From Candidatus Thalassarchaeaceae archaeon (GTDB lineage: Archaea; Thermoplasmatota; Poseidoniia; Poseidoniales; Thalassarchaeaceae): a stretch of 43,119 nt of DNA. The stretch's first letter is position 1, and each line of letters begins with the position of its first letter. The notes beneath the pieces are model-generated. The model saw nothing but the letters and a program-made list of their open reading frames with translations. It made no database searches and was not told where the DNA came from. The stretch is from NCBI GenBank assembly GCA_963694325.1, contig CAVOCV010000001.1:1-43119 (forward strand), in the 5' to 3' direction. Both the position numbers and the translations under genes were made by a program. This document shows positions 1 to 43,119 of the stretch, in pieces.

Positions 1-243
1 GAGTAGAGGTGCACGAACCGCATGGCCAACGCGCCCGGGAAGACAGTTCACGACGACATCCGAACCCGCGACGATCGACGTCACATCGTCCAACTCGATC
101 CGTTGCTGAATCTGCACAATGGAGGGTGGTAGATCCTCAATATCTGTGAGGTCGACCAGTCGGACATCATGGCCACGTCCATCCAGAGTGACGGCGATGT
201 AACGACCGACCAGGCCGCCGCCGAGCACACAGATGCTGGCCAT
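1..243 (-). CDS. N-terminal fragment of an NAD(P)-binding saccharopine-dehydrogenase-like oxidoreductase (continues past window start)
   Basis: Not in the ORF track. My minus-strand translation from ATG at 243..241 gives MASICVLGGGLVGRYIAVTLDGRGHDVRLVDL...SDVVVNCLPGRVGHAVRAPLL, open to position 1. It has a GxGxxG Rossmann start and a VVNCLP block as in Sacchrp_dh-type domains. Confidence 0.5.
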   Translation of the reverse strand, partial: MASICVLGGGLVGRYIAVTLDGRGHDVRLVDLTDIEDLPPSIVQIQQRIELDDVTSIVAGSDVVVNCLPGRVGHAVRAPLL

Positions 244-323
244 CGGATTCGGATGCGCATCTCGCCCTCAAACCATCGGTTCGAGGCGACGCCTTGAAAG
301 GCCGTTGAGCATCGGCTTAGTCG

Positions 324-1670
324 ATGGTCGACATCAACCCGTGGTCGAGTGATGTCTCGACCGATTATGCCCGCATCATCGACCAATTCGGACTGGAATC
401 CATCCCACAGGCAGAGATTCCCAATCCCTCGATTCAACACCGTCGGGGCATCATCTTCGCCCACCGCGACCTCGATGCCATCCTGCAGGCCCACGCCCGC
501 GGCGAGCCCTTCGGCGTCATGACCGGCCTGATGCCCAGCGGACAAATGCACTTGGGCCACAAGATGGTCATCGATCAGGTCCGCTGGTTCCAGGAACAGG
601 GCGCGGACGTCACCATCGCCGTCGCCGACCTTGAAGCCAACGCGACAAGAGGCATCAGCCTTGCAGAATGCCGCAAGGTCGCCATGGAGGAATACATCTC
701 GAATTACGTCGCCATGGGACTCGACCCGGACAAGACCCACATCTACTTCCAAAGCATGCGTCCGATCGTTCAACGACTCGGATTCACCCTGGGCAGGAAA
801 ACGAACCTCTCAGAATTCGAAGCCATCTACGGATTCAAGGGAGATACCAACCTCGCCCACGTCCAAGCACCACTCGTCCAAGCGGGCGACATTCTCCACC
901 CTCAACTCGACGAATACGGCGGCCTGCGTCCCATCGTCGTCCCCGTCGGCGTCGATCAAGACCCACATCTCCGACTGACGCGAGGCCTTGCGGCCAAGAC
1001 CAATTGGTTCAATGTCAACGACCGCAAGAAGGGTGGCCTCAGAATCACGGTCTCCGTCATGGATGAGAATCAGCACATCGTCTCCGATGCCAAGAGTGTA
1101 TTCTCACAGATCGTGGGCGCACTGAAGGGACTGGGCTACTCGGACATCATGGCCGATGCCAAGCACGGCATCTGTGACCTGCCCGCAGCCACCAGCAAGG
1201 ACCGCTACCCGATCCGCATGGCCCTTCTCACACTTGAGCGAAGCATGGGCGGCCAAGGACTCCTACAGCCCAGCAGCACCTACCACCGCTTCGCCGTCGG
1301 TATGACGGGCGGAAAGATGTCGTCCTCGATGCCGGAGACCACCATCTTCCTCACCGAGGACCTCAAGCAGATGGAGAAGAAATTCAAGCGATCTTTCTCC
1401 GGTGGCCAATCCACCGTCGAAGAACACCGCCGACTCGGCGGCAACCCCGACATCGATGTCGCCTTCCAATATCTCAAGTTCTTCTTCGAAGAGGACGACG
1501 CGGCCCTCGAAGAGGTCCGCAGAAGCTACGTCGCCGGCGACATCCTCTCGGGCGAACTCAAGGCCCTGACCATCGAAAAAGCCGCCACCTGGCTCACCAA
1601 CTTGGCAGAACTCCGCGACCAGAACGCCCATCTCGTCAACGAATTCCTCGCCGATGATGCTCGCCTCTGA
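324..1670 (+). CDS. trpS: Tryptophanyl-tRNA synthetase, archaeal/eukaryotic type
   Basis: ATG at 324. Has an MHLGH (HIGH-type) motif and a KMSSS loop. The C-terminal block SFSGGQSTVEEHRRLGGNPDIDVAFQYLKFFFEEDD...GDILSGELK closely parallels eukaryotic/archaeal TrpRS. Contains an internal insertion (see findings). Confidence 0.9.
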   Translation: MVDINPWSSDVSTDYARIIDQFGLESIPQAEIPNPSIQHRRGIIFAHRDLDAILQAHARGEPFGVMTGLMPSGQMHLGHKMVIDQVRWFQEQGADVTIAVADLEANATRGISLAECRKVAMEEYISNYVAMGLDPDKTHIYFQSMRPIVQRLGFTLGRKTNLSEFEAIYGFKGDTNLAHVQAPLVQAGDILHPQLDEYGGLRPIVVPVGVDQDPHLRLTRGLAAKTNWFNVNDRKKGGLRITVSVMDENQHIVSDAKSVFSQIVGALKGLGYSDIMADAKHGICDLPAATSKDRYPIRMALLTLERSMGGQGLLQPSSTYHRFAVGMTGGKMSSSMPETTIFLTEDLKQMEKKFKRSFSGGQSTVEEHRRLGGNPDIDVAFQYLKFFFEEDDAALEEVRRSYVAGDILSGELKALTIEKAATWLTNLAELRDQNAHLVNEFLADDARL

Positions 1671-1689
1671 GCAGACATCATGGCTGGCG

Positions 1690-2121
1690 CTATGAACTAT
1701 TCACAAATATCAGATTGATGATAAATTGGAATATTAGGAACCAAACTAGCCCCACCATAGCAATCCAAATTATCGAAGGATCTTCTCCTCCTGAAATGTA
1801 AGAGTAAGCGATAATGGCTGCCGCTAAACCAACTACAAACAAAATGCGATAGAGAATTGTTGCACTCACACTCCCACTTGTCGATAGAGCCTTCCATCCA
1901 TTGAATCCGAACCACTTCTGAATAAATCCCATGGCTTCACATTTGAGGTGAGGTATTTCATCTTCATCTGTTTTTTCGCTAACACATGCACATTCCATCA
2001 AGTGTACAGACTCACAAGCGTCCACTAGTGAGGTGGGTACGCTAGTTGATGTGGGCATCAATGGACCAACTCCGATGAGTTGGAAGGGGTTATCCGAAAT
2101 CCCATCTAACAGTACTGTCAT
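1690..2121 (-). CDS. Hypothetical small membrane protein in an AT-rich island
   Basis: 143-aa ORF with ATG at 2121. Two C-terminal hydrophobic helices (ILYRILFVVGLAAAIIAYSYI, IIWIAMVGLVWFLIFQFIINLIFV) follow a Cys-containing N-terminal part. Internal Met starts (MECACV.., MGFIQKW..) are possible. No family recognised. Confidence 0.4.
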   Translation of the reverse strand: MTVLLDGISDNPFQLIGVGPLMPTSTSVPTSLVDACESVHLMECACVSEKTDEDEIPHLKCEAMGFIQKWFGFNGWKALSTSGSVSATILYRILFVVGLAAAIIAYSYISGGEDPSIIWIAMVGLVWFLIFQFIINLIFVNSS

Positions 2122-2139
2122 TCTGGCTATGGAACCGAT

Positions 2140-2760
2140 TCACTCGTCCGTGACTGGACCAGCCCTTGACTGCGCTACTCCCGCTTCCATCAAGCCGGCG
2201 GCAGGCCCGACAGGGAGGTCGTCGATCTCGGCTTCGGTGAGCGGCCGTTCTTCGACGCCTTCTGTGAGGATCATCGAGTGTCCACAAGGGTCGAGCATCT
2301 CGAGGGTGACGCCTTCTTTCCCTTCGCGAATCTTGAGCATCTGTTCGGTGAGTTTGGTGAGATCGGTAATGGCTTGCCAATTCTCTTCGACGGCCGCTTG
2401 GCGACCGACCATGTCGATGACCTCTTGGAATCGGTTGAGGACGCCCTCGATGTTGGAGACGTAGCCCGTGCTGTGTGAGCCGGGTCGGACCTCGAGATCC
2501 AGTTCGATAAGGCGAACGGTGCAGGCAGACCCTCGGATGACCCGGATACTGAGATCCTCTGCAGAATCGATGAGATAGGTCTGACAGGAACCCTCCCTCC
2601 CTTCGGCGGGGATGAAGTCGGTTTGGCGCCATCCGCAGCCCGGGCAGGTCAGGGTGACCTGGGTGTGTTCGCCGAAGTAGGCGATCTGTTCGGTGTGGGC
2701 AAGCATCGAAAGGCCATGGTGAGCGCAGATGATGCAGTCCACGTCGATGGTGCTCTCCAT
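2140..2760 (-). CDS. ZPR1-type zinc-finger protein (COG1779-like)
   Basis: I take the ATG at 2760 (MESTIDVDCIICAHHG...). The upstream part of the 270-aa track ORF is Ser/Pro/Arg-rich junk that overlaps the sepF-like gene. CxxC-x(25)-CxxC (CIIC...CPGC) is followed by the ZPR1-like beta domain. Confidence 0.7.
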   Translation of the reverse strand: MESTIDVDCIICAHHGLSMLAHTEQIAYFGEHTQVTLTCPGCGWRQTDFIPAEGREGSCQTYLIDSAEDLSIRVIRGSACTVRLIELDLEVRPGSHSTGYVSNIEGVLNRFQEVIDMVGRQAAVEENWQAITDLTKLTEQMLKIREGKEGVTLEMLDPCGHSMILTEGVEERPLTEAEIDDLPVGPAAGLMEAGVAQSRAGPVTDE

Positions 2761-2791
2761 GGGTTGTGCCCCCTCGGTGGTTTGTTTGAAT

Positions 2792-3205
2792 CTATGCTTC
2801 GGGGTCGAAGACTTCGGGTTCGATGCCTCTGAGTCCTTTGAACGCGGGGGGGAGCAGGATGAGTCGGTCGTCGCCGACCTGTACGAGGCTGCCCCCGAGG
2901 TCGCCGACGATGAGCGTTTTGAGTCGGTCGATGGTCGCGGCGAACTCGACATCTCGATGGATGAGCCGCTTCAGTTCGACGATGGCGACATCGCCATCGG
3001 CGACCCAATCGAACAATGCGTCGACGCCAGATGAGTCGTGTAGCACGGCGCGGTGAATGATCGCCTCGTGCGCGTGGGCGGGCACCGGTGCATCGGGATA
3101 AAGGTCGCCGAGGTCATGGTAGGCTTGTGCCGTCGCGAGCGGTTCTGTGTGGCCCTCTGAGATGGACGGCATGTCCATCCAGCGCGGCGCATCCTCGTCC
3201 TCCAT
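2792..3205 (-). CDS. sepF: SepF-like cell-division protein (DUF552 fold)
   Basis: ATG at 3205 (the track start at 3235 is TTG). The C-terminal domain VDALFDWVADGDVAIVELKRLIHRDVEFAATIDRLKTLIVGDLGGSLVQVGDDRLILLPP matches my recollection of archaeal SepF (..DGNLVIADI..IDDLRQVA..GDIVQKGDDQIVITP). Confidence 0.6.
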   Translation of the reverse strand: MEDEDAPRWMDMPSISEGHTEPLATAQAYHDLGDLYPDAPVPAHAHEAIIHRAVLHDSSGVDALFDWVADGDVAIVELKRLIHRDVEFAATIDRLKTLIVGDLGGSLVQVGDDRLILLPPAFKGLRGIEPEVFDPEA

Positions 3206-3393
3206 GGCACCTCCGGGGCGGCGGCAATCCTTCAATCATTGGACCCCTTCGCTGACGTGGGTTCAAGAACCTCCACGACCCCACAAGGGGCGAGGTGGGC
3301 CGTGGGAACCGTTGCCGAGGGATTCAAAAGGACCCCTCGTGTCGCGCAACCATCCCCGACGTGCTCACGCACGACTCTTGGAGGATGATTTAG

Positions 3394-4020
3394 ATGGATG
3401 CAGAGATGACAGCGGTCAAGACGGGAACGAGTACGATCGGCATTTGCTTCGATGGTGGCGTTGTCGTCGGTGCGGATCACCGCGCGACGATGGGTCACTT
3501 CGTGGCCAACAAGAGCGTGCAGAAGCTGTTCCGCATCGCTGACAACCTCGCCTTGACGACCGCGGGTCTGGTCGGTCACGCCCAGTCCCTTTCCCGCACC
3601 CTCGCGGCTGAGATGTCCCTGTTCGAACTCAAGCGCGGCCGTCAGATGACGGTCAAAGGCGCAGCGACGATGACAGCGAACATCCTGGTCGGTCGCCCGC
3701 ACTGGGTTCAGCTGCTGATCGCCGGTGTCGATGAGACCGGTGGCAGCGTCTACTCCATCGATTCGGCCGGTGGCTCGATCCCTGACGAATACTGCGCCAC
3801 CGGATCCGGTTCGCCCTACATGTACGGTGTGCTGGAAGACCAATTCAAGCCCGGCATGACAGAGAAAGAGGCCCTCATTGTCGCCGCCAAGGCCCTGCTC
3901 GCCAGCGCCCAACGCGATGCAGCGTCCGGCAATGGCATGGACCTCTCGGTCATCACCGCCAAGCAAGGCTTCCGTCTTCTCACCGAAGACGAACTCAGTG
4001 CATTGATCGCCAAGTGCTGA
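3394..4020 (+). CDS. psmB: Proteasome beta subunit
   Basis: Short propeptide, then the KTG|TSTIGI Thr1 nucleophile context. About 200 aa of Ntn-hydrolase pattern (GADHRAT, GSGSPY). A GGAGG Shine-Dalgarno-like motif lies about 10 nt upstream. Confidence 0.9.
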   Translation: MDAEMTAVKTGTSTIGICFDGGVVVGADHRATMGHFVANKSVQKLFRIADNLALTTAGLVGHAQSLSRTLAAEMSLFELKRGRQMTVKGAATMTANILVGRPHWVQLLIAGVDETGGSVYSIDSAGGSIPDEYCATGSGSPYMYGVLEDQFKPGMTEKEALIVAAKALLASAQRDAASGNGMDLSVITAKQGFRLLTEDELSALIAKC

Positions 4021-4122
4021 ACATTCCCTTCCCGGCGCCTGCGCCGTCCTCGACCGCCTGCCCGCAGGGCTTGCGAATCGTGATGCAGCCAGTGCTCGGG
4101 AGAGAATAGGAGAGTACCGGAC

Positions 4123-6030
4123 ATGCGTCTGACATTCCAACAAGTGAAGAAACAAATCGAGAAGATGGTGCCGAAAGGCATCGAATACGACGTCGACCTT
4201 GAGGCGGCGAGCATCGCCATCGTCACCGAGGACCCCGGGGCCTTCTCTGGGTCGGACAGTTTGGCTGGAAAGATCGCCAAGTCGATCAAACGCCGGGTCG
4301 AGATTCGACCCTCCCCCGACATCATGATGGATGCCAAGGATGCGGAGCGGAAAATTCTCGAGATGATTCCCGATGAGGCTGGTCTCAAGCGCATCTACTT
4401 CGACGGTGCCCTGTGCGAGTGCACCATCGTCTGCAATGACCCCGGTATTGCGGTCGGCCCGAAGGGCGCGACCGTGCGAGCCGTCCGCGATGAGATTGGT
4501 TGGATCATCAAAACCGAGCGATTGGCTGCCAAAGAGAGCGCGACCATGCACAATATCCGCAAGTATCGACAGGAGAATTCAGACGATCGGAAGGCGCTCC
4601 TGCGCAAGTTCGGCACCAGGATTTACCGGCCGCAGCGACCGGGAGAGACATGGTGCCGTTTGACGGCGCTCGGTTCTTATCGCGAGGTCGGCCGCGCCAT
4701 GCATTTGGTGACGACAAACGAATCGAAGATCGTCGTCGATGTCGGCGCCAAGCCGACCAACAACCGCAGCGAGGTCAATCCCTTCTTTGGCGCACCCGAA
4801 TTGTTGCCTTTCGAAAACCTCGATGCCATCGTCATCACCCACGCCCATATCGACCACATTGGCCTCTTGCCGATGATGTACAAATATGGTTACCGTGGCC
4901 CGGTCTATTGCACACCGCCGACGCGGGATCTGATGGTCCTTCTGCAATCCGATTTCATCAAGGTCGCAGCGGCCGAAGGCCACCCACCGCCCTATGGATT
5001 GGGCGATGTGCAGGAGATGATCAAGCACGTCGTCGACGTCGATTGGGGCAAGACCATCGACATCGCCCCGGACATCAAATTGACGATGTACAACGCCGGT
5101 CACATCCTCGGCTCTTCCTCGCTCCACATGCACGTGGGAGAGGGCAAGCACAATCTCGTCTTCAGTGGCGACATCAAGTATGAGAAATCCTGGCTTTACG
5201 ACGCAGCAGCCGTCCGCTTCCCCCGGGTCGAGACCCTCATCCTCGAATCCACCTACGGCGGCGCCAAAGATTTCCAGCCGACCCGTCAGGAAGCGACCCA
5301 GGAATTGCAGGACCTCATCACCCGAGCGCTGGCGCGAAAGGGCAAGGTCTTCTGTCCGGTGTTCGCAGTCGGTCGAAGTCAAGAGGTCATGATCGCCATC
5401 GATCAACTGTTCAAATCCGGCAATTGCGAGCCCGTCACCGTCTGGTTGGATGGGATGATTACCGAGGCGACAGCGATTCACGCCTCTCACCCCGATGCGC
5501 TCAATCGAGACCTGCGCCGCAAGGTGCTGAAGGGCGGCGACGAAAATCCGTTCAACAGCCCATGGTTCCGTCAGGTCGAGAGCCGGGATCAGCGTGAGAG
5601 CATCCTGCTCGAGCCCAGCCCCTGCATCGTGCTCGCCACATCGGGAATGATGACCGGCGGCCCGATCGTCGAGTACTTCAAGCACTGGGCACCCGAGCCG
5701 AACAACACCCTCTGCTTCGTCGGCTATCAGGCGGACGGCACCCTCGGGCGCCGTCTACAGAAAGGATTCAGCGAGGTCCCCCTCAACGATGGTGGTCAGA
5801 CCCACATGGTCCACATCGGCTGCGACATGGTCACCATCGACGGATTCTCTGGTCACTCCGACCGCCGTCAATTGATGGAATATGTCAAGGCGATGAATCC
5901 GAAACCGCGCACCATCATCTGTCATCACGGCGATGCCCACACCTGCGCGGAATTCCGCAAAGATTTGGCCAAGACCTACCGCGTGCGCACGCATGCTCCC
6001 AAGAATCTCGAGACGATTCGCTTGGTCTAG
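4123..6030 (+). CDS. fttA: aCPSF1/FttA: KH-domain beta-CASP metallo-beta-lactamase ribonuclease (archaeal transcription termination factor)
   Basis: 635 aa. Has an N-terminal KH-like region, the HxHxDH motif (THAHIDHIG), a beta-CASP segment and a C-terminal GHSD...HGD motif. Size and architecture are typical of aCPSF1. Confidence 0.9.
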   Translation: MRLTFQQVKKQIEKMVPKGIEYDVDLEAASIAIVTEDPGAFSGSDSLAGKIAKSIKRRVEIRPSPDIMMDAKDAERKILEMIPDEAGLKRIYFDGALCECTIVCNDPGIAVGPKGATVRAVRDEIGWIIKTERLAAKESATMHNIRKYRQENSDDRKALLRKFGTRIYRPQRPGETWCRLTALGSYREVGRAMHLVTTNESKIVVDVGAKPTNNRSEVNPFFGAPELLPFENLDAIVITHAHIDHIGLLPMMYKYGYRGPVYCTPPTRDLMVLLQSDFIKVAAAEGHPPPYGLGDVQEMIKHVVDVDWGKTIDIAPDIKLTMYNAGHILGSSSLHMHVGEGKHNLVFSGDIKYEKSWLYDAAAVRFPRVETLILESTYGGAKDFQPTRQEATQELQDLITRALARKGKVFCPVFAVGRSQEVMIAIDQLFKSGNCEPVTVWLDGMITEATAIHASHPDALNRDLRRKVLKGGDENPFNSPWFRQVESRDQRESILLEPSPCIVLATSGMMTGGPIVEYFKHWAPEPNNTLCFVGYQADGTLGRRLQKGFSEVPLNDGGQTHMVHIGCDMVTIDGFSGHSDRRQLMEYVKAMNPKPRTIICHHGDAHTCAEFRKDLAKTYRVRTHAPKNLETIRLV

Positions 6031-6305
6031 AACACCGGCACGTCGAATCCGGCCTCGGCAGGGTCGGGCAGGTTTTGCGCCTCGCCCGAATCACCTGAAT
6101 CAGTTCTGAGCTGGGTGCCAGTCACATGTTCAACCTCTTCCGCTTGGAAGAATGCGATCACACCACTGATGGCGAAGAGGACCGAGAGAGAGAGCAGGGC
6201 CCAGGCATTGGCGTCGACGGCGCCCTCCCGGTAAATCTGGATGGTCGAGGCCAGAGCGAGCATGGCGAAGGCGATGCCGAGCACCTTGGCGCGCTGGTTC
6301 TCCAT
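6027..6305 (-). CDS. Hypothetical small membrane protein
   Basis: I take the ATG at 6305 (MENQRAKVLGIAFAMLALASTIQIY...). It has two hydrophobic helices and an acidic tail. The longer track ORF upstream is Arg/Pro-rich and overlaps the next gene. Its stop overlaps the fttA stop (CTAG). Confidence 0.4.
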   Translation of the reverse strand: MENQRAKVLGIAFAMLALASTIQIYREGAVDANAWALLSLSVLFAISGVIAFFQAEEVEHVTGTQLRTDSGDSGEAQNLPDPAEAGFDVPVF

Positions 6306-6355
6306 GGGTCGCAGTCCACCCTTCCTTTGATGAACCAAACCCCTACTCGGCAGCC

Positions 6356-7045
6356 ATGGACTTCGACATCGGCGGTGACAAGGCTGCGCCGAGGAAGGCA
6401 CAACGCCGAGCGAACGCCCGCACCGGTGGTGCGTTCGCCGGCTGGCTGATGACCGCGGTCGCACCTTTCGGTGAGAACGAAGAACACGCCATGGACCAAG
6501 CATTGGTGGAACTCGGACTCGGCGATGCACGCCTCATCCGCGGTGAAGGCGCGATGCTGCCACTCGGCTTTGAGCCGGGCACGCCACAGGATCTTCCGAT
6601 GGGCAGTTTGGTCGAATGCCATCTCGCCAAAGCGACCGTCTCCGAATCTGGCATCGCCTCCGCAGGGGTTGCTTGGGCACTATGCAGCACGCCCGAGGAG
6701 GATGAGTGCGCCATTGTCTGCACCCTCGCACACCCCGGCTCAATGGAGGAGTGCGAGGCCGAACTGCGTCGCAATCTACAGCGCAAACTCGGCAATCGCG
6801 ACCTCGAACTCCGCAAAAATGAGGCCGGCCGCGCCATGTTCGAGTGCGCGGTCGATGAGATCGAAGCGCAGGAGGGATTCCACGGCGTCGTTCTCGCCGC
6901 ACTGATCCTGCCCAATTCTCTCAACATGGGCAGCGCGCCGAGCGGGCCGACCCGTTCTCGCAACGCGGGCATCTCGAGTGTTGGCGGCAGCCTTGGGGGA
7001 CCGGCCGGTATGTCCGGTTCCGGTGCAAGCGATTTCGGATTCTGA
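6356..7045 (+). CDS. Pyruvoyl-dependent arginine decarboxylase (PdaD)-like protein lacking the pyruvoyl-forming serine
   Basis: The segment GENEEHAMDQALVELGLGDARLIRGEGAMLPLGFEPGTPQDLPMGSLV parallels the PdaD core (..[31 protein letters not shown]...LPMGALV, from memory), but SS is replaced by EG. It also has a low-complexity Gly/Ser C-terminal tail. Confidence 0.5.
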   Translation: MDFDIGGDKAAPRKAQRRANARTGGAFAGWLMTAVAPFGENEEHAMDQALVELGLGDARLIRGEGAMLPLGFEPGTPQDLPMGSLVECHLAKATVSESGIASAGVAWALCSTPEEDECAIVCTLAHPGSMEECEAELRRNLQRKLGNRDLELRKNEAGRAMFECAVDEIEAQEGFHGVVLAALILPNSLNMGSAPSGPTRSRNAGISSVGGSLGGPAGMSGSGASDFGF

Positions 7046-7084
7046 GCGAATTCGTCAAGAACTCCCGTGCGCCCGAGTCAACCC

Positions 7085-7507
7085 ATGGTCTGGAATGTCC
7101 GCCTCTGTGAGGGGTGCGCGCGGACCTTTGGGCGAGACGGCGAATCCGTGAATAGCCGATGCCCACACTGCGGTAGCGCAGCCTCCAAGGTCATCTCGAA
7201 GCACTTGAAAGCGAGCGATGCCCGAGACGCCGTCTCAATGTCCAATGTTCCGCTTGAGATCAGAGGCGAACTCTCCGCCTGGATGGCCAAGGAGAAACTC
7301 CGGGATGCTCCCACCCCCGTCCAGTCCATCGATGGAGCCCGGGTTCTGCTCGATGCGAGCGATGAGAATCGAATCGTCACCCTCGAAATGATTGAGATCG
7401 CCATCTCGAATCAGAATTCTGTGATGGACGCGGAGTCCTTCATCGAACAAGCCTGTGCAGAGGGGCAATTGCTGCGCCTCGCCGATGGCACATGGCAGCG
7501 CATCTAG
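7085..7507 (+). CDS. Zinc-ribbon protein with C-terminal helical (winged-helix-like?) domain
   Basis: ATG at 7085 (the track start at 7067 is GTG). CEGC...CPHC zinc ribbon at the N-terminus. Resembles haloarchaeal DUF5817-type proteins by pattern only. Confidence 0.45.
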   Translation: MVWNVRLCEGCARTFGRDGESVNSRCPHCGSAASKVISKHLKASDARDAVSMSNVPLEIRGELSAWMAKEKLRDAPTPVQSIDGARVLLDASDENRIVTLEMIEIAISNQNSVMDAESFIEQACAEGQLLRLADGTWQRI

Positions 7508-8385
7508 GCGAGATGCGAGACCCAGAACGCCGTCGCGCGCTCCATCGCATCGGCCCTGGCTTCGGCATCTCCACAGATATGGGCACCGACATTTTTCAGA
7601 ATCTTGAACGCGAAGGCGCGATGCCGTGGCTCATTCAAGGGGAAGCGAATGCCGAACTTCCAAATGCCTGACATGTGTCCTTTGGCTGAAATTTTGACCG
7701 TCCTGGTCTTGATACAGATCGCATCGTCCAGCCACTTTTTCTCCTCGAGGGAGTCAAAGGAATGCATGCAACCCTCGTACACCTTCAATTCCATGTGCGG
7801 AATCTGCGGGTGCAATCCCTGAACGAAATGAAGCGGGGTCCAATCATCGGCATCCCCATGCAGAATCAACATCGGTGCGGTCGACCAATCCTGCACGACC
7901 GGTCGCATGTGTGCCGCGGGATAGAACGGCAGATGCGCGGCGAATGGCTCTGCCCCGAAGGCTTTGATAATCGGTTTCCAGGCCGCATACAGTGCGACCG
8001 TCCCACCCAAACTCCAACCCGTGACACCAATCTTGGCAATTCGAGGATCATTCGCAAGCATCGACTGTGCAGCGAATGCATCGGCGAGCATCATCGCGTG
8101 GGTGACAAACATCTGGTTGTCGACGACCGAATCAACTTCCCGCGATGCGAAGGAATGAATCTGGCACACGGCGAAGCCGGCATCGAGCCAGTTCGCGACA
8201 TGGATGGCGTGGTGATCCGACCAGCCCCGACTGCCGTGGCTGGATACCACGCAACCGAATGGGCCGTCGCCCTCGGGCAGGTGGAGATCAGCGAAAACAG
8301 TCTGTTTTGGGGTCTTGTGTAGATGTTTCAGAATGTGGTGGATCTCAAAGGGATTCGATGATTCGAATTCAATCCGCTCCACCAT
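7504..8385 (-). CDS. Alpha/beta hydrolase (dienelactone-hydrolase-like)
   Basis: 293 aa. Has a GWSLGG nucleophile elbow (GxSxG), a downstream HGDADDWTP block and CMHSF (His). The pattern fits the DLH/prolyl-oligopeptidase-type fold. Confidence 0.7.
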   Translation of the reverse strand: MVERIEFESSNPFEIHHILKHLHKTPKQTVFADLHLPEGDGPFGCVVSSHGSRGWSDHHAIHVANWLDAGFAVCQIHSFASREVDSVVDNQMFVTHAMMLADAFAAQSMLANDPRIAKIGVTGWSLGGTVALYAAWKPIIKAFGAEPFAAHLPFYPAAHMRPVVQDWSTAPMLILHGDADDWTPLHFVQGLHPQIPHMELKVYEGCMHSFDSLEEKKWLDDAICIKTRTVKISAKGHMSGIWKFGIRFPLNEPRHRAFAFKILKNVGAHICGDAEARADAMERATAFWVSHLA

Positions 8386-8453
8386 GGGTCGCCCAGAAGG
8401 TCATCGTATGAAAGAGAACGTTCAAACAGCGCAGCCGCCGCGAACGGCTCACT

Positions 8454-8530
8454 GGACCCGTGGGTTAGCTTGGCTATGCTCGGAGCTTTGGGAGCTTCAG
8501 ACCTCAGTTCAAATCTGAGCGGGTCCACCA
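8454..8530 (+). tRNA. tRNA-Pro (anticodon UGG), CCA encoded
   Basis: Hand-folded. The acceptor GGACCCG pairs with CGGGTCC. The anticodon stem GGAGC/GCTTC carries loop TTTGGGA (UGG). The T arm is CTCAG-TTCAAAT-CTGAG, with discriminator A plus CCA. The D stem is weak (3 bp with G-U pairs), but A14, GG and A21 are in place. Confidence 0.85.
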
Positions 8531-8562
8531 ATCAATACATATTGAGCCGCTCAGGTTTGAAC
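8507..8562. repeat. Inverted repeat: tRNA-Pro T-loop/3' acceptor strand (8507..8525) and an inverted near-copy (8544..8562)
   Basis: GTTCAAATCTGAGCGGGTC versus GAGCCGCTCAGGTTTGAAC. Over 19 positions there are 17 Watson-Crick pairs, 1 G-U and 1 mismatch, with an 18-nt spacer. Confidence 0.8.
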
Positions 8563-8742
8563 CAGCGACTCGCTGATCAATAAAAATCGATACAGCCGCG
8601 AGTCGCGTGGTTTGGACCTGCAGCGCGCGCAGCGCGCGAAGGTCCAGAGCACCAATAAGCCACTCACAAACGATGTCTTGAAGGCCCACGGGGCCCATCT
8701 CAAACCCCCAATCAACCCTGAGCTAAACCCGGAAACCAACCT

Positions 8743-9123
8743 TTAGCGCCAGAAGGCATCCTTCGCCCAAGGCATCCCAAGCGCTTCCCCAATCAATTGC
8801 AACAGCACATGGTTCACCACAAAGTAAACCGAAACCGCAATCGTCAGCGTCATCAACGTCGTATTCACGATCTGCCGCCGCTCGCGCTTGGCCGCATCCA
8901 TGTCACAAATCCCCTGGCTCCGAAAATGCTGAACCAATCCATAGGAAAGCAAGCCCACAGAAATCGCATACAGCAACCAACGCGCCGGCCCGAAGTACAA
9001 CCCCTTCGACAGCGCATCGCCCGCCGAGATCGACATCAAACCGATACCGACGAAGAGGACACTGGGCAAGCAGCACATGCAGGAAAGGAAAGCCGAACCC
9101 GAGACCCACTTTCGCAGACTCAT
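8743..9123 (-). CDS. Small polytopic membrane protein with CC motif (MerC/MerF-like? unverified)
   Basis: I take the ATG at 9123 (MSLRKWVSGSAFLSCMCCLPSVLF...). About 4 hydrophobic segments. Its ATG overlaps the TGA of the upstream GT2 gene (ATGA), suggesting translational coupling. Confidence 0.45.
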   Translation of the reverse strand: MSLRKWVSGSAFLSCMCCLPSVLFVGIGLMSISAGDALSKGLYFGPARWLLYAISVGLLSYGLVQHFRSQGICDMDAAKRERRQIVNTTLMTLTIAVSVYFVVNHVLLQLIGEALGMPWAKDAFWR

Positions 9124-10013
9124 GCCGTGACCGTTGCCCTTCTGCGCTTTGATTCCTTTCGGTCTAGTCCCATTAGCAGTCCAAAGGCGAGAGGGCAGAG
9201 CAGAATGCCAATCGGACTCCAATCGATGAGAAAGAGGCTACACCAACCGCCGAACCAGAGTGTCGCGGCGATCACCCTGAGGTGAGGTGAGGTGCCACGG
9301 CCCCGGATGTACCAATCCCAGCCACGCCGCCAGACGCCTTTCCACAGCATCCAACTGACGGATGTGAAGAACTGGATGAGTCGAATCCCACTCCTTTCCA
9401 GTCCATAGACCGATCGCACGGGGGCCTCTTCGATGCGGAATCCGAGGCGGCCTGCCTCCATCAACCACCAGTTGGGATAGCCGTATCCCGCCCATGTTTT
9501 TGACCAATCCCAAGCATTGAGCATCTTGCCAGATGTTGCTGTATAACCGCACTGGGTATCTTTGATGCGCTGGCCGCTCGCCAAGGATGTGAGGTGTGAG
9601 AGCCACCATGTGCCGAGCCTGCGGATGAGTGGCATGCCCTTGGGTCCATCCGCGTGCAGCCATCTGTTCCCCTTGACGTGGTCAGCGCGGCCGTCGAGGA
9701 TCGGTCGAATCAGGGTGGGCAGGTCGGTGCCATCCATCTGCCCATCGCCGGCCATTACGACAACGATACAGTCCTCTCCGTAACGGGTGAGTGCCTGCTG
9801 ACTTCCTGCGGCAATGGCGCCACCGACACCCTCGCCTCCGGTCTGTATCAATTCTCCACGGGTGCCGAGCAGCCCCGCGGCGATCGAGGCCGTGGCATCG
9901 GTGGAACCATCGTCGACGACGATAATCCAATCGACGATGTCCGGCACAGCCTGGATACTCGATTCGATCAGTGCCGCTTCATCTCGCGCCGGCATGACGA
10001 CGACGATGCGCAT
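9120..10013 (-). CDS. Family-2 glycosyltransferase (dolichyl-phosphate-sugar-synthase-like) with C-terminal TM segments
   Basis: MRIVVVMPARDEAALIESSIQAV...WIIVVDDGSTDAT is a canonical GT2 N-terminus. An acidic DxD-like region follows, and the C-terminus is hydrophobic. Confidence 0.8.
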   Translation of the reverse strand: MRIVVVMPARDEAALIESSIQAVPDIVDWIIVVDDGSTDATASIAAGLLGTRGELIQTGGEGVGGAIAAGSQQALTRYGEDCIVVVMAGDGQMDGTDLPTLIRPILDGRADHVKGNRWLHADGPKGMPLIRRLGTWWLSHLTSLASGQRIKDTQCGYTATSGKMLNAWDWSKTWAGYGYPNWWLMEAGRLGFRIEEAPVRSVYGLERSGIRLIQFFTSVSWMLWKGVWRRGWDWYIRGRGTSPHLRVIAATLWFGGWCSLFLIDWSPIGILLCPLAFGLLMGLDRKESKRRRATVTA

Positions 10014-10094
10014 GGGTGACCTGCCTGAGAGACCGGTTCATCAAGTGGTCGGCGACCGAATCATTGAACGGCCGAAGATGGGCAGGTGGAATCG

Positions 10095-10937
10095 ATGCGA
10101 ATCGTACTGGTCGTCCGCGTCGGTGCCCTCCGCATCGCCTCAGCCGTGGTGCGCGCGCTCGACTTCGCCGACCGAGTCGCCGTCATAGACCTCGGCGAGG
10201 ATGCCGAGATGACCGAACTCGCTGAGGCCGCAGGTGCGACGGTTATCGCCCACGATGGCGATACCCATGCACCCGCCATCGCCAAGATTCTCCTCGACAC
10301 CGTCGAGCCAGATGAGCGCACGGTCATCATCGCGCTGGACAAAGATTGGAAACTCTCCGACATGGCCCGAACGGTCGGTCTCTCCCGTCAGGGGCATGAC
10401 GTCTTCATCGCCTTCAAGCACCGCAGCCGCAAGCGGCGATCTCAGGAACCACAGGGCGATTCCCCGGTCATGCCCGATACCTACACCTATGCCGATGCAG
10501 ACATCCAGTTCGCCTGCACCTCGGATGAGGGATTGGTCGCTGTCGCTGCGCAGGACGGGGAAGCCATGCCGGCAGACCTCGACGTGAGCGTCGACCTACG
10601 GGTGGTGGAACTCGATCAGCCGCTCGGACCCCCACAACGGGAATCCTTGGCCAGCGCTTCTCGCTTCGCCCAACTCTTCTACTGGATGCTCGAGAGTCGG
10701 CACCCACTGATTCTCTTCGGCGTGCCGGGTGTCATCTTCTTCCTACTCGGATTTGAGATGGCCCAGGAGTTGATCGCCTTCGATGGGCCGCACGACAGCG
10801 TTTCCCTCGGTGTTGCTCTGGCGGCCTTTGCCGCCACATTGGTCGGCGTCTTCTCGCTGACGACCAGCTTGATTCTCTACGTGCTCGGCAAGCAGGTCGG
10901 CCGCGTGCCACGCCGCACACCCCGCACGGTCAGATGA
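10095..10937 (+). CDS. Degenerate GT2-like protein with C-terminal TM hairpin
   Basis: ATG at 10095 (the track start at 10086 is GTG). It has a Rossmann-like start MRIVLVVRVG, but the DDGSTD box is replaced by IDLGEDAEM. The C-terminal HPLILFGVPGVIFFLLGF...LILYVLGKQ resembles the C-terminus of the GT2 at 25994..26953. Confidence 0.5.
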   Translation: MRIVLVVRVGALRIASAVVRALDFADRVAVIDLGEDAEMTELAEAAGATVIAHDGDTHAPAIAKILLDTVEPDERTVIIALDKDWKLSDMARTVGLSRQGHDVFIAFKHRSRKRRSQEPQGDSPVMPDTYTYADADIQFACTSDEGLVAVAAQDGEAMPADLDVSVDLRVVELDQPLGPPQRESLASASRFAQLFYWMLESRHPLILFGVPGVIFFLLGFEMAQELIAFDGPHDSVSLGVALAAFAATLVGVFSLTTSLILYVLGKQVGRVPRRTPRTVR

Positions 10938-11172
10938 GGAACCAGAACACCATCATCACACCGGCGAACAGGAAGAGAAATCCGGCTTCCCATTTCTTCA
11001 TGCGCTCTGACCATCGCTCCGCAGTACGCTCTTTCTCCTTGCGCCACAGGGCATAGTCCTCGGGTGACAATTCGCGCTCCATGCGAAGCCATTCGCCCGT
11101 CACCTTCCAGCGCTGCGCGACGAGAAGTCCGATGAGAATCAGAAGAATCGAAATGAAAACCCAGACCCACAT
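10930..11172 (-). CDS. Hypothetical small membrane protein (two TM helices flanking a charged coil)
   Basis: I take the ATG at 11172 (MWVWVFISILLILIGLLVAQRW...KKWEAGFLFLFAGVMMVFWFLI). The upstream part of the track ORF overlaps the asnS 3' end. Confidence 0.4.
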   Translation of the reverse strand: MWVWVFISILLILIGLLVAQRWKVTGEWLRMERELSPEDYALWRKEKERTAERWSERMKKWEAGFLFLFAGVMMVFWFLI

Positions 11173-11183
11173 CTGGGTCGACC

Positions 11184-12515
11184 TCAGGGTGTCACTCGAC
11201 GGGAATCGCGGGGGAAGGGAATAACCTCTCGAATGTGATCTGCACCGGCGAGCCAAGAACAGACGCGGTCGACACCGAGTCCGAAGCCGCCGTGCGGCAC
11301 ACCGCCATACTTGCGAACGTCGATGTAGAATTGGTAGGCATCGCGCGGTGTGCCCTCCTCATCGATGCGTTCCAGAATCTCTTGCTCAGACCACGTGCGC
11401 TCGCCGCCACCGATGATCTCGCCATAGCCCTCCGGCGCCAGCAGGTCGTGGCAGAGCACATACTTCGGATCATCTGGATCCGGCCGATGGTAGAACGGCT
11501 TTGCAATCCTCGGATAATGCGTCAGGAAGTGCGGCACATCGAAATCTTGTGTCAGAATTTTCTCCTTCGAGTAGTCCAAATCTTGGCCCCATTCGATGTC
11601 GACCCCCATGCCCTGGAGCGTCTCGACCGCCTCATCATAGCGAATTCGCGGATAGGGTGAATCTGCATACCTCGCCACCAAATCCAGGTCGCGCCCAAGC
11701 GCACCCAACTCATCGCTGCGCTCATCCAATAGCGTCGCAGCGATCTTTCGAACGAGCGCCTCGCCGTGTTCCATGACATCGGTGTTGCCGGCCCACGCGA
11801 TCTCCATCTCGGCGTGCCAAAATTCGGTCAGGTGACGCCGTGTCCGGCTCTTCTCGGCGCGGAATGAAGGTGCGATGGTGTACAAGCGTTCGAGCGCCGG
11901 CATCGCGGCTTCCGCATACAATTGCCAGGATTGGGTCAGGTAGGCCTTGCGACCGAAGTAGGGCACCTCGAACAGGGTCGAGCCGCCTTCAACCGCCCCG
12001 GCCACGAAGTTCGGCGCGTGGTATTCTGTGAAGTCGAGGTCGCGGAAATAACCGTGAATCGCGCCGAAAACAGAGGAGCGAATCTTGAGCATCTGCGTCA
12101 TCCGTGCCGTGCGCAGATACAGGTGACGATTGTCCAACAGGAACTCGGTTTCGCCCCCATCCGCGTTGGCCATCGCGCTCTCGGTGATCGGAAACGGGTT
12201 CTCAGGGTTGACCGGGCCGATGATCTCGGCCTTCTCGACGATCAGTTCGTGGCCACCCTCGGCCCGCTCGTCGACGTTGACCGTGCCGGTCAGGATCACG
12301 CTCGCTTCGATCAGCGCGCCTTTCACCGATTCAAACATCTCATCCCCGAGGGCATCGCGCTTGGCGACACACTGGATTCGGCCCGTGCTGTCACGCAGTG
12401 TGATGAAGCGGATTTTGTTGGACCCGCGGGTGCGATTGATCCATCCTTTGAGCTCGATGGTCTGCCCATCGTAAGCGCCCGATTGGACATCGCCGATGAA
12501 GACCGTCTTCTGCAT
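11184..12515 (-). CDS. asnS: Class IIb aminoacyl-tRNA synthetase, most likely asparaginyl-tRNA synthetase
   Basis: OB-fold N-terminus (GWINRTRGSNKIRFITLRDSTGRIQCV). Motif 2 region FRAEKSRTRRHLTEFWHAEME resembles the AsnRS signature more than archaeal AspRS. Motif 3 is GGFGLGVDRV. The Asn-versus-Asp call is from memory. Confidence 0.7.
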   Translation of the reverse strand: MQKTVFIGDVQSGAYDGQTIELKGWINRTRGSNKIRFITLRDSTGRIQCVAKRDALGDEMFESVKGALIEASVILTGTVNVDERAEGGHELIVEKAEIIGPVNPENPFPITESAMANADGGETEFLLDNRHLYLRTARMTQMLKIRSSVFGAIHGYFRDLDFTEYHAPNFVAGAVEGGSTLFEVPYFGRKAYLTQSWQLYAEAAMPALERLYTIAPSFRAEKSRTRRHLTEFWHAEMEIAWAGNTDVMEHGEALVRKIAATLLDERSDELGALGRDLDLVARYADSPYPRIRYDEAVETLQGMGVDIEWGQDLDYSKEKILTQDFDVPHFLTHYPRIAKPFYHRPDPDDPKYVLCHDLLAPEGYGEIIGGGERTWSEQEILERIDEEGTPRDAYQFYIDVRKYGGVPHGGFGLGVDRVCSWLAGADHIREVIPFPRDSRRVTP

Positions 12516-12605
12516 AGGTCACCCTTCCTGTTGGTTGGAGCGTCCACCTGCATTTGAATGCCTCCGGCGAACCTTCTTCTCTCATGCGGTCTGTGGAAGT
12601 GCCTC

Positions 12606-13568
12606 ATGCGACTGCATCGTGCCGAGGATGCCCGGGCGGGCTTGAACATCAGTCGCAACCGGACGCCGAAGACCTGCCTCTACGCGATCGGTGGAAATGC
12701 CCTGTCTGACCCGCTCCATCCAGAGGCAGAAAATGATGCGCTGGATGCCGTTCTCGACGATGTCTTTGATCTATTGGAGGCGGGGTACAACGTCGTCCTG
12801 ACGCATGGCAACGGACCACAGGTGGGTCAGTTATTGCTGATGGAAGAGAGTCTGGGTGGATCGCCAGAGGGCTTGGACAACTGGGTCGCTGCAACCCAGG
12901 GCACCATCGGCCACGACATCGCGACCCGGCTCGATGGTTTACTCTCCTCCCGATTTCGCCATGAACAGGTCGCCTGTCTACTGACGCGCGTGGCCGTGGA
13001 TGCCGATGACCCCGCCTTTGAGAAGCCGACAAAGCCGATTGGGCCGGTCATCAGTGGAGATGCGCCGGATGACTGGGTGGTGGGACAGACGCTGAAGGGT
13101 CCACGCCGGCTGGTTCCTTCGCCGAGCCCCATTGAGATTCTCGACGCCGATGCTATCGAGGCCCTGCTCCATGCCGGTGCCATCGTCTTGGCCTGTGGCG
13201 GCGGGGGCATCCCGGTGGTCGTCGACAAGGTCGGTTTCCATGGCGTCGCGGCCGTGATCGACAAGGACCGCGTATCGAGTCTCTTGGCGCAGACCTTGTC
13301 CGTGGATCTTCTCATCATCAGCACGGCGATCGATTCCATCCGGGTGAATTTCGGCACGCCGGAGGAGAAAGCCTTGCGCATGGTCGCTGCGGCGGACCTC
13401 AAGGCTTTCCTCGCCCAAGGTCAATTCCCGGCCGGTTCGATGGGCCCAAAGGTCGAATCGCTGCTCGCTGCGAAGTTGGCGAAACCCTCGATGGAGGTGC
13501 TGCTCTGCACCCCCGGCCAGGCCCTTGCGGCGGTCCGAGGAGAGGCTGGAACCACCGTTGGAAATTAG
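12606..13568 (+). CDS. arcC: Carbamate kinase
   Basis: Motifs YAIGGNAL, LTHGNGPQVG and ACGGGGIPVV. The start is uncertain: ATGs at 12558 and 12606 both give a long N-terminal lead. Confidence 0.85.
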   Translation: MRLHRAEDARAGLNISRNRTPKTCLYAIGGNALSDPLHPEAENDALDAVLDDVFDLLEAGYNVVLTHGNGPQVGQLLLMEESLGGSPEGLDNWVAATQGTIGHDIATRLDGLLSSRFRHEQVACLLTRVAVDADDPAFEKPTKPIGPVISGDAPDDWVVGQTLKGPRRLVPSPSPIEILDADAIEALLHAGAIVLACGGGGIPVVVDKVGFHGVAAVIDKDRVSSLLAQTLSVDLLIISTAIDSIRVNFGTPEEKALRMVAAADLKAFLAQGQFPAGSMGPKVESLLAAKLAKPSMEVLLCTPGQALAAVRGEAGTTVGN

Positions 13569-13570
13569 AG

Positions 13571-13644
13571 CGGGCGTTAGGGGGTTCGAACCCCTGACCT
13601 ACGGGTTAAGAGCCCGTCGCTCTACCTAGCTAAGCTAAACGCCC
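13571..13644 (-). tRNA. tRNA-Lys (anticodon CUU), no encoded CCA
   Basis: The reverse complement folds as GGGCGTT-TA-GCTT-AGCTAGGTA-GAGC-G-ACGGG-CTCTTAA-CCCGT-AGGTC-AGGGG-TTCGAAC-CCCCT-AACGCCC-G. All four stems pair. Confidence 0.9.
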
Positions 13645-13696
13645 GGCCTCGCGACCGACAACCCCTCTATGAGGATAGCGGATGCTGTGAGAGACC

Positions 13697-14404
13697 TCAC
13701 AGCCGCGCGGTCGGTTTGCGAATGAGTTCGCAACCGCCCGGTGCAGCGAGAACGATGACATCGGCCGTGTTGGTGAACAGGCCGACTTCGACAACGCCAG
13801 CGATGGCGCGAAGCGCCGCTTCCATCTCGACAGGGTCGGCGATGGTCGGCCCGAACTCGGCATCGAGAATCGGGTTTCCATTGTCCGTCAGGTAGTCCGG
13901 TCCGCGTCGGTTCACGTTTCCAGGACAGATGGCTTGGATGCGGCGTTGGGTTTGTCGCCAGCCGTAGGGGTTGACCTCGATCGGTAGGGCGAAGGCGCCG
14001 AGGGTTTCGACGCGCTTGCTGGCGTCGGCGACAACGACCATCCCTGCGCTCGCTTCGGCAACGATTTTCTCACGCAGGAGTGCGCCGCCACCGCCCTTGA
14101 TCAGATGTAATTCACCATCGAATTCGTCAGCCCCATCGATGACGAGATCTAGGTGTGTGCAATCATCCCAACTCAGGAGTGGAATTCCCTGCTCTATAGC
14201 GATGGATTCAGTGGCGTCTGAGGTCGGTATCCCACTGATTGTGAGTCCCTCTTCGCGCATCCTCCGGCCGAGTTCGAGCAGGGTGTATTTGACGGTGGAT
14301 CCTGTGCCGAGTCCGACCCTCATTCCATCGGTAACGAAGGCGCATGCGGCGATTCCAGCGTCTCGCTTCATCGCCTCTTTCTCGGCCTCGCTGAAGTCTG
14401 CCAT
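13697..14404 (-). CDS. rpiA: Ribose-5-phosphate isomerase A
   Basis: Motifs GLGTGSTVKY, DGADE and KGGGGALLREK. 235 aa. Confidence 0.9.
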   Translation of the reverse strand: MADFSEAEKEAMKRDAGIAACAFVTDGMRVGLGTGSTVKYTLLELGRRMREEGLTISGIPTSDATESIAIEQGIPLLSWDDCTHLDLVIDGADEFDGELHLIKGGGGALLREKIVAEASAGMVVVADASKRVETLGAFALPIEVNPYGWRQTQRRIQAICPGNVNRRGPDYLTDNGNPILDAEFGPTIADPVEMEAALRAIAGVVEVGLFTNTADVIVLAAPGGCELIRKPTARL

Positions 14405-14514
14405 CGGGCCGTCCTCAGCCGATGAAGGGCATATCCTTTCGCACCGTTCCGGGCACTTTACCGGCCCGTAGGGCCGCCACAGGTTTCAATATCCTCCAAT
14501 CGTGTCCGGAGGTC

Positions 14515-17500
14515 ATGGGAGTCGAGCGGACGCCATGGTTCACCTCAATCCTCCTAGTCGGATTGCTGCTCGGCATGAGCGCGGGGATGATGGTTCAACC
14601 CCCCCAAGACGACCTCGATGATGCGGTTCAACCGAGACGCTCCGGCATCAATGAACCGACGCCGATGGCCATCACCAATGCGGATGGCACCTCTTCAGCA
14701 CTGAAGGCAGAGGTGCCGATGGGACATACCGTCGAGGAGATCAACGTCTCGCTCTCACCCGACCCACTGGCCTTCAACGATGCCTTTACCTGGTCCGACC
14801 TCGGCGATTGGAATGCCTCTGGTGCAGTTCTTGACCGTGTCAATGTGAATCGCACCGATGGCCTCCAACTCCTACCCCGTTTGTGGGAATGGGATTTCGA
14901 GAACGCCAACCATGGCTGGAGCCTCGGCACCGGCTGGTTGTGGGGCTATGATTCCTGCCTCGGTGCGTCCGGTGGAGTCCACGGTGGCGCCAAGGCGATC
15001 TACACCTACAATTGCAATTATCCAAACGGGGTGCCCTCATCGGGCTACTTCGCGACCTCGCCCGTGATCGATTGCGGCGGTTGCAGTGGCACGTGGGATT
15101 TGAAATATTGGAAGCGCCTCGGGATCGAGTCTTACTATTACGATGATGCACAGGTCCACGTCAAGGATTCCCAAGGCAGTTGGCAGACGGTCTGGGACTG
15201 GAGTTCCTACTCCACCAATCCGACCACGTGGACCCAGATGAACCACGATATCTCCACCCACGTGAATGGAAATTCAAACCTGCAGATTCGATTCAAACTC
15301 GGCCGTACCGACGGTTCGGTCACCTACACTGGCTGGAATGTCGATGACGTCTCTCTCGAACCACAGAACGGTGCCGGCGGCGGCGAGCAAGCGAACTGGA
15401 CCTCCGCCCGATTCGGCCCGGGTGTCACCGGCGCATACGGCACTGAAGGGGTGCGCTATGGCATCACCTCGATCGATGCAACGATTCCATCGGGTTCAGG
15501 CCTGACGATGTCGGTTCTCGACGGTGTGTCGAAGACGGCGATTCCTGGATTCCTCAATGTCGAGCCGACCTGGGTCGACCTCGGCAGCATTGACCCTGAG
15601 AAGCATCCGAGCCTGCGCATCAAGTTCAATTTCGATGCGACCGGCGGTGCGACCTCGCCGATCGTCCATGAAATTCACATGAACAATCGCTACGGGTCGA
15701 CCTTCAATGCCGACCCGACCACCGCGGGTTGGACCTTGGCTGGGATGAACTGGAATGGGAACGCGATTTCCGGATCGGGTACACTCACCTCCCCCGTCTT
15801 CACCTCGCACCGCGCCCTCACTCAACTCTCTAGTTCAGTCGGTGGATCTGGCACGTGGGTCACCGATGTGAGCCTCGACGGTGGGCCGTGGTTCAGTGCC
15901 TCCAACACCGGCGTGACCTCATTCTCAGCGTGGGGCAACAGCCTTCAGATCCGCATGTCCTGTGCCGGTTCCTGCACCTTCAACGATGCACAATTCGATT
16001 TGATTGGCGGGCACCTACCTACACATCCGCGCTTCGACATCGGCCTCGATGGCTGGGCCGAGTGGCAGATGGTTCACCCACACATTTCTGAGTGGGGCTG
16101 GCAGAGTCGGTTCACGAATGGTCAACTGTCCGCGGACATGACCTGGTCCGCTCCCGGATTGAAGCAGGTTGGCATGATGTTGGCCAAGACCGGCCTCGAT
16201 TCCTTCGCCGTTGAACTCGCACCGTTCGCAGCGACCGACCCAGTCGATGTCTCGATATCGGTCGATGGTCAGGTGCTGTTCACCAAGACCGTCGCCTTCG
16301 AAACCGATGCCGAGACCTATGCGCTCAGTGCCCAAGAGATGATTGAACTCAATGAGAATCTCTCCAATGCCCTGACCTTCTGGGCGGCCCCCGGCAACAT
16401 CCAGTACGCCATCGCGACGGTCGATGTCCAGGGTTCGTATGGCTCGATTCGCGTCGGCGGATTGTCCGCGCTGTACCGGCCGACAGCCAATCTATCCTTC
16501 CCCGTCGATTCAACCTTCGTGATGTCGATGAATCAGGCCCTGCCCGATGCCCAGATCGAATCGCAGGCCCGCCTCGTGCCTCTGACTCTCAAATCATCCA
16601 GTGCCGGTGGGGCACTCGGCGTTATCACCAATTTGATATCGGCCGAAAACGTGCTGCTCGATGGGGCCGCCTTGGCGAATTTCTCGTCGTGGGAACCCGT
16701 TACCCCGTCGTGGCAGTGGATGGAGATGGAGTTGAATTATTCATGGGATGTAGGCGTACCTTCCTATCTCTCCATGATGGTCGAGACCAACATGCTCGCA
16801 GCATATTACGAATTGCCAGTCGACGGCAGCGCCCCCGTCTTGATCTTGCTCGAGGGGACGAATGTCTCCGACCCTATTCGATTCGGTAGCATCGTCTTCG
16901 ATTCGCATGAAGATGGTCTCAACGCCAGCGTTCAATTCCAGACTGAAGCCAGCCTCGATGATTCGGCGAAATTCAAGGTCAGCGCTTCTCTCTATATGAC
17001 GGATGGTTCGCCCTCGCCGCCATACACAGAACGATCTGGACAGATGAGCCAAGGTGTGGAAAACGACGTCGAGGTCATCGCCTGGGATGTCTACAATGAA
17101 CTCGGTTTGGCGATTCCACCTGCAATGTCCTATCTCAGATCCAATTCACCCATCTCGATTCAGACACACATCGGATTCGAGAACTTGCTCGGCACACCCT
17201 CGAAGAATCCGAGAACCGGCGATGTGCGCGTCCACCTGCTCGAGAATGGCGTCGCGAAGATGAACACGACCAACATCTTGGAAGGCCACGTCGTCTTTGG
17301 CTTCACCACACCCGTGGGCACGGGCAACGTGACCTATTCATTGGACATCGAGCCGCTCGCAGGACAAACCTTCGTTGCCGGCATCCCTCTGAATCGGACG
17401 TTCACCGTCGATTCCCTGAACCCTCAGGTCGTCGATCAGAACATCGATCGCTTCGACCACCGCACACCCTCTCCGAACCAACTCATCCAAATCGAGGTGC

Positions 17501-19842
17501 ACGACCGCCCGGTCCTGCCCACCGATCTCACCCTGATGGTATGGCGTGAGTGGGCTGACGATATCGACGGCGATGGCGAAATCGATGAGGATGAATTCAC
17601 CGGCATGCTGCTGCAGCAACCCGGAAATCTCAGCCAAGCCCGTGGTAATTACACCCTCCTGCTCGATGATACCGCTGCAACCGAAGGCGATCTGGTCGCC
17701 GCATATGTGGTCGGTGCGGACCCCGCGGGCAATGTCATCATTGACTCGGGCACGAATACACTGGGTGACCAATTGTTCACCTATCAGGTGATGCCGGACG
17801 GACCTCCCTCTCTACCTGGGCAAGGTGGATTCGCCAGTTCACCGGATGGAAAGTTGGCCTACCTCCACCCCGGGGTGGATTATGAATTTGGACTCCACAT
17901 CATCGAACCCAACGGTTGGGCTGACATCGGCGATCTGCGCTTGCAGTTGGCCAGTAATTCTGTCTCAGACACCCTCGCAGTCGAGTGGTCCGCCTCGGAT
18001 GGACGCTGCGTCGTGCTCTCGCCTCACATGGAGGTTGAGCGCTGTGGTGTCCGGGCTTGGACAGGCGAATTGACGCCGTTCAACCCCGACCTCGAGTTCT
18101 TCGTCGAGTTCAGTCTCAACTGGACCCTGCCCCGCGGCGGGGACATCCGATGGGAGCCATCGATCGAAGTCACGGATCGCGGCGGACAAGGCGCGTGGCT
18201 CTCGTTACCGCAACTGCGCTGGCGATACTCGCCCGACCTCGCGATCGACACCGATGATATGACCCTCAGCCTGGCGTCGGGCACCTATTCCGAAGAGGGG
18301 GCATGGGTTGCCCCCGGCTCTTCGATCTCACTGAATGGAGCGCTACACTTCCCGGTCTCAGGCGTGCGACCGAGCGAGACATTCGATGTGCGCATCCTCC
18401 TCGATGGTCAGGAGACGATGGTCGTCAGTGAAGATGGCGCGTGGTCAGCCTCCTTCGATGCACCCGATTTCTCCGGTTCATTCCCGCTCACCGTGGAGAT
18501 TGCTGATTTGCCCAGCGGTGCCAATGACGTGACGGACACGACAGCTGCTCTGCGCTGGATTGTTGTCGACCCGGTCGGTCCTGAGGTCGTCGAGGCCGTC
18601 TCGCCTCGGCCCGGCTCCATTCTGCCAAAGGAATCACTCGGCGCACTGCAGATTCAAGTTCGTATCTCTGAACTCGAACAGATCGACGAAGAGAGTTTGG
18701 TCTTGCACTGGAAGATCATCCGAGGCAGCGACGTCCGCGCTATCCCACTGCTTCACGGCGAGTCCGCGCTGACCATCGAAGGTGGCAACCTCGCCGGTCA
18801 ATCGATTATCGCTGGCACAATCCTCGACCTCGCCAGCCAGATTCCCGAGGAATACTACAGCGATGACCTGCGATTCCACATCTGGGTCGAGGGCAACGAC
18901 ATGGCGGGCAACCCCATGGAGATGCCATCCGGCACCAATCAGGATGACAATCCATTCGCGTCTTGGGCGCTCGAGCGCCGAGCACCCGTGTTCACCTTGA
19001 GTGAAGACGATGTTCGCTACTCCCGCTCTGGAGATGTCGAGGCGGGCACGAATGTGATGATCACCGTCTCGGTGCGCAATGATGGAGAGGTCGACGGCGT
19101 CGTCCGCATGCGCCTGACCGAAGTTCACCTCGACGGCACAGAGCGCGAATTGACCGCCGTCGCCGTCCAAGAGACGATCCCCGCAGGCGGCCTCAAAGAA
19201 ATCCACGTCGACTGGGTCCCCGATACCGCAGGCCGCCAATGGATCCGCATCACCATCGAGGATGGCCCCACCGTCAACGGACCCACATTGCACGCGGTTG
19301 CAGGCGAGGATGACAGCCTCATCGGTTCGATCTTCGGCGGCGTTGACCTGACGTGGAGTGTCCTCTTCATCGGCCTGATCATCCTGCTCGCCAGCGTGCT
19401 CCTCATCGCCCTGCGCAGCGGCGGTACCCGCTCCTATTCCATCGAAGATACCGAGGATGACGGATACTGGGACGACGACGGTGAGGGTGAGGGTGATGAC
19501 GGATATCTTGAGGCCGGTGAAGAAGCACAACCGGAAGGATTCCCCTTGGATTATCGGGATGAGACTGTGCGCCACGTCATGACTCAGAATGGTATCTCCG
19601 ACACCATCGGCTTCCTACAGCACGCCCGCGGCTTCGACCGAGATGGCAACGGCTACCTCAACGAGGCTGAACTCAACATGGCCGCATCCTCCTTTGTGGC
19701 GGCGGGCAGCCTGGTCGAAGCACAGGTAGGCACCCCCGCACTCGACCCCTCAACCATGACCGGCGATCAGTTGGCGTGGTACGAGGAAGCGAAGAAGTGG
19801 GGCGGCTACTATGACGAGTCCGGCACTTGGATTCCCCTCTGA
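14515..19842 (+). CDS. Giant (about 1775 aa) membrane-anchored surface protein: signal/anchor, MAM-like jelly-roll, long beta-rich region, CARDB-like domain, TM helix, acidic cytoplasmic tail with EF-hand
   Basis: I take the ATG at 14515 (MGVERTPWFTSILLVGLLLGMSAG). The MAM-like segment WEWDFENANHGW...GWNVDDVSLEP is at about 14884..15363. The CARDB-like segment VMITVSVRNDGEVDG...WIRITIEDG is at about 18988..19266. The TM helix WSVLFIGLIILLASVLLIAL is at about 19351..19413. The EF-hand loop DRDGNGYLNEAE is at 19636..19671. Many N-x-S/T sequons. Confidence 0.85.
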   Translation: MGVERTPWFTSILLVGLLLGMSAGMMVQPPQDDLDDAVQPRRSGINEPTPMAITNADGTSSALKAEVPMGHTVEEINVSLSPDPLAFNDAFTWSDLGDWNASGAVLDRVNVNRTDGLQLLPRLWEWDFENANHGWSLGTGWLWGYDSCLGASGGVHGGAKAIYTYNCNYPNGVPSSGYFATSPVIDCGGCSGTWDLKYWKRLGIESYYYDDAQVHVKDSQGSWQTVWDWSSYSTNPTTWTQMNHDISTHVNGNSNLQIRFKLGRTDGSVTYTGWNVDDVSLEPQNGAGGGEQANWTSARFGPGVTGAYGTEGVRYGITSIDATIPSGSGLTMSVLDGVSKTAIPGFLNVEPTWVDLGSIDPEKHPSLRIKFNFDATGGATSPIVHEIHMNNRYGSTFNADPTTAGWTLAGMNWNGNAISGSGTLTSPVFTSHRALTQLSSSVGGSGTWVTDVSLDGGPWFSASNTGVTSFSAWGNSLQIRMSCAGSCTFNDAQFDLIGGHLPTHPRFDIGLDGWAEWQMVHPHISEWGWQSRFTNGQLSADMTWSAPGLKQVGMMLAKTGLDSFAVELAPFAATDPVDVSISVDGQVLFTKTVAFETDAETYALSAQEMIELNENLSNALTFWAAPGNIQYAIATVDVQGSYGSIRVGGLSALYRPTANLSFPVDSTFVMSMNQALPDAQIESQARLVPLTLKSSSAGGALGVITNLISAENVLLDGAALANFSSWEPVTPSWQWMEMELNYSWDVGVPSYLSMMVETNMLAAYYELPVDGSAPVLILLEGTNVSDPIRFGSIVFDSHEDGLNASVQFQTEASLDDSAKFKVSASLYMTDGSPSPPYTERSGQMSQGVENDVEVIAWDVYNELGLAIPPAMSYLRSNSPISIQTHIGFENLLGTPSKNPRTGDVRVHLLENGVAKMNTTNILEGHVVFGFTTPVGTGNVTYSLDIEPLAGQTFVAGIPLNRTFTVDSLNPQVVDQNIDRFDHRTPSPNQLIQIEVHDRPVLPTDLTLMVWREWADDIDGDGEIDEDEFTGMLLQQPGNLSQARGNYTLLLDDTAATEGDLVAAYVVGADPAGNVIIDSGTNTLGDQLFTYQVMPDGPPSLPGQGGFASSPDGKLAYLHPGVDYEFGLHIIEPNGWADIGDLRLQLASNSVSDTLAVEWSASDGRCVVLSPHMEVERCGVRAWTGELTPFNPDLEFFVEFSLNWTLPRGGDIRWEPSIEVTDRGGQGAWLSLPQLRWRYSPDLAIDTDDMTLSLASGTYSEEGAWVAPGSSISLNGALHFPVSGVRPSETFDVRILLDGQETMVVSEDGAWSASFDAPDFSGSFPLTVEIADLPSGANDVTDTTAALRWIVVDPVGPEVVEAVSPRPGSILPKESLGALQIQVRISELEQIDEESLVLHWKIIRGSDVRAIPLLHGESALTIEGGNLAGQSIIAGTILDLASQIPEEYYSDDLRFHIWVEGNDMAGNPMEMPSGTNQDDNPFASWALERRAPVFTLSEDDVRYSRSGDVEAGTNVMITVSVRNDGEVDGVVRMRLTEVHLDGTERELTAVAVQETIPAGGLKEIHVDWVPDTAGRQWIRITIEDGPTVNGPTLHAVAGEDDSLIGSIFGGVDLTWSVLFIGLIILLASVLLIALRSGGTRSYSIEDTEDDGYWDDDGEGEGDDGYLEAGEEAQPEGFPLDYRDETVRHVMTQNGISDTIGFLQHARGFDRDGNGYLNEAELNMAASSFVAAGSLVEAQVGTPALDPSTMTGDQLAWYEEAKKWGGYYDESGTWIPL

Positions 19843-19885
19843 GCCACAACACAGGGTTGAAAGCGAGGCGGCGTTCAGGTCCCGA

Positions 19886-20184
19886 TGGGATCAGGAGGAC
19901 CACTGACAGTGTACGACACTGAGGAAAGTCCCCTCTGCACAGGTGCAGGTGGTCCGTCGCAAGACGGGTGTCCGGGAGGGCAGGCGCTGTAGAAGAAACG
20001 AATCGGCCCGGGAGCACGATGAATCCGCAAGGAGGAGATTCCCCGACGTCGACTGAGACGAACATCCCCACCGCAGCAAGTCCAAACAGTTCTGTTGACG
20101 GCATCGAGAGGAACGGGTAGGACGCATAGTTGAATGTGGTTAACCGGCAACGGCGAACAGAAAGGGGCTTACTCCCTGATCCCA
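19886..20184 (+). ncRNA. rnpB: RNase P RNA (archaeal type A-like)
   Basis: The universal CR-I motif GAGGAAAGTCC is at 19921..19931. The CR-V-like ACAGAAAGGGGCTTAC is at 20156..20171, with AAGTCC/GGGCTT forming P4. P1 pairs TGGGATCAGG (19886..19895) with CCTGATCCCA (20175..20184). There is a P3-like hairpin CAGTG-TACGA-CACTG and GNRA-capped hairpins (CCGTC-GCAA-GACGG, TCC-GCAA-GGA). It lies in the 392-nt gap between convergent genes. Confidence 0.85.
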
Positions 20185-20234
20185 CTTCAATTCACAAGAA
20201 ACAAAGCGATGTACTTCGAGTAAGTAAATAATGA

Positions 20235-22808
20235 CTAAAGAATATCATCCATCTTGGGCAGGTCATCGTCGACCGGTTCTACCGATGGCGGGGCATCGGC
20301 GAAGAGGTCGCGCTCGAAGGCGGACATGGCCATCTGTTCGGGGTCGTTGGCCTTCGCGCGCCCGCGCGCAGACAAGATGGCGGCCACGACACCGACGTTG
20401 AGCAGGAGGAGCATGGCGATCATCGCGATGCTGCTGGCATCGATCTCGATGCCACCCGAATCCTTGGACTCTGGCGTACCACCGGTGGTCGAGGGGTCAT
20501 TCCCCTCTGGATCATCATCGTCATCAACACTCACCGTCGGCGGGAAGGCGACGTAGAGATGGTCCTCGGCCCAGATGCCATCGACGCTGACCCGGGTGGT
20601 GAAGGTGACGGGGGAGTCTCCCCATATTTCGAAATATTGCGTACCATTGGAAAGGTTCTGCATCGGCAGGAAAAGTGTGTGGCCCTCGTTCTCCAAGACC
20701 ATTGCACAGCCACTCTCACAGGTGATCGTCACGGAGATGTTCGCCGTTCGTGTCTCGGTATCTGGCACTTCCACCAGTTCGAGTTCGACGGTTAGGATTG
20801 GACAACCGCTGATCGACCCTGCAACCTCGGGACAATTATCGTCGGCATCTTTGGGCCCGTCGCCATCGGTATCTCGCTGGGTGATGGCGCAGCCATTCTC
20901 GTCGACCGCATCGAGCCAGGTGGTGAATGGGCAGGTATCGAGGTCGTCGGTGACGCCGTCCTCATCGCTATCTCGCTGATAGGGTGCACATCCATTGGCG
21001 CTGATATCGTCTGAGCCCAAGTCGGTTTGGGGGCAATCGTCCTCTGCGTCGGAGATGCCATCCTGATCCGCATCCAATTGGCTCTCGCCACAACCGATGT
21101 GGTTGACGGGTTCGCCACGCGGCGTGCCCGGACATGAATCTCGGGCATCATCGACGCCGTCGAGGTCGGTATCCCGTTGGGTTGCCGCGCATCCGTTCTC
21201 GTCGACCTCGGCCGCCGCAGGCGTGTTGGGACAAGCATCCTCGGCGTCGACGATGCCATCGCCATCGCCATCACGCTGCCAAGCCGAGCAACCGGCATTG
21301 TCGACGCTGATGCCCGATGGTGTCTCAGGACATTGATCCAAATCATTGGTGATGCCGTCTTCATCTGCATCGAGTTGATTCTCAGCACAGCCCTCGCCAT
21401 TGACGACCTCGCCGACCGACGTGCCCGGACAGAGATCGAAGGCATCCGGCACGCCGTCACCATCCTCGTCGGGCGGCGGCAGGTCACACCCATTCGCAGC
21501 GATCTCAACCCCTGGAAGGGTATCTGGGCAATCATCCAACACATCTGCGAGTCCATCTCCATCGATGTCCTCCACACCCATCAATTGTCGCATGTAGAGG
21601 TCGACCAGGTCGTGCATCGTCAGCGTAGGGTGCATCTTGTCGAAGTAGATGTATTCCTCCGCATTTGGTGCAATGGAGTCTCCATTATCACAGGTGTATC
21701 CGTCGTGGTCACAGGCGGGGTGGGTGATGTTGGTCAACCCGAAGTAATCTGGATTGTTGTACACGACATCGAACATTTCCCAGACCATGCCTCGATGTAT
21801 CGTCAGCGAGGTGGTGCTGATTGTGTCATTGAGCATTGAGTGTAGTTTGAAATTGAAATCGAGAATCCTCTCGTGCATCGCACGTACTCCAGCCGCATCT
21901 TTTTCCTCGTTGACACGGGGCACCGTATCGAGTGGTGGCAATTCGAGAATCAAGAATTCCGTCGCACCCGCACCGGTGAGTTGCGTGATGTGTCCTTCGA
22001 TATTGTCGACAACCTGCTGGGTATCGCCATCGTCGCTGTGAACAAAGTCATTGCCGCCGGCCCAGATGATGACCAATTCATTGGGGTTGATCTGGTGGTT
22101 CTGAAGGTAGTCGTCGACCTGTTTGCCGACGTTTGGGATGACCAAGAGATAGAGACCATCCCCTGAATGGGCGCCGCCGTATGCGCGATTATTGCCGCTG
22201 CCCGTGCCCCGGCCCGGATTCATTGACGTGCCCATGAAGCTGCCAAATTGTTCTGCCCACACCTCGCCATTTGAGAATCGGCCATTCCAATAGGGTGGGC
22301 TGTCAGGTGTGCTCCACTGATTGTATGAATTCCCCATGTCTGACAGTGAATCGCCAAAGATGACGATGTCGGCATAGGACACTGGAAGTGTATTCGTGAA
22401 TGAACTGAAGTTCGCCTGTGCCGTCGCAGCGATGCCTTGGTAATCGGAGAGATTGACGATCAGTCGCTTGAGGAATACATTTCCTGATGCGAGATGATTG
22501 GCTTGAATCTGAATCTCCACCGCGGTATTGCTCGCAGTGAAATTCTGCTGGCCGCTCTGGACGAGGCGATCTTCTCCAGTGCTGCCATTCCCGGTACGAA
22601 TCTGCCAGTCCAGGGTGTAGAGTCGACCCGAGGACAAGCCCCAGGTACCGACGGTCGCTTCGAATGTCTCGGACGAGCTCCAGGCCTCTTTGGAGATGAT
22701 GATTGCCATGCCTTCTGAACCGCGGGCCTCAGCATCGACCGGCTGTACACCCGTCCACGACATCAGCAATAATGACGCGACGAGGAAGAGGGTACCTCGC
22801 TGCTGCAT
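20235..22808 (-). CDS. Secreted, C-terminally anchored SGNH/GDSL hydrolase fused to eight thrombospondin type-3 Ca-binding repeats
   Basis: Signal peptide MQQRGTLFLVASLLLMSWTGVQPVDA. SGNH blocks are IVIFGDSLSDMGN, WAGGNDF and FDKMHPT. The repeats follow DxDxDGxxDxxDxCPxT...GC. C-terminal TM IAMIAMLLLLNVGVVAAIL is followed by an acidic 50-aa tail. Confidence 0.85.
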   Translation of the reverse strand: MQQRGTLFLVASLLLMSWTGVQPVDAEARGSEGMAIIISKEAWSSSETFEATVGTWGLSSGRLYTLDWQIRTGNGSTGEDRLVQSGQQNFTASNTAVEIQIQANHLASGNVFLKRLIVNLSDYQGIAATAQANFSSFTNTLPVSYADIVIFGDSLSDMGNSYNQWSTPDSPPYWNGRFSNGEVWAEQFGSFMGTSMNPGRGTGSGNNRAYGGAHSGDGLYLLVIPNVGKQVDDYLQNHQINPNELVIIWAGGNDFVHSDDGDTQQVVDNIEGHITQLTGAGATEFLILELPPLDTVPRVNEEKDAAGVRAMHERILDFNFKLHSMLNDTISTTSLTIHRGMVWEMFDVVYNNPDYFGLTNITHPACDHDGYTCDNGDSIAPNAEEYIYFDKMHPTLTMHDLVDLYMRQLMGVEDIDGDGLADVLDDCPDTLPGVEIAANGCDLPPPDEDGDGVPDAFDLCPGTSVGEVVNGEGCAENQLDADEDGITNDLDQCPETPSGISVDNAGCSAWQRDGDGDGIVDAEDACPNTPAAAEVDENGCAATQRDTDLDGVDDARDSCPGTPRGEPVNHIGCGESQLDADQDGISDAEDDCPQTDLGSDDISANGCAPYQRDSDEDGVTDDLDTCPFTTWLDAVDENGCAITQRDTDGDGPKDADDNCPEVAGSISGCPILTVELELVEVPDTETRTANISVTITCESGCAMVLENEGHTLFLPMQNLSNGTQYFEIWGDSPVTFTTRVSVDGIWAEDHLYVAFPPTVSVDDDDDPEGNDPSTTGGTPESKDSGGIEIDASSIAMIAMLLLLNVGVVAAILSARGRAKANDPEQMAMSAFERDLFADAPPSVEPVDDDLPKMDDIL
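20799..21572 (-). repeat. Eight tandem about 100-bp coding repeats (thrombospondin type-3 units) inside the SGNH gene
   Basis: Protein residues about 413-670 hold eight copies of D-x-D-x-DG-x2-D-x2-D-x-CP-x-T...(N/I)GC, each with two Cys. The repeats leave alternative frames open, hence the spurious track ORFs there. Confidence 0.8.
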
Positions 22809-22810
22809 GC

Positions 22811-22827
22811 CACTGCCTACGGCAGTG
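22811..22827 (-). promoter_or_regulatory. Intercistronic hairpin (7-bp perfect stem, GUA loop on the coding strand) between the RND exporter and SGNH genes
   Basis: The plus strand reads CACTGCC-TAC-GGCAGTG, so the minus strand reads CACTGCC-GTA-GGCAGTG. It ends 3 nt upstream of the SGNH ATG (22808). Confidence 0.5.
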
Positions 22828-22869
22828 TGGGAATTGAACCTGTTGCTCAGCTGGCGGTGGAGGCCCGCT

Positions 22870-25800
22870 TTACTCGAGCACAGCGTCCATCGTGTCGGAG
22901 ACGGCCATGACGAGATCGGTGTCGAGATCCTGATACTCTCCCCTTCCTGTGATGCGATAGAGCATGGTATGCCAGCCCACCAACATGGCGGGCAACAGGA
23001 TCGCGCTGGTCAACAGGGCGAGTGTGATGAGGAGCATCATCAGCACGAAGAAATTGCGCAGGCCGGGGATGTCGACCAACAAGCCCGCTGCGAGGCCAGC
23101 ACAGGTCGTCGCCGTGGTCTCGAAGATGGTCTGTCCGGTGCGGGAAATCGTCTTGACGATGCCCGCTGGGGTCTCTTTCTCCTCTCTGATTCGGTCAATG
23201 ATGTGAATCGAATCATCGACGCCGATGCCGAATACGATTGTCGAAACCATCGCTGTGAATACGTTGACGTTGACATTGCCACCGCGCATCAGCAAGGGCT
23301 GCCACAAGACGACCACGCCGACGGCGACCATGGTGAAGAAGGCGAGACGTGGCGAGCGGAATAGAATCGACATGACGATCAGGAGGACGAACATCGTCAT
23401 GATGGTCGCATCGGCTTGGGCAGCGTGGATGCCGACGTTGATGTCGAGTGACAGCGGCAGGCCGCCGGTCAATTCGCTGACCTCGACGTCTTCAAGGCCG
23501 GGAAATCCTTGACCGAGAATGCTGTCGATTTCATCGCGCAGGACGCCAGCATCGGCCAGATTGATGTAGGGCTGATTGACGTAGACAAGGGTCCGAGTCT
23601 CACCGCCAAGGGCCTCGACCGCCTCGTTCATCAGCATCGACCGAATCTCCACCGAGAGGGTGTCAAATGCCACATCGACCATTTTGTCCTGAGAGGAAAT
23701 AATCGGCAGAATGAATTCACCGCTGATACCACATTCCACGGTCGCAGGGTCGGCCCAGCAATCCGAGTGGAGGATGTCCCACAAGCTCTGGTCATACAGT
23801 TGAACACCGCTAGCATTGAGGTCGACGTGGATCGCTTTGAGAATCGTCACCAAACTCACGGTCGTCGTCTCTGGGACATTGCTGACCTCAGTTTCCATCA
23901 CATCGATGGCATCGAGAATGTCGAGATCCCGAATGGGTGCGTCATTCGAACCATCCGTGTAATCGGTTGCATCGACGATGAACATGTTGGTCTGACCGCC
24001 ATCGAATACCCGGCTGTATTCGGACAAGGTCTCGTAGGTCTCCAATCCCGGTGGTACCTCGTCGGATGAACCGGTGATCTCCTTGCCCATCTCCGCCGTG
24101 ATCATCGAAAGGCCGACCGCGCTGACCAGGAGGGCGACGATGATGACAGCCCACCACGCCTGAACGGGGATGTGACCGATGCGCTGCCAGGCGCGGTCGG
24201 CTGTGGCCAATCCACGTTTTCGATACCGCAAGACCCAACCGAGAGCGGGGACCATGATCATCGAGAAGAAGAAGGTGCAGGCGATGCCGAGCACCAGGGT
24301 GAGGCCGACGGTTCGCATCGGTTTGATCGGAACGATTTCTGGCCACGCGAGGACGCTGAATCCGATGATTGTGGTCAGTGCGGAGAGGAAGATCGCATTG
24401 CCTGTTGTCATCACCGCATCCACGGTTGCACCGAGGTAAATCGCGGGGTCCCACGGGTCGATTTCGTCGATGGTCTCGCCCTCTCGCTCCGCAGCCCATG
24501 CCTCTTCAGCGGCCCGTTCAAGTCGTTCGTTCCGACCCTCTTCGATGCGATTGATGAGATGCAGGGAATAGTCGACACCGAGGCCGATGAGAATCGGTCC
24601 AGCAGCGATGATCATCGGTGTCAATTCGATGTCGGCCATGACGGTGATACCGAATGTTGTGGCGAGACTCATGACGATTGGCAGTCCACAGATGAGCAAG
24701 ACCTTCGGATTGCGGTGCAGAACCCACATCGTGATGGCGACAAAGGCCAGAGAGATGGGCAACATGCGTTCGAGTTCAGAATAGACCGCATCCGAGACAT
24801 CGTGTAAGACAGGGGTCAATCCGGTGACGGTGATGGCGCGGCGGTTGCCACCATTGGACTCGGGGACTCTCCATTCCGTCTTGCCGGTCTCATCGTCCTC
24901 GTAGAGCATCGGTGAGAGCCTCTCGCCATACTGGCGACGGCAGAGTTCGCAGGAGGATGCATCCGATTTTTCATAGATTAATTCATGCGCATAGGCGATG
25001 AAGGCCTTGTGATCTCGAACCGTGTCCCCGGCGTCCCCCTTCGGGTCGACCCTCGCATCGATCTGGGTGTCCTCCATCTCGAAGCGGATGCCCATGACGA
25101 CAACCGCCGTGTCCCAGACTCCGTCGCCATTGGTGTCGCGGACGAAATTCGTCATCAGATCGCCAGCGTTCTCGACCAGTCGATCGACCGTATCTTGCTG
25201 GTCGGGGATGCTGTATCCTTCGTTGGTATTGGTGCTGGAGGCAGGACAGTTTTGCAGTGATACGCCCTGAATGCCGTGATCCTCCATGGAGCAGGCGAAG
25301 CGTGCACGGCTGCTGTTCGCCTCCTTGATGATCTGTGATGGTGAGAGGATCCAGACGACGCCATCCTCACGGCCTCGGTCCTCTTTGTTCCAATCCAGGC
25401 CACGTTGGTAATTCCCTTGGAGCGATTCATCATCGCCTTCAAGATATGATAATTGAGTGAGAATGGCTACGTCTGTGACGTTTTCCGAGCCTCGTTCATT
25501 CGGATTTTCGATGGCGTTATCCGTATGGATGTAGAGCATGACGATGTCCGTTGACCAACCCTCTCGGACCTCGAGAAGGAGTTCCTTGGACTCGGCTCCA
25601 TCGGGCAGGTAGACCTCGACATCGCCGTTGATCTGATGCTGGAAGTCCATCGCATACTGGCCGATGAATCCCGTCGCGAGCAGGAGAATGATGATGACCG
25701 CCCCGGGGGAGCGTTGGATGGCCCCGTAGAATCCTCGGATGGGAACCTCGGCCGCATCGTGGACCCTCTCACCGATGCCATCCATCTTGTCGGATACATT

Positions 25801-25959
25801 GGCCCACATGTCCTTGGCGCCGCCGATGGTCGGCCCGGAGAGCATCGTCCGAACCGGGCCGAGAACGCGGTCGACCAGCGTCGACCGGTCTGAGGGAGGC
25901 GCCGATTCATCCGCCATTCGGGTCGGTCGAATCGCCGACCGATATTGAAGGCGCCGCAT
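22870..25959 (-). CDS. RND-superfamily exporter, MMPL/COG1033-like (12 TM, two large extracytoplasmic domains)
   Basis: 1029 aa. It is an internal duplication, with GLGVDYSLHLINRIEE in the first TM bundle and GIGVDDSIHIIDRIREE in the second. Long soluble loops follow TM1 and TM7. Confidence 0.85.
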   Translation of the reverse strand: MRRLQYRSAIRPTRMADESAPPSDRSTLVDRVLGPVRTMLSGPTIGGAKDMWANVSDKMDGIGERVHDAAEVPIRGFYGAIQRSPGAVIIILLLATGFIGQYAMDFQHQINGDVEVYLPDGAESKELLLEVREGWSTDIVMLYIHTDNAIENPNERGSENVTDVAILTQLSYLEGDDESLQGNYQRGLDWNKEDRGREDGVVWILSPSQIIKEANSSRARFACSMEDHGIQGVSLQNCPASSTNTNEGYSIPDQQDTVDRLVENAGDLMTNFVRDTNGDGVWDTAVVVMGIRFEMEDTQIDARVDPKGDAGDTVRDHKAFIAYAHELIYEKSDASSCELCRRQYGERLSPMLYEDDETGKTEWRVPESNGGNRRAITVTGLTPVLHDVSDAVYSELERMLPISLAFVAITMWVLHRNPKVLLICGLPIVMSLATTFGITVMADIELTPMIIAAGPILIGLGVDYSLHLINRIEEGRNERLERAAEEAWAAEREGETIDEIDPWDPAIYLGATVDAVMTTGNAIFLSALTTIIGFSVLAWPEIVPIKPMRTVGLTLVLGIACTFFFSMIMVPALGWVLRYRKRGLATADRAWQRIGHIPVQAWWAVIIVALLVSAVGLSMITAEMGKEITGSSDEVPPGLETYETLSEYSRVFDGGQTNMFIVDATDYTDGSNDAPIRDLDILDAIDVMETEVSNVPETTTVSLVTILKAIHVDLNASGVQLYDQSLWDILHSDCWADPATVECGISGEFILPIISSQDKMVDVAFDTLSVEIRSMLMNEAVEALGGETRTLVYVNQPYINLADAGVLRDEIDSILGQGFPGLEDVEVSELTGGLPLSLDINVGIHAAQADATIMTMFVLLIVMSILFRSPRLAFFTMVAVGVVVLWQPLLMRGGNVNVNVFTAMVSTIVFGIGVDDSIHIIDRIREEKETPAGIVKTISRTGQTIFETTATTCAGLAAGLLVDIPGLRNFFVLMMLLITLALLTSAILLPAMLVGWHTMLYRITGRGEYQDLDTDLVMAVSDTMDAVLE

Positions 25960-25962
25960 GAT

Positions 25963-25984
25963 TGAGGTCCCTAAGGGGACCTCA
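25963..25984 (-). promoter_or_regulatory. Intercistronic hairpin (9-bp stem, 4-nt loop) between the GT2 and RND exporter genes
   Basis: TGAGGTCCC-TAAG-GGGACCTCA sits centrally in the 34-nt spacer. It ends 4 nt upstream of the exporter ATG (25959). Confidence 0.5.
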
Positions 25985-25993
25985 TGGCAGTGT

Positions 25994-26953
25994 TCAGTCG
26001 AGACCGAACTCGCGAACCAGAAGACGGCGCATCAGGCCTCTCGCACCTTGAAGGACGAGTGCTGTGAAGCAGAGAGACGCGCCGAGCATGCCGATCCAAG
26101 CGGCGGTCAGGCCTGGCCCGACAGACAGTGATACCGTGCCGTCGGTCAACCCTTCAACCTCGTTGAGGGCGCGGAATCCAATCGCAGTGCCCGTGGCGAG
26201 AAGCGAAATGCCCGGCACACCGAAGAATAGCAAGGGTTTCTTTTGAGAGAGGGAGATCAATGCGAAGCTCAGCACGGTGAATCCGTGTGAGAGGGCTGTG
26301 TATCGACTTCCCTTGGGTACGTCGTAGCGAATGCGTGTCGGCACCTCTGCCACCTTCAGGTCGAGGTCCTTGCAGAGGTTGAGAATTTCAAGGCAGGATT
26401 CCATCCCATCCAAGTCGATGCTCAGGCGCTCCAGCGCCTTCGGCCCGAAGGCGCGGAAACCGCTCTGCGTATCCTTGATGTTGAGGTCGCTCGAGAGGTT
26501 TGATGCAGCAGTGATGACTTTGATCCCAAGCGCGCGGTACGTTGGCATGCTATCACCTGCGCCACCGGAGACGAATCTGGACCCGATGACGACGTCGGAT
26601 TCGCCTGCGAGAATTGGGGCGAGAAGGTTCGGAATATCCTTGGATTCATGCTGACCATCGCTGTCGAGAATGATCAGCGCGCGGGCGCCTCGCTCTTGGG
26701 CGATGGCGAAGATTGTTTTCAGCGCACCACCATAGCCACGATTGGCGCGGTGATGGTGAACGGTCGCTCCGAGCTTCCGAGCGATCCGCGACGAGGCATC
26801 CGAAGAGCCGTCATCGACACAGAGAACCTCATCGACGTGCGGCATGCAACCGAGCACGACGCTGCCGATCGTCTCCTCTTCATTGAAGACGGGCATGGCA
26901 GCCAGAATCGGCCCTTCTCCAAGGGCGACGGCCACATGCGGTGCGCTCGACAT
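25994..26953 (-). CDS. Family-2 glycosyltransferase, dolichyl-phosphate hexose synthase-like (AglD/AglJ/DPM1-type) with C-terminal TM hairpin
   Basis: ATG at 26953 (the track start at 26962 is TTG). Motifs PVFNEEETIGSVV, VLCVDDGSSDAS and ILDSDGQH (DxD). The C-terminus KKPLLFFGVPGISLLATG... gives two TM helices. Confidence 0.85.
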   Translation of the reverse strand: MSSAPHVAVALGEGPILAAMPVFNEEETIGSVVLGCMPHVDEVLCVDDGSSDASSRIARKLGATVHHHRANRGYGGALKTIFAIAQERGARALIILDSDGQHESKDIPNLLAPILAGESDVVIGSRFVSGGAGDSMPTYRALGIKVITAASNLSSDLNIKDTQSGFRAFGPKALERLSIDLDGMESCLEILNLCKDLDLKVAEVPTRIRYDVPKGSRYTALSHGFTVLSFALISLSQKKPLLFFGVPGISLLATGTAIGFRALNEVEGLTDGTVSLSVGPGLTAAWIGMLGASLCFTALVLQGARGLMRRLLVREFGLD

Positions 26954-27078
26954 CGGCCTCAACGCCCAACGACTTCCATTTCAACACTTCCCCGTCCCTG
27001 TCGCCCGTAGGGCGGGCTTGAGGAAGTGGGGATGCCGCGGGCCCATCAGGCCCACGGCAACCCGTGTGGGTATTCCGC

Positions 27079-27351
27079 TCAGTTGGAGAGCAGCTGGCTC
27101 ACGGTCGTGACCGTGCGCTCGCCTTCGATGACCTTGCGCAGTGCGGACAGACTGATCACCAGGGGGATGTAGGTCTGGCCATCGCTTGTCGCGTAGGTTT
27201 CGCAGTCGCCGAAGGCGTGCTGGTTGATCGAGAGCTTGATCGCTCCGCCGGCATTGCTGCGGCGGGCGTAGCCCACGAGGAGGGACGGCGTCATGCCACC
27301 CTCCGAGGTTTCGTTCATCTGTTGTGCTTCATTTTCATTTTTCTTTGCCAT
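27079..27351 (-). CDS. Hypothetical small soluble protein (acidic N-terminus, beta-rich core, C-terminal helix); possible nucleic-acid binder, unassigned
   Basis: ATG at 27351 (MAKKNENEAQQ...; the track start at 27366 is TTG). No family recognised. Hairpin-rich spacers flank it on both sides. Confidence 0.4.
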   Translation of the reverse strand: MAKKNENEAQQMNETSEGGMTPSLLVGYARRSNAGGAIKLSINQHAFGDCETYATSDGQTYIPLVISLSALRKVIEGERTVTTVSQLLSN

Positions 27352-27544
27352 ATTGTTCAACTCCAAGTCCCGCGGCTGTCGGGGACCGAGTGGGACGTGA
27401 CACGCGGCGGACCACCCTCTTTGCGAGGGGAGGGGTCCGCTGAATGGAAATGATTCACTCCGCTACGCGGAGATGAAAGTGAGTGAACCGCGCGTGTACG
27501 CGCGCCCGTGACGTTCAAGTGGGACTCAGGGCTGGCCGCGCTCG

Positions 27545-28486
27545 ATGCACGTTCTCGTCACCGGCGGTGCCGGATTCATTGGCTCACACCTGGTCGACCA
27601 TCTCGTCGCGCGCGGAGACCGTGTCAGCGTCTATGACAATATGAGCAGCGGGCGCGCAGAATTCCTCGCCCACCACGGCGACGCGGTCCAATTCATCCAA
27701 GGCGACCTGCTCGATCTCGACGCGACCGTCGCGGCGATGGAGGGCATCGAATTGGTCTTCCATCTCGCGGCCAACCCCGACATTCGCCTCGGAACACGGG
27801 TCACGGACACAGACCTGAAACAGGGAACCATCGCAACCTACAACGTGCTCGAAGCCATGCGACGCGCCGAAGTCAAACACATCGCATTCGCGAGCAGCAG
27901 CGTGGTCTATGGAGAGGCGGCCGAGATGCCCACCCCTGAGACCTATGGTCCCCTCTTCCCCATCAGCCTCTACGGTGCGAGCAAATTGGGCTCGGAGGCA
28001 TTGATCACATCGTGGGTCGGCACCTTTGGCCTGAAGGCCTGGCTCTTCCGCTTCGCAAACATTGTCGGCGCCCGCGGCACACATGGCGTCATCTTCGACT
28101 TCATCCACAAACTCAAGGCGGACCCTTCCCGCCTCGAGGTCTTGGGCAATGGCCGGCAAGAAAAATCCTACATGGAGGTCGTCGATTGTGCACGGGCGAT
28201 GATTCACCTCACCGAAACCACGGATGAGGCAGTCAACTGCTTCAACCTCGGCACCCACGATACCTGCAGCGTCCGACGCATCGCTGAGATCGTCATCGAG
28301 GAGACCGGATTCAAGAACGTCAGTATCGAGTACACCGGTGGCGATCGCGGCTGGGCGGGCGACGTGCCCAAGACGATGCTCGACCCCGCGCGCTTGTACG
28401 CGAGTGGATTCGAGCCGAACTACAATTCTGAGGAGAGCATCCGCCACACGGCGGCCACCCTGATTCAGGAGATTGGTTTGGAATGA
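27545..28486 (+). CDS. NAD-dependent nucleotide-sugar epimerase/dehydratase (GalE-like SDR)
   Basis: VLVTGGAGFIGSHLVDHL Rossmann motif and YGASK (YxxxK) catalytic motif. 313 aa. Confidence 0.85.
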   Translation: MHVLVTGGAGFIGSHLVDHLVARGDRVSVYDNMSSGRAEFLAHHGDAVQFIQGDLLDLDATVAAMEGIELVFHLAANPDIRLGTRVTDTDLKQGTIATYNVLEAMRRAEVKHIAFASSSVVYGEAAEMPTPETYGPLFPISLYGASKLGSEALITSWVGTFGLKAWLFRFANIVGARGTHGVIFDFIHKLKADPSRLEVLGNGRQEKSYMEVVDCARAMIHLTETTDEAVNCFNLGTHDTCSVRRIAEIVIEETGFKNVSIEYTGGDRGWAGDVPKTMLDPARLYASGFEPNYNSEESIRHTAATLIQEIGLE

Positions 28487-29166
28487 AGACCGATTGCACC
28501 ACCCGCAGAGCCTTGTTCGAAGATGAGAATGCGGATGCTCGCATGGGCGCGACCTTCGTCATCTCTGCGGCCCTGACCATCGCCCTCGTCTTCGTCTGGA
28601 TCATCGCACCGCCGGCCAGCATCGGTGTGAGCGAGGGCCAATTGGCCCCCGAGATTATCGGACAGGGTTACCTGGATGGGGAATGGGAAGATTTCCAACT
28701 CACCGACCACATCAACTTCTCATGGGTCGAAGGCGCAGAAGGGCAATGGATTCTCCTCCAGTTCATCGACACAGATTGCCCCCATTGTTGGAAATCGGGC
28801 GCGGACATGAGTGAGCACTGGCCCATCTTTGGCGATTCAGGCGCCGTTCTCTATGTCACGATCGCCGTCGAGGTCGTCGGTAATGAACACAGCAGAGATG
28901 AGATCGTCGCGTTCAAGGAAAAGCAGGATTACGTGGGATGCAAATCGACCTCAAATTGCGAGAATCGACCCGGTGATGTCCACCCTTGGATGTATGTCGA
29001 TGCCCTGAATTCCGACGTATCCGATGACTATGCTCTGCCCGGCGTCCCCTTCGAATTGCTGCTTTCACCCGATGGAATTGTGATCTGGAATGGGGCCCAG
29101 CACAAGTCGGATGGCTTGGACACGGTCGACAGCGCCCTGCGACACCATTTGATGGAGGATGCCTGA
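28483..29166 (+). CDS. Membrane-anchored thioredoxin-fold thiol:disulfide oxidoreductase (TlpA/ResA/DsbA-like)
   Basis: Its ATG overlaps the epimerase TGA (ATGA). N-terminal TM helix ATFVISAALTIALVFVWIIA. The CPHC active site sits in LLQFIDTDCPHCW. Confidence 0.7.
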   Translation: MKTDCTTRRALFEDENADARMGATFVISAALTIALVFVWIIAPPASIGVSEGQLAPEIIGQGYLDGEWEDFQLTDHINFSWVEGAEGQWILLQFIDTDCPHCWKSGADMSEHWPIFGDSGAVLYVTIAVEVVGNEHSRDEIVAFKEKQDYVGCKSTSNCENRPGDVHPWMYVDALNSDVSDDYALPGVPFELLLSPDGIVIWNGAQHKSDGLDTVDSALRHHLMEDA

Positions 29167-29805
29167 ATGGTCGCATTTGCAGCGGACTGGCCGCTGATGC
29201 TGTTTCTAGCGCCGGTTGTCATTGGCATATTCATCGCGAGCCCGATGGGCGCACCCCGTCTTCCAGAGATGGGTGAAGCCCGCCGACGTCTGCTCGGGCT
29301 GCTTTTCATCGAAGCGGGTGGCTTCACCGCAAGCGTCTACACCTGGATGATTCACAATCAAATGGCCGCGACAGGCACAAGTGAGCTGTGTGCTGTGAAG
29401 GGACTGGTACAGTGTGGCTCCGTCATCGGTGACCCGACCTACAGCACCTTCCTCGGTCTTCCTTGGGGCATCGTCGGCATGGGTGCCTTTGCGGTCATCG
29501 GATGGCTCACACTGGCGATGTTCATGGAAATGAAGGCCGATTGGGCGGAGAAGTACCTCGACTATGCGTGGTATCTGAGCTTGCCCGGCATTGCCGGCAT
29601 CGTCTGGCTGATCATCGTCGAGATGTTCCTCGTCGATGGCGCCCCTCACATTTGCCCGTACTGCACCTGTGTCCACATCGCCTTGGGTGCGACGATTTTC
29701 CTGCTGTACTCGCTTCGCAAGAATCGCGATGCGGGCCACTGGGAAATCACTCGACAGAAGTCCAAAGAGGAACTTCTCGCGCTGGCCCGAAAAGGGCGCA
29801 AGTGA
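29167..29805 (+). CDS. Vitamin K epoxide reductase (VKOR) family protein
   Basis: It starts immediately after the upstream stop (TGAATG). Loop Cys pair CAVKGLVQC is followed by YSTFLGLPWGIVG, and a CPYC motif lies in the last TM helix. Four or five TM segments. Confidence 0.85.
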   Translation: MVAFAADWPLMLFLAPVVIGIFIASPMGAPRLPEMGEARRRLLGLLFIEAGGFTASVYTWMIHNQMAATGTSELCAVKGLVQCGSVIGDPTYSTFLGLPWGIVGMGAFAVIGWLTLAMFMEMKADWAEKYLDYAWYLSLPGIAGIVWLIIVEMFLVDGAPHICPYCTCVHIALGATIFLLYSLRKNRDAGHWEITRQKSKEELLALARKGRK

Positions 29806-30093
29806 TCAGGGCTGATACGTGCCACCGATCTCGAACAAGGCCACATCGGTGCGCATGTCGACCGGCTCCATGCGGACGACGGTGACATCGAGGCGCACCT
29901 CTGATGCATAGTTCGAGCGCAACACATCGTAGAGACGGCCCTGCACGTCCGCCATCTGGGCGCCGCGCAGGATCGTCACCGTACGGATCGGATTCTGATC
30001 GGCGATCTCGACGATGAACTCGACAAGCCATTCTCGGTCTACCTGGACGCCCTCTTGACGTCCCTCTTTATGTTCTTCAGGGATGTACGCCAT
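29806..30093 (-). CDS. Hypothetical small cytoplasmic protein
   Basis: 95-aa ORF with ATG at 30093. Its stop abuts the VKOR stop (TGATCA). No family recognised. Confidence 0.35.
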   Translation of the reverse strand: MAYIPEEHKEGRQEGVQVDREWLVEFIVEIADQNPIRTVTILRGAQMADVQGRLYDVLRSNYASEVRLDVTVVRMEPVDMRTDVALFEIGGTYQP

Positions 30094-30179
30094 CGGTGTT
30101 GTTTCTGCACTGTCAGACTATCAATGCTTCCCTGATACCCCGTTACACAGCCCGGCGGGGGTCTGAAATAGGAGCGCGT

Positions 30180-31055
30180 TCAATCAGATGAGCCGCGCCG
30201 AAGAATCACCGTGGAGAGCACAAGCGCGCTAAACAAGAATAATATCGCCCCAAGCGACAAGAAATCGACAGGGTCGGCCCCATCCTCATATTGGAGTCCG
30301 ACGACGCTTCGGATCTCGCCATCGACGGTGAGCACGGCGACCACACCCCAAATCTTGTCAGTCCCGTGCACGACGTATCCAGCCTCGGACTCTTCGCGGT
30401 CCAATGCTTCCCAAGTGACCTCATATCCAGCATCTCCCACGTACTCGAATGCAGATGCATTGATGCGAATCTGTCCCGTCAACACATCCTCGTGCTCATC
30501 GATACCATTGCTCGCGATCTCCGAATCCATCGACCGCTGTTGTTTCAGATGGAGGGTGATGCTGGCATTCTCTGTCCAAGGCCCCGCATCGACACGGATC
30601 ACATCCCCGGTTGAATGGGTATTCCACTCGAGGCGCATCTCCTGCCAAGCGTCACGATCCAATTCTGCGGACATCACAGCGCCTGCGAGCCGATTGTAGG
30701 TGACGGCGCCGGTGACCTGGCCCTGACCATCGAACCAGAATGTCGGCAGTCCGAGGTTCTCATCCGGACTGAGTTCGGAAATCCTTGCGGTGGTGAGTGG
30801 GGTGCCGAATGGATCGTGATCGTCGGGGTGCAAGGCGATGCGCTCGACCCGGCCACTGTGGTCGGAGACGAAATCACCGATCCAAGGATCGATGGTTGCG
30901 CAGACCTCACACCATGTCGCCGTGTACTGTTCGATGAGAATTGCGTGTCCACCGGTGCGCTCGCGCTCGACCGACTGGAACTGCTCGGTGCGGGCACTCG
31001 CGAGCACGGGCAGAAGGAGGAGGGCGATGAGGGCGAGCGCCAGTGCCCTTCGCAT
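30180..31055 (-). CDS. Secreted thioredoxin-fold protein (WCEVC motif) with C-terminal TM anchor and basic tail
   Basis: I take the ATG at 31055 (MRRALALALIALLLLPVLASA signal peptide); an alternative ATG is at 31082. ILIEQYTATWCEVCATIDP is a Trx-like CxxC context. The C-terminus is DPVDFLSLGAILFLFSALVLSTVILRRGSSD. Confidence 0.6.
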   Translation of the reverse strand: MRRALALALIALLLLPVLASARTEQFQSVERERTGGHAILIEQYTATWCEVCATIDPWIGDFVSDHSGRVERIALHPDDHDPFGTPLTTARISELSPDENLGLPTFWFDGQGQVTGAVTYNRLAGAVMSAELDRDAWQEMRLEWNTHSTGDVIRVDAGPWTENASITLHLKQQRSMDSEIASNGIDEHEDVLTGQIRINASAFEYVGDAGYEVTWEALDREESEAGYVVHGTDKIWGVVAVLTVDGEIRSVVGLQYEDGADPVDFLSLGAILFLFSALVLSTVILRRGSSD

Positions 31056-31123
31056 GGGCTGAACGCCTCGGCCGGGTCTCATTTACATATCCCGGGCCCG
31101 GCCGACCGATTGGGGGGCGTCAG

Positions 31124-31921
31124 ATGAGCAAACGCTGGTTTCAGGCGCATCAGCGCGACACCTGGCGTCGTCAGGCCCGCTCAAAGGGATACCGCGCCCG
31201 TTCCGCCTTCAAATTGAAGCAGATTCAGGAGCGCTTCGAACTGATTCGCGAAAGCGATGTCATCCTCGACGTCGGCTGCCACCCAGGCGGTTGGAGCCAG
31301 GTCTCGGTTGAGGAGACCGGGCCCCAAGGGCTTGTGATCGCCATCGACCTGCTGCCCTGCTCCCCGATCGAAGGCGTCCATCTGGTCATCGGCGACATCA
31401 TGCATCCCGGCTCTCACGAACAAATCCTCGATTTATTGAATGAAGGGATCAAAGTCAATGGAAGCCCCATGCCCGAGGTGGTTGAGGGCGAGCAACGGCT
31501 GTTCAACGCCATCGTGTCCGACATCAGCCCGAACCTGACCGGTCAGTACGACCGCGACCAGGCCATCTCGCTCGAGCTGGTCGCGATGGTCTTCGATTTC
31601 ACGCTCCCGCTCCTCGCCCCCGGCGGCGCCTTCGTCACCAAGGTCTTCCAGGGCACGGGCATCGAGGGCGTGATCAACGCGGCCAAGCAGCGCTTCTCAC
31701 GCGTCCAGAGATTCTCTCCCGAAGCCAGCCGAAACTCATCCTCGGAGGTTTTCCTCATCTGTAAGAACAAACTTCCCAAACCGCGCAAGGGATTTCGCGA
31801 GACGACGGTTGCTCAGGAGTTGGACAACCACTTGGAGAATGTCGGCATCATCCAGCCGAAGGGCAATGATCCCGTAGAGGTACTAAAAAGCGGCTTTCGC
31901 GTCATCAAGAAGAGAGACTGA
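31124..31921 (+). CDS. rlmE: 23S rRNA 2'-O-ribose methyltransferase RlmE/FtsJ
   Basis: I take the ATG at 31124 (MSKRWFQAHQRD...). Motifs YRARSAFKLKQIQERF, LDVGCHPGGWSQV and VSDISPNLTG. It has an internal insert and a C-terminal extension of about 50 aa. Confidence 0.85.
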   Translation: MSKRWFQAHQRDTWRRQARSKGYRARSAFKLKQIQERFELIRESDVILDVGCHPGGWSQVSVEETGPQGLVIAIDLLPCSPIEGVHLVIGDIMHPGSHEQILDLLNEGIKVNGSPMPEVVEGEQRLFNAIVSDISPNLTGQYDRDQAISLELVAMVFDFTLPLLAPGGAFVTKVFQGTGIEGVINAAKQRFSRVQRFSPEASRNSSSEVFLICKNKLPKPRKGFRETTVAQELDNHLENVGIIQPKGNDPVEVLKSGFRVIKKRD

Positions 31922-31932
31922 ACCCTTCGTTG

Positions 31933-31950
31933 TTCACTTTCACTTTCACT
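31933..31950. repeat. Perfect tandem hexamer (TTCACT)x3 in the rlmE / OB-fold gene spacer
   Basis: Read directly: ttcact ttcact ttcact. It lies 69 nt upstream of the ATG at 32019. Confidence 0.9.
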
Positions 31951-32018
31951 TACCCCTCTGCGAAATGATGGTGGACCGTCGGCGCTCGTCTCGGTTGCTG
32001 GAAAGGAGATGAACCAAT

Positions 32019-32435
32019 ATGACCACAAGTGTCGCAACCCCCCGAAGCCCGCTACCGACCCGACCCCGAACGGATGCCCGTCAAAGCATCCTCAAAGAGA
32101 TCGCCAACTCACGTGACAGAGCGCGAGGTGGCAATCCGAATCGAACGCTGGTCTCCGACCTGAAAATCGGTGCCCCGGTCGGCTGTGCCGAACTCCTCGT
32201 CCTGCGACGCTATCCCCGTCGAACGGTCTCGAGCAAGGCCTGGACCGGCGCCTTGGCAGCGGCCTGCGCCCGCGATGAGAGTGGATTGGTTGGCCTCGTC
32301 CTCTGGGGCGATCAAGTCGACCGCGTTCGCACCGGCGACATCATCCGAATCGAGAATGGGTGGTGCCGCATGAGTCAGGGCCAGAAGGTCGTCTCAACGG
32401 GGCGCACGGGCCGCTTGACAGTACTCGCAGCCTGA
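32019..32435 (+). CDS. Single-OB-fold ssDNA-binding protein (SSB1/NABP-like)
   Basis: VSDLKIGAPVGCAELLVLRR...GLVGLVLWGDQVDRVRTGDIIRIENGWCRM..GRTGRLTVL parallels the hSSB1-type OB fold (IKDLKPG...ISVWDD...GDIIRL..G....GRGG). The N-terminus is Pro/Arg-rich. Confidence 0.6.
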   Translation: MTTSVATPRSPLPTRPRTDARQSILKEIANSRDRARGGNPNRTLVSDLKIGAPVGCAELLVLRRYPRRTVSSKAWTGALAAACARDESGLVGLVLWGDQVDRVRTGDIIRIENGWCRMSQGQKVVSTGRTGRLTVLAA

Positions 32436-32507
32436 AAGGTGGGTGCGCTACCCTTCGGGCAACCATATTAAGGAGAAGTTGGTCGCCGGGCCGCTGAGGA
32501 ATCACAC

Positions 32508-32675
32508 ATGCAGAAGCGCGCATCTTCCTGTTCCGCCTCCGGCGTCCCTTTGACGGACGCCAAGAGCACCTCTTTCCCCTGTCCCGCTTGCGGTGAGCCC
32601 ATCGGCCGCAGCGAGAGATGCCGCAACCAAGCGGTCACGTATTACTGCCCGAGCTGTGGGTTCCAGGGTCCCTGA
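32508..32675 (+). CDS. Small Zn-ribbon protein (COG2888-like) preceding aEF-1beta
   Basis: Below the ORF-track size cutoff. My translation is MQKRASSCSASGVPLTDAKSTSFPCPACGEPIGRSERCRNQAVTYYCPSCGFQGP (55 aa), with CPAC...C...CPSC. A GAGGA motif lies upstream. This small Zn-ribbon gene is a conserved neighbour of EF-1beta in archaea. Confidence 0.7.
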   Translation: MQKRASSCSASGVPLTDAKSTSFPCPACGEPIGRSERCRNQAVTYYCPSCGFQGP

Positions 32676-32690
32676 ACCGGAGGATTTCTC

Positions 32691-32963
32691 ATGGGAGAAG
32701 TTGCTGTCAAGTACAAGATCATGTGCGATCCGAATTACGAGGATGCGAACGCGGAAGAGATCGCATCATCGATGACCGCGATGCAGAGCGAGGTTGGCGT
32801 CGTCCAGATGGTTGAGACCAAGCCGCTCGCCTTCGGTCTGAAGTTCGTCGAGGCCCACTGCGTCATCCAAGAGGGTGACGGAACTGTCGATGAGTTCGAA
32901 GATGCGATCCGCGCCATCGATGGCGTCGGAGAAGTCGAAGTTCTCGAGATTGGCCGCCTCTGA
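32691..32963 (+). CDS. Translation elongation factor aEF-1 beta
   Basis: 90 aa: MGEVAVKYKIMCDP...KPLAFGLKFVEAHCVI...VEVLEIGRL. Size and pattern are typical of archaeal EF-1beta. GGAGG lies 8 nt upstream. Confidence 0.85.
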   Translation: MGEVAVKYKIMCDPNYEDANAEEIASSMTAMQSEVGVVQMVETKPLAFGLKFVEAHCVIQEGDGTVDEFEDAIRAIDGVGEVEVLEIGRL

Positions 32964-32972
32964 AGGCACCAC

Positions 32973-34370
32973 TCAGTACTGCGTCAGCGGTGCGCGCATG
33001 AATTCGCGCATCAGAATGGTTGCGTAGGTTCCACTGGGCAACGTGAATCGAAGTCTGAGACTGCAGCCGTCGGCATGCCAGAGTTCGCCATCGCGCGGGC
33101 CTTCTGAGGCGCGATTCGACAATCGTTCGCTCTCGACATCGCCGGCTTCTTCAACGCTGAATTCGGTGAAACCGATGGTCAGCGGACGTCGGCTGCCCCT
33201 AGAGGTCAGCCGCGGGATGCCCGAGACATTCCAATCCTGATCCTCGAGACCCATCTCGGCGACGACCTGGCGTTCGATCTGACCGGGTTGTGCATCTGAG
33301 TAGACCGACTCCCCTCCCGGCAGTGCGCCGGTCACGGCGAGTCGGCCGAGGCGGCAGTTTCGAGTGATGCGCGGCAAAAGGTCGGCCTCGGCCTCGACCA
33401 ACTTGGCCATGTCGACCTTGCCATTGTCCTGAATGAGGCCGACGACGTCACCCTCGATCGGCTCGGACAGGGTGAGTCCCGCTTCGAGCCGAGCCGCGAT
33501 GATGCGATTGAAGGCCTCGGATTGCAGGCTGTGGACCATCATCAATTGCAGGGAGTTCGGCAATTTTCGGAAGGCGCCCAGCCAATCCTCGGGCTTCTTC
33601 TTGAGAGCGTGCAGCATGTCCTTCTCAAAGCCGAGGTGCTGGGGGGCGATCTCCAGACATTGTTCCGCGTCCTGGGTTTCGCGCCACAGGGTTCGAAAGG
33701 CCTCGACCGCGGGCTGTTGATGGATGCCGGCCATGCCGAGGTAGGCGTCGACGGCGCCCATCCAATCATCATTGATGACCGCGCGACCGACGACCGGTGT
33801 GACCGGGCGGGTCGCGCCGAACCGTTGTGGGCCGATCCAGTTTGGGAAGCGGCCCTGGCCGAGTCGCTCGGCCATGCCCTCGAAGATGTGGTTGACGCGC
33901 TCGATGGCGGTCTTTGCGTCGAGAGGATTGCCGTCGGTATCGGCACATCCGCGAACCGTGATGGTGAATCGGTTGCCGCTGTGGTCGCCGAAGGAGAGTT
34001 TCTGATGACTTCGACCGAGAATCTCGATCTCCACATCGGGCATCTCGACGCCTGCAACTTTGGATTGCTGGGCATCGATGACGAGCAATTGAGTGGTGAT
34101 GGCGCGCTTGTCCTTCGTCCCACTGAACCAGATTCGATTCTTCGAAATACCGATTGCACGGGCGAGTTTACCAACGAATCGATTCGTTTCCCAATTCGTC
34201 AATGTCACGCGAACGACGGTGAAGCGTCCCTTGGGGTCGAGGGCCGGCGTGCGGCCGACTTCTTCGACACGAAAATCTTCGAAGCGAGCCTTGAGCAGAC
34301 CACCGATTCCCACACCCTCAGCGGCATAGCCGGTGAGACCACAGGCCGCGGCGATTTCCGCCGGCGTCAT
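32973..34370 (-). CDS. truD: tRNA pseudouridine synthase TruD/Pus7 family
   Basis: FEDFRVEE N-terminal motif and the GTKDKRAITTQ catalytic Asp motif. 465 aa. Confidence 0.85.
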   Translation of the reverse strand: MTPAEIAAACGLTGYAAEGVGIGGLLKARFEDFRVEEVGRTPALDPKGRFTVVRVTLTNWETNRFVGKLARAIGISKNRIWFSGTKDKRAITTQLLVIDAQQSKVAGVEMPDVEIEILGRSHQKLSFGDHSGNRFTITVRGCADTDGNPLDAKTAIERVNHIFEGMAERLGQGRFPNWIGPQRFGATRPVTPVVGRAVINDDWMGAVDAYLGMAGIHQQPAVEAFRTLWRETQDAEQCLEIAPQHLGFEKDMLHALKKKPEDWLGAFRKLPNSLQLMMVHSLQSEAFNRIIAARLEAGLTLSEPIEGDVVGLIQDNGKVDMAKLVEAEADLLPRITRNCRLGRLAVTGALPGGESVYSDAQPGQIERQVVAEMGLEDQDWNVSGIPRLTSRGSRRPLTIGFTEFSVEEAGDVESERLSNRASEGPRDGELWHADGCSLRLRFTLPSGTYATILMREFMRAPLTQY

Positions 34371-34384
34371 CTGGATTCCTCCGC

Positions 34385-34645
34385 TCAGGGCAGTGTGAGG
34401 CCATCGAATTCCTTGGCGATGTCCTTGCAGAGCTTCTGGAGGATCTTGGAGGGGTTCTTCCCTTTCTTGCAGCGCATGTAGAATTCGGGTTCGTCGAGTT
34501 CCGGATGACCGACGAAATAGTTCGCGTACTCCACATCCTTGCTGTCGTTGAGGCGTGAACGGAACAGCTGGAGTGCCGTGTGACCCTCCTCTGTGATTCG
34601 GATTCGCAGTTCGCCGCCTTCGTTGAGAAGCACCTTGATTACCAT
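34385..34645 (-). CDS. rpoL: DNA-directed RNA polymerase subunit L (Rpo11)
   Basis: I take the ATG at 34645 (MVIKVLLNEGGELRIRITEEGHTALQLFRSRL...VEYANYFVGHPELDEPEFYMRCKKG). The EGHT..L....L...V.fA.Y...HP pattern fits RpoL. Confidence 0.75.
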   Translation of the reverse strand: MVIKVLLNEGGELRIRITEEGHTALQLFRSRLNDSKDVEYANYFVGHPELDEPEFYMRCKKGKNPSKILQKLCKDIAKEFDGLTLP

Positions 34646-34792
34646 GATGACCGACCCGGCGACCGGCCCCTCCCTTTTGAGCCTTTCAACGACCACCCAC
34701 TCTGTGGGTGCATCCGAATTGGTGTGTGGACCGGGCTGGAGCCGGCCCATGCCGCCCGTCGACTTATCTATTCAATTCCGTTCGCCGGGTCC

Positions 34793-37381
34793 ATGGTTAG
34801 CGGACGCGTTGGCGAGGATACCCTCGTTGGAGCGGATACCTTCGAGCGGGCTGCCGTGCCCATCCTCGTCGTCTCACTGCTGTTGACCGTCGCCCTCGGG
34901 TTGCAATTATTCCCTGCTTTGCCAGAATTTGATACCGACCTGTCGGCCTTCGCGCCAGAGACTCCATCCGAGGCCGCAGAGGCCCGCATGGTGGATCACT
35001 TTCCTCCCGAGAGCCGGCCGATGTTCATCCACGTGACGGCGGATGACGGGTCGAATGTCCTGAGCATGGATCATCTCATCGCCCAGCAGGATGCGCTCGC
35101 TGTAGTGTTGAACAGGTCCACACATGGTGGAAATTTCATCCAATCCTCGATCGCCGCCCCGCAGATTCTACAATTGGGCTTGGACGAGTCGAACGCGTCG
35201 GGCAGTGCACTGGCGGATTATACTGACTGGGAGGGTTTGCTGGATGCGATGGTTGACGGGGGTACCGTCTGCGGAGATGCGCTCACCGATGACCGAGCCC
35301 TGTCGACGGCTGCATTCGCCAAGGACAGCCTTCTGCACAACGACCTCGACATCCAACCGGTCTGTGATTATCTGGATGACCCGACGACCGCGGGTGATGC
35401 GACGCCAACGGCGAGCAGCACGCTCTGGGTCATCATGATCGACCCTGCAATCGATGATGGGGCGCGTCAGGCTTTCCAGAACCTCATCCGCGTGGAGTTG
35501 GATGAGATTTCTGATGAAACCGGTCTGGATTACCACTCGACCAGCTTGGATTTGATGAGCCACGACATCAACAAGGGCACATTGGGTGAACTGGCAAAAC
35601 TGGTGATCGGTGCACTCGTCGTCATCATCATCATTCTCGCTGTCGCCTTCCGCTCGGTTCGCGGCGTCGCCTTCCCGCTCGTCGGATTGTCAGCCGCGTT
35701 GGTGTGGACCTATGGCGGCATGGCGCTGGCCGATGTCGAATTCTCGATTTTGGAGGTTGCCGTCGCACCGGTCGTCCTCGGACTCGGCATCGACTACAGC
35801 ATCCATCTGCAACGGCAATACAACACATTCCGGGCCGAGGGCTTGCCTGCCGGTCAGGCTTGGCTGAAAGGATTCGAGACCCTGAAGGTCGCACTGACCC
35901 TGGGCGTCATCACAACGATGGCCGCATTCATGGCCAATTTCGCATCCCCCCTGCCACCCTTGCGCACGTTTGGCTTCGGGCTCGCATTCGGTGTATTTTG
36001 TGCCTTCATCTCCTCGACGGTTCTCGTCGGCGCCCTCCACGTCGTGATGGAACGCGCGCCCGAGGCCCACGCACGCGATCTCGAATGGGCCCGCTTTGGG
36101 AAGTTCAGTCACGCCATGGTCTCCTTCCAACGCAAGCAGCAGGCCAAGGTCATCGGTGTGGTCGCACTGCTCACGGTGGCCTCGGTGATCGTCGCCGCGG
36201 CCCGCCTCGAAACAGAATTCGATCTGACGGATTTCCTCGACGAGGACATGGACGTCATGGAGGGCCGCGAAAAGTTGTACGATTCCTATGCAGCGACGGG
36301 CTGGAAGCCGGTCTATATCCTGATGGAGCCCGAGCATGGCGCCGACTCGATCCCCGATGATGCCGCGTTGCTCAACAGTTTGGGGCTGCTCGACAATTGG
36401 CTCGGGTCGACCGATGGCGTGGTCGCGCCATTCTCGACGGGGCAGAATACCCACCCGGCCTATGACGGTCCCTACCCGATTCTCCTCGATGCCGTACAGG
36501 GCGATGCCGCCTTTGGCGATGCCAACCACCTGCGCATCTCAGAATCGAAATTGGTCACGGCCGATGGATTCGAATCCGGCGGTATCGCGGCCGCTCTCGC
36601 CTCCTTGTCGGCCAACGATTCCCTTGCAGACCCCTTGACCGGCGAGACCTGGGCCGAGCGCGTCGATTCGGTCGTCGCACTCAACGAAGGGGCTGAGCCT
36701 GAAATCCTCTACATCCGCATGGAGGTTCTCGTCGAGGTGAAGACCAGCAGTGATAGTTCGGCTGTGCTCGTCGCACTCGAATCGACCATCGGCGACTTCT
36801 CAAGTCTCTCCGGCGTTCACGCGAACGTCTACCTCGCGGGCGATATCGTGAGCCTAGAGGCCGTGCTCGATGGCCTCACCGAATCCCAACTCACCTCGAC
36901 CCTGATCAGCCTGGCCGTCTGCTTCATCGTCCTTCTCGCACTGACCCGCCGCATTGGACCGGCGCTGATCATCGTCCTGCCCGTGGCCCTCGCAGCGACC
37001 TGGGTGGTTGGCGCGATGGCGCTCCTCAATCTCAATTGGAATGTGATGACCGTTATGGTGACCGCCCTGACGATCGGACTCGGCATCGATTATTCGATTC
37101 ACGTCTGGCAGCGATTCGAGGCGATGAAAGAGCAGGAAGGCGATGTCTGGGCCGGCCTGCGAGAGATGTACGCCTCGACCGGCGTGGCGCTGGTGCTCTC
37201 GGCGGGCACAACGATCTGCGGCTTCACCGTCCTCATGCTCTCCCAGATGCCCGTTGTGCAGGACTTCGGGGTCGTCACGGCGATTACGGTGTTCTTCTCG
37301 CTGATTCTCGCTCTCGTGCTATTGCCGGTTTTCCTCGTGCTCGACGCACAGTCGCGCAACGGTGACGAGAACGGTGCCTAA
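34793..37381 (+). CDS. Second RND-superfamily exporter, MMPL/COG1033-like
   Basis: I take the ATG at 34793 (MVSGRVGEDTL...), because the longer track ORF overlaps rpoL. It has duplicated motifs GLGIDYSIHLQRQY and GLGIDYSIHVWQRFE. A TATA-like TTATCTATT (34764..34772) is centred about 25 nt upstream of the ATG, so the mRNA may be leaderless. Confidence 0.85.
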   Translation: MVSGRVGEDTLVGADTFERAAVPILVVSLLLTVALGLQLFPALPEFDTDLSAFAPETPSEAAEARMVDHFPPESRPMFIHVTADDGSNVLSMDHLIAQQDALAVVLNRSTHGGNFIQSSIAAPQILQLGLDESNASGSALADYTDWEGLLDAMVDGGTVCGDALTDDRALSTAAFAKDSLLHNDLDIQPVCDYLDDPTTAGDATPTASSTLWVIMIDPAIDDGARQAFQNLIRVELDEISDETGLDYHSTSLDLMSHDINKGTLGELAKLVIGALVVIIIILAVAFRSVRGVAFPLVGLSAALVWTYGGMALADVEFSILEVAVAPVVLGLGIDYSIHLQRQYNTFRAEGLPAGQAWLKGFETLKVALTLGVITTMAAFMANFASPLPPLRTFGFGLAFGVFCAFISSTVLVGALHVVMERAPEAHARDLEWARFGKFSHAMVSFQRKQQAKVIGVVALLTVASVIVAAARLETEFDLTDFLDEDMDVMEGREKLYDSYAATGWKPVYILMEPEHGADSIPDDAALLNSLGLLDNWLGSTDGVVAPFSTGQNTHPAYDGPYPILLDAVQGDAAFGDANHLRISESKLVTADGFESGGIAAALASLSANDSLADPLTGETWAERVDSVVALNEGAEPEILYIRMEVLVEVKTSSDSSAVLVALESTIGDFSSLSGVHANVYLAGDIVSLEAVLDGLTESQLTSTLISLAVCFIVLLALTRRIGPALIIVLPVALAATWVVGAMALLNLNWNVMTVMVTALTIGLGIDYSIHVWQRFEAMKEQEGDVWAGLREMYASTGVALVLSAGTTICGFTVLMLSQMPVVQDFGVVTAITVFFSLILALVLLPVFLVLDAQSRNGDENGA

Positions 37382-37938
37382 GCCGCGATACTCGCGACCA
37401 GGCCGGGCATCGACAGCTGCTGTTCCCTCGCGACCAGCAGGAGGGCCATCCACAGGGTGACGGGCCCGAGGGCACGACGCTTGCGTTGGGCACGACGCAT
37501 GACCTCCTTGCGGTCGAGGTTGGACTCTTGGGCGATGCGGTCGAGCAGGGTCGTGATGTGCTGAGCGGCAGGGTCGATCATGGCGGGTTCGACGATGACC
37601 TCGGGTTCGACGGGTGTCTCGGGCGCCGGGACAGGGGTCGCACCTTGAGCCAGTCGTGGTGGATCTTCGAGCACCCGCATCACCGGCATCCAAGCGAAAG
37701 GCGCCTGCACCACTGAGATGTCGATCATCGGCCGCAAGCCTTCGGGTCGCACCTCGAGCCAGCCCGCCTCGATGAGATTGTCACGTACACGCGTCGCGAC
37801 TTGCATCTCAAACCATCCGAGGTCATAGGCCCACATCCGACAGATTTCATCGTGGCCAATCGGCTCACCGGGGCGCACCCCCCATGTTTGAGCGAGGAGG
37901 ATGGCGATGTCCGGTTCGTCAACCGAATGGGAGTCCAT
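37378..37938 (-). CDS. DUF2240-like archaeal protein
   Basis: The N-terminal domain ...HDEICRMWAYDLGWFEMQVATRVRDNLIEAGWLEVRPEGLRP...VQAPFAWMP resembles the haloarchaeal DUF2240 pattern (from memory). A Pro-rich linker leads to a second helical domain. Confidence 0.45.
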   Translation of the reverse strand: MDSHSVDEPDIAILLAQTWGVRPGEPIGHDEICRMWAYDLGWFEMQVATRVRDNLIEAGWLEVRPEGLRPMIDISVVQAPFAWMPVMRVLEDPPRLAQGATPVPAPETPVEPEVIVEPAMIDPAAQHITTLLDRIAQESNLDRKEVMRRAQRKRRALGPVTLWMALLLVAREQQLSMPGLVASIAA

Positions 37939-38062
37939 TGGCGTCGGGGGGTGGGTTAGAGTCCTTCATCGTCACGGGCCAAAGGTCATCCCTGACCACC
38001 CGCTGCGCGGCCCCGGACCGGTGGCTTTGAAGAGGTCGGCGTGCACGAAGAGAGGCGATTCC

Positions 38063-39325
38063 ATGCGTGATTATATTGCACGAGACCCGAAAACGGGCCG
38101 CCCACTGAAAACCCGACGCCGCAGGAGTACGGGCCCCAACCTCGCCTACCAATCCGGCGAGGGCCCTTGGGATTCCATCCCATTGGCCAACATCCTGCCG
38201 CTGGCCAATGGAGACGTCAATGTCGAACCGGTCATTTGGGCGGATCGAGAGCGGCTCCTCCGAAGAGTCGACGGCATCCGAGCCCTGCCACGCATTCGAG
38301 GCCGAGATCAGAATCTCGCCCATGCCGCCTTGAAAGCCGCCCTCGGGGACCTCGACCCGCGATACCGCATCGCGGGCCTTGCCAGTCTGCCCTATTGTGC
38401 CCTGCAAGTGCCGGACAGTCTCTTTGAACACCTGCACGAATTGCTCGAGGATGTCGATGCGGAGGTCCGGGAGGCTGCACAGACCTGCTTGGTCATCGTC
38501 GCGCCCGTCTTTCCTTCGGCCACCGAGGAGACGCTCCGCCGACAGATGCGCGTCACCCAGAAGGGCCGCCGCCGCAACGGCTTCACCGCCCTCCGCAAAG
38601 TCGCGGGTGCTTGGCCGGAAGTCGCCGAACTCCACATTGACGAACTCATCCGAGAGGAGGATATTGAACTGCGCACCGAAGGCGCAGCCCTCCTATCCAA
38701 ACTGGCCCGACACAAGTCGGCCTCTCTGTGGGATCTGATCGGATGGTGCCTCCAAGATGAAGCCGTCACCGTTCGACGCAATGCCGCTCGCGCGTTGGTG
38801 CCGCTCGCAGAACACGCACCCAGAGTCGCTCAAATCGCCCTCGAGATCGCCTTTTTCGACGAGGACGACAAAGTGCGAAACTTCGCCCTCAAGGCGAGCC
38901 AAAAACTCGACCCGAACTCCTTCCGGATGCAACGCCTCATCCTCGACGGCACGCGTCACTCCGACCGAGCCATCCGCATCTCATGCATCAAGACCCTCCC
39001 GATCATCTTGGTCGAAGCCGAGGTCCGCATCCAAGCGGCCGACCTCATGCTGCAGGAGACGGACAAGGAGATCCGCGCCCTCTTGCAGGAGCTGATGACC
39101 GACGAATCGCTCGAGGGCACGGAGGAACAGAAGAATCGTTTCCTCGCCCCGGCGCCCAAGGTCGAGGTGGATGAGGGTTCACTCTCTGAACTGTCTCCGC
39201 CACCCCCGCAACCCGACCCCATCGACCAGACCAACGCTGCAAAAAAGCCCGATCAGCGCCAACCCTCGCAGGACGAACTCTACTACGGCGACGACTTCGA
39301 CGACGAGATGGACGATTTGGTCTGA
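38063..39325 (+). CDS. HEAT/PBS-lyase-like repeat protein with acidic C-terminal tail
   Basis: I take the ATG at 38063 (MRDYIARDPK...). It shows repeated D..VR..A...L helical-pair signatures (DAEVREAAQTCL, EAVTVRRNAARALVPL, DDKVRNFALKA, SDRAIRISCIKTL). The C-terminus is YYGDDFDDEMDDLV. Confidence 0.55.
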   Translation: MRDYIARDPKTGRPLKTRRRRSTGPNLAYQSGEGPWDSIPLANILPLANGDVNVEPVIWADRERLLRRVDGIRALPRIRGRDQNLAHAALKAALGDLDPRYRIAGLASLPYCALQVPDSLFEHLHELLEDVDAEVREAAQTCLVIVAPVFPSATEETLRRQMRVTQKGRRRNGFTALRKVAGAWPEVAELHIDELIREEDIELRTEGAALLSKLARHKSASLWDLIGWCLQDEAVTVRRNAARALVPLAEHAPRVAQIALEIAFFDEDDKVRNFALKASQKLDPNSFRMQRLILDGTRHSDRAIRISCIKTLPIILVEAEVRIQAADLMLQETDKEIRALLQELMTDESLEGTEEQKNRFLAPAPKVEVDEGSLSELSPPPPQPDPIDQTNAAKKPDQRQPSQDELYYGDDFDDEMDDLV

Positions 39326-39397
39326 GCCTCGCTCTCCCCGTAGGGGAGTCGGCACGGTTAAAGAGGGGCGTCAGGTCGCCGACGCCGAGGAATCCGC

Positions 39398-39613
39398 ATG
39401 AGTGACGAAGACTTCGACACAAAGCGCGAGCAGTTCAACAATCTCTGGGACGGAATCACTCCCAAGGGTGTCAACCGAACCAAGTCGCTGAAGTTCCGCC
39501 AATACATCCGAGAACATGTGCGCCAGAAGAAGGTCGCCATGACCCGCACCAACTGCGAAAAGTACTGGATGGGCGAACTACAGAAGGAAATTCACGACGC
39601 GGAGACCTTCTGA
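39398..39613 (+). CDS. Hypothetical small basic protein
   Basis: 71-aa ORF with ATG at 39398 and GAGGA upstream. It ends 14 nt before the helicase ATG. No family recognised. Confidence 0.35.
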   Translation: MSDEDFDTKREQFNNLWDGITPKGVNRTKSLKFRQYIREHVRQKKVAMTRTNCEKYWMGELQKEIHDAETF

Positions 39614-39627
39614 CCGAGCTGAACCCG

Positions 39628-41055
39628 ATGTCCAGCACCAACGCGCTCTCCACCGTCCGTTTTTCGGATTGGGACCTCTCTGACGACATTGCTGATGCGA
39701 TCGCCGCCAAGGGCTGGGATTACACCACGCCCATCCAGGCCGAGTCGGTGCCTCTGGCCCGGTCCGGCAAGGACATCGTCGGCCAGGCCCGGACCGGATC
39801 CGGCAAGACCGTGGCATTTGGCATCCCGATCATCGAGAATAGCGAACCGACGGGCACGACCCAGGCGCTCGTTCTCTGCCCGACCCGAGAACTCGCGACC
39901 CAGGTCAGCGAGGAACTGCAGTGGTTGCAGGGCGGCAAGGGACTGAAGTTCGTCACCGTCTACGGCGGCACGGACATCGACAAGCAGGCCAAGGTCCTCG
40001 ATGCGGGCTGCGATGTGATCGTCGGCACGCCCGGACGCGTCATCGACATGACCAAGCGCGGCCACATCGATCTGTCAACCATCACCCGATTTGCCCTCGA
40101 CGAAGCCGACAGAATGCTCGACATGGGCTTCTTCCCGGACATCCTATGGTGTCTGGAACGCCTCGAAAACCGACAGCAGACCCTGCTGTTCAGCGCCACT
40201 TTCCCCCAAGAGGTCCTCGAGGCGGCGAACGAATTCATCACCGGCGCCGAGCACGTCATGAGCGAGGAACTCGATGTCGAGGTGCCCGAGATCGACCAGT
40301 ACATGGTCAAGATCGGCCGCGCCAACAAACTCTGGGTCCTCGGCCGACTCATGGTCCGCCTGAGCGAGGAGGATCAAGTCATCGTCTTCACCAATACCAA
40401 GCGCATGGTCGACCTTCTGGTCGAACGGCTAGAGCGTCACCGCTTCAGCGCCACCGGCCTGCACGGTGACATGGCACAGAACAAGCGCGAGCGCATCATC
40501 AAGGATTTCCGCGAGGGCTTGACCCGCGTTGTCATCGCCACCGATGTCGCAGCGCGTGGCCTCGACGTCGATGGCGTCACCATGGTCATCAATTACGACA
40601 TCCCGAACGATTCAGAATCCTATGTCCACCGCATCGGCCGCACCGGCCGAATGGGCCGCAAAGGCGAGGCGTGGTCCTTCGTCTCCGGCGAGGACGCGCC
40701 GCTCATGAGCAAGGTCATCTCGACCTGGAACATGGTCGTCAAGGAGGTCGAAGCACCGCCACTCCCCGACGGCGTCGACCGAGACCCCGTCCGCAAGCAG
40801 AAGGATTGGGGTGAATCTGCCGATGTCTGGGGCATGGTCCCCATCCGCTTGGCCATCGATGGTGCTTCCAAGCTCGCCATCCACGCCTTCCTCTCCGACG
40901 AAGCGCGTCTTCCCGACCTCGCGATCGGCAACATCCGCCCCGAGGGGAACACCACCATCGTAGAAGTCCACAGGCAGAAGGCCCAGCACGCCCTCGACGC
41001 TCTCAAGGGCAAGTCCTTCAACGGCGCCAAGGTCAACGCTGACCTCGTCAACTGA
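39628..41055 (+). CDS. DEAD-box ATP-dependent RNA helicase with C-terminal DbpA/RRM-like extension
   Basis: Motifs AQTGSGKT-type (ARTGSGKT), PTRELA, TPGR, DEAD (LDEADRML), SAT and HRIGRTGR. A C-terminal beta-alpha-beta domain of about 80 aa follows. Confidence 0.9.
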   Translation: MSSTNALSTVRFSDWDLSDDIADAIAAKGWDYTTPIQAESVPLARSGKDIVGQARTGSGKTVAFGIPIIENSEPTGTTQALVLCPTRELATQVSEELQWLQGGKGLKFVTVYGGTDIDKQAKVLDAGCDVIVGTPGRVIDMTKRGHIDLSTITRFALDEADRMLDMGFFPDILWCLERLENRQQTLLFSATFPQEVLEAANEFITGAEHVMSEELDVEVPEIDQYMVKIGRANKLWVLGRLMVRLSEEDQVIVFTNTKRMVDLLVERLERHRFSATGLHGDMAQNKRERIIKDFREGLTRVVIATDVAARGLDVDGVTMVINYDIPNDSESYVHRIGRTGRMGRKGEAWSFVSGEDAPLMSKVISTWNMVVKEVEAPPLPDGVDRDPVRKQKDWGESADVWGMVPIRLAIDGASKLAIHAFLSDEARLPDLAIGNIRPEGNTTIVEVHRQKAQHALDALKGKSFNGAKVNADLVN

Positions 41056-41058
41056 GGC

Positions 41059-42099
41059 TCATTCCTCTTCTGAGGAAGGGGAAGGGGTCGGTTCGATCGT
41101 CACGATGGCGAGCCCGATGAACACCGCACTGAAGATCCAGGCGCGATAGGATCGGCCCCAGGCCTCGTTCCAGCGCTCCATCTCGGAGTAGCACCCCTCA
41201 CCATCGGCATTCTCCCAACCGTTAACAGGCCCCCACGCACACTCGCCTGCTGTCGCCTTATAGCCGAGATTTTCCTCATCGACGGTCACTGCATAGGTCG
41301 CCCAACTGGCGAGGAGCAGACAGAGGACGATGACCACCTTCGACACGTTGGGGAGTGAATCTCGCAATCGAATTTCGTTCAATCGGGGCAGATCCTTGAT
41401 GGAGGGCCTGACCGTCTTGTCGACCAATCCTTTGCGATCGAGTACGATATACCAGCCGAGCCACATGAGGACGAGAATGGCAAGGAATCCCTGACTGAGG
41501 ATGAATTGATGGAATTCGAGCATCGGTGCCTCGCATCCCAAGGTGTTCGGCGAAGCTTCGCATCCACTCACCGCCAGTGGGTAGAGGACGACGAGCCGAA
41601 TGAAATTCAGCACCTGAACGATGAGAATCATCGCTGCAATCGAGCGCCAGCGGGTTCGATTTTTGATGCCCGGTGTCAGCAGCATGAGGACGCTGAGAAA
41701 GATGATTTCGTGCAATCCAACGCACTCATCTGACACGAAAACAGGCACATAGCCACCGACAAATGAGGTGTTGATCAGATGCACTTGGGTCAAGGCGCCC
41801 GTATCATGTCGAACCAGAACCGCCGACCCATCCCAAATAAAATTCGACAAACTGGTCCACAACGAGGCGATGCCAGCCTGATAGGGCTCGAACGAGTTCG
41901 AGGTATCCGTTCCCCACCAGTAAATCGCCTCGACGATGAGTAGGACGAGCGGAATCCGCAGGTATCCATAGGCCAATTCACCGACCTCGGGCCACGACAA
42001 ATCCTCCTTCGGAGGTGGCGTGGTTCGCTTCGCGCGCACGAGGTGCCGACACTCCCTCGGCGCTTCAAAGCAACCCTCCTGCCCAGCAGTCGGATTCAA
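41059..42099 (-). CDS. Exosortase/archaeosortase-family-like polytopic membrane protein with C-terminal extension
   Basis: Candidate Cys126 in VFVSDECVGLHEIIFL (codon 41722..41724), Arg168 in LNFIRLV (41596..41598) and His197 in EFHQFI (41509..41511). The spacing fits the Cys...Arg...His arrangement of this family. The track start is TTG; a GTG at 42039 is an alternative. The call is from pattern memory only. Confidence 0.5.
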   Translation of the reverse strand: MNPTAGQEGCFEAPRECRHLVRAKRTTPPPKEDLSWPEVGELAYGYLRIPLVLLIVEAIYWWGTDTSNSFEPYQAGIASLWTSLSNFIWDGSAVLVRHDTGALTQVHLINTSFVGGYVPVFVSDECVGLHEIIFLSVLMLLTPGIKNRTRWRSIAAMILIVQVLNFIRLVVLYPLAVSGCEASPNTLGCEAPMLEFHQFILSQGFLAILVLMWLGWYIVLDRKGLVDKTVRPSIKDLPRLNEIRLRDSLPNVSKVVIVLCLLLASWATYAVTVDEENLGYKATAGECAWGPVNGWENADGEGCYSEMERWNEAWGRSYRAWIFSAVFIGLAIVTIEPTPSPSSEEE

Positions 42100-42125
42100 G
42101 AAAGGTGAGCGCCAGCAAGCAACCG

Positions 42126-42371
42126 ATGAGCACCGACCGTGCCGACGTCACCCTCGACGTCCTCGGCTTCCACTGCCCCGTGCCGGTCCACGAGACCAAG
42201 CGCACGCTGGCGACGATGGACACGGGAAATGTCCTGCTGGTGATGGCCGACGACCCGGAGACCAAGATGGACATGCCCGCCCTGCTCAATCGCACCGGTG
42301 ATACACTCATCGAATTGCACGAGGAAGCCGGAGAATTCCATTACCGCATCCGCAAGGAGGCAATCGCATGA
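42126..42371 (+). CDS. TusA-like sulfurtransferase/sulfur carrier
   Basis: I take the ATG at 42126 (MSTDRADVTLDVLGFHCPVPVHETKRTL...). The CPxP motif has the family's characteristic context. About 81 aa. Confidence 0.7.
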   Translation: MSTDRADVTLDVLGFHCPVPVHETKRTLATMDTGNVLLVMADDPETKMDMPALLNRTGDTLIELHEEAGEFHYRIRKEAIA

Positions 42372-42991
42372 GCCCAATCATCGAGAAGACCGACGTCCCC
42401 GCCGATGCGCGGCTGCCGACCGAACACGGTGAATTCCGAATCCGAGTCTTCCACGACGAGACGACCGGATTCGATCACGTCGCCCTCACCCTCGGTGACA
42501 TGGTCGGCCCCGACCCGGTCCTCGTCCGCATGCATTCCGAGTGCCTCACCGGTGACGGATTTGGTTCACTAAGGTGTGATTGTGGGGCGCAGTTGGATGC
42601 AGCACTGCAATCCATTCAGGAACACGGTTGGGGCTGCCTCCTCTACCTGCGCCAAGAGGGTCGGGGCATCGGCCTTCACGCCAAGATTCAGGCCTACAAC
42701 CTCCAGGACAAGGGCGCGGACACCCTCGATGCCAACCTGATGCTCGGCCATCCTGCCGATGCGCGGGATTACGGCATCGCGGCCGACATGCTTCGCGCCG
42801 TCGGCATCCATGACGTCTGCCTCTTGACGAACAACCCCGACAAGGTCGAACAACTTCGAAACCACGGCATCACCGTTTCCGAACAGATGCCGCTCGTCGT
42901 CGGTGTCGGCAAAGACAACCGCGACTATCTCGAAACCAAGGCCCATCGCATGGGCCATGACATCTCCGATGCGGAATTGCAACAAGAGTAA
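42368..42991 (+). CDS. ribA: GTP cyclohydrolase II
   Basis: VRMHSECLTGDGFGSLRCDCGAQLDAAL (Zn-binding Cys triad), plus YLRQEGRGIGL and LLTNNPDK. Its ATG overlaps the tusA-like stop (ATGA). Confidence 0.9.
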   Translation: MSPIIEKTDVPADARLPTEHGEFRIRVFHDETTGFDHVALTLGDMVGPDPVLVRMHSECLTGDGFGSLRCDCGAQLDAALQSIQEHGWGCLLYLRQEGRGIGLHAKIQAYNLQDKGADTLDANLMLGHPADARDYGIAADMLRAVGIHDVCLLTNNPDKVEQLRNHGITVSEQMPLVVGVGKDNRDYLETKAHRMGHDISDAELQQE

Positions 42992-43020
42992 GCAACATCA
43001 GAAGGCGCACTAAGAAGCGA

Positions 43021-43026
43021 TTTTTT
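43021..43026 (+). terminator. Oligo-T tract downstream of ribA (candidate archaeal intrinsic terminator)
   Basis: TTTTTT lies 30 nt after the ribA stop. T-runs are otherwise rare in this GC-rich window. Confidence 0.35.
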
Positions 43027-43119
43027 CAGCGACCGGGACCTGAGAACTGGACTGAGGGCGCAGCCCGAAGGAAGCGCGAAAGTACCCATCGATTAGAGTC
43101 GGTACGGTCGCGGCCCCAT

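Follow-up and report, generated by a model that had tools for sequence, protein, structure and literature searches.

Several described systems resemble parts of the locus studied here. In mycobacterial MmpL loci (MmpL3, MmpL4/5 with MmpS, the glycopeptidolipid and sulfolipid loci) an RND transporter of the MMPL family (PF03176) is adjoined by a glycosyltransferase, and bacterial hopanoid clusters combine the epimerase-like HpnA and GT2 enzymes with the RND protein HpnN. Polyprenyl-phosphate sugar pathways (archaeal DPMS and AglJ; the bacterial trio GtrB-GtrA-GtrV) follow a logic of loading, flipping and use outside. SGNH domains occur both in the secreted GDSL phospholipases (Legionella PlaA/PlaC, Vibrio thermolabile hemolysin/PlpA, Aeromonas GCAT, Pseudomonas EstA) and in extracytoplasmic O-acyltransferases (OafA/OafB, OatA, PatB); the latter need a partner protein in the membrane, of the AT3 or MBOAT kind.

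Our locus lies in a stretch of 43,119 nucleotides (the window) from a Marine Group II archaeon (Poseidoniales, Thalassarchaeaceae; MGIIb). An earlier note had read it as the operon of a coupled envelope system for which no characterised archaeal equivalent was known, and none was indeed found in the literature for the combination GT2-RND-SGNH. The three co-directional minus-strand genes exist as claimed (open reading frames 25994..26962, 22870..25959 and 20235..22808), and the domain calls hold, with Pfam matches to Glycos_transf_2, MMPL, Lipase_GDSL and TSP_3 all passing the Pfam cut-offs. The GT2 gene runs from its ATG at 25994..26953 (319 aa), the open reading frame extending to 26962 from a TTG, and the SGNH/TSP3 lipase gene (20235..22808, 857 aa) was confirmed as an open reading frame. 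For the RND gene, the longest open reading frame (22870..25959) gives the 1029 aa reported before, but translation most likely starts at M15 (ATG 25917), which yields 22870..25917 and 1015 aa. A database protein 100% identical to the RND is 1015 aa long, the corresponding spacers of relatives measure 71-75 nt, and the conserved TTCAATATC box falls within the N-terminus of the longer reading frame; of the two spacers of 34 and 61 nt put forward earlier, the first is thus ~76 nt.

The first protein (Glycos_transf_2, 2.8e-22) shares with DPMS, AglJ and the GtrB-GtrA-GtrV type of system a GT2 catalytic domain followed by TM helices, two of which lie at its C-terminus. Its closest relatives are the P. 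furiosus Dol-P-Man synthase (PDB 5mlz, 3.3e-13), AglJ (NCBIfam, 1.3e-31), PpgS (NCBIfam, 5.6e-36) and ArnC (PDB), with both NCBIfam scores below the equivalog cut-offs of their families. The protein is thus like a polyprenyl/dolichyl-phosphate sugar synthase, and the dolichyl-phosphate-hexose-synthase likeness proposed earlier is borne out as a family resemblance. By that resemblance, it would make a dolichyl- or polyprenyl-phosphate sugar at the cytoplasmic face, most likely for surface-protein glycosylation. The load, flip and use-outside logic of GtrB-GtrA-GtrV is what the model of the earlier note borrows. However, the third gene here encodes a lipase-type SGNH protein, not a glycosyltransferase, and the locus holds neither a GtrA-like flippase nor a GT-C transferase.

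The RND protein (MMPL, 2e-24; Sterol-sensing, 8.9e-7) has twelve TM segments and two large extracytoplasmic domains, with the motifs GLGVDYSLH and GIGVDDSIH placing GxGxD sites in TM4 and TM10, in agreement with the 12-TM exporter with duplicated GxGxDxSxH motifs described before. Its best NCBIfam subfamily match is HAE3 (TIGR00921, 5.7e-48), followed at some distance by HpnN (4.5e-20), both far below cut-offs. An AF2 model (pLDDT 79.7, pTM 0.73) gave MmpL4/5, MmpL3, Patched, NPC1 and HpnN as best Foldseek matches, so that the modelled protein resembles the lipid transporters MmpL, HpnN and Patched. With mycobacterial MmpL loci it has in common the MMPL family, a predicted fold closest to MmpL4/5 and MmpL3, the conserved Asp of GxGxD in TM4/TM10 and an adjoining glycosyltransferase. 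The latter is, however, of the polyprenyl-phosphate sugar synthase type, sequence similarity to the solved MmpLs is confined to the TM bundles (profile E ~1e-4), and the host is an archaeon whose only membrane has no outer layer beyond it. Moreover, no MmpS, PKS, FadD or Pap genes were found near the RND gene in the locus or in the neighbourhoods of its relatives, many of which have the RND without the GT2. The likeness to the hopanoid cluster would be one of composition (here an HAE3-type RND and a GT2 beside a sugar epimerase that is NAD-dependent, with a weak NCBIfam match to HpnA, 1.8e-17), and isoprenoids are the membrane lipids of the host. Hopanoid and squalene genes are nevertheless absent from the locus, and the GT2 resembles DPMS, AglJ and PpgS, the HpnI and HpnB models being absent among its NCBIfam matches at E <= 0.01.

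The third protein is, as claimed earlier, secreted and anchored at its C-terminus, with a full SGNH motif set and eight TSP3 repeats. A signal peptide is followed by a beta-sandwich (aa 33-137), the SGNH catalytic domain (aa 148-410; 21579..22367, minus strand; Ser154), the TSP3 region (aa 414-672; 20793..21569, minus strand), a second beta-sandwich (aa 673-753) and a single TM helix (aa 791-818). The Ca-binding repeats, found by both Pfam (TSP_3, 1.5e-23) and a regular expression, are DxDxDGxxDxxDxCP units with a period of 33 aa and a Cys pair each. Motifs of the catalytic domain (Lipase_GDSL, 2.1e-18) are GDS at 152, GGND at 251 and DKMH at 390. This domain is of the PlaA / thermolabile-hemolysin / GCAT type: it matches PDB 8a24 (PlaA) at 8.1e-21, its catalytic Ser and His blocks aligning to those of this solved lipase, and the NCBIfam PlaA model at 6.1e-32 (score 111 against a cut-off of 450), while Foldseek returned 8h0b, ChoE and PlaA. 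All four SGNH blocks align with the secreted GDSL phospholipases, the group from which its best sequence and fold matches come, and together with the N-terminal beta-sandwich it matches the Vibrio enzymes over ~430 aligned columns. The head is similar to the phospholipases PlaA of Legionella and hemolysin of Vibrio. In contrast to these enzymes, it is part of an archaeal protein in which eight TSP3 repeats carry it and a TM helix at the C-terminus serves as anchor. Identity is only 19-27%, and the lipase activity is a predicted one. With OafA/OafB, OatA and PatB it shares an SGNH domain working outside the membrane, in their case on envelope polymers, but its nearest relatives are phospholipases, and neither the three proteins nor their neighbours showed an AT3 domain (PF01757). 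Of the two functions considered earlier, hydrolysis or harvest of lipids is therefore favoured by the subfamily, whereas O-acyl remodelling of a glycan would lack the AT3 partner that it normally needs. Despite 43-50% divergence, none of 28 lipase orthologues has lost the Ser, His or oxyanion block, which argues for retained enzymatic function.

The operon claim is weakened by what the spacers contain. A promoter-like TT[CG]A[AT] box lies ~30 nt upstream of each of the three starts, all on the minus strand: TTGAAAT (26978..26984) precedes the GT2 ATG by 31 nt, TTCAATA (25943..25949), inside the longer reading frame, precedes RND M15 by 32 nt, and TTCAATT (22832..22838) precedes the SGNH ATG by 30 nt. 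Relatives have AAGGTTCAATTC at the same distance from the SGNH ATG; among their RND starts, 44 of 83 are preceded by the box at -31 to -29. Within the window, 10 of 29 genes carry it at -34 to -28 (binomial 5.5e-9), including GT2, RND, SGNH, the epimerase and a giant surface protein; the box is a consensus inferred from sequence, and several start codons were picked after it had been seen. It also occurs at -30 to -32 of the 5' end of the RNase P RNA, in the window and in six of seven relatives, and at -33 of tRNA-Pro.

Perfect hairpins were reported earlier for both spacers and are indeed present, both on the minus strand. The first, GAGGTCCC-CTTA-GGGACCTC (25963..25984, 8-9 bp), directly follows the GT2 stop and folds beyond chance (z = -4.27). 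It is kept in the close subclade, with compensatory changes in 4 of 10 pairs, while the deep subclade has other stems at the same place; it is probably a transcript 3'-end or terminator-like structure. The second, CACTGCC-GTA-GGCAGTG (22811..22827, 7 bp), separates the box from the SGNH ATG in a spacer whose folding is unexceptional (z = -1.23; 23 of 200 shuffles fold equally well), and relatives have a similar hairpin after the RND stop, upstream of the SGNH box. The hairpins that follow GT2 and RND stay paired even where their sequence has changed. A further hairpin of 7 bp (25923..25942, minus strand), placed after the box and ahead of the RND ATG, is not conserved among relatives. Since stem-loops just 3' of stop codons are common throughout the window, such hairpins are not special to this locus. 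In the true operon that adjoins the locus (epimerase, thioredoxin-like, VKOR), by comparison, genes overlap by 4 nt or abut with a gap of 0 nt. With a box of its own for each gene and 3' hairpins after GT2 and RND, we infer independent expression of the three genes. No oligo-T terminator occurs between them, so that read-through co-transcription is possible; T-rich sequence is found 3' of the last gene, SGNH. The one metatranscriptome table that came to light is for a genome in which the RND stands alone.

The surroundings are rich in envelope genes: a sugar epimerase, a thioredoxin-like/VKOR disulfide system, the GT2, RND and lipase genes and a 1775-aa surface protein. Upstream of GT2 and co-directional with it lies a conserved small open reading frame (27079..27351, minus strand, 90 aa from its ATG) without a Pfam or PDB match, for which tblastn gave 48-78% identity at many loci; a strong hairpin (z = -3.61) follows its stop, and in relatives without GT2 it directly precedes RND. 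Convergent with the SGNH gene is the archaeal RNase P RNA gene (19887..20183, plus strand; Rfam, 219 bits).

The triplet is conserved in relatives, where it is syntenic in one monophyletic clade of ~33 species-level genomes, with RND identity down to 57%, lipase-head identity down to 43% and spacers of 71-75 nt (GT2-RND) and ~60-105 nt (RND-SGNH). A sister clade has GT2-RND without SGNH, and in most Poseidoniales the RND gene stands alone, always between the sugar epimerase and RNase P RNA genes; of 80 species sampled, about half have it without the GT2, as do four of four sampled distant relatives. These architectures track the RND tree (clade A GT2-RND-SGNH, clade B GT2-RND, clade C RND alone) upon a constant epimerase / RND / RNase P RNA backbone, in which the RNase P RNA follows the RND stop after 18-44 nt where SGNH is absent, a pattern for which one or two insertion events suffice. 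Collinearity extends to the unrelated housekeeping genes TruD, EF-1beta and FtsJ, and distant RND relatives (28-39% identity) lie among housekeeping genes without GT2 or SGNH. The lipase head, together with its promoter and upstream spacer, has been swapped between genomes by recombination, independently of the RND: in the pairs L011/L012 and L013/L038 the RNDs are 96% and 92% identical, respectively, and the heads only 35-46%. Two SGNH homologues of Poseidoniales (~35% identity), one with TSP3, lie elsewhere, away from any RND.

The coupled three-part system of the earlier note is conceivable but unsupported. With what seems to be a promoter for each gene and only the RND common to the lineage, these look like three ordinary envelope genes, brought side by side when an otherwise stable part of the Thalassarchaeaceae chromosome took up one or two insertions long ago. 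On balance, we favour the reading that they are separately promoted and inherited together rather than a dedicated three-part machine, even though their co-directionality, the short spacers conserved across a deep clade, the envelope-rich neighbourhood and the lack of oligo-T between them speak against separate units.

It is possible, though in our opinion unlikely, that GT2 and RND work together as a pair, to which the lipase would be an optional addition, in line with the export-and-remodel model proposed before. GT2 would load a sugar on polyprenyl phosphate or an archaeal isoprenoid lipid, RND would flip or extract the glycolipid outward, and the surface SGNH protein would acylate, deacylate or release it. 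Consistent with this are the position of GT2 directly upstream of RND in two clades with conserved spacing, the epimerase as constant divergent neighbour of RND, a fold class including HpnN and MmpL3, the parallel with hopanoid clusters, with its weak HpnA and HpnN matches, and the missing oligo-T tract. However, RND is often kept without GT2, the spacer between the two genes contains the conserved hairpin as well as a promoter-like box, and their co-occurrence carries little weight since a single gain or loss event suffices. The head, which recombines independently, moreover belongs to a phospholipase clade and not to the glycan O-acetyltransferases, with no AT3 partner in the locus.

We consider it quite improbable that lipase and RND are instead the pair, serving lipid harvest or self-protection with GT2 as a bystander. 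The tethered phospholipase would free fatty acids and lysolipids from the membranes of prey or particles close to the cell, and RND would take these amphiphiles into the membrane for beta-oxidation (NPC1-like) or expel them in defence of the cell's own membrane (FarE-like). The head does resemble fatty-acid-releasing enzymes (PlaA, Vibrio thermolabile hemolysin, GCAT), the RND has a sterol-sensing-domain match and a fold class including NPC1 and Patched, the lipase gene always directly follows RND in clade A, and consumption of lipids is presumed for Group II archaea (PMC6461757, PMC9723583). Yet the RND is universal and the lipase limited to one clade, SGNH homologues elsewhere are not beside an RND, and the box of the lipase travels with its head. 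That the SGNH/TSP3 protein serves chiefly in adhesion, or as a target of phages or predators, with its enzymatic head of lesser importance and the locus no more than a variable surface-protein slot by a housekeeping RND, is very doubtful given catalytic blocks kept in every orthologue, although Poseidoniales TSP3 proteins have been interpreted as adhesins (PMC6461757), the two very divergent recombining head alleles are typical of surface proteins under diversifying selection, and another giant surface protein lies next door.

With three separately promoted genes as the preferred reading, the RND would be the ancestral occupant of the site, a proton-driven member of the lipid-handling class with an MmpL-, HpnN- and Patched-like fold, and may move a hydrophobic or amphiphilic molecule within or out of the membrane. 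The lipase would be secreted and held at the membrane by its C-terminal helix. Calcium binding presumably stiffens TSP3 repeats, and the resulting stalk would hold out a (lyso)phospholipase head of the PlaA / thermolabile-hemolysin type. The statement that archaeal lipids are not SGNH substrates needs a caveat, as mixed membranes of archaeal ether lipids with a bacterial-type G3P backbone have been proposed for Group II; ester-linked fatty-acid lipids in Group II were not found stated in that work (PMC6461757). The head may hydrolyse ester lipids of other organisms or particles. Degradation of lipids and proteins has been proposed for Group II, in which thrombospondin-repeat genes are widespread (PMC6461757), and hydrolysis of foreign ester lipids by the head would fit this lipid-degrading heterotrophy.

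All three minus-strand ORFs that the earlier note had combined into a candidate undescribed envelope operon were recovered, together with every domain it had named, and all Pfam matches lie above the curated cut-offs. The ORFs encode a GT2 glycosyltransferase (25994..26962, minus strand; Glycos_transf_2, 2.8e-22, 79.8 bits versus a cut-off of 23.3), an MMPL-type RND transporter (longest ORF 22870..25959, minus strand, 1029 aa) and an SGNH/TSP3 protein, here called the lipase (20235..22808, minus strand, 857 aa). Pattern searches also retrieved the expected TSP3 repeats, SGNH blocks, TM segments and GxGxDxSxH motifs. The RND protein probably starts at the fifteenth codon (M15, ATG at 25917), because the 100% identical database match is 1015 aa long, the GT2-RND spacers of relatives measure 71-75 nt and the conserved TTCAATATC motif falls within the longer N-terminus assumed before. 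The first spacer is therefore ~76 nt rather than the 34 nt originally reported; the RND-lipase spacer is 61 nt, and the three genes are co-directional. Each of the three genes adds a new and divergent member to a known family.

The RND protein matches Pfam MMPL (PF03176; 2e-24, 86.6 bits versus a cut-off of 20.5) and the sterol-sensing domain (8.9e-7). Hydropathy and AF2 secondary structure give 12 TM helices, arranged as 1+5 / 1+5, with two large extracytoplasmic loops. TM4 and TM10 carry the motifs GLGVDYSLH and GIGVDDSIH, invariant among 12 homologues; the conserved charged residues of these two helices form the proton relay of RND transporters. HAE3 (TIGR00921) is the top-scoring NCBIfam subfamily (5.7e-48), with 163.5 bits versus a cut-off of 351.9 that is not reached, followed by actII/MMPL and then HpnN. 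A PDB search with the single sequence returned no match, and a profile matched the TM bundles alone. With the AlphaFold model (pLDDT 79.7, pTM 0.73), Foldseek retrieved MmpL4/5, MmpL3, Patched, NPC1 and HpnN at E values of 1e-21 to 1e-16, the target-normalised TM-score reaching 0.77, and AcrB-type pumps are absent among the top 50 matches. MmpL4/5, MmpL3, Patched, NPC1 and HpnN are all lipid-handling RNDs, and the predicted fold is that of the lipid-transporting RND class. The closest homologues occur in Marine Group II archaea (Candidatus Thalassarchaeaceae, Poseidoniales).

The GT2 protein was matched in the PDB to the Dol-P-Man synthase of P. furiosus (5mlz, 3.3e-13), with which it aligns across the VDDxSxD and DxDxQH motifs, and also to ArnC; two TM segments (aa 241-259 and 282-300) follow at its C-terminus. 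In NCBIfam it matches PpgS (5.6e-36; 124 bits versus 370) and AglJ (1.3e-31; 110 bits versus 325), both below the equivalog cut-offs. The enzyme is nearest to the polyprenyl/dolichyl-phosphate sugar synthases of the DPMS, AglJ, GtrB and ArnC type.

The lipase matches Lipase_GDSL (2.1e-18, 67.7 bits versus a cut-off of 23.6) and TSP_3 (1.5e-23, 82.6 bits versus 25). It contains GDS, GGND and DKMH blocks, eight DxDxDGxxDxxDxCP repeats (calcium sites) that recur every 33 residues and have two Cys each, and a single C-terminal helix. The full catalytic set claimed earlier indeed aligns to lipases of solved structure: blocks I (GDSL Ser), II (Gly), III (GxND) and V (DxxH) correspond to those of PlaA (8a24) and the Vibrio enzyme 8h09. 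The head of the protein, i.e., its N-terminal beta-sandwich and SGNH domain, matches the Legionella lysophospholipase PlaA at 8.1e-21 and also aligns to the Vibrio thermolabile hemolysin/PlpA, in both cases with matched Ser and His blocks. In the model the two head domains are confident; TSP3 repeats of low confidence come next, then another beta-sandwich and a TM helix; the best fold matches are phospholipases of the PlaA/Vibrio group and ChoE. NCBIfam ranks PlaA, PlaC, EstP and SseJ, and the PlaA equivalog cut-off is not reached (111 bits versus 450); the lipase is a relative rather than an orthologue. The word-indexed homologue search with the head yielded matches of ~35% identity only and missed the true orthologues, which were drawn from the fetched loci; all 28 of these full-length orthologues retain GDSL and DxxH as well as 6-8 TSP3 repeats.

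The predicted subfamily, a lipolytic clade of the PlaA, thermolabile hemolysin and GCAT type, points to lipid esters as substrates, not to glycan O-acylation. Remodelling of glycan O-acyl groups, one of the options originally offered, is thereby disfavoured, also because the AT3 partner is absent: AT3-SGNH envelope O-acyltransferase systems have an AT3 or MBOAT membrane acyl-donor partner, the present locus does not, and PF01757 (AT3) was found neither in the three proteins nor in their neighbours. The accompanying argument that archaeal ether lipids are no SGNH substrates needs a caveat, since Group II has been proposed to have mixed membranes, with archaeal ether lipids built on a G3P backbone of bacterial type, although we did not see ester-linked lipids stated there (PMC6461757). 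The locus resembles the mycobacterial MmpL loci and the HpnN hopanoid cluster in combining a lipid RND with sugar-modifying enzymes, but the defining partners of those loci are missing and all equivalog cut-offs are missed; no PKS, FadD, acyltransferase or MmpS gene was found within ~8-10 kb of the locus, in the window or in relatives. Our literature search found no described function for an archaeal HAE3/MMPL transporter and no description of this locus, nor anything specific on a Group II RND or lipase or on an RND dolichol flippase.

A TT[CG]A[AT] box begins 28-34 nt upstream of the start codon in 10 of the 29 genes of the window (binomial 5.5e-9), a count for which a few start codons were picked after the motif had been seen. 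It lies at -31 for GT2, at -32 from M15 for RND and at -30 for the lipase, and an upstream sugar epimerase gene and a giant surface protein gene carry it as well (examples across the window: 26978-26984, 25943-25949, 22832-22838, 14485-14491, 19857-19863). RNase P RNA and tRNA-Pro, whose 5' ends are set by RNA models, provide an independent check: the box precedes the RNase P RNA by 30 nt in the window and by 30-32 nt in six of seven relatives, and tRNA-Pro by 33 nt. Among the relatives, 44 of 83 RND starts and 17 of 34 lipase starts have a box at -31 to -29. We infer that it is likely a TATA-like promoter element of mostly leaderless genes.

Stem-loops occur right after the stop codons of many genes in the window (7499-7517, 11159-11178, 13684-13703, 25963-25984, ~27040-27064, and ~10-35 nt past the stops at 39325 and 41055), that of a small ORF upstream of GT2 being the strongest. 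They are perfect or near-perfect, often with loops of 3-4 nt, oligo-T runs are rare (4/29), and they may represent a 3'-end or termination signal of this genome. The perfect hairpins reported for both spacers are present, but only the first clearly exceeds chance when taken alone (GT2-RND, z = -4.27), the folding of the RND-lipase spacer being matched by 23 of 200 shuffles. Compensatory changes affect 4 of the 10 pairs of the hairpin 3' of the GT2 stop within a close subclade, and a deep subclade has wholly different stems at the same site. RNAalifold found a consensus structure only within the close subclade; over all 21 GT2-RND spacers it gave none, since the hairpins of one subclade are shifted in register against those of the other. 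Most relatives have a hairpin of related form 3' of the RND stop. Hairpins after both GT2 and RND are conserved. Each spacer also has a box and thus looks like a 3' hairpin belonging to one gene, succeeded by the promoter box of the gene that comes next. This tempers the proposed operon: co-direction, the 76- and 61-nt spacers and the lack of oligo-T speak for it, whereas a box at -30 to -32 for every gene and the hairpins after GT2 and RND speak against it. Read-through across the three genes is possible, since there is no oligo-T tract between them; T-rich sequence follows only the last gene. A metatranscriptome supplement covers a genome with RND alone, at very low coverage (PMC9723583). 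In the same genome a gene coding for 1006 aa that lies 5' of a TSP3 gene was considered as part of a paralogous pair and rejected, as it has no MMPL annotation.

The surroundings of the locus are mixed. Upstream and divergent lie genes for the epimerase, a thioredoxin-like protein and VKOR (27545-29805, plus strand), which overlap by 4 nt (ATGA) or abut (0-nt gap) and therefore form a true operon; its products may supply extracytoplasmic disulfides for the Cys-rich TSP3 repeats and for conserved Cys pairs in the RND loops. Between this operon and GT2, and co-directional with the latter, is the small conserved ORF (27079-27351, minus strand, 90 aa), for which Pfam and PDB searches up to E <= 10 gave no match; in relatives without GT2 it stands directly upstream of RND. 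It could possibly encode a partner or regulator of the transporter. Beyond the RNase P RNA lies the giant surface protein (14515-19842, plus strand, 1775 aa), which has a signal peptide, a C-terminal TM anchor, an acidic tail with EF-hand-like matches, 16 N-glycosylation sequons and weak Pfam CARDB/EF-hand matches. The annotated start of the ORF (14422) probably lies 93 nt 5' of the true one, the corrected start being M32. This gene is convergent to the locus and conserved where GT2 and RND occur with or without the lipase. In two distant Poseidoniia a ~1200-aa secreted protein with a weak CARDB match is encoded divergently to RND (L090, 2306-5926; L091, 2239-5901); the two are 38% identical to each other. 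BLASTP revealed no similarity between them and the giant protein, and both their homology to it and a recurrent pairing of RND with a giant protein were rejected. A second GT2 gene (9120-10013, minus strand), 16 kb from the locus, is divergent to an unannotated 280-aa ORF, both with a box at -31. The rest of the window is mostly housekeeping; with tRNA synthetases, FttA, FtsJ and other such genes mixed among the envelope genes, the idea of a glycosylation island was dropped.

The arrangement was compared in 80 loci from species-representative genomes, collected with RND as bait and scanned with the proteins of the window. The triplet occurs in ~33 species, with RND 57-79% identical to that of the window, so that the three genes are syntenic in relatives. 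Other loci contain GT2 and RND without the lipase, or RND alone, and in a neighbour-joining RND tree each of the three architectures forms its own clade, so that one or two insertion or loss events suffice. Epimerase, RND and RNase P RNA form the constant backbone. The archaeal RNase P RNA (19887..20183, plus strand) is convergent with the lipase gene in the window; in seven further loci (L003, L005, L016, L040, L046, L058, L081) it is always convergent to RND, or to the lipase where present. It lies 18-44 nt past the RND stop where the lipase is absent and just past the lipase gene in the triplet clade, and this anchor marks the lipase gene as an apparent insertion. As TruD, EF-1beta and FtsJ, unrelated to the locus, are likewise collinear, adjacency is only a weak sign that the genes are functionally linked. 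More distant RND relatives (28-39% identity) have housekeeping neighbours and neither a GT2 nor an SGNH gene, and two SGNH homologues in other Poseidoniales (~35% identity), one of them with TSP3 repeats, are encoded away from any RND.

The transporter plainly has no need of the GT2 or lipase genes, and the tests that could be made give no support to a coupled three-gene machine. In the best-supported reading, which we consider somewhat probable, the locus comprises three separately promoted envelope genes inherited together, i.e., for a Dol-P-sugar synthase, an RND of the lipid class present throughout the lineage, and a (lyso)phospholipase tethered to the surface. A narrower coupling, in which GT2 and RND export a glycolipid or Dol-P-sugar and remodelling at the surface is optional, would suit the two clades in which GT2 adjoins RND, but RND also stands alone in a clade of its own; we regard it as unlikely.

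The lipase head exists in two very divergent forms (35-46% identity) that are discordant with the RND tree. Loci L011 and L012 are 96% identical in RND and 83% in TSP3 repeats and anchor, and only 39% in the N-terminal and 46% in the catalytic domain; L013 and L038 share 92% in both RND and GT2, and 35% and 46% in the head. With L012 and L013 the window has its head type in common (82%), despite RND identities of only 74-75%. Box and hairpin included, the spacer upstream of the lipase gene (22809-22869) varies together with the head (21579-22712, minus strand), and the lipase promoter and head therefore act as an exchangeable cassette. Its two alleles have been swapped among genomes that are 83-96% identical in RND, GT2 and TSP3 stalk, which makes the head a recombining cassette on a conserved stalk. 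This argues against tight co-adaptation with RND and agrees with a surface protein that is autonomous and subject to diversifying or balancing selection. A lipase-RND pair for lipid harvest or self-protection, which the lipid-handling families of both proteins would favour and the exchangeable head speaks against, we think distinctly unlikely. The most ambitious proposal, that the RND conserved throughout Group II and the adjoining GT2 would be the missing translocator of dolichyl-phosphate sugars or a glycosylated isoprenoid lipid, with the tethered SGNH protein remodelling or releasing that lipid, or the proposed mixed-membrane lipids, at the surface, seems very improbable. That the TSP3 protein is mainly adhesive or a variable antigen, for which its alternating heads and the earlier listing of TSP3-repeat genes as Group II adhesion factors (PMC6461757) could be cited, is hardly probable given the catalytic motifs kept in every full-length orthologue.

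Marine Group II ranks with the most abundant archaea of the surface ocean and is still uncultured. If true, translocation of polyprenyl-phosphate sugars or glycolipids coupled to surface lipid remodelling in archaea would be of high interest. The findings on RND, the lipase and the promoter box require no new kind of system. The box and the 3' hairpins offer practical rules for gene starts and transcription units in Group II genomes, and the box helps to correct starts such as M32 of the giant protein and M15 of RND. All 80 Thalassarchaeaceae (MGIIb) genomes sampled have a lipid-class RND at the same chromosomal site, which makes it a reasonable target for studies of how the unusual lipids of these cells are handled. 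The predicted lipase fits the lipid-degrading lifestyle proposed for Group II, and a tethered phospholipase with two recombining heads would be a concrete enzyme for this genome-inferred "lipid degrader".

Follow-up and report, generated by a model that had tools for sequence, protein, structure and literature searches.

A very divergent second archaeosortase is encoded on the minus strand near the end of a 43,119-nucleotide stretch of DNA from a Candidatus Thalassarchaeaceae archaeon (the window, meaning the whole stretch that was analysed). It is referred to here as ArtX, a name coined for this second archaeosortase-family paralogue. Profile matches and invariant catalytic positions identify ArtX as a genuine, very divergent member of the exosortase/archaeosortase family that belongs to an undescribed subfamily. 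As judged from its sequence relatives, ArtX is confined to the class Poseidoniia, which comprises Marine Groups II and III (MGII and MGIII), and there coexists with a canonical ArtA. It represents an uncharacterised branch within a known enzyme family rather than a new kind of system. ArtX likely works as a sortase-type enzyme on C-terminal anchors, an activity and a kind of substrate that we infer from the family.

Archaeosortases are membrane enzymes that trim and re-anchor cell-surface proteins; in Haloferax volcanii, ArtA is HVO_0915 and its substrates are PGF-CTERM proteins. Few archaea are as abundant in the surface ocean as those of MGII, of which to our knowledge none has been cultured, so that their cell-surface biogenesis is known only from genomes. 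A literature search found no paper linking archaeosortases with MGII or Poseidoniales. The presence of a conserved second archaeosortase carrying an accessory module would make surface anchoring in these organisms more elaborate than 'ArtA plus PGF-CTERM'.

Family membership, catalytic residues and predicted topology

The minus-strand open reading frame at 41059-42099 encodes 346 amino acids when counted from a TTG at 42099. P0002, an identical protein in the database, and the homologues found there begin with V/MRAKR, which corresponds to the GTG at 42039, and this GTG is therefore probably the true start, giving a protein of 326 amino acids. The initial annotation had read an archaeosortase-like protein from the longer frame, with Cys126, Arg168 and His197 as candidate catalytic residues; given the GTG start, these become Cys106, Arg148 and His177. 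All the motifs it listed (SDECVGLHEIIFL, LNFIRLVVL, EFHQFIL and CEASPNTLGC) are present in the reading frame. The features of the gene and its surroundings are as follows.

41059-42039, minus strand: ArtX coding sequence, 326 amino acids, stop codon at 41059-41061; corresponds to P0002; TIGR04178 match of 30.3 bits
42040-42099, minus strand: 20 further upstream codons of the longest reading frame, probably untranslated, as homologues begin M/VRAKR
41722-41724, minus strand: codon of Cys106, the putative nucleophile, in the motif SDEC-x-G-x-HE; invariant and aligned with the Cys of ArtA
41710-41712, minus strand: codon of His110, a subfamily-specific invariant His at Cys +4 (C-x-G-x-H-E)
41596-41598, minus strand: codon of Arg148 in the motif LNxxRL; invariant and aligned with the Arg of ArtA LNxFR
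41533-41562, minus strand: Cys160-x8-Cys169 loop (CEASPNTLGC), predicted on the outer face between helix 4 and His177; free of Lys and Arg
41509-41511, minus strand: codon of His177 in the motif EFHxF; invariant and aligned with the His of ArtA FEFGH
41062-41439, minus strand: C-terminal module, residues 201-326, kept in 26 of 26 members and seen only in the MGII clade
41191-41241, minus strand: Cys267 to Cys283, the ectodomain pair; invariant columns and a likely disulfide
41062-41070, minus strand: C-terminal EEE, a lineage-wide tri-glutamate end that is not specific to ArtX
39628-41055, plus strand: DEAD-box RNA helicase, convergent neighbour, with synteny kept across the order
42126-42371, plus strand: TusA-like gene, divergent neighbour, with synteny kept across the order
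42368-42991, plus strand: GTP cyclohydrolase II RibA, divergent neighbour, whose adjacency is also kept in MGIII

ArtX passes the NCBIfam exosortase/archaeosortase signature TIGR04178 with 30.3 bits against a curated cut-off of 23 (E = 3.9e-7; residues 121-216 of the 346-residue frame), and the same model matches 26 of 26 aligned ArtX homologues. Of the profiles proposed for checking the annotation, the NCBIfam signature thus recognises the protein, but the Pfam model Exosortase_EpsH (PF09721) does not, with 10.1 bits against a gathering score of 25.7. Cys106, Arg148 and His177 form invariant columns in an alignment of 26 sequences with 48% mean column identity, as do E105, G108, H110, E111 and N145. 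In profile-profile and multiple alignments, the three putative catalytic residues align with the Cys, the LNxFR Arg and the FEFGH His of the ArtA encoded in the same genome, the profile-profile match itself being weak (probability 12%, E = 0.0024, 45 columns). The assignment to the family stands, since TIGR04178 is passed and the triad aligns with that of ArtA, and the catalytic apparatus looks intact by these alignments. In H. volcanii ArtA, Cys173, Arg214 and Arg253 are the residues found critical by experiment (PMC9263693). His110 is invariant both in the 26-sequence alignment (A1) and in the distant relatives of a second alignment (A2), with Q or S at this position in ArtA.

No described subfamily accommodates ArtX. 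The ArtA model TIGR04125 (cut-off 75 bits) gives no ArtX match at E <= 10, and the curated cut-offs for ArtB, ArtC, ArtE, pacearchaeosortase and XrtX/Y/V/M/G/W are missed by far by ArtX and its homologues, none of which match the ArtH and heimdallarchaeosortase models at all. The closest partial matches cover the catalytic core and come from pacearchaeosortase (NF033505, 24 bits against a cut-off of 80), exosortase X (NF046081, 18 bits against 170) and ArtB (TIGR04144, at most about 28 bits against 150). Weak, below-cut-off matches to XrtG (TIGR03110) were seen for 9 of the 26 homologues. Searches of the PDB returned no relatives of ArtX, either by sequence or by fold.

The hydrophobic segments and the numbers of charged residues both agree with a predicted arrangement of six membrane helices with both ends inside. 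The N-terminus has 5 Lys and Arg residues and the two predicted inner loops have 4 and 9; the predicted outer loops, in which Cys106, the Cys160-x8-Cys169 loop and His177 lie, have 1 and 0. This charge distribution fits an N-in/C-in topology that would place the triad outside. AlphaFold2, run with the family alignment, gave a model with a mean pLDDT of 85.8 and a pTM of 0.74, extension included, and with pLDDT values of 84-94 over most of the C-terminal module. The module is predicted to consist, in order, of a basic cytoplasmic linker, helix 6, an ectodomain, helix 7 and a tail ending in EEE. Its ectodomain is acidic, comprises about 45 amino acids and contains the invariant Cys267 and Cys283; the tail after helix 7 is short and acidic, and EE, EEE or EEEE ends all ArtX homologues.

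The C-terminal extension of about 120 amino acids with two hydrophobic helices and a Cys loop, described earlier from the single sequence, is conserved, and it appears to be an acquisition of the MGII clade, the one group in which it was seen: matches to distant relatives and to MGIII orthologues are limited to positions ~20-215, corresponding to the catalytic core. The CEASPNTLGC loop proved less general. Most MGII members, even the most distant ones at only 35% identity, carry a Cys-x8-Cys loop, but a short Cys-free loop takes its place in one subclade (P0010, P0011, P0014-16, P0018, P0020 and P0021) and in the MGIII orthologues.

Distribution, locus and coexistence with ArtA

Two family members are encoded in the genome from which the window derives (G000), namely ArtX and a canonical ArtA on contig C6 (C6:16298-17299), the latter scoring 86.9 bits with TIGR04125 against the cut-off of 75. 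The ArtX profile does not pick up the ArtA of the same genome. ArtX is found as a single-copy gene at a fixed locus in 97 of 151 sampled Poseidoniales genomes. Broken down by family, it is present in 74 of 74 genomes of one family, in 2 of 2 of a second and in 20 of 74 of the window's own. Within this last family, ArtX was not found in seven genera with small genomes (1.3-1.6 Mb), and exactly one ArtA-like gene is present in each of five small ArtX-less genomes.

The order of genes at the locus is constant across Poseidoniales, with a convergent DEAD-box helicase gene on one side of ArtX and divergent tusA and ribA genes on the other. The initial annotation had correctly noted that no substrate gene is adjacent: the neighbours encode the helicase, a TusA-like protein and RibA. 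Within a genus, ArtX is only about 51-54% identical, as against about 83-85% for the helicase and RibA. In the complete ArtX-less genome G027, all neighbours are present and the helicase stop codon lies 11 bases from the tusA start; the locus of this streamlined relative (C1:1113519-1116086, loci L078-L079) is thus a cleanly emptied site. The TusA-like protein of G027 has 148 amino acids and an extra N-terminal Cys-rich (CxxC) domain. In the window, a 93-amino-acid minus-strand frame at 42096-42377 lies antisense to the TusA-like gene and looks spurious, with a coding score of 0.08 per codon. The RNA genes of the window are an archaeal RNase P RNA at 19887-20183 (219 bits), a tRNA-Pro(TGG) at 8454-8530 and a tRNA-Lys(CTT) at 13570-13644. 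Relatives carry the labels Thalassarchaeaceae, Poseidoniales or Marine Group II/III.

Only 137 relatives were recovered when 1.84 billion representative proteins were searched with the profile, and full-length matches were confined to the MGII clade. MGIII genomes encode an ArtA-like protein as well as a short ArtX orthologue next to ribA, which has 268-280 amino acids with extra N-terminal helices and is without the C-terminal module. ArtX is, on this evidence, older than the split between MGII and MGIII.

Two more distant ArtX-like genes may be mentioned. In other Thermoplasmata, such a protein (P0108) is fused to a NosD/pectate-lyase-like beta-helix surface domain. At L173:939-4552, another ArtX-like gene lies beside that of an 853-amino-acid secreted protein whose tail reads ...EEPDVVG, helix, KKGRAR.

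Proposed activity and candidate PGF-type substrates

The sortase-type activity that we consider likely can be outlined from the predicted topology and from the family. ArtX would span the membrane with six helices and have both ends in the cytoplasm, with Cys106, Arg148 and His177 clustering where helices 3, 4 and 5 reach the outer leaflet; the Cys-x8-Cys loop and the Cys-pair ectodomain of the MGII-only two-helix module are predicted to share that outer side. By analogy with the family, the signal for ArtX would be a C-terminal motif followed by a helix and a charged tail, borne by a single exported surface protein or by a small number of them. Cys106 would then cut at the motif via an acyl-enzyme, and the new C-terminus would be passed to a membrane nucleophile, which is a lipid in H. 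volcanii-type ArtA systems.

A more specific proposal, which we regard as rather unlikely in its entirety, is that ArtX is a dedicated second sortase of the planktonic archaea that are most abundant, in which a disulfide-stapled outer 'lid', made up of the Cys loop and the ectodomain, sets specificity, and that it processes the choice-of-anchor T protein, a possible main envelope protein, at an extended RGV(Y/F)xPGF(D/E) motif. If true, Poseidoniia would anchor surface proteins with two sortases, the second of which was given up in genome streamlining.

The choice-of-anchor T protein with this extended motif is our best substrate lead and comes from a conserved MGIII gene cluster, located as follows.

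L167-L171 and L174-L207 (for example L167:914-3531), one strand, facing a convergent RibA gene: MGIII cluster with the ArtX-like gene

In 33 of 33 species-level MGIII loci, a choice-of-anchor T gene is followed by a NUDIX gene and then by the ArtX-like gene on the same strand, and the match coordinates concur in 34 sampled MGIII genomes. The encoded MGIII protein has about 300 amino acids and a tail consisting of W(V/I)RGVFxPGF(D/E), about 17 hydrophobic residues and a basic end. Its MGII counterpart carries IRGVYLPGFE, a helix and then a longer tail, and is encoded at a site not linked to ArtX; in G000 the gene is found at C189:989-1930, and its product scores 281.8 bits with NF041740 (cut-off 70). 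All 121 sampled genomes of the class have a member of this family. ArtX had been called an orphan, and indeed no substrate gene is adjacent in the window, but the genome also encodes a canonical ArtA, and in MGIII the orthologue shares its gene cluster with a PGF-type surface protein.

It should be noted that this neighbourhood evidence is weak, because the conserved gene order of compact genomes also joins unrelated genes such as that for RibA. Furthermore, six ArtX-less genomes from six genera keep the choice-of-anchor T protein with essentially the same RG(V/I)YLPGF(E/G) tail, so ArtX is not needed to maintain an RGVYxPGF-type signal. That this protein is the main target of ArtX is accordingly put forward as a tentative suggestion, and one more apt to be wrong than right. 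Next to the choice-of-anchor T gene lies a gene for a paralogue (G000 C189:2001-2783; also C151:3776-4173) that ends in a helix and a very acidic tail, ...DDLDDLDLDDFDL, with no PGF. An acidic tail in place of PGF in the neighbouring paralogue fits the name 'choice-of-anchor'.

Scans of C-terminal tails covered G000 (84% complete, with a rough gene call of our own), the ArtX-less G027 and 61% of the distant ArtX-bearing genome G003. Six PGF-type and three P-A-(V/L) tails were found in G000, nine PGF-type and three PA-type tails in G027, and both types also in the examined part of G003. An ArtX-specific tail class was found in none of these three gene sets, PGF and PA tails being present irrespective of ArtX. 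PA(V/L)-type tails were rejected as an ArtX-only class on account of the three in G027.

These tails bear on the possibility that ArtX is a partly redundant isoenzyme of ArtA, which handles a subset of ordinary PGF or PA tails, perhaps tails whose flanks are unusual, and lacks a signal peculiar to itself. Partial redundancy with ArtA would explain why ArtX could be lost in streamlined lineages with no change of tails. It is consistent with the similar numbers of PGF-type and PA-type tails in genomes with and without ArtX, with the PGF motif on the MGIII neighbour of the ArtX orthologue, with the unchanged choice-of-anchor T tail after ArtX loss and with a deletion that left the neighbouring genes intact. 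However, ArtX and ArtA are so divergent that the ArtX profile misses the ArtA of the same genome, both paralogues have been retained since before the MGII/MGIII split, and ArtX has its own invariant residues (His110, Glu105 and Glu111) and its own modules. Together, this divergence, long joint retention and set of private features suggest a distinct specificity for ArtX, and we hold redundancy to be possible but not probable.

Other sorting signals and comparison with known systems

A further alternative, and an improbable one in our view, is that ArtX reads a new, non-PGF signal, possibly a non-canonical one such as a helix followed by a long cytoplasmic tail on giant surface proteins. It is in keeping with such a signal that ArtX fits no named subfamily model and that archaeosortase subfamilies usually each have their own motif (PMC6098224); the MGII-only ectodomain could also set a new specificity. 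The initial annotation had likewise suggested an unrecognised sorting signal. This idea was not borne out by the tail scans of G000, G027 and 61% of G003, which gave only PGF and PA types, with or without ArtX, and neither tripeptide enrichment nor manual clustering of tails brought up a second motif.

The enrichment analysis took in the 40 C-terminal residues of every protein and brought out EEE and DEE alone. Exactly EEE ends 49 of the 1328 predicted proteins of G000, membrane and soluble proteins alike, and the next commonest C-terminal tripeptide occurs 5 times. EEE-COOH was rejected as an ArtX signal because it is equally present in the ArtX-less G027, where 34 proteins end in this way; the examined 61% of G003 has 33. 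A phyletic filter over three genomes (present in G000 and the partial G003, absent from G027) returned 95 genes, too many to be useful and confounded by streamlining. Co-occurrence has little power here, since the ArtX-less genera may represent few loss events.

Specific proteins fared no better as carriers of a new signal. The window protein at 30180-31082, singled out earlier for its DPVDF...RRGSSD end, was rejected as a substrate: homologues occur in 119 of 151 genomes, ArtX-less genera included (for example 8 of 8 and 3 of 3 genomes), and do not track ArtX, and the distant matches stop before the tail. Giant and long-tailed surface proteins had also been put forward as non-canonical substrates, but a helix followed by a long tail is common in the ArtX-less genome too. 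Long-tailed type I surface proteins are common in G000, G003 and G027 (23 in the ArtX-less genome versus 35), and no conserved motif was seen beside their membrane helix. These proteins, and Trp-rich cytoplasmic tails with them, were rejected as an ArtX signal, as both occur without ArtX.

Many large surface proteins of G000 have one membrane helix and then a cytoplasmic tail of 50-200 amino acids that ends in recurring Trp-rich motifs such as DEDGTEWWxDDxGxWWYR, GLPEGWTxEQWxxYG and YYDExGxWxPL. They are encoded on contigs C8, C10, C13, C24, C37, C49, C72, C93 and others and at 14422-19842 in the window, and G003 and G027 have similar tails as well.

A secreted protein of about 800 amino acids is encoded after RibA, directly or one gene on, in this species, G003, G027 and L206. 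It ends in a plain helix with a basic tail, for instance ...LQLGPGRIRRIE, and Pfam finds a CARDB domain in L214-L216. The gene at L214:5253-7718 corresponds to G000 contig C73:1-1335 and lies beyond the end of the window, from which a contig break separates it. As a substrate this CARDB protein was rejected, its tails not being conserved and the protein being present in G027.

Least probable of all, and indeed very doubtful, is that ArtX is not a protein-sorting transpeptidase but a membrane protease, a regulator or scaffold, or an enzyme with a non-protein or self substrate: its fast evolution (about 51-54% within-genus identity against about 84% for its neighbours), the lack of a cognate signal in the tail scans of G000, G027 and 61% of G003, and some exosortase-family proteins, XrtG among them, for which we know of no target signal, would be compatible with this, whereas the invariance of Cys, Arg and His in the 26 MGII homologues and in the distant relatives of alignment A2, the predicted outward-facing active site, as in sortases, and the tail-bearing surface protein in the MGIII gene cluster speak against it.

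For ArtX as a sortase-type enzyme acting on C-terminal anchors, two settings offer themselves for further work. The clean loss of ArtX in streamlined genera that keep ArtA is a natural comparison, and the MGIII cluster provides a concrete candidate enzyme-substrate pair.

Among known systems, ArtA (TIGR04125) resembles ArtX in being a polytopic membrane protein with the TIGR04178 signature, aligned Cys, Arg and His residues and a predicted outward active site. The settings are related as well: PGF-type tails occur in the organism that encodes ArtX, and the MGIII ArtX orthologue adjoins a PGF-tailed protein. In contrast to ArtA, ArtX does not match the ArtA model and is encoded by a gene separate from the ArtA gene of the same genome. 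The C-terminal two of its six predicted helices form the added module; further features of ArtX are an extra Cys-x8-Cys loop and a C-x-G-x-H-E motif peculiar to it. The minimal subfamilies, namely pacearchaeosortase (NF033505), exosortase X (NF046081) and ArtB (TIGR04144), share with ArtX a short catalytic core of similar size, but are without its C-terminal module of two helices and a Cys pair and its EEE end. XrtG (TIGR03110) is similar to ArtX as a family member for which no cognate C-terminal motif is known from the same genome; XrtG is bacterial whereas ArtX is archaeal, and the XrtG scores of the ArtX homologues stay below the cut-off.
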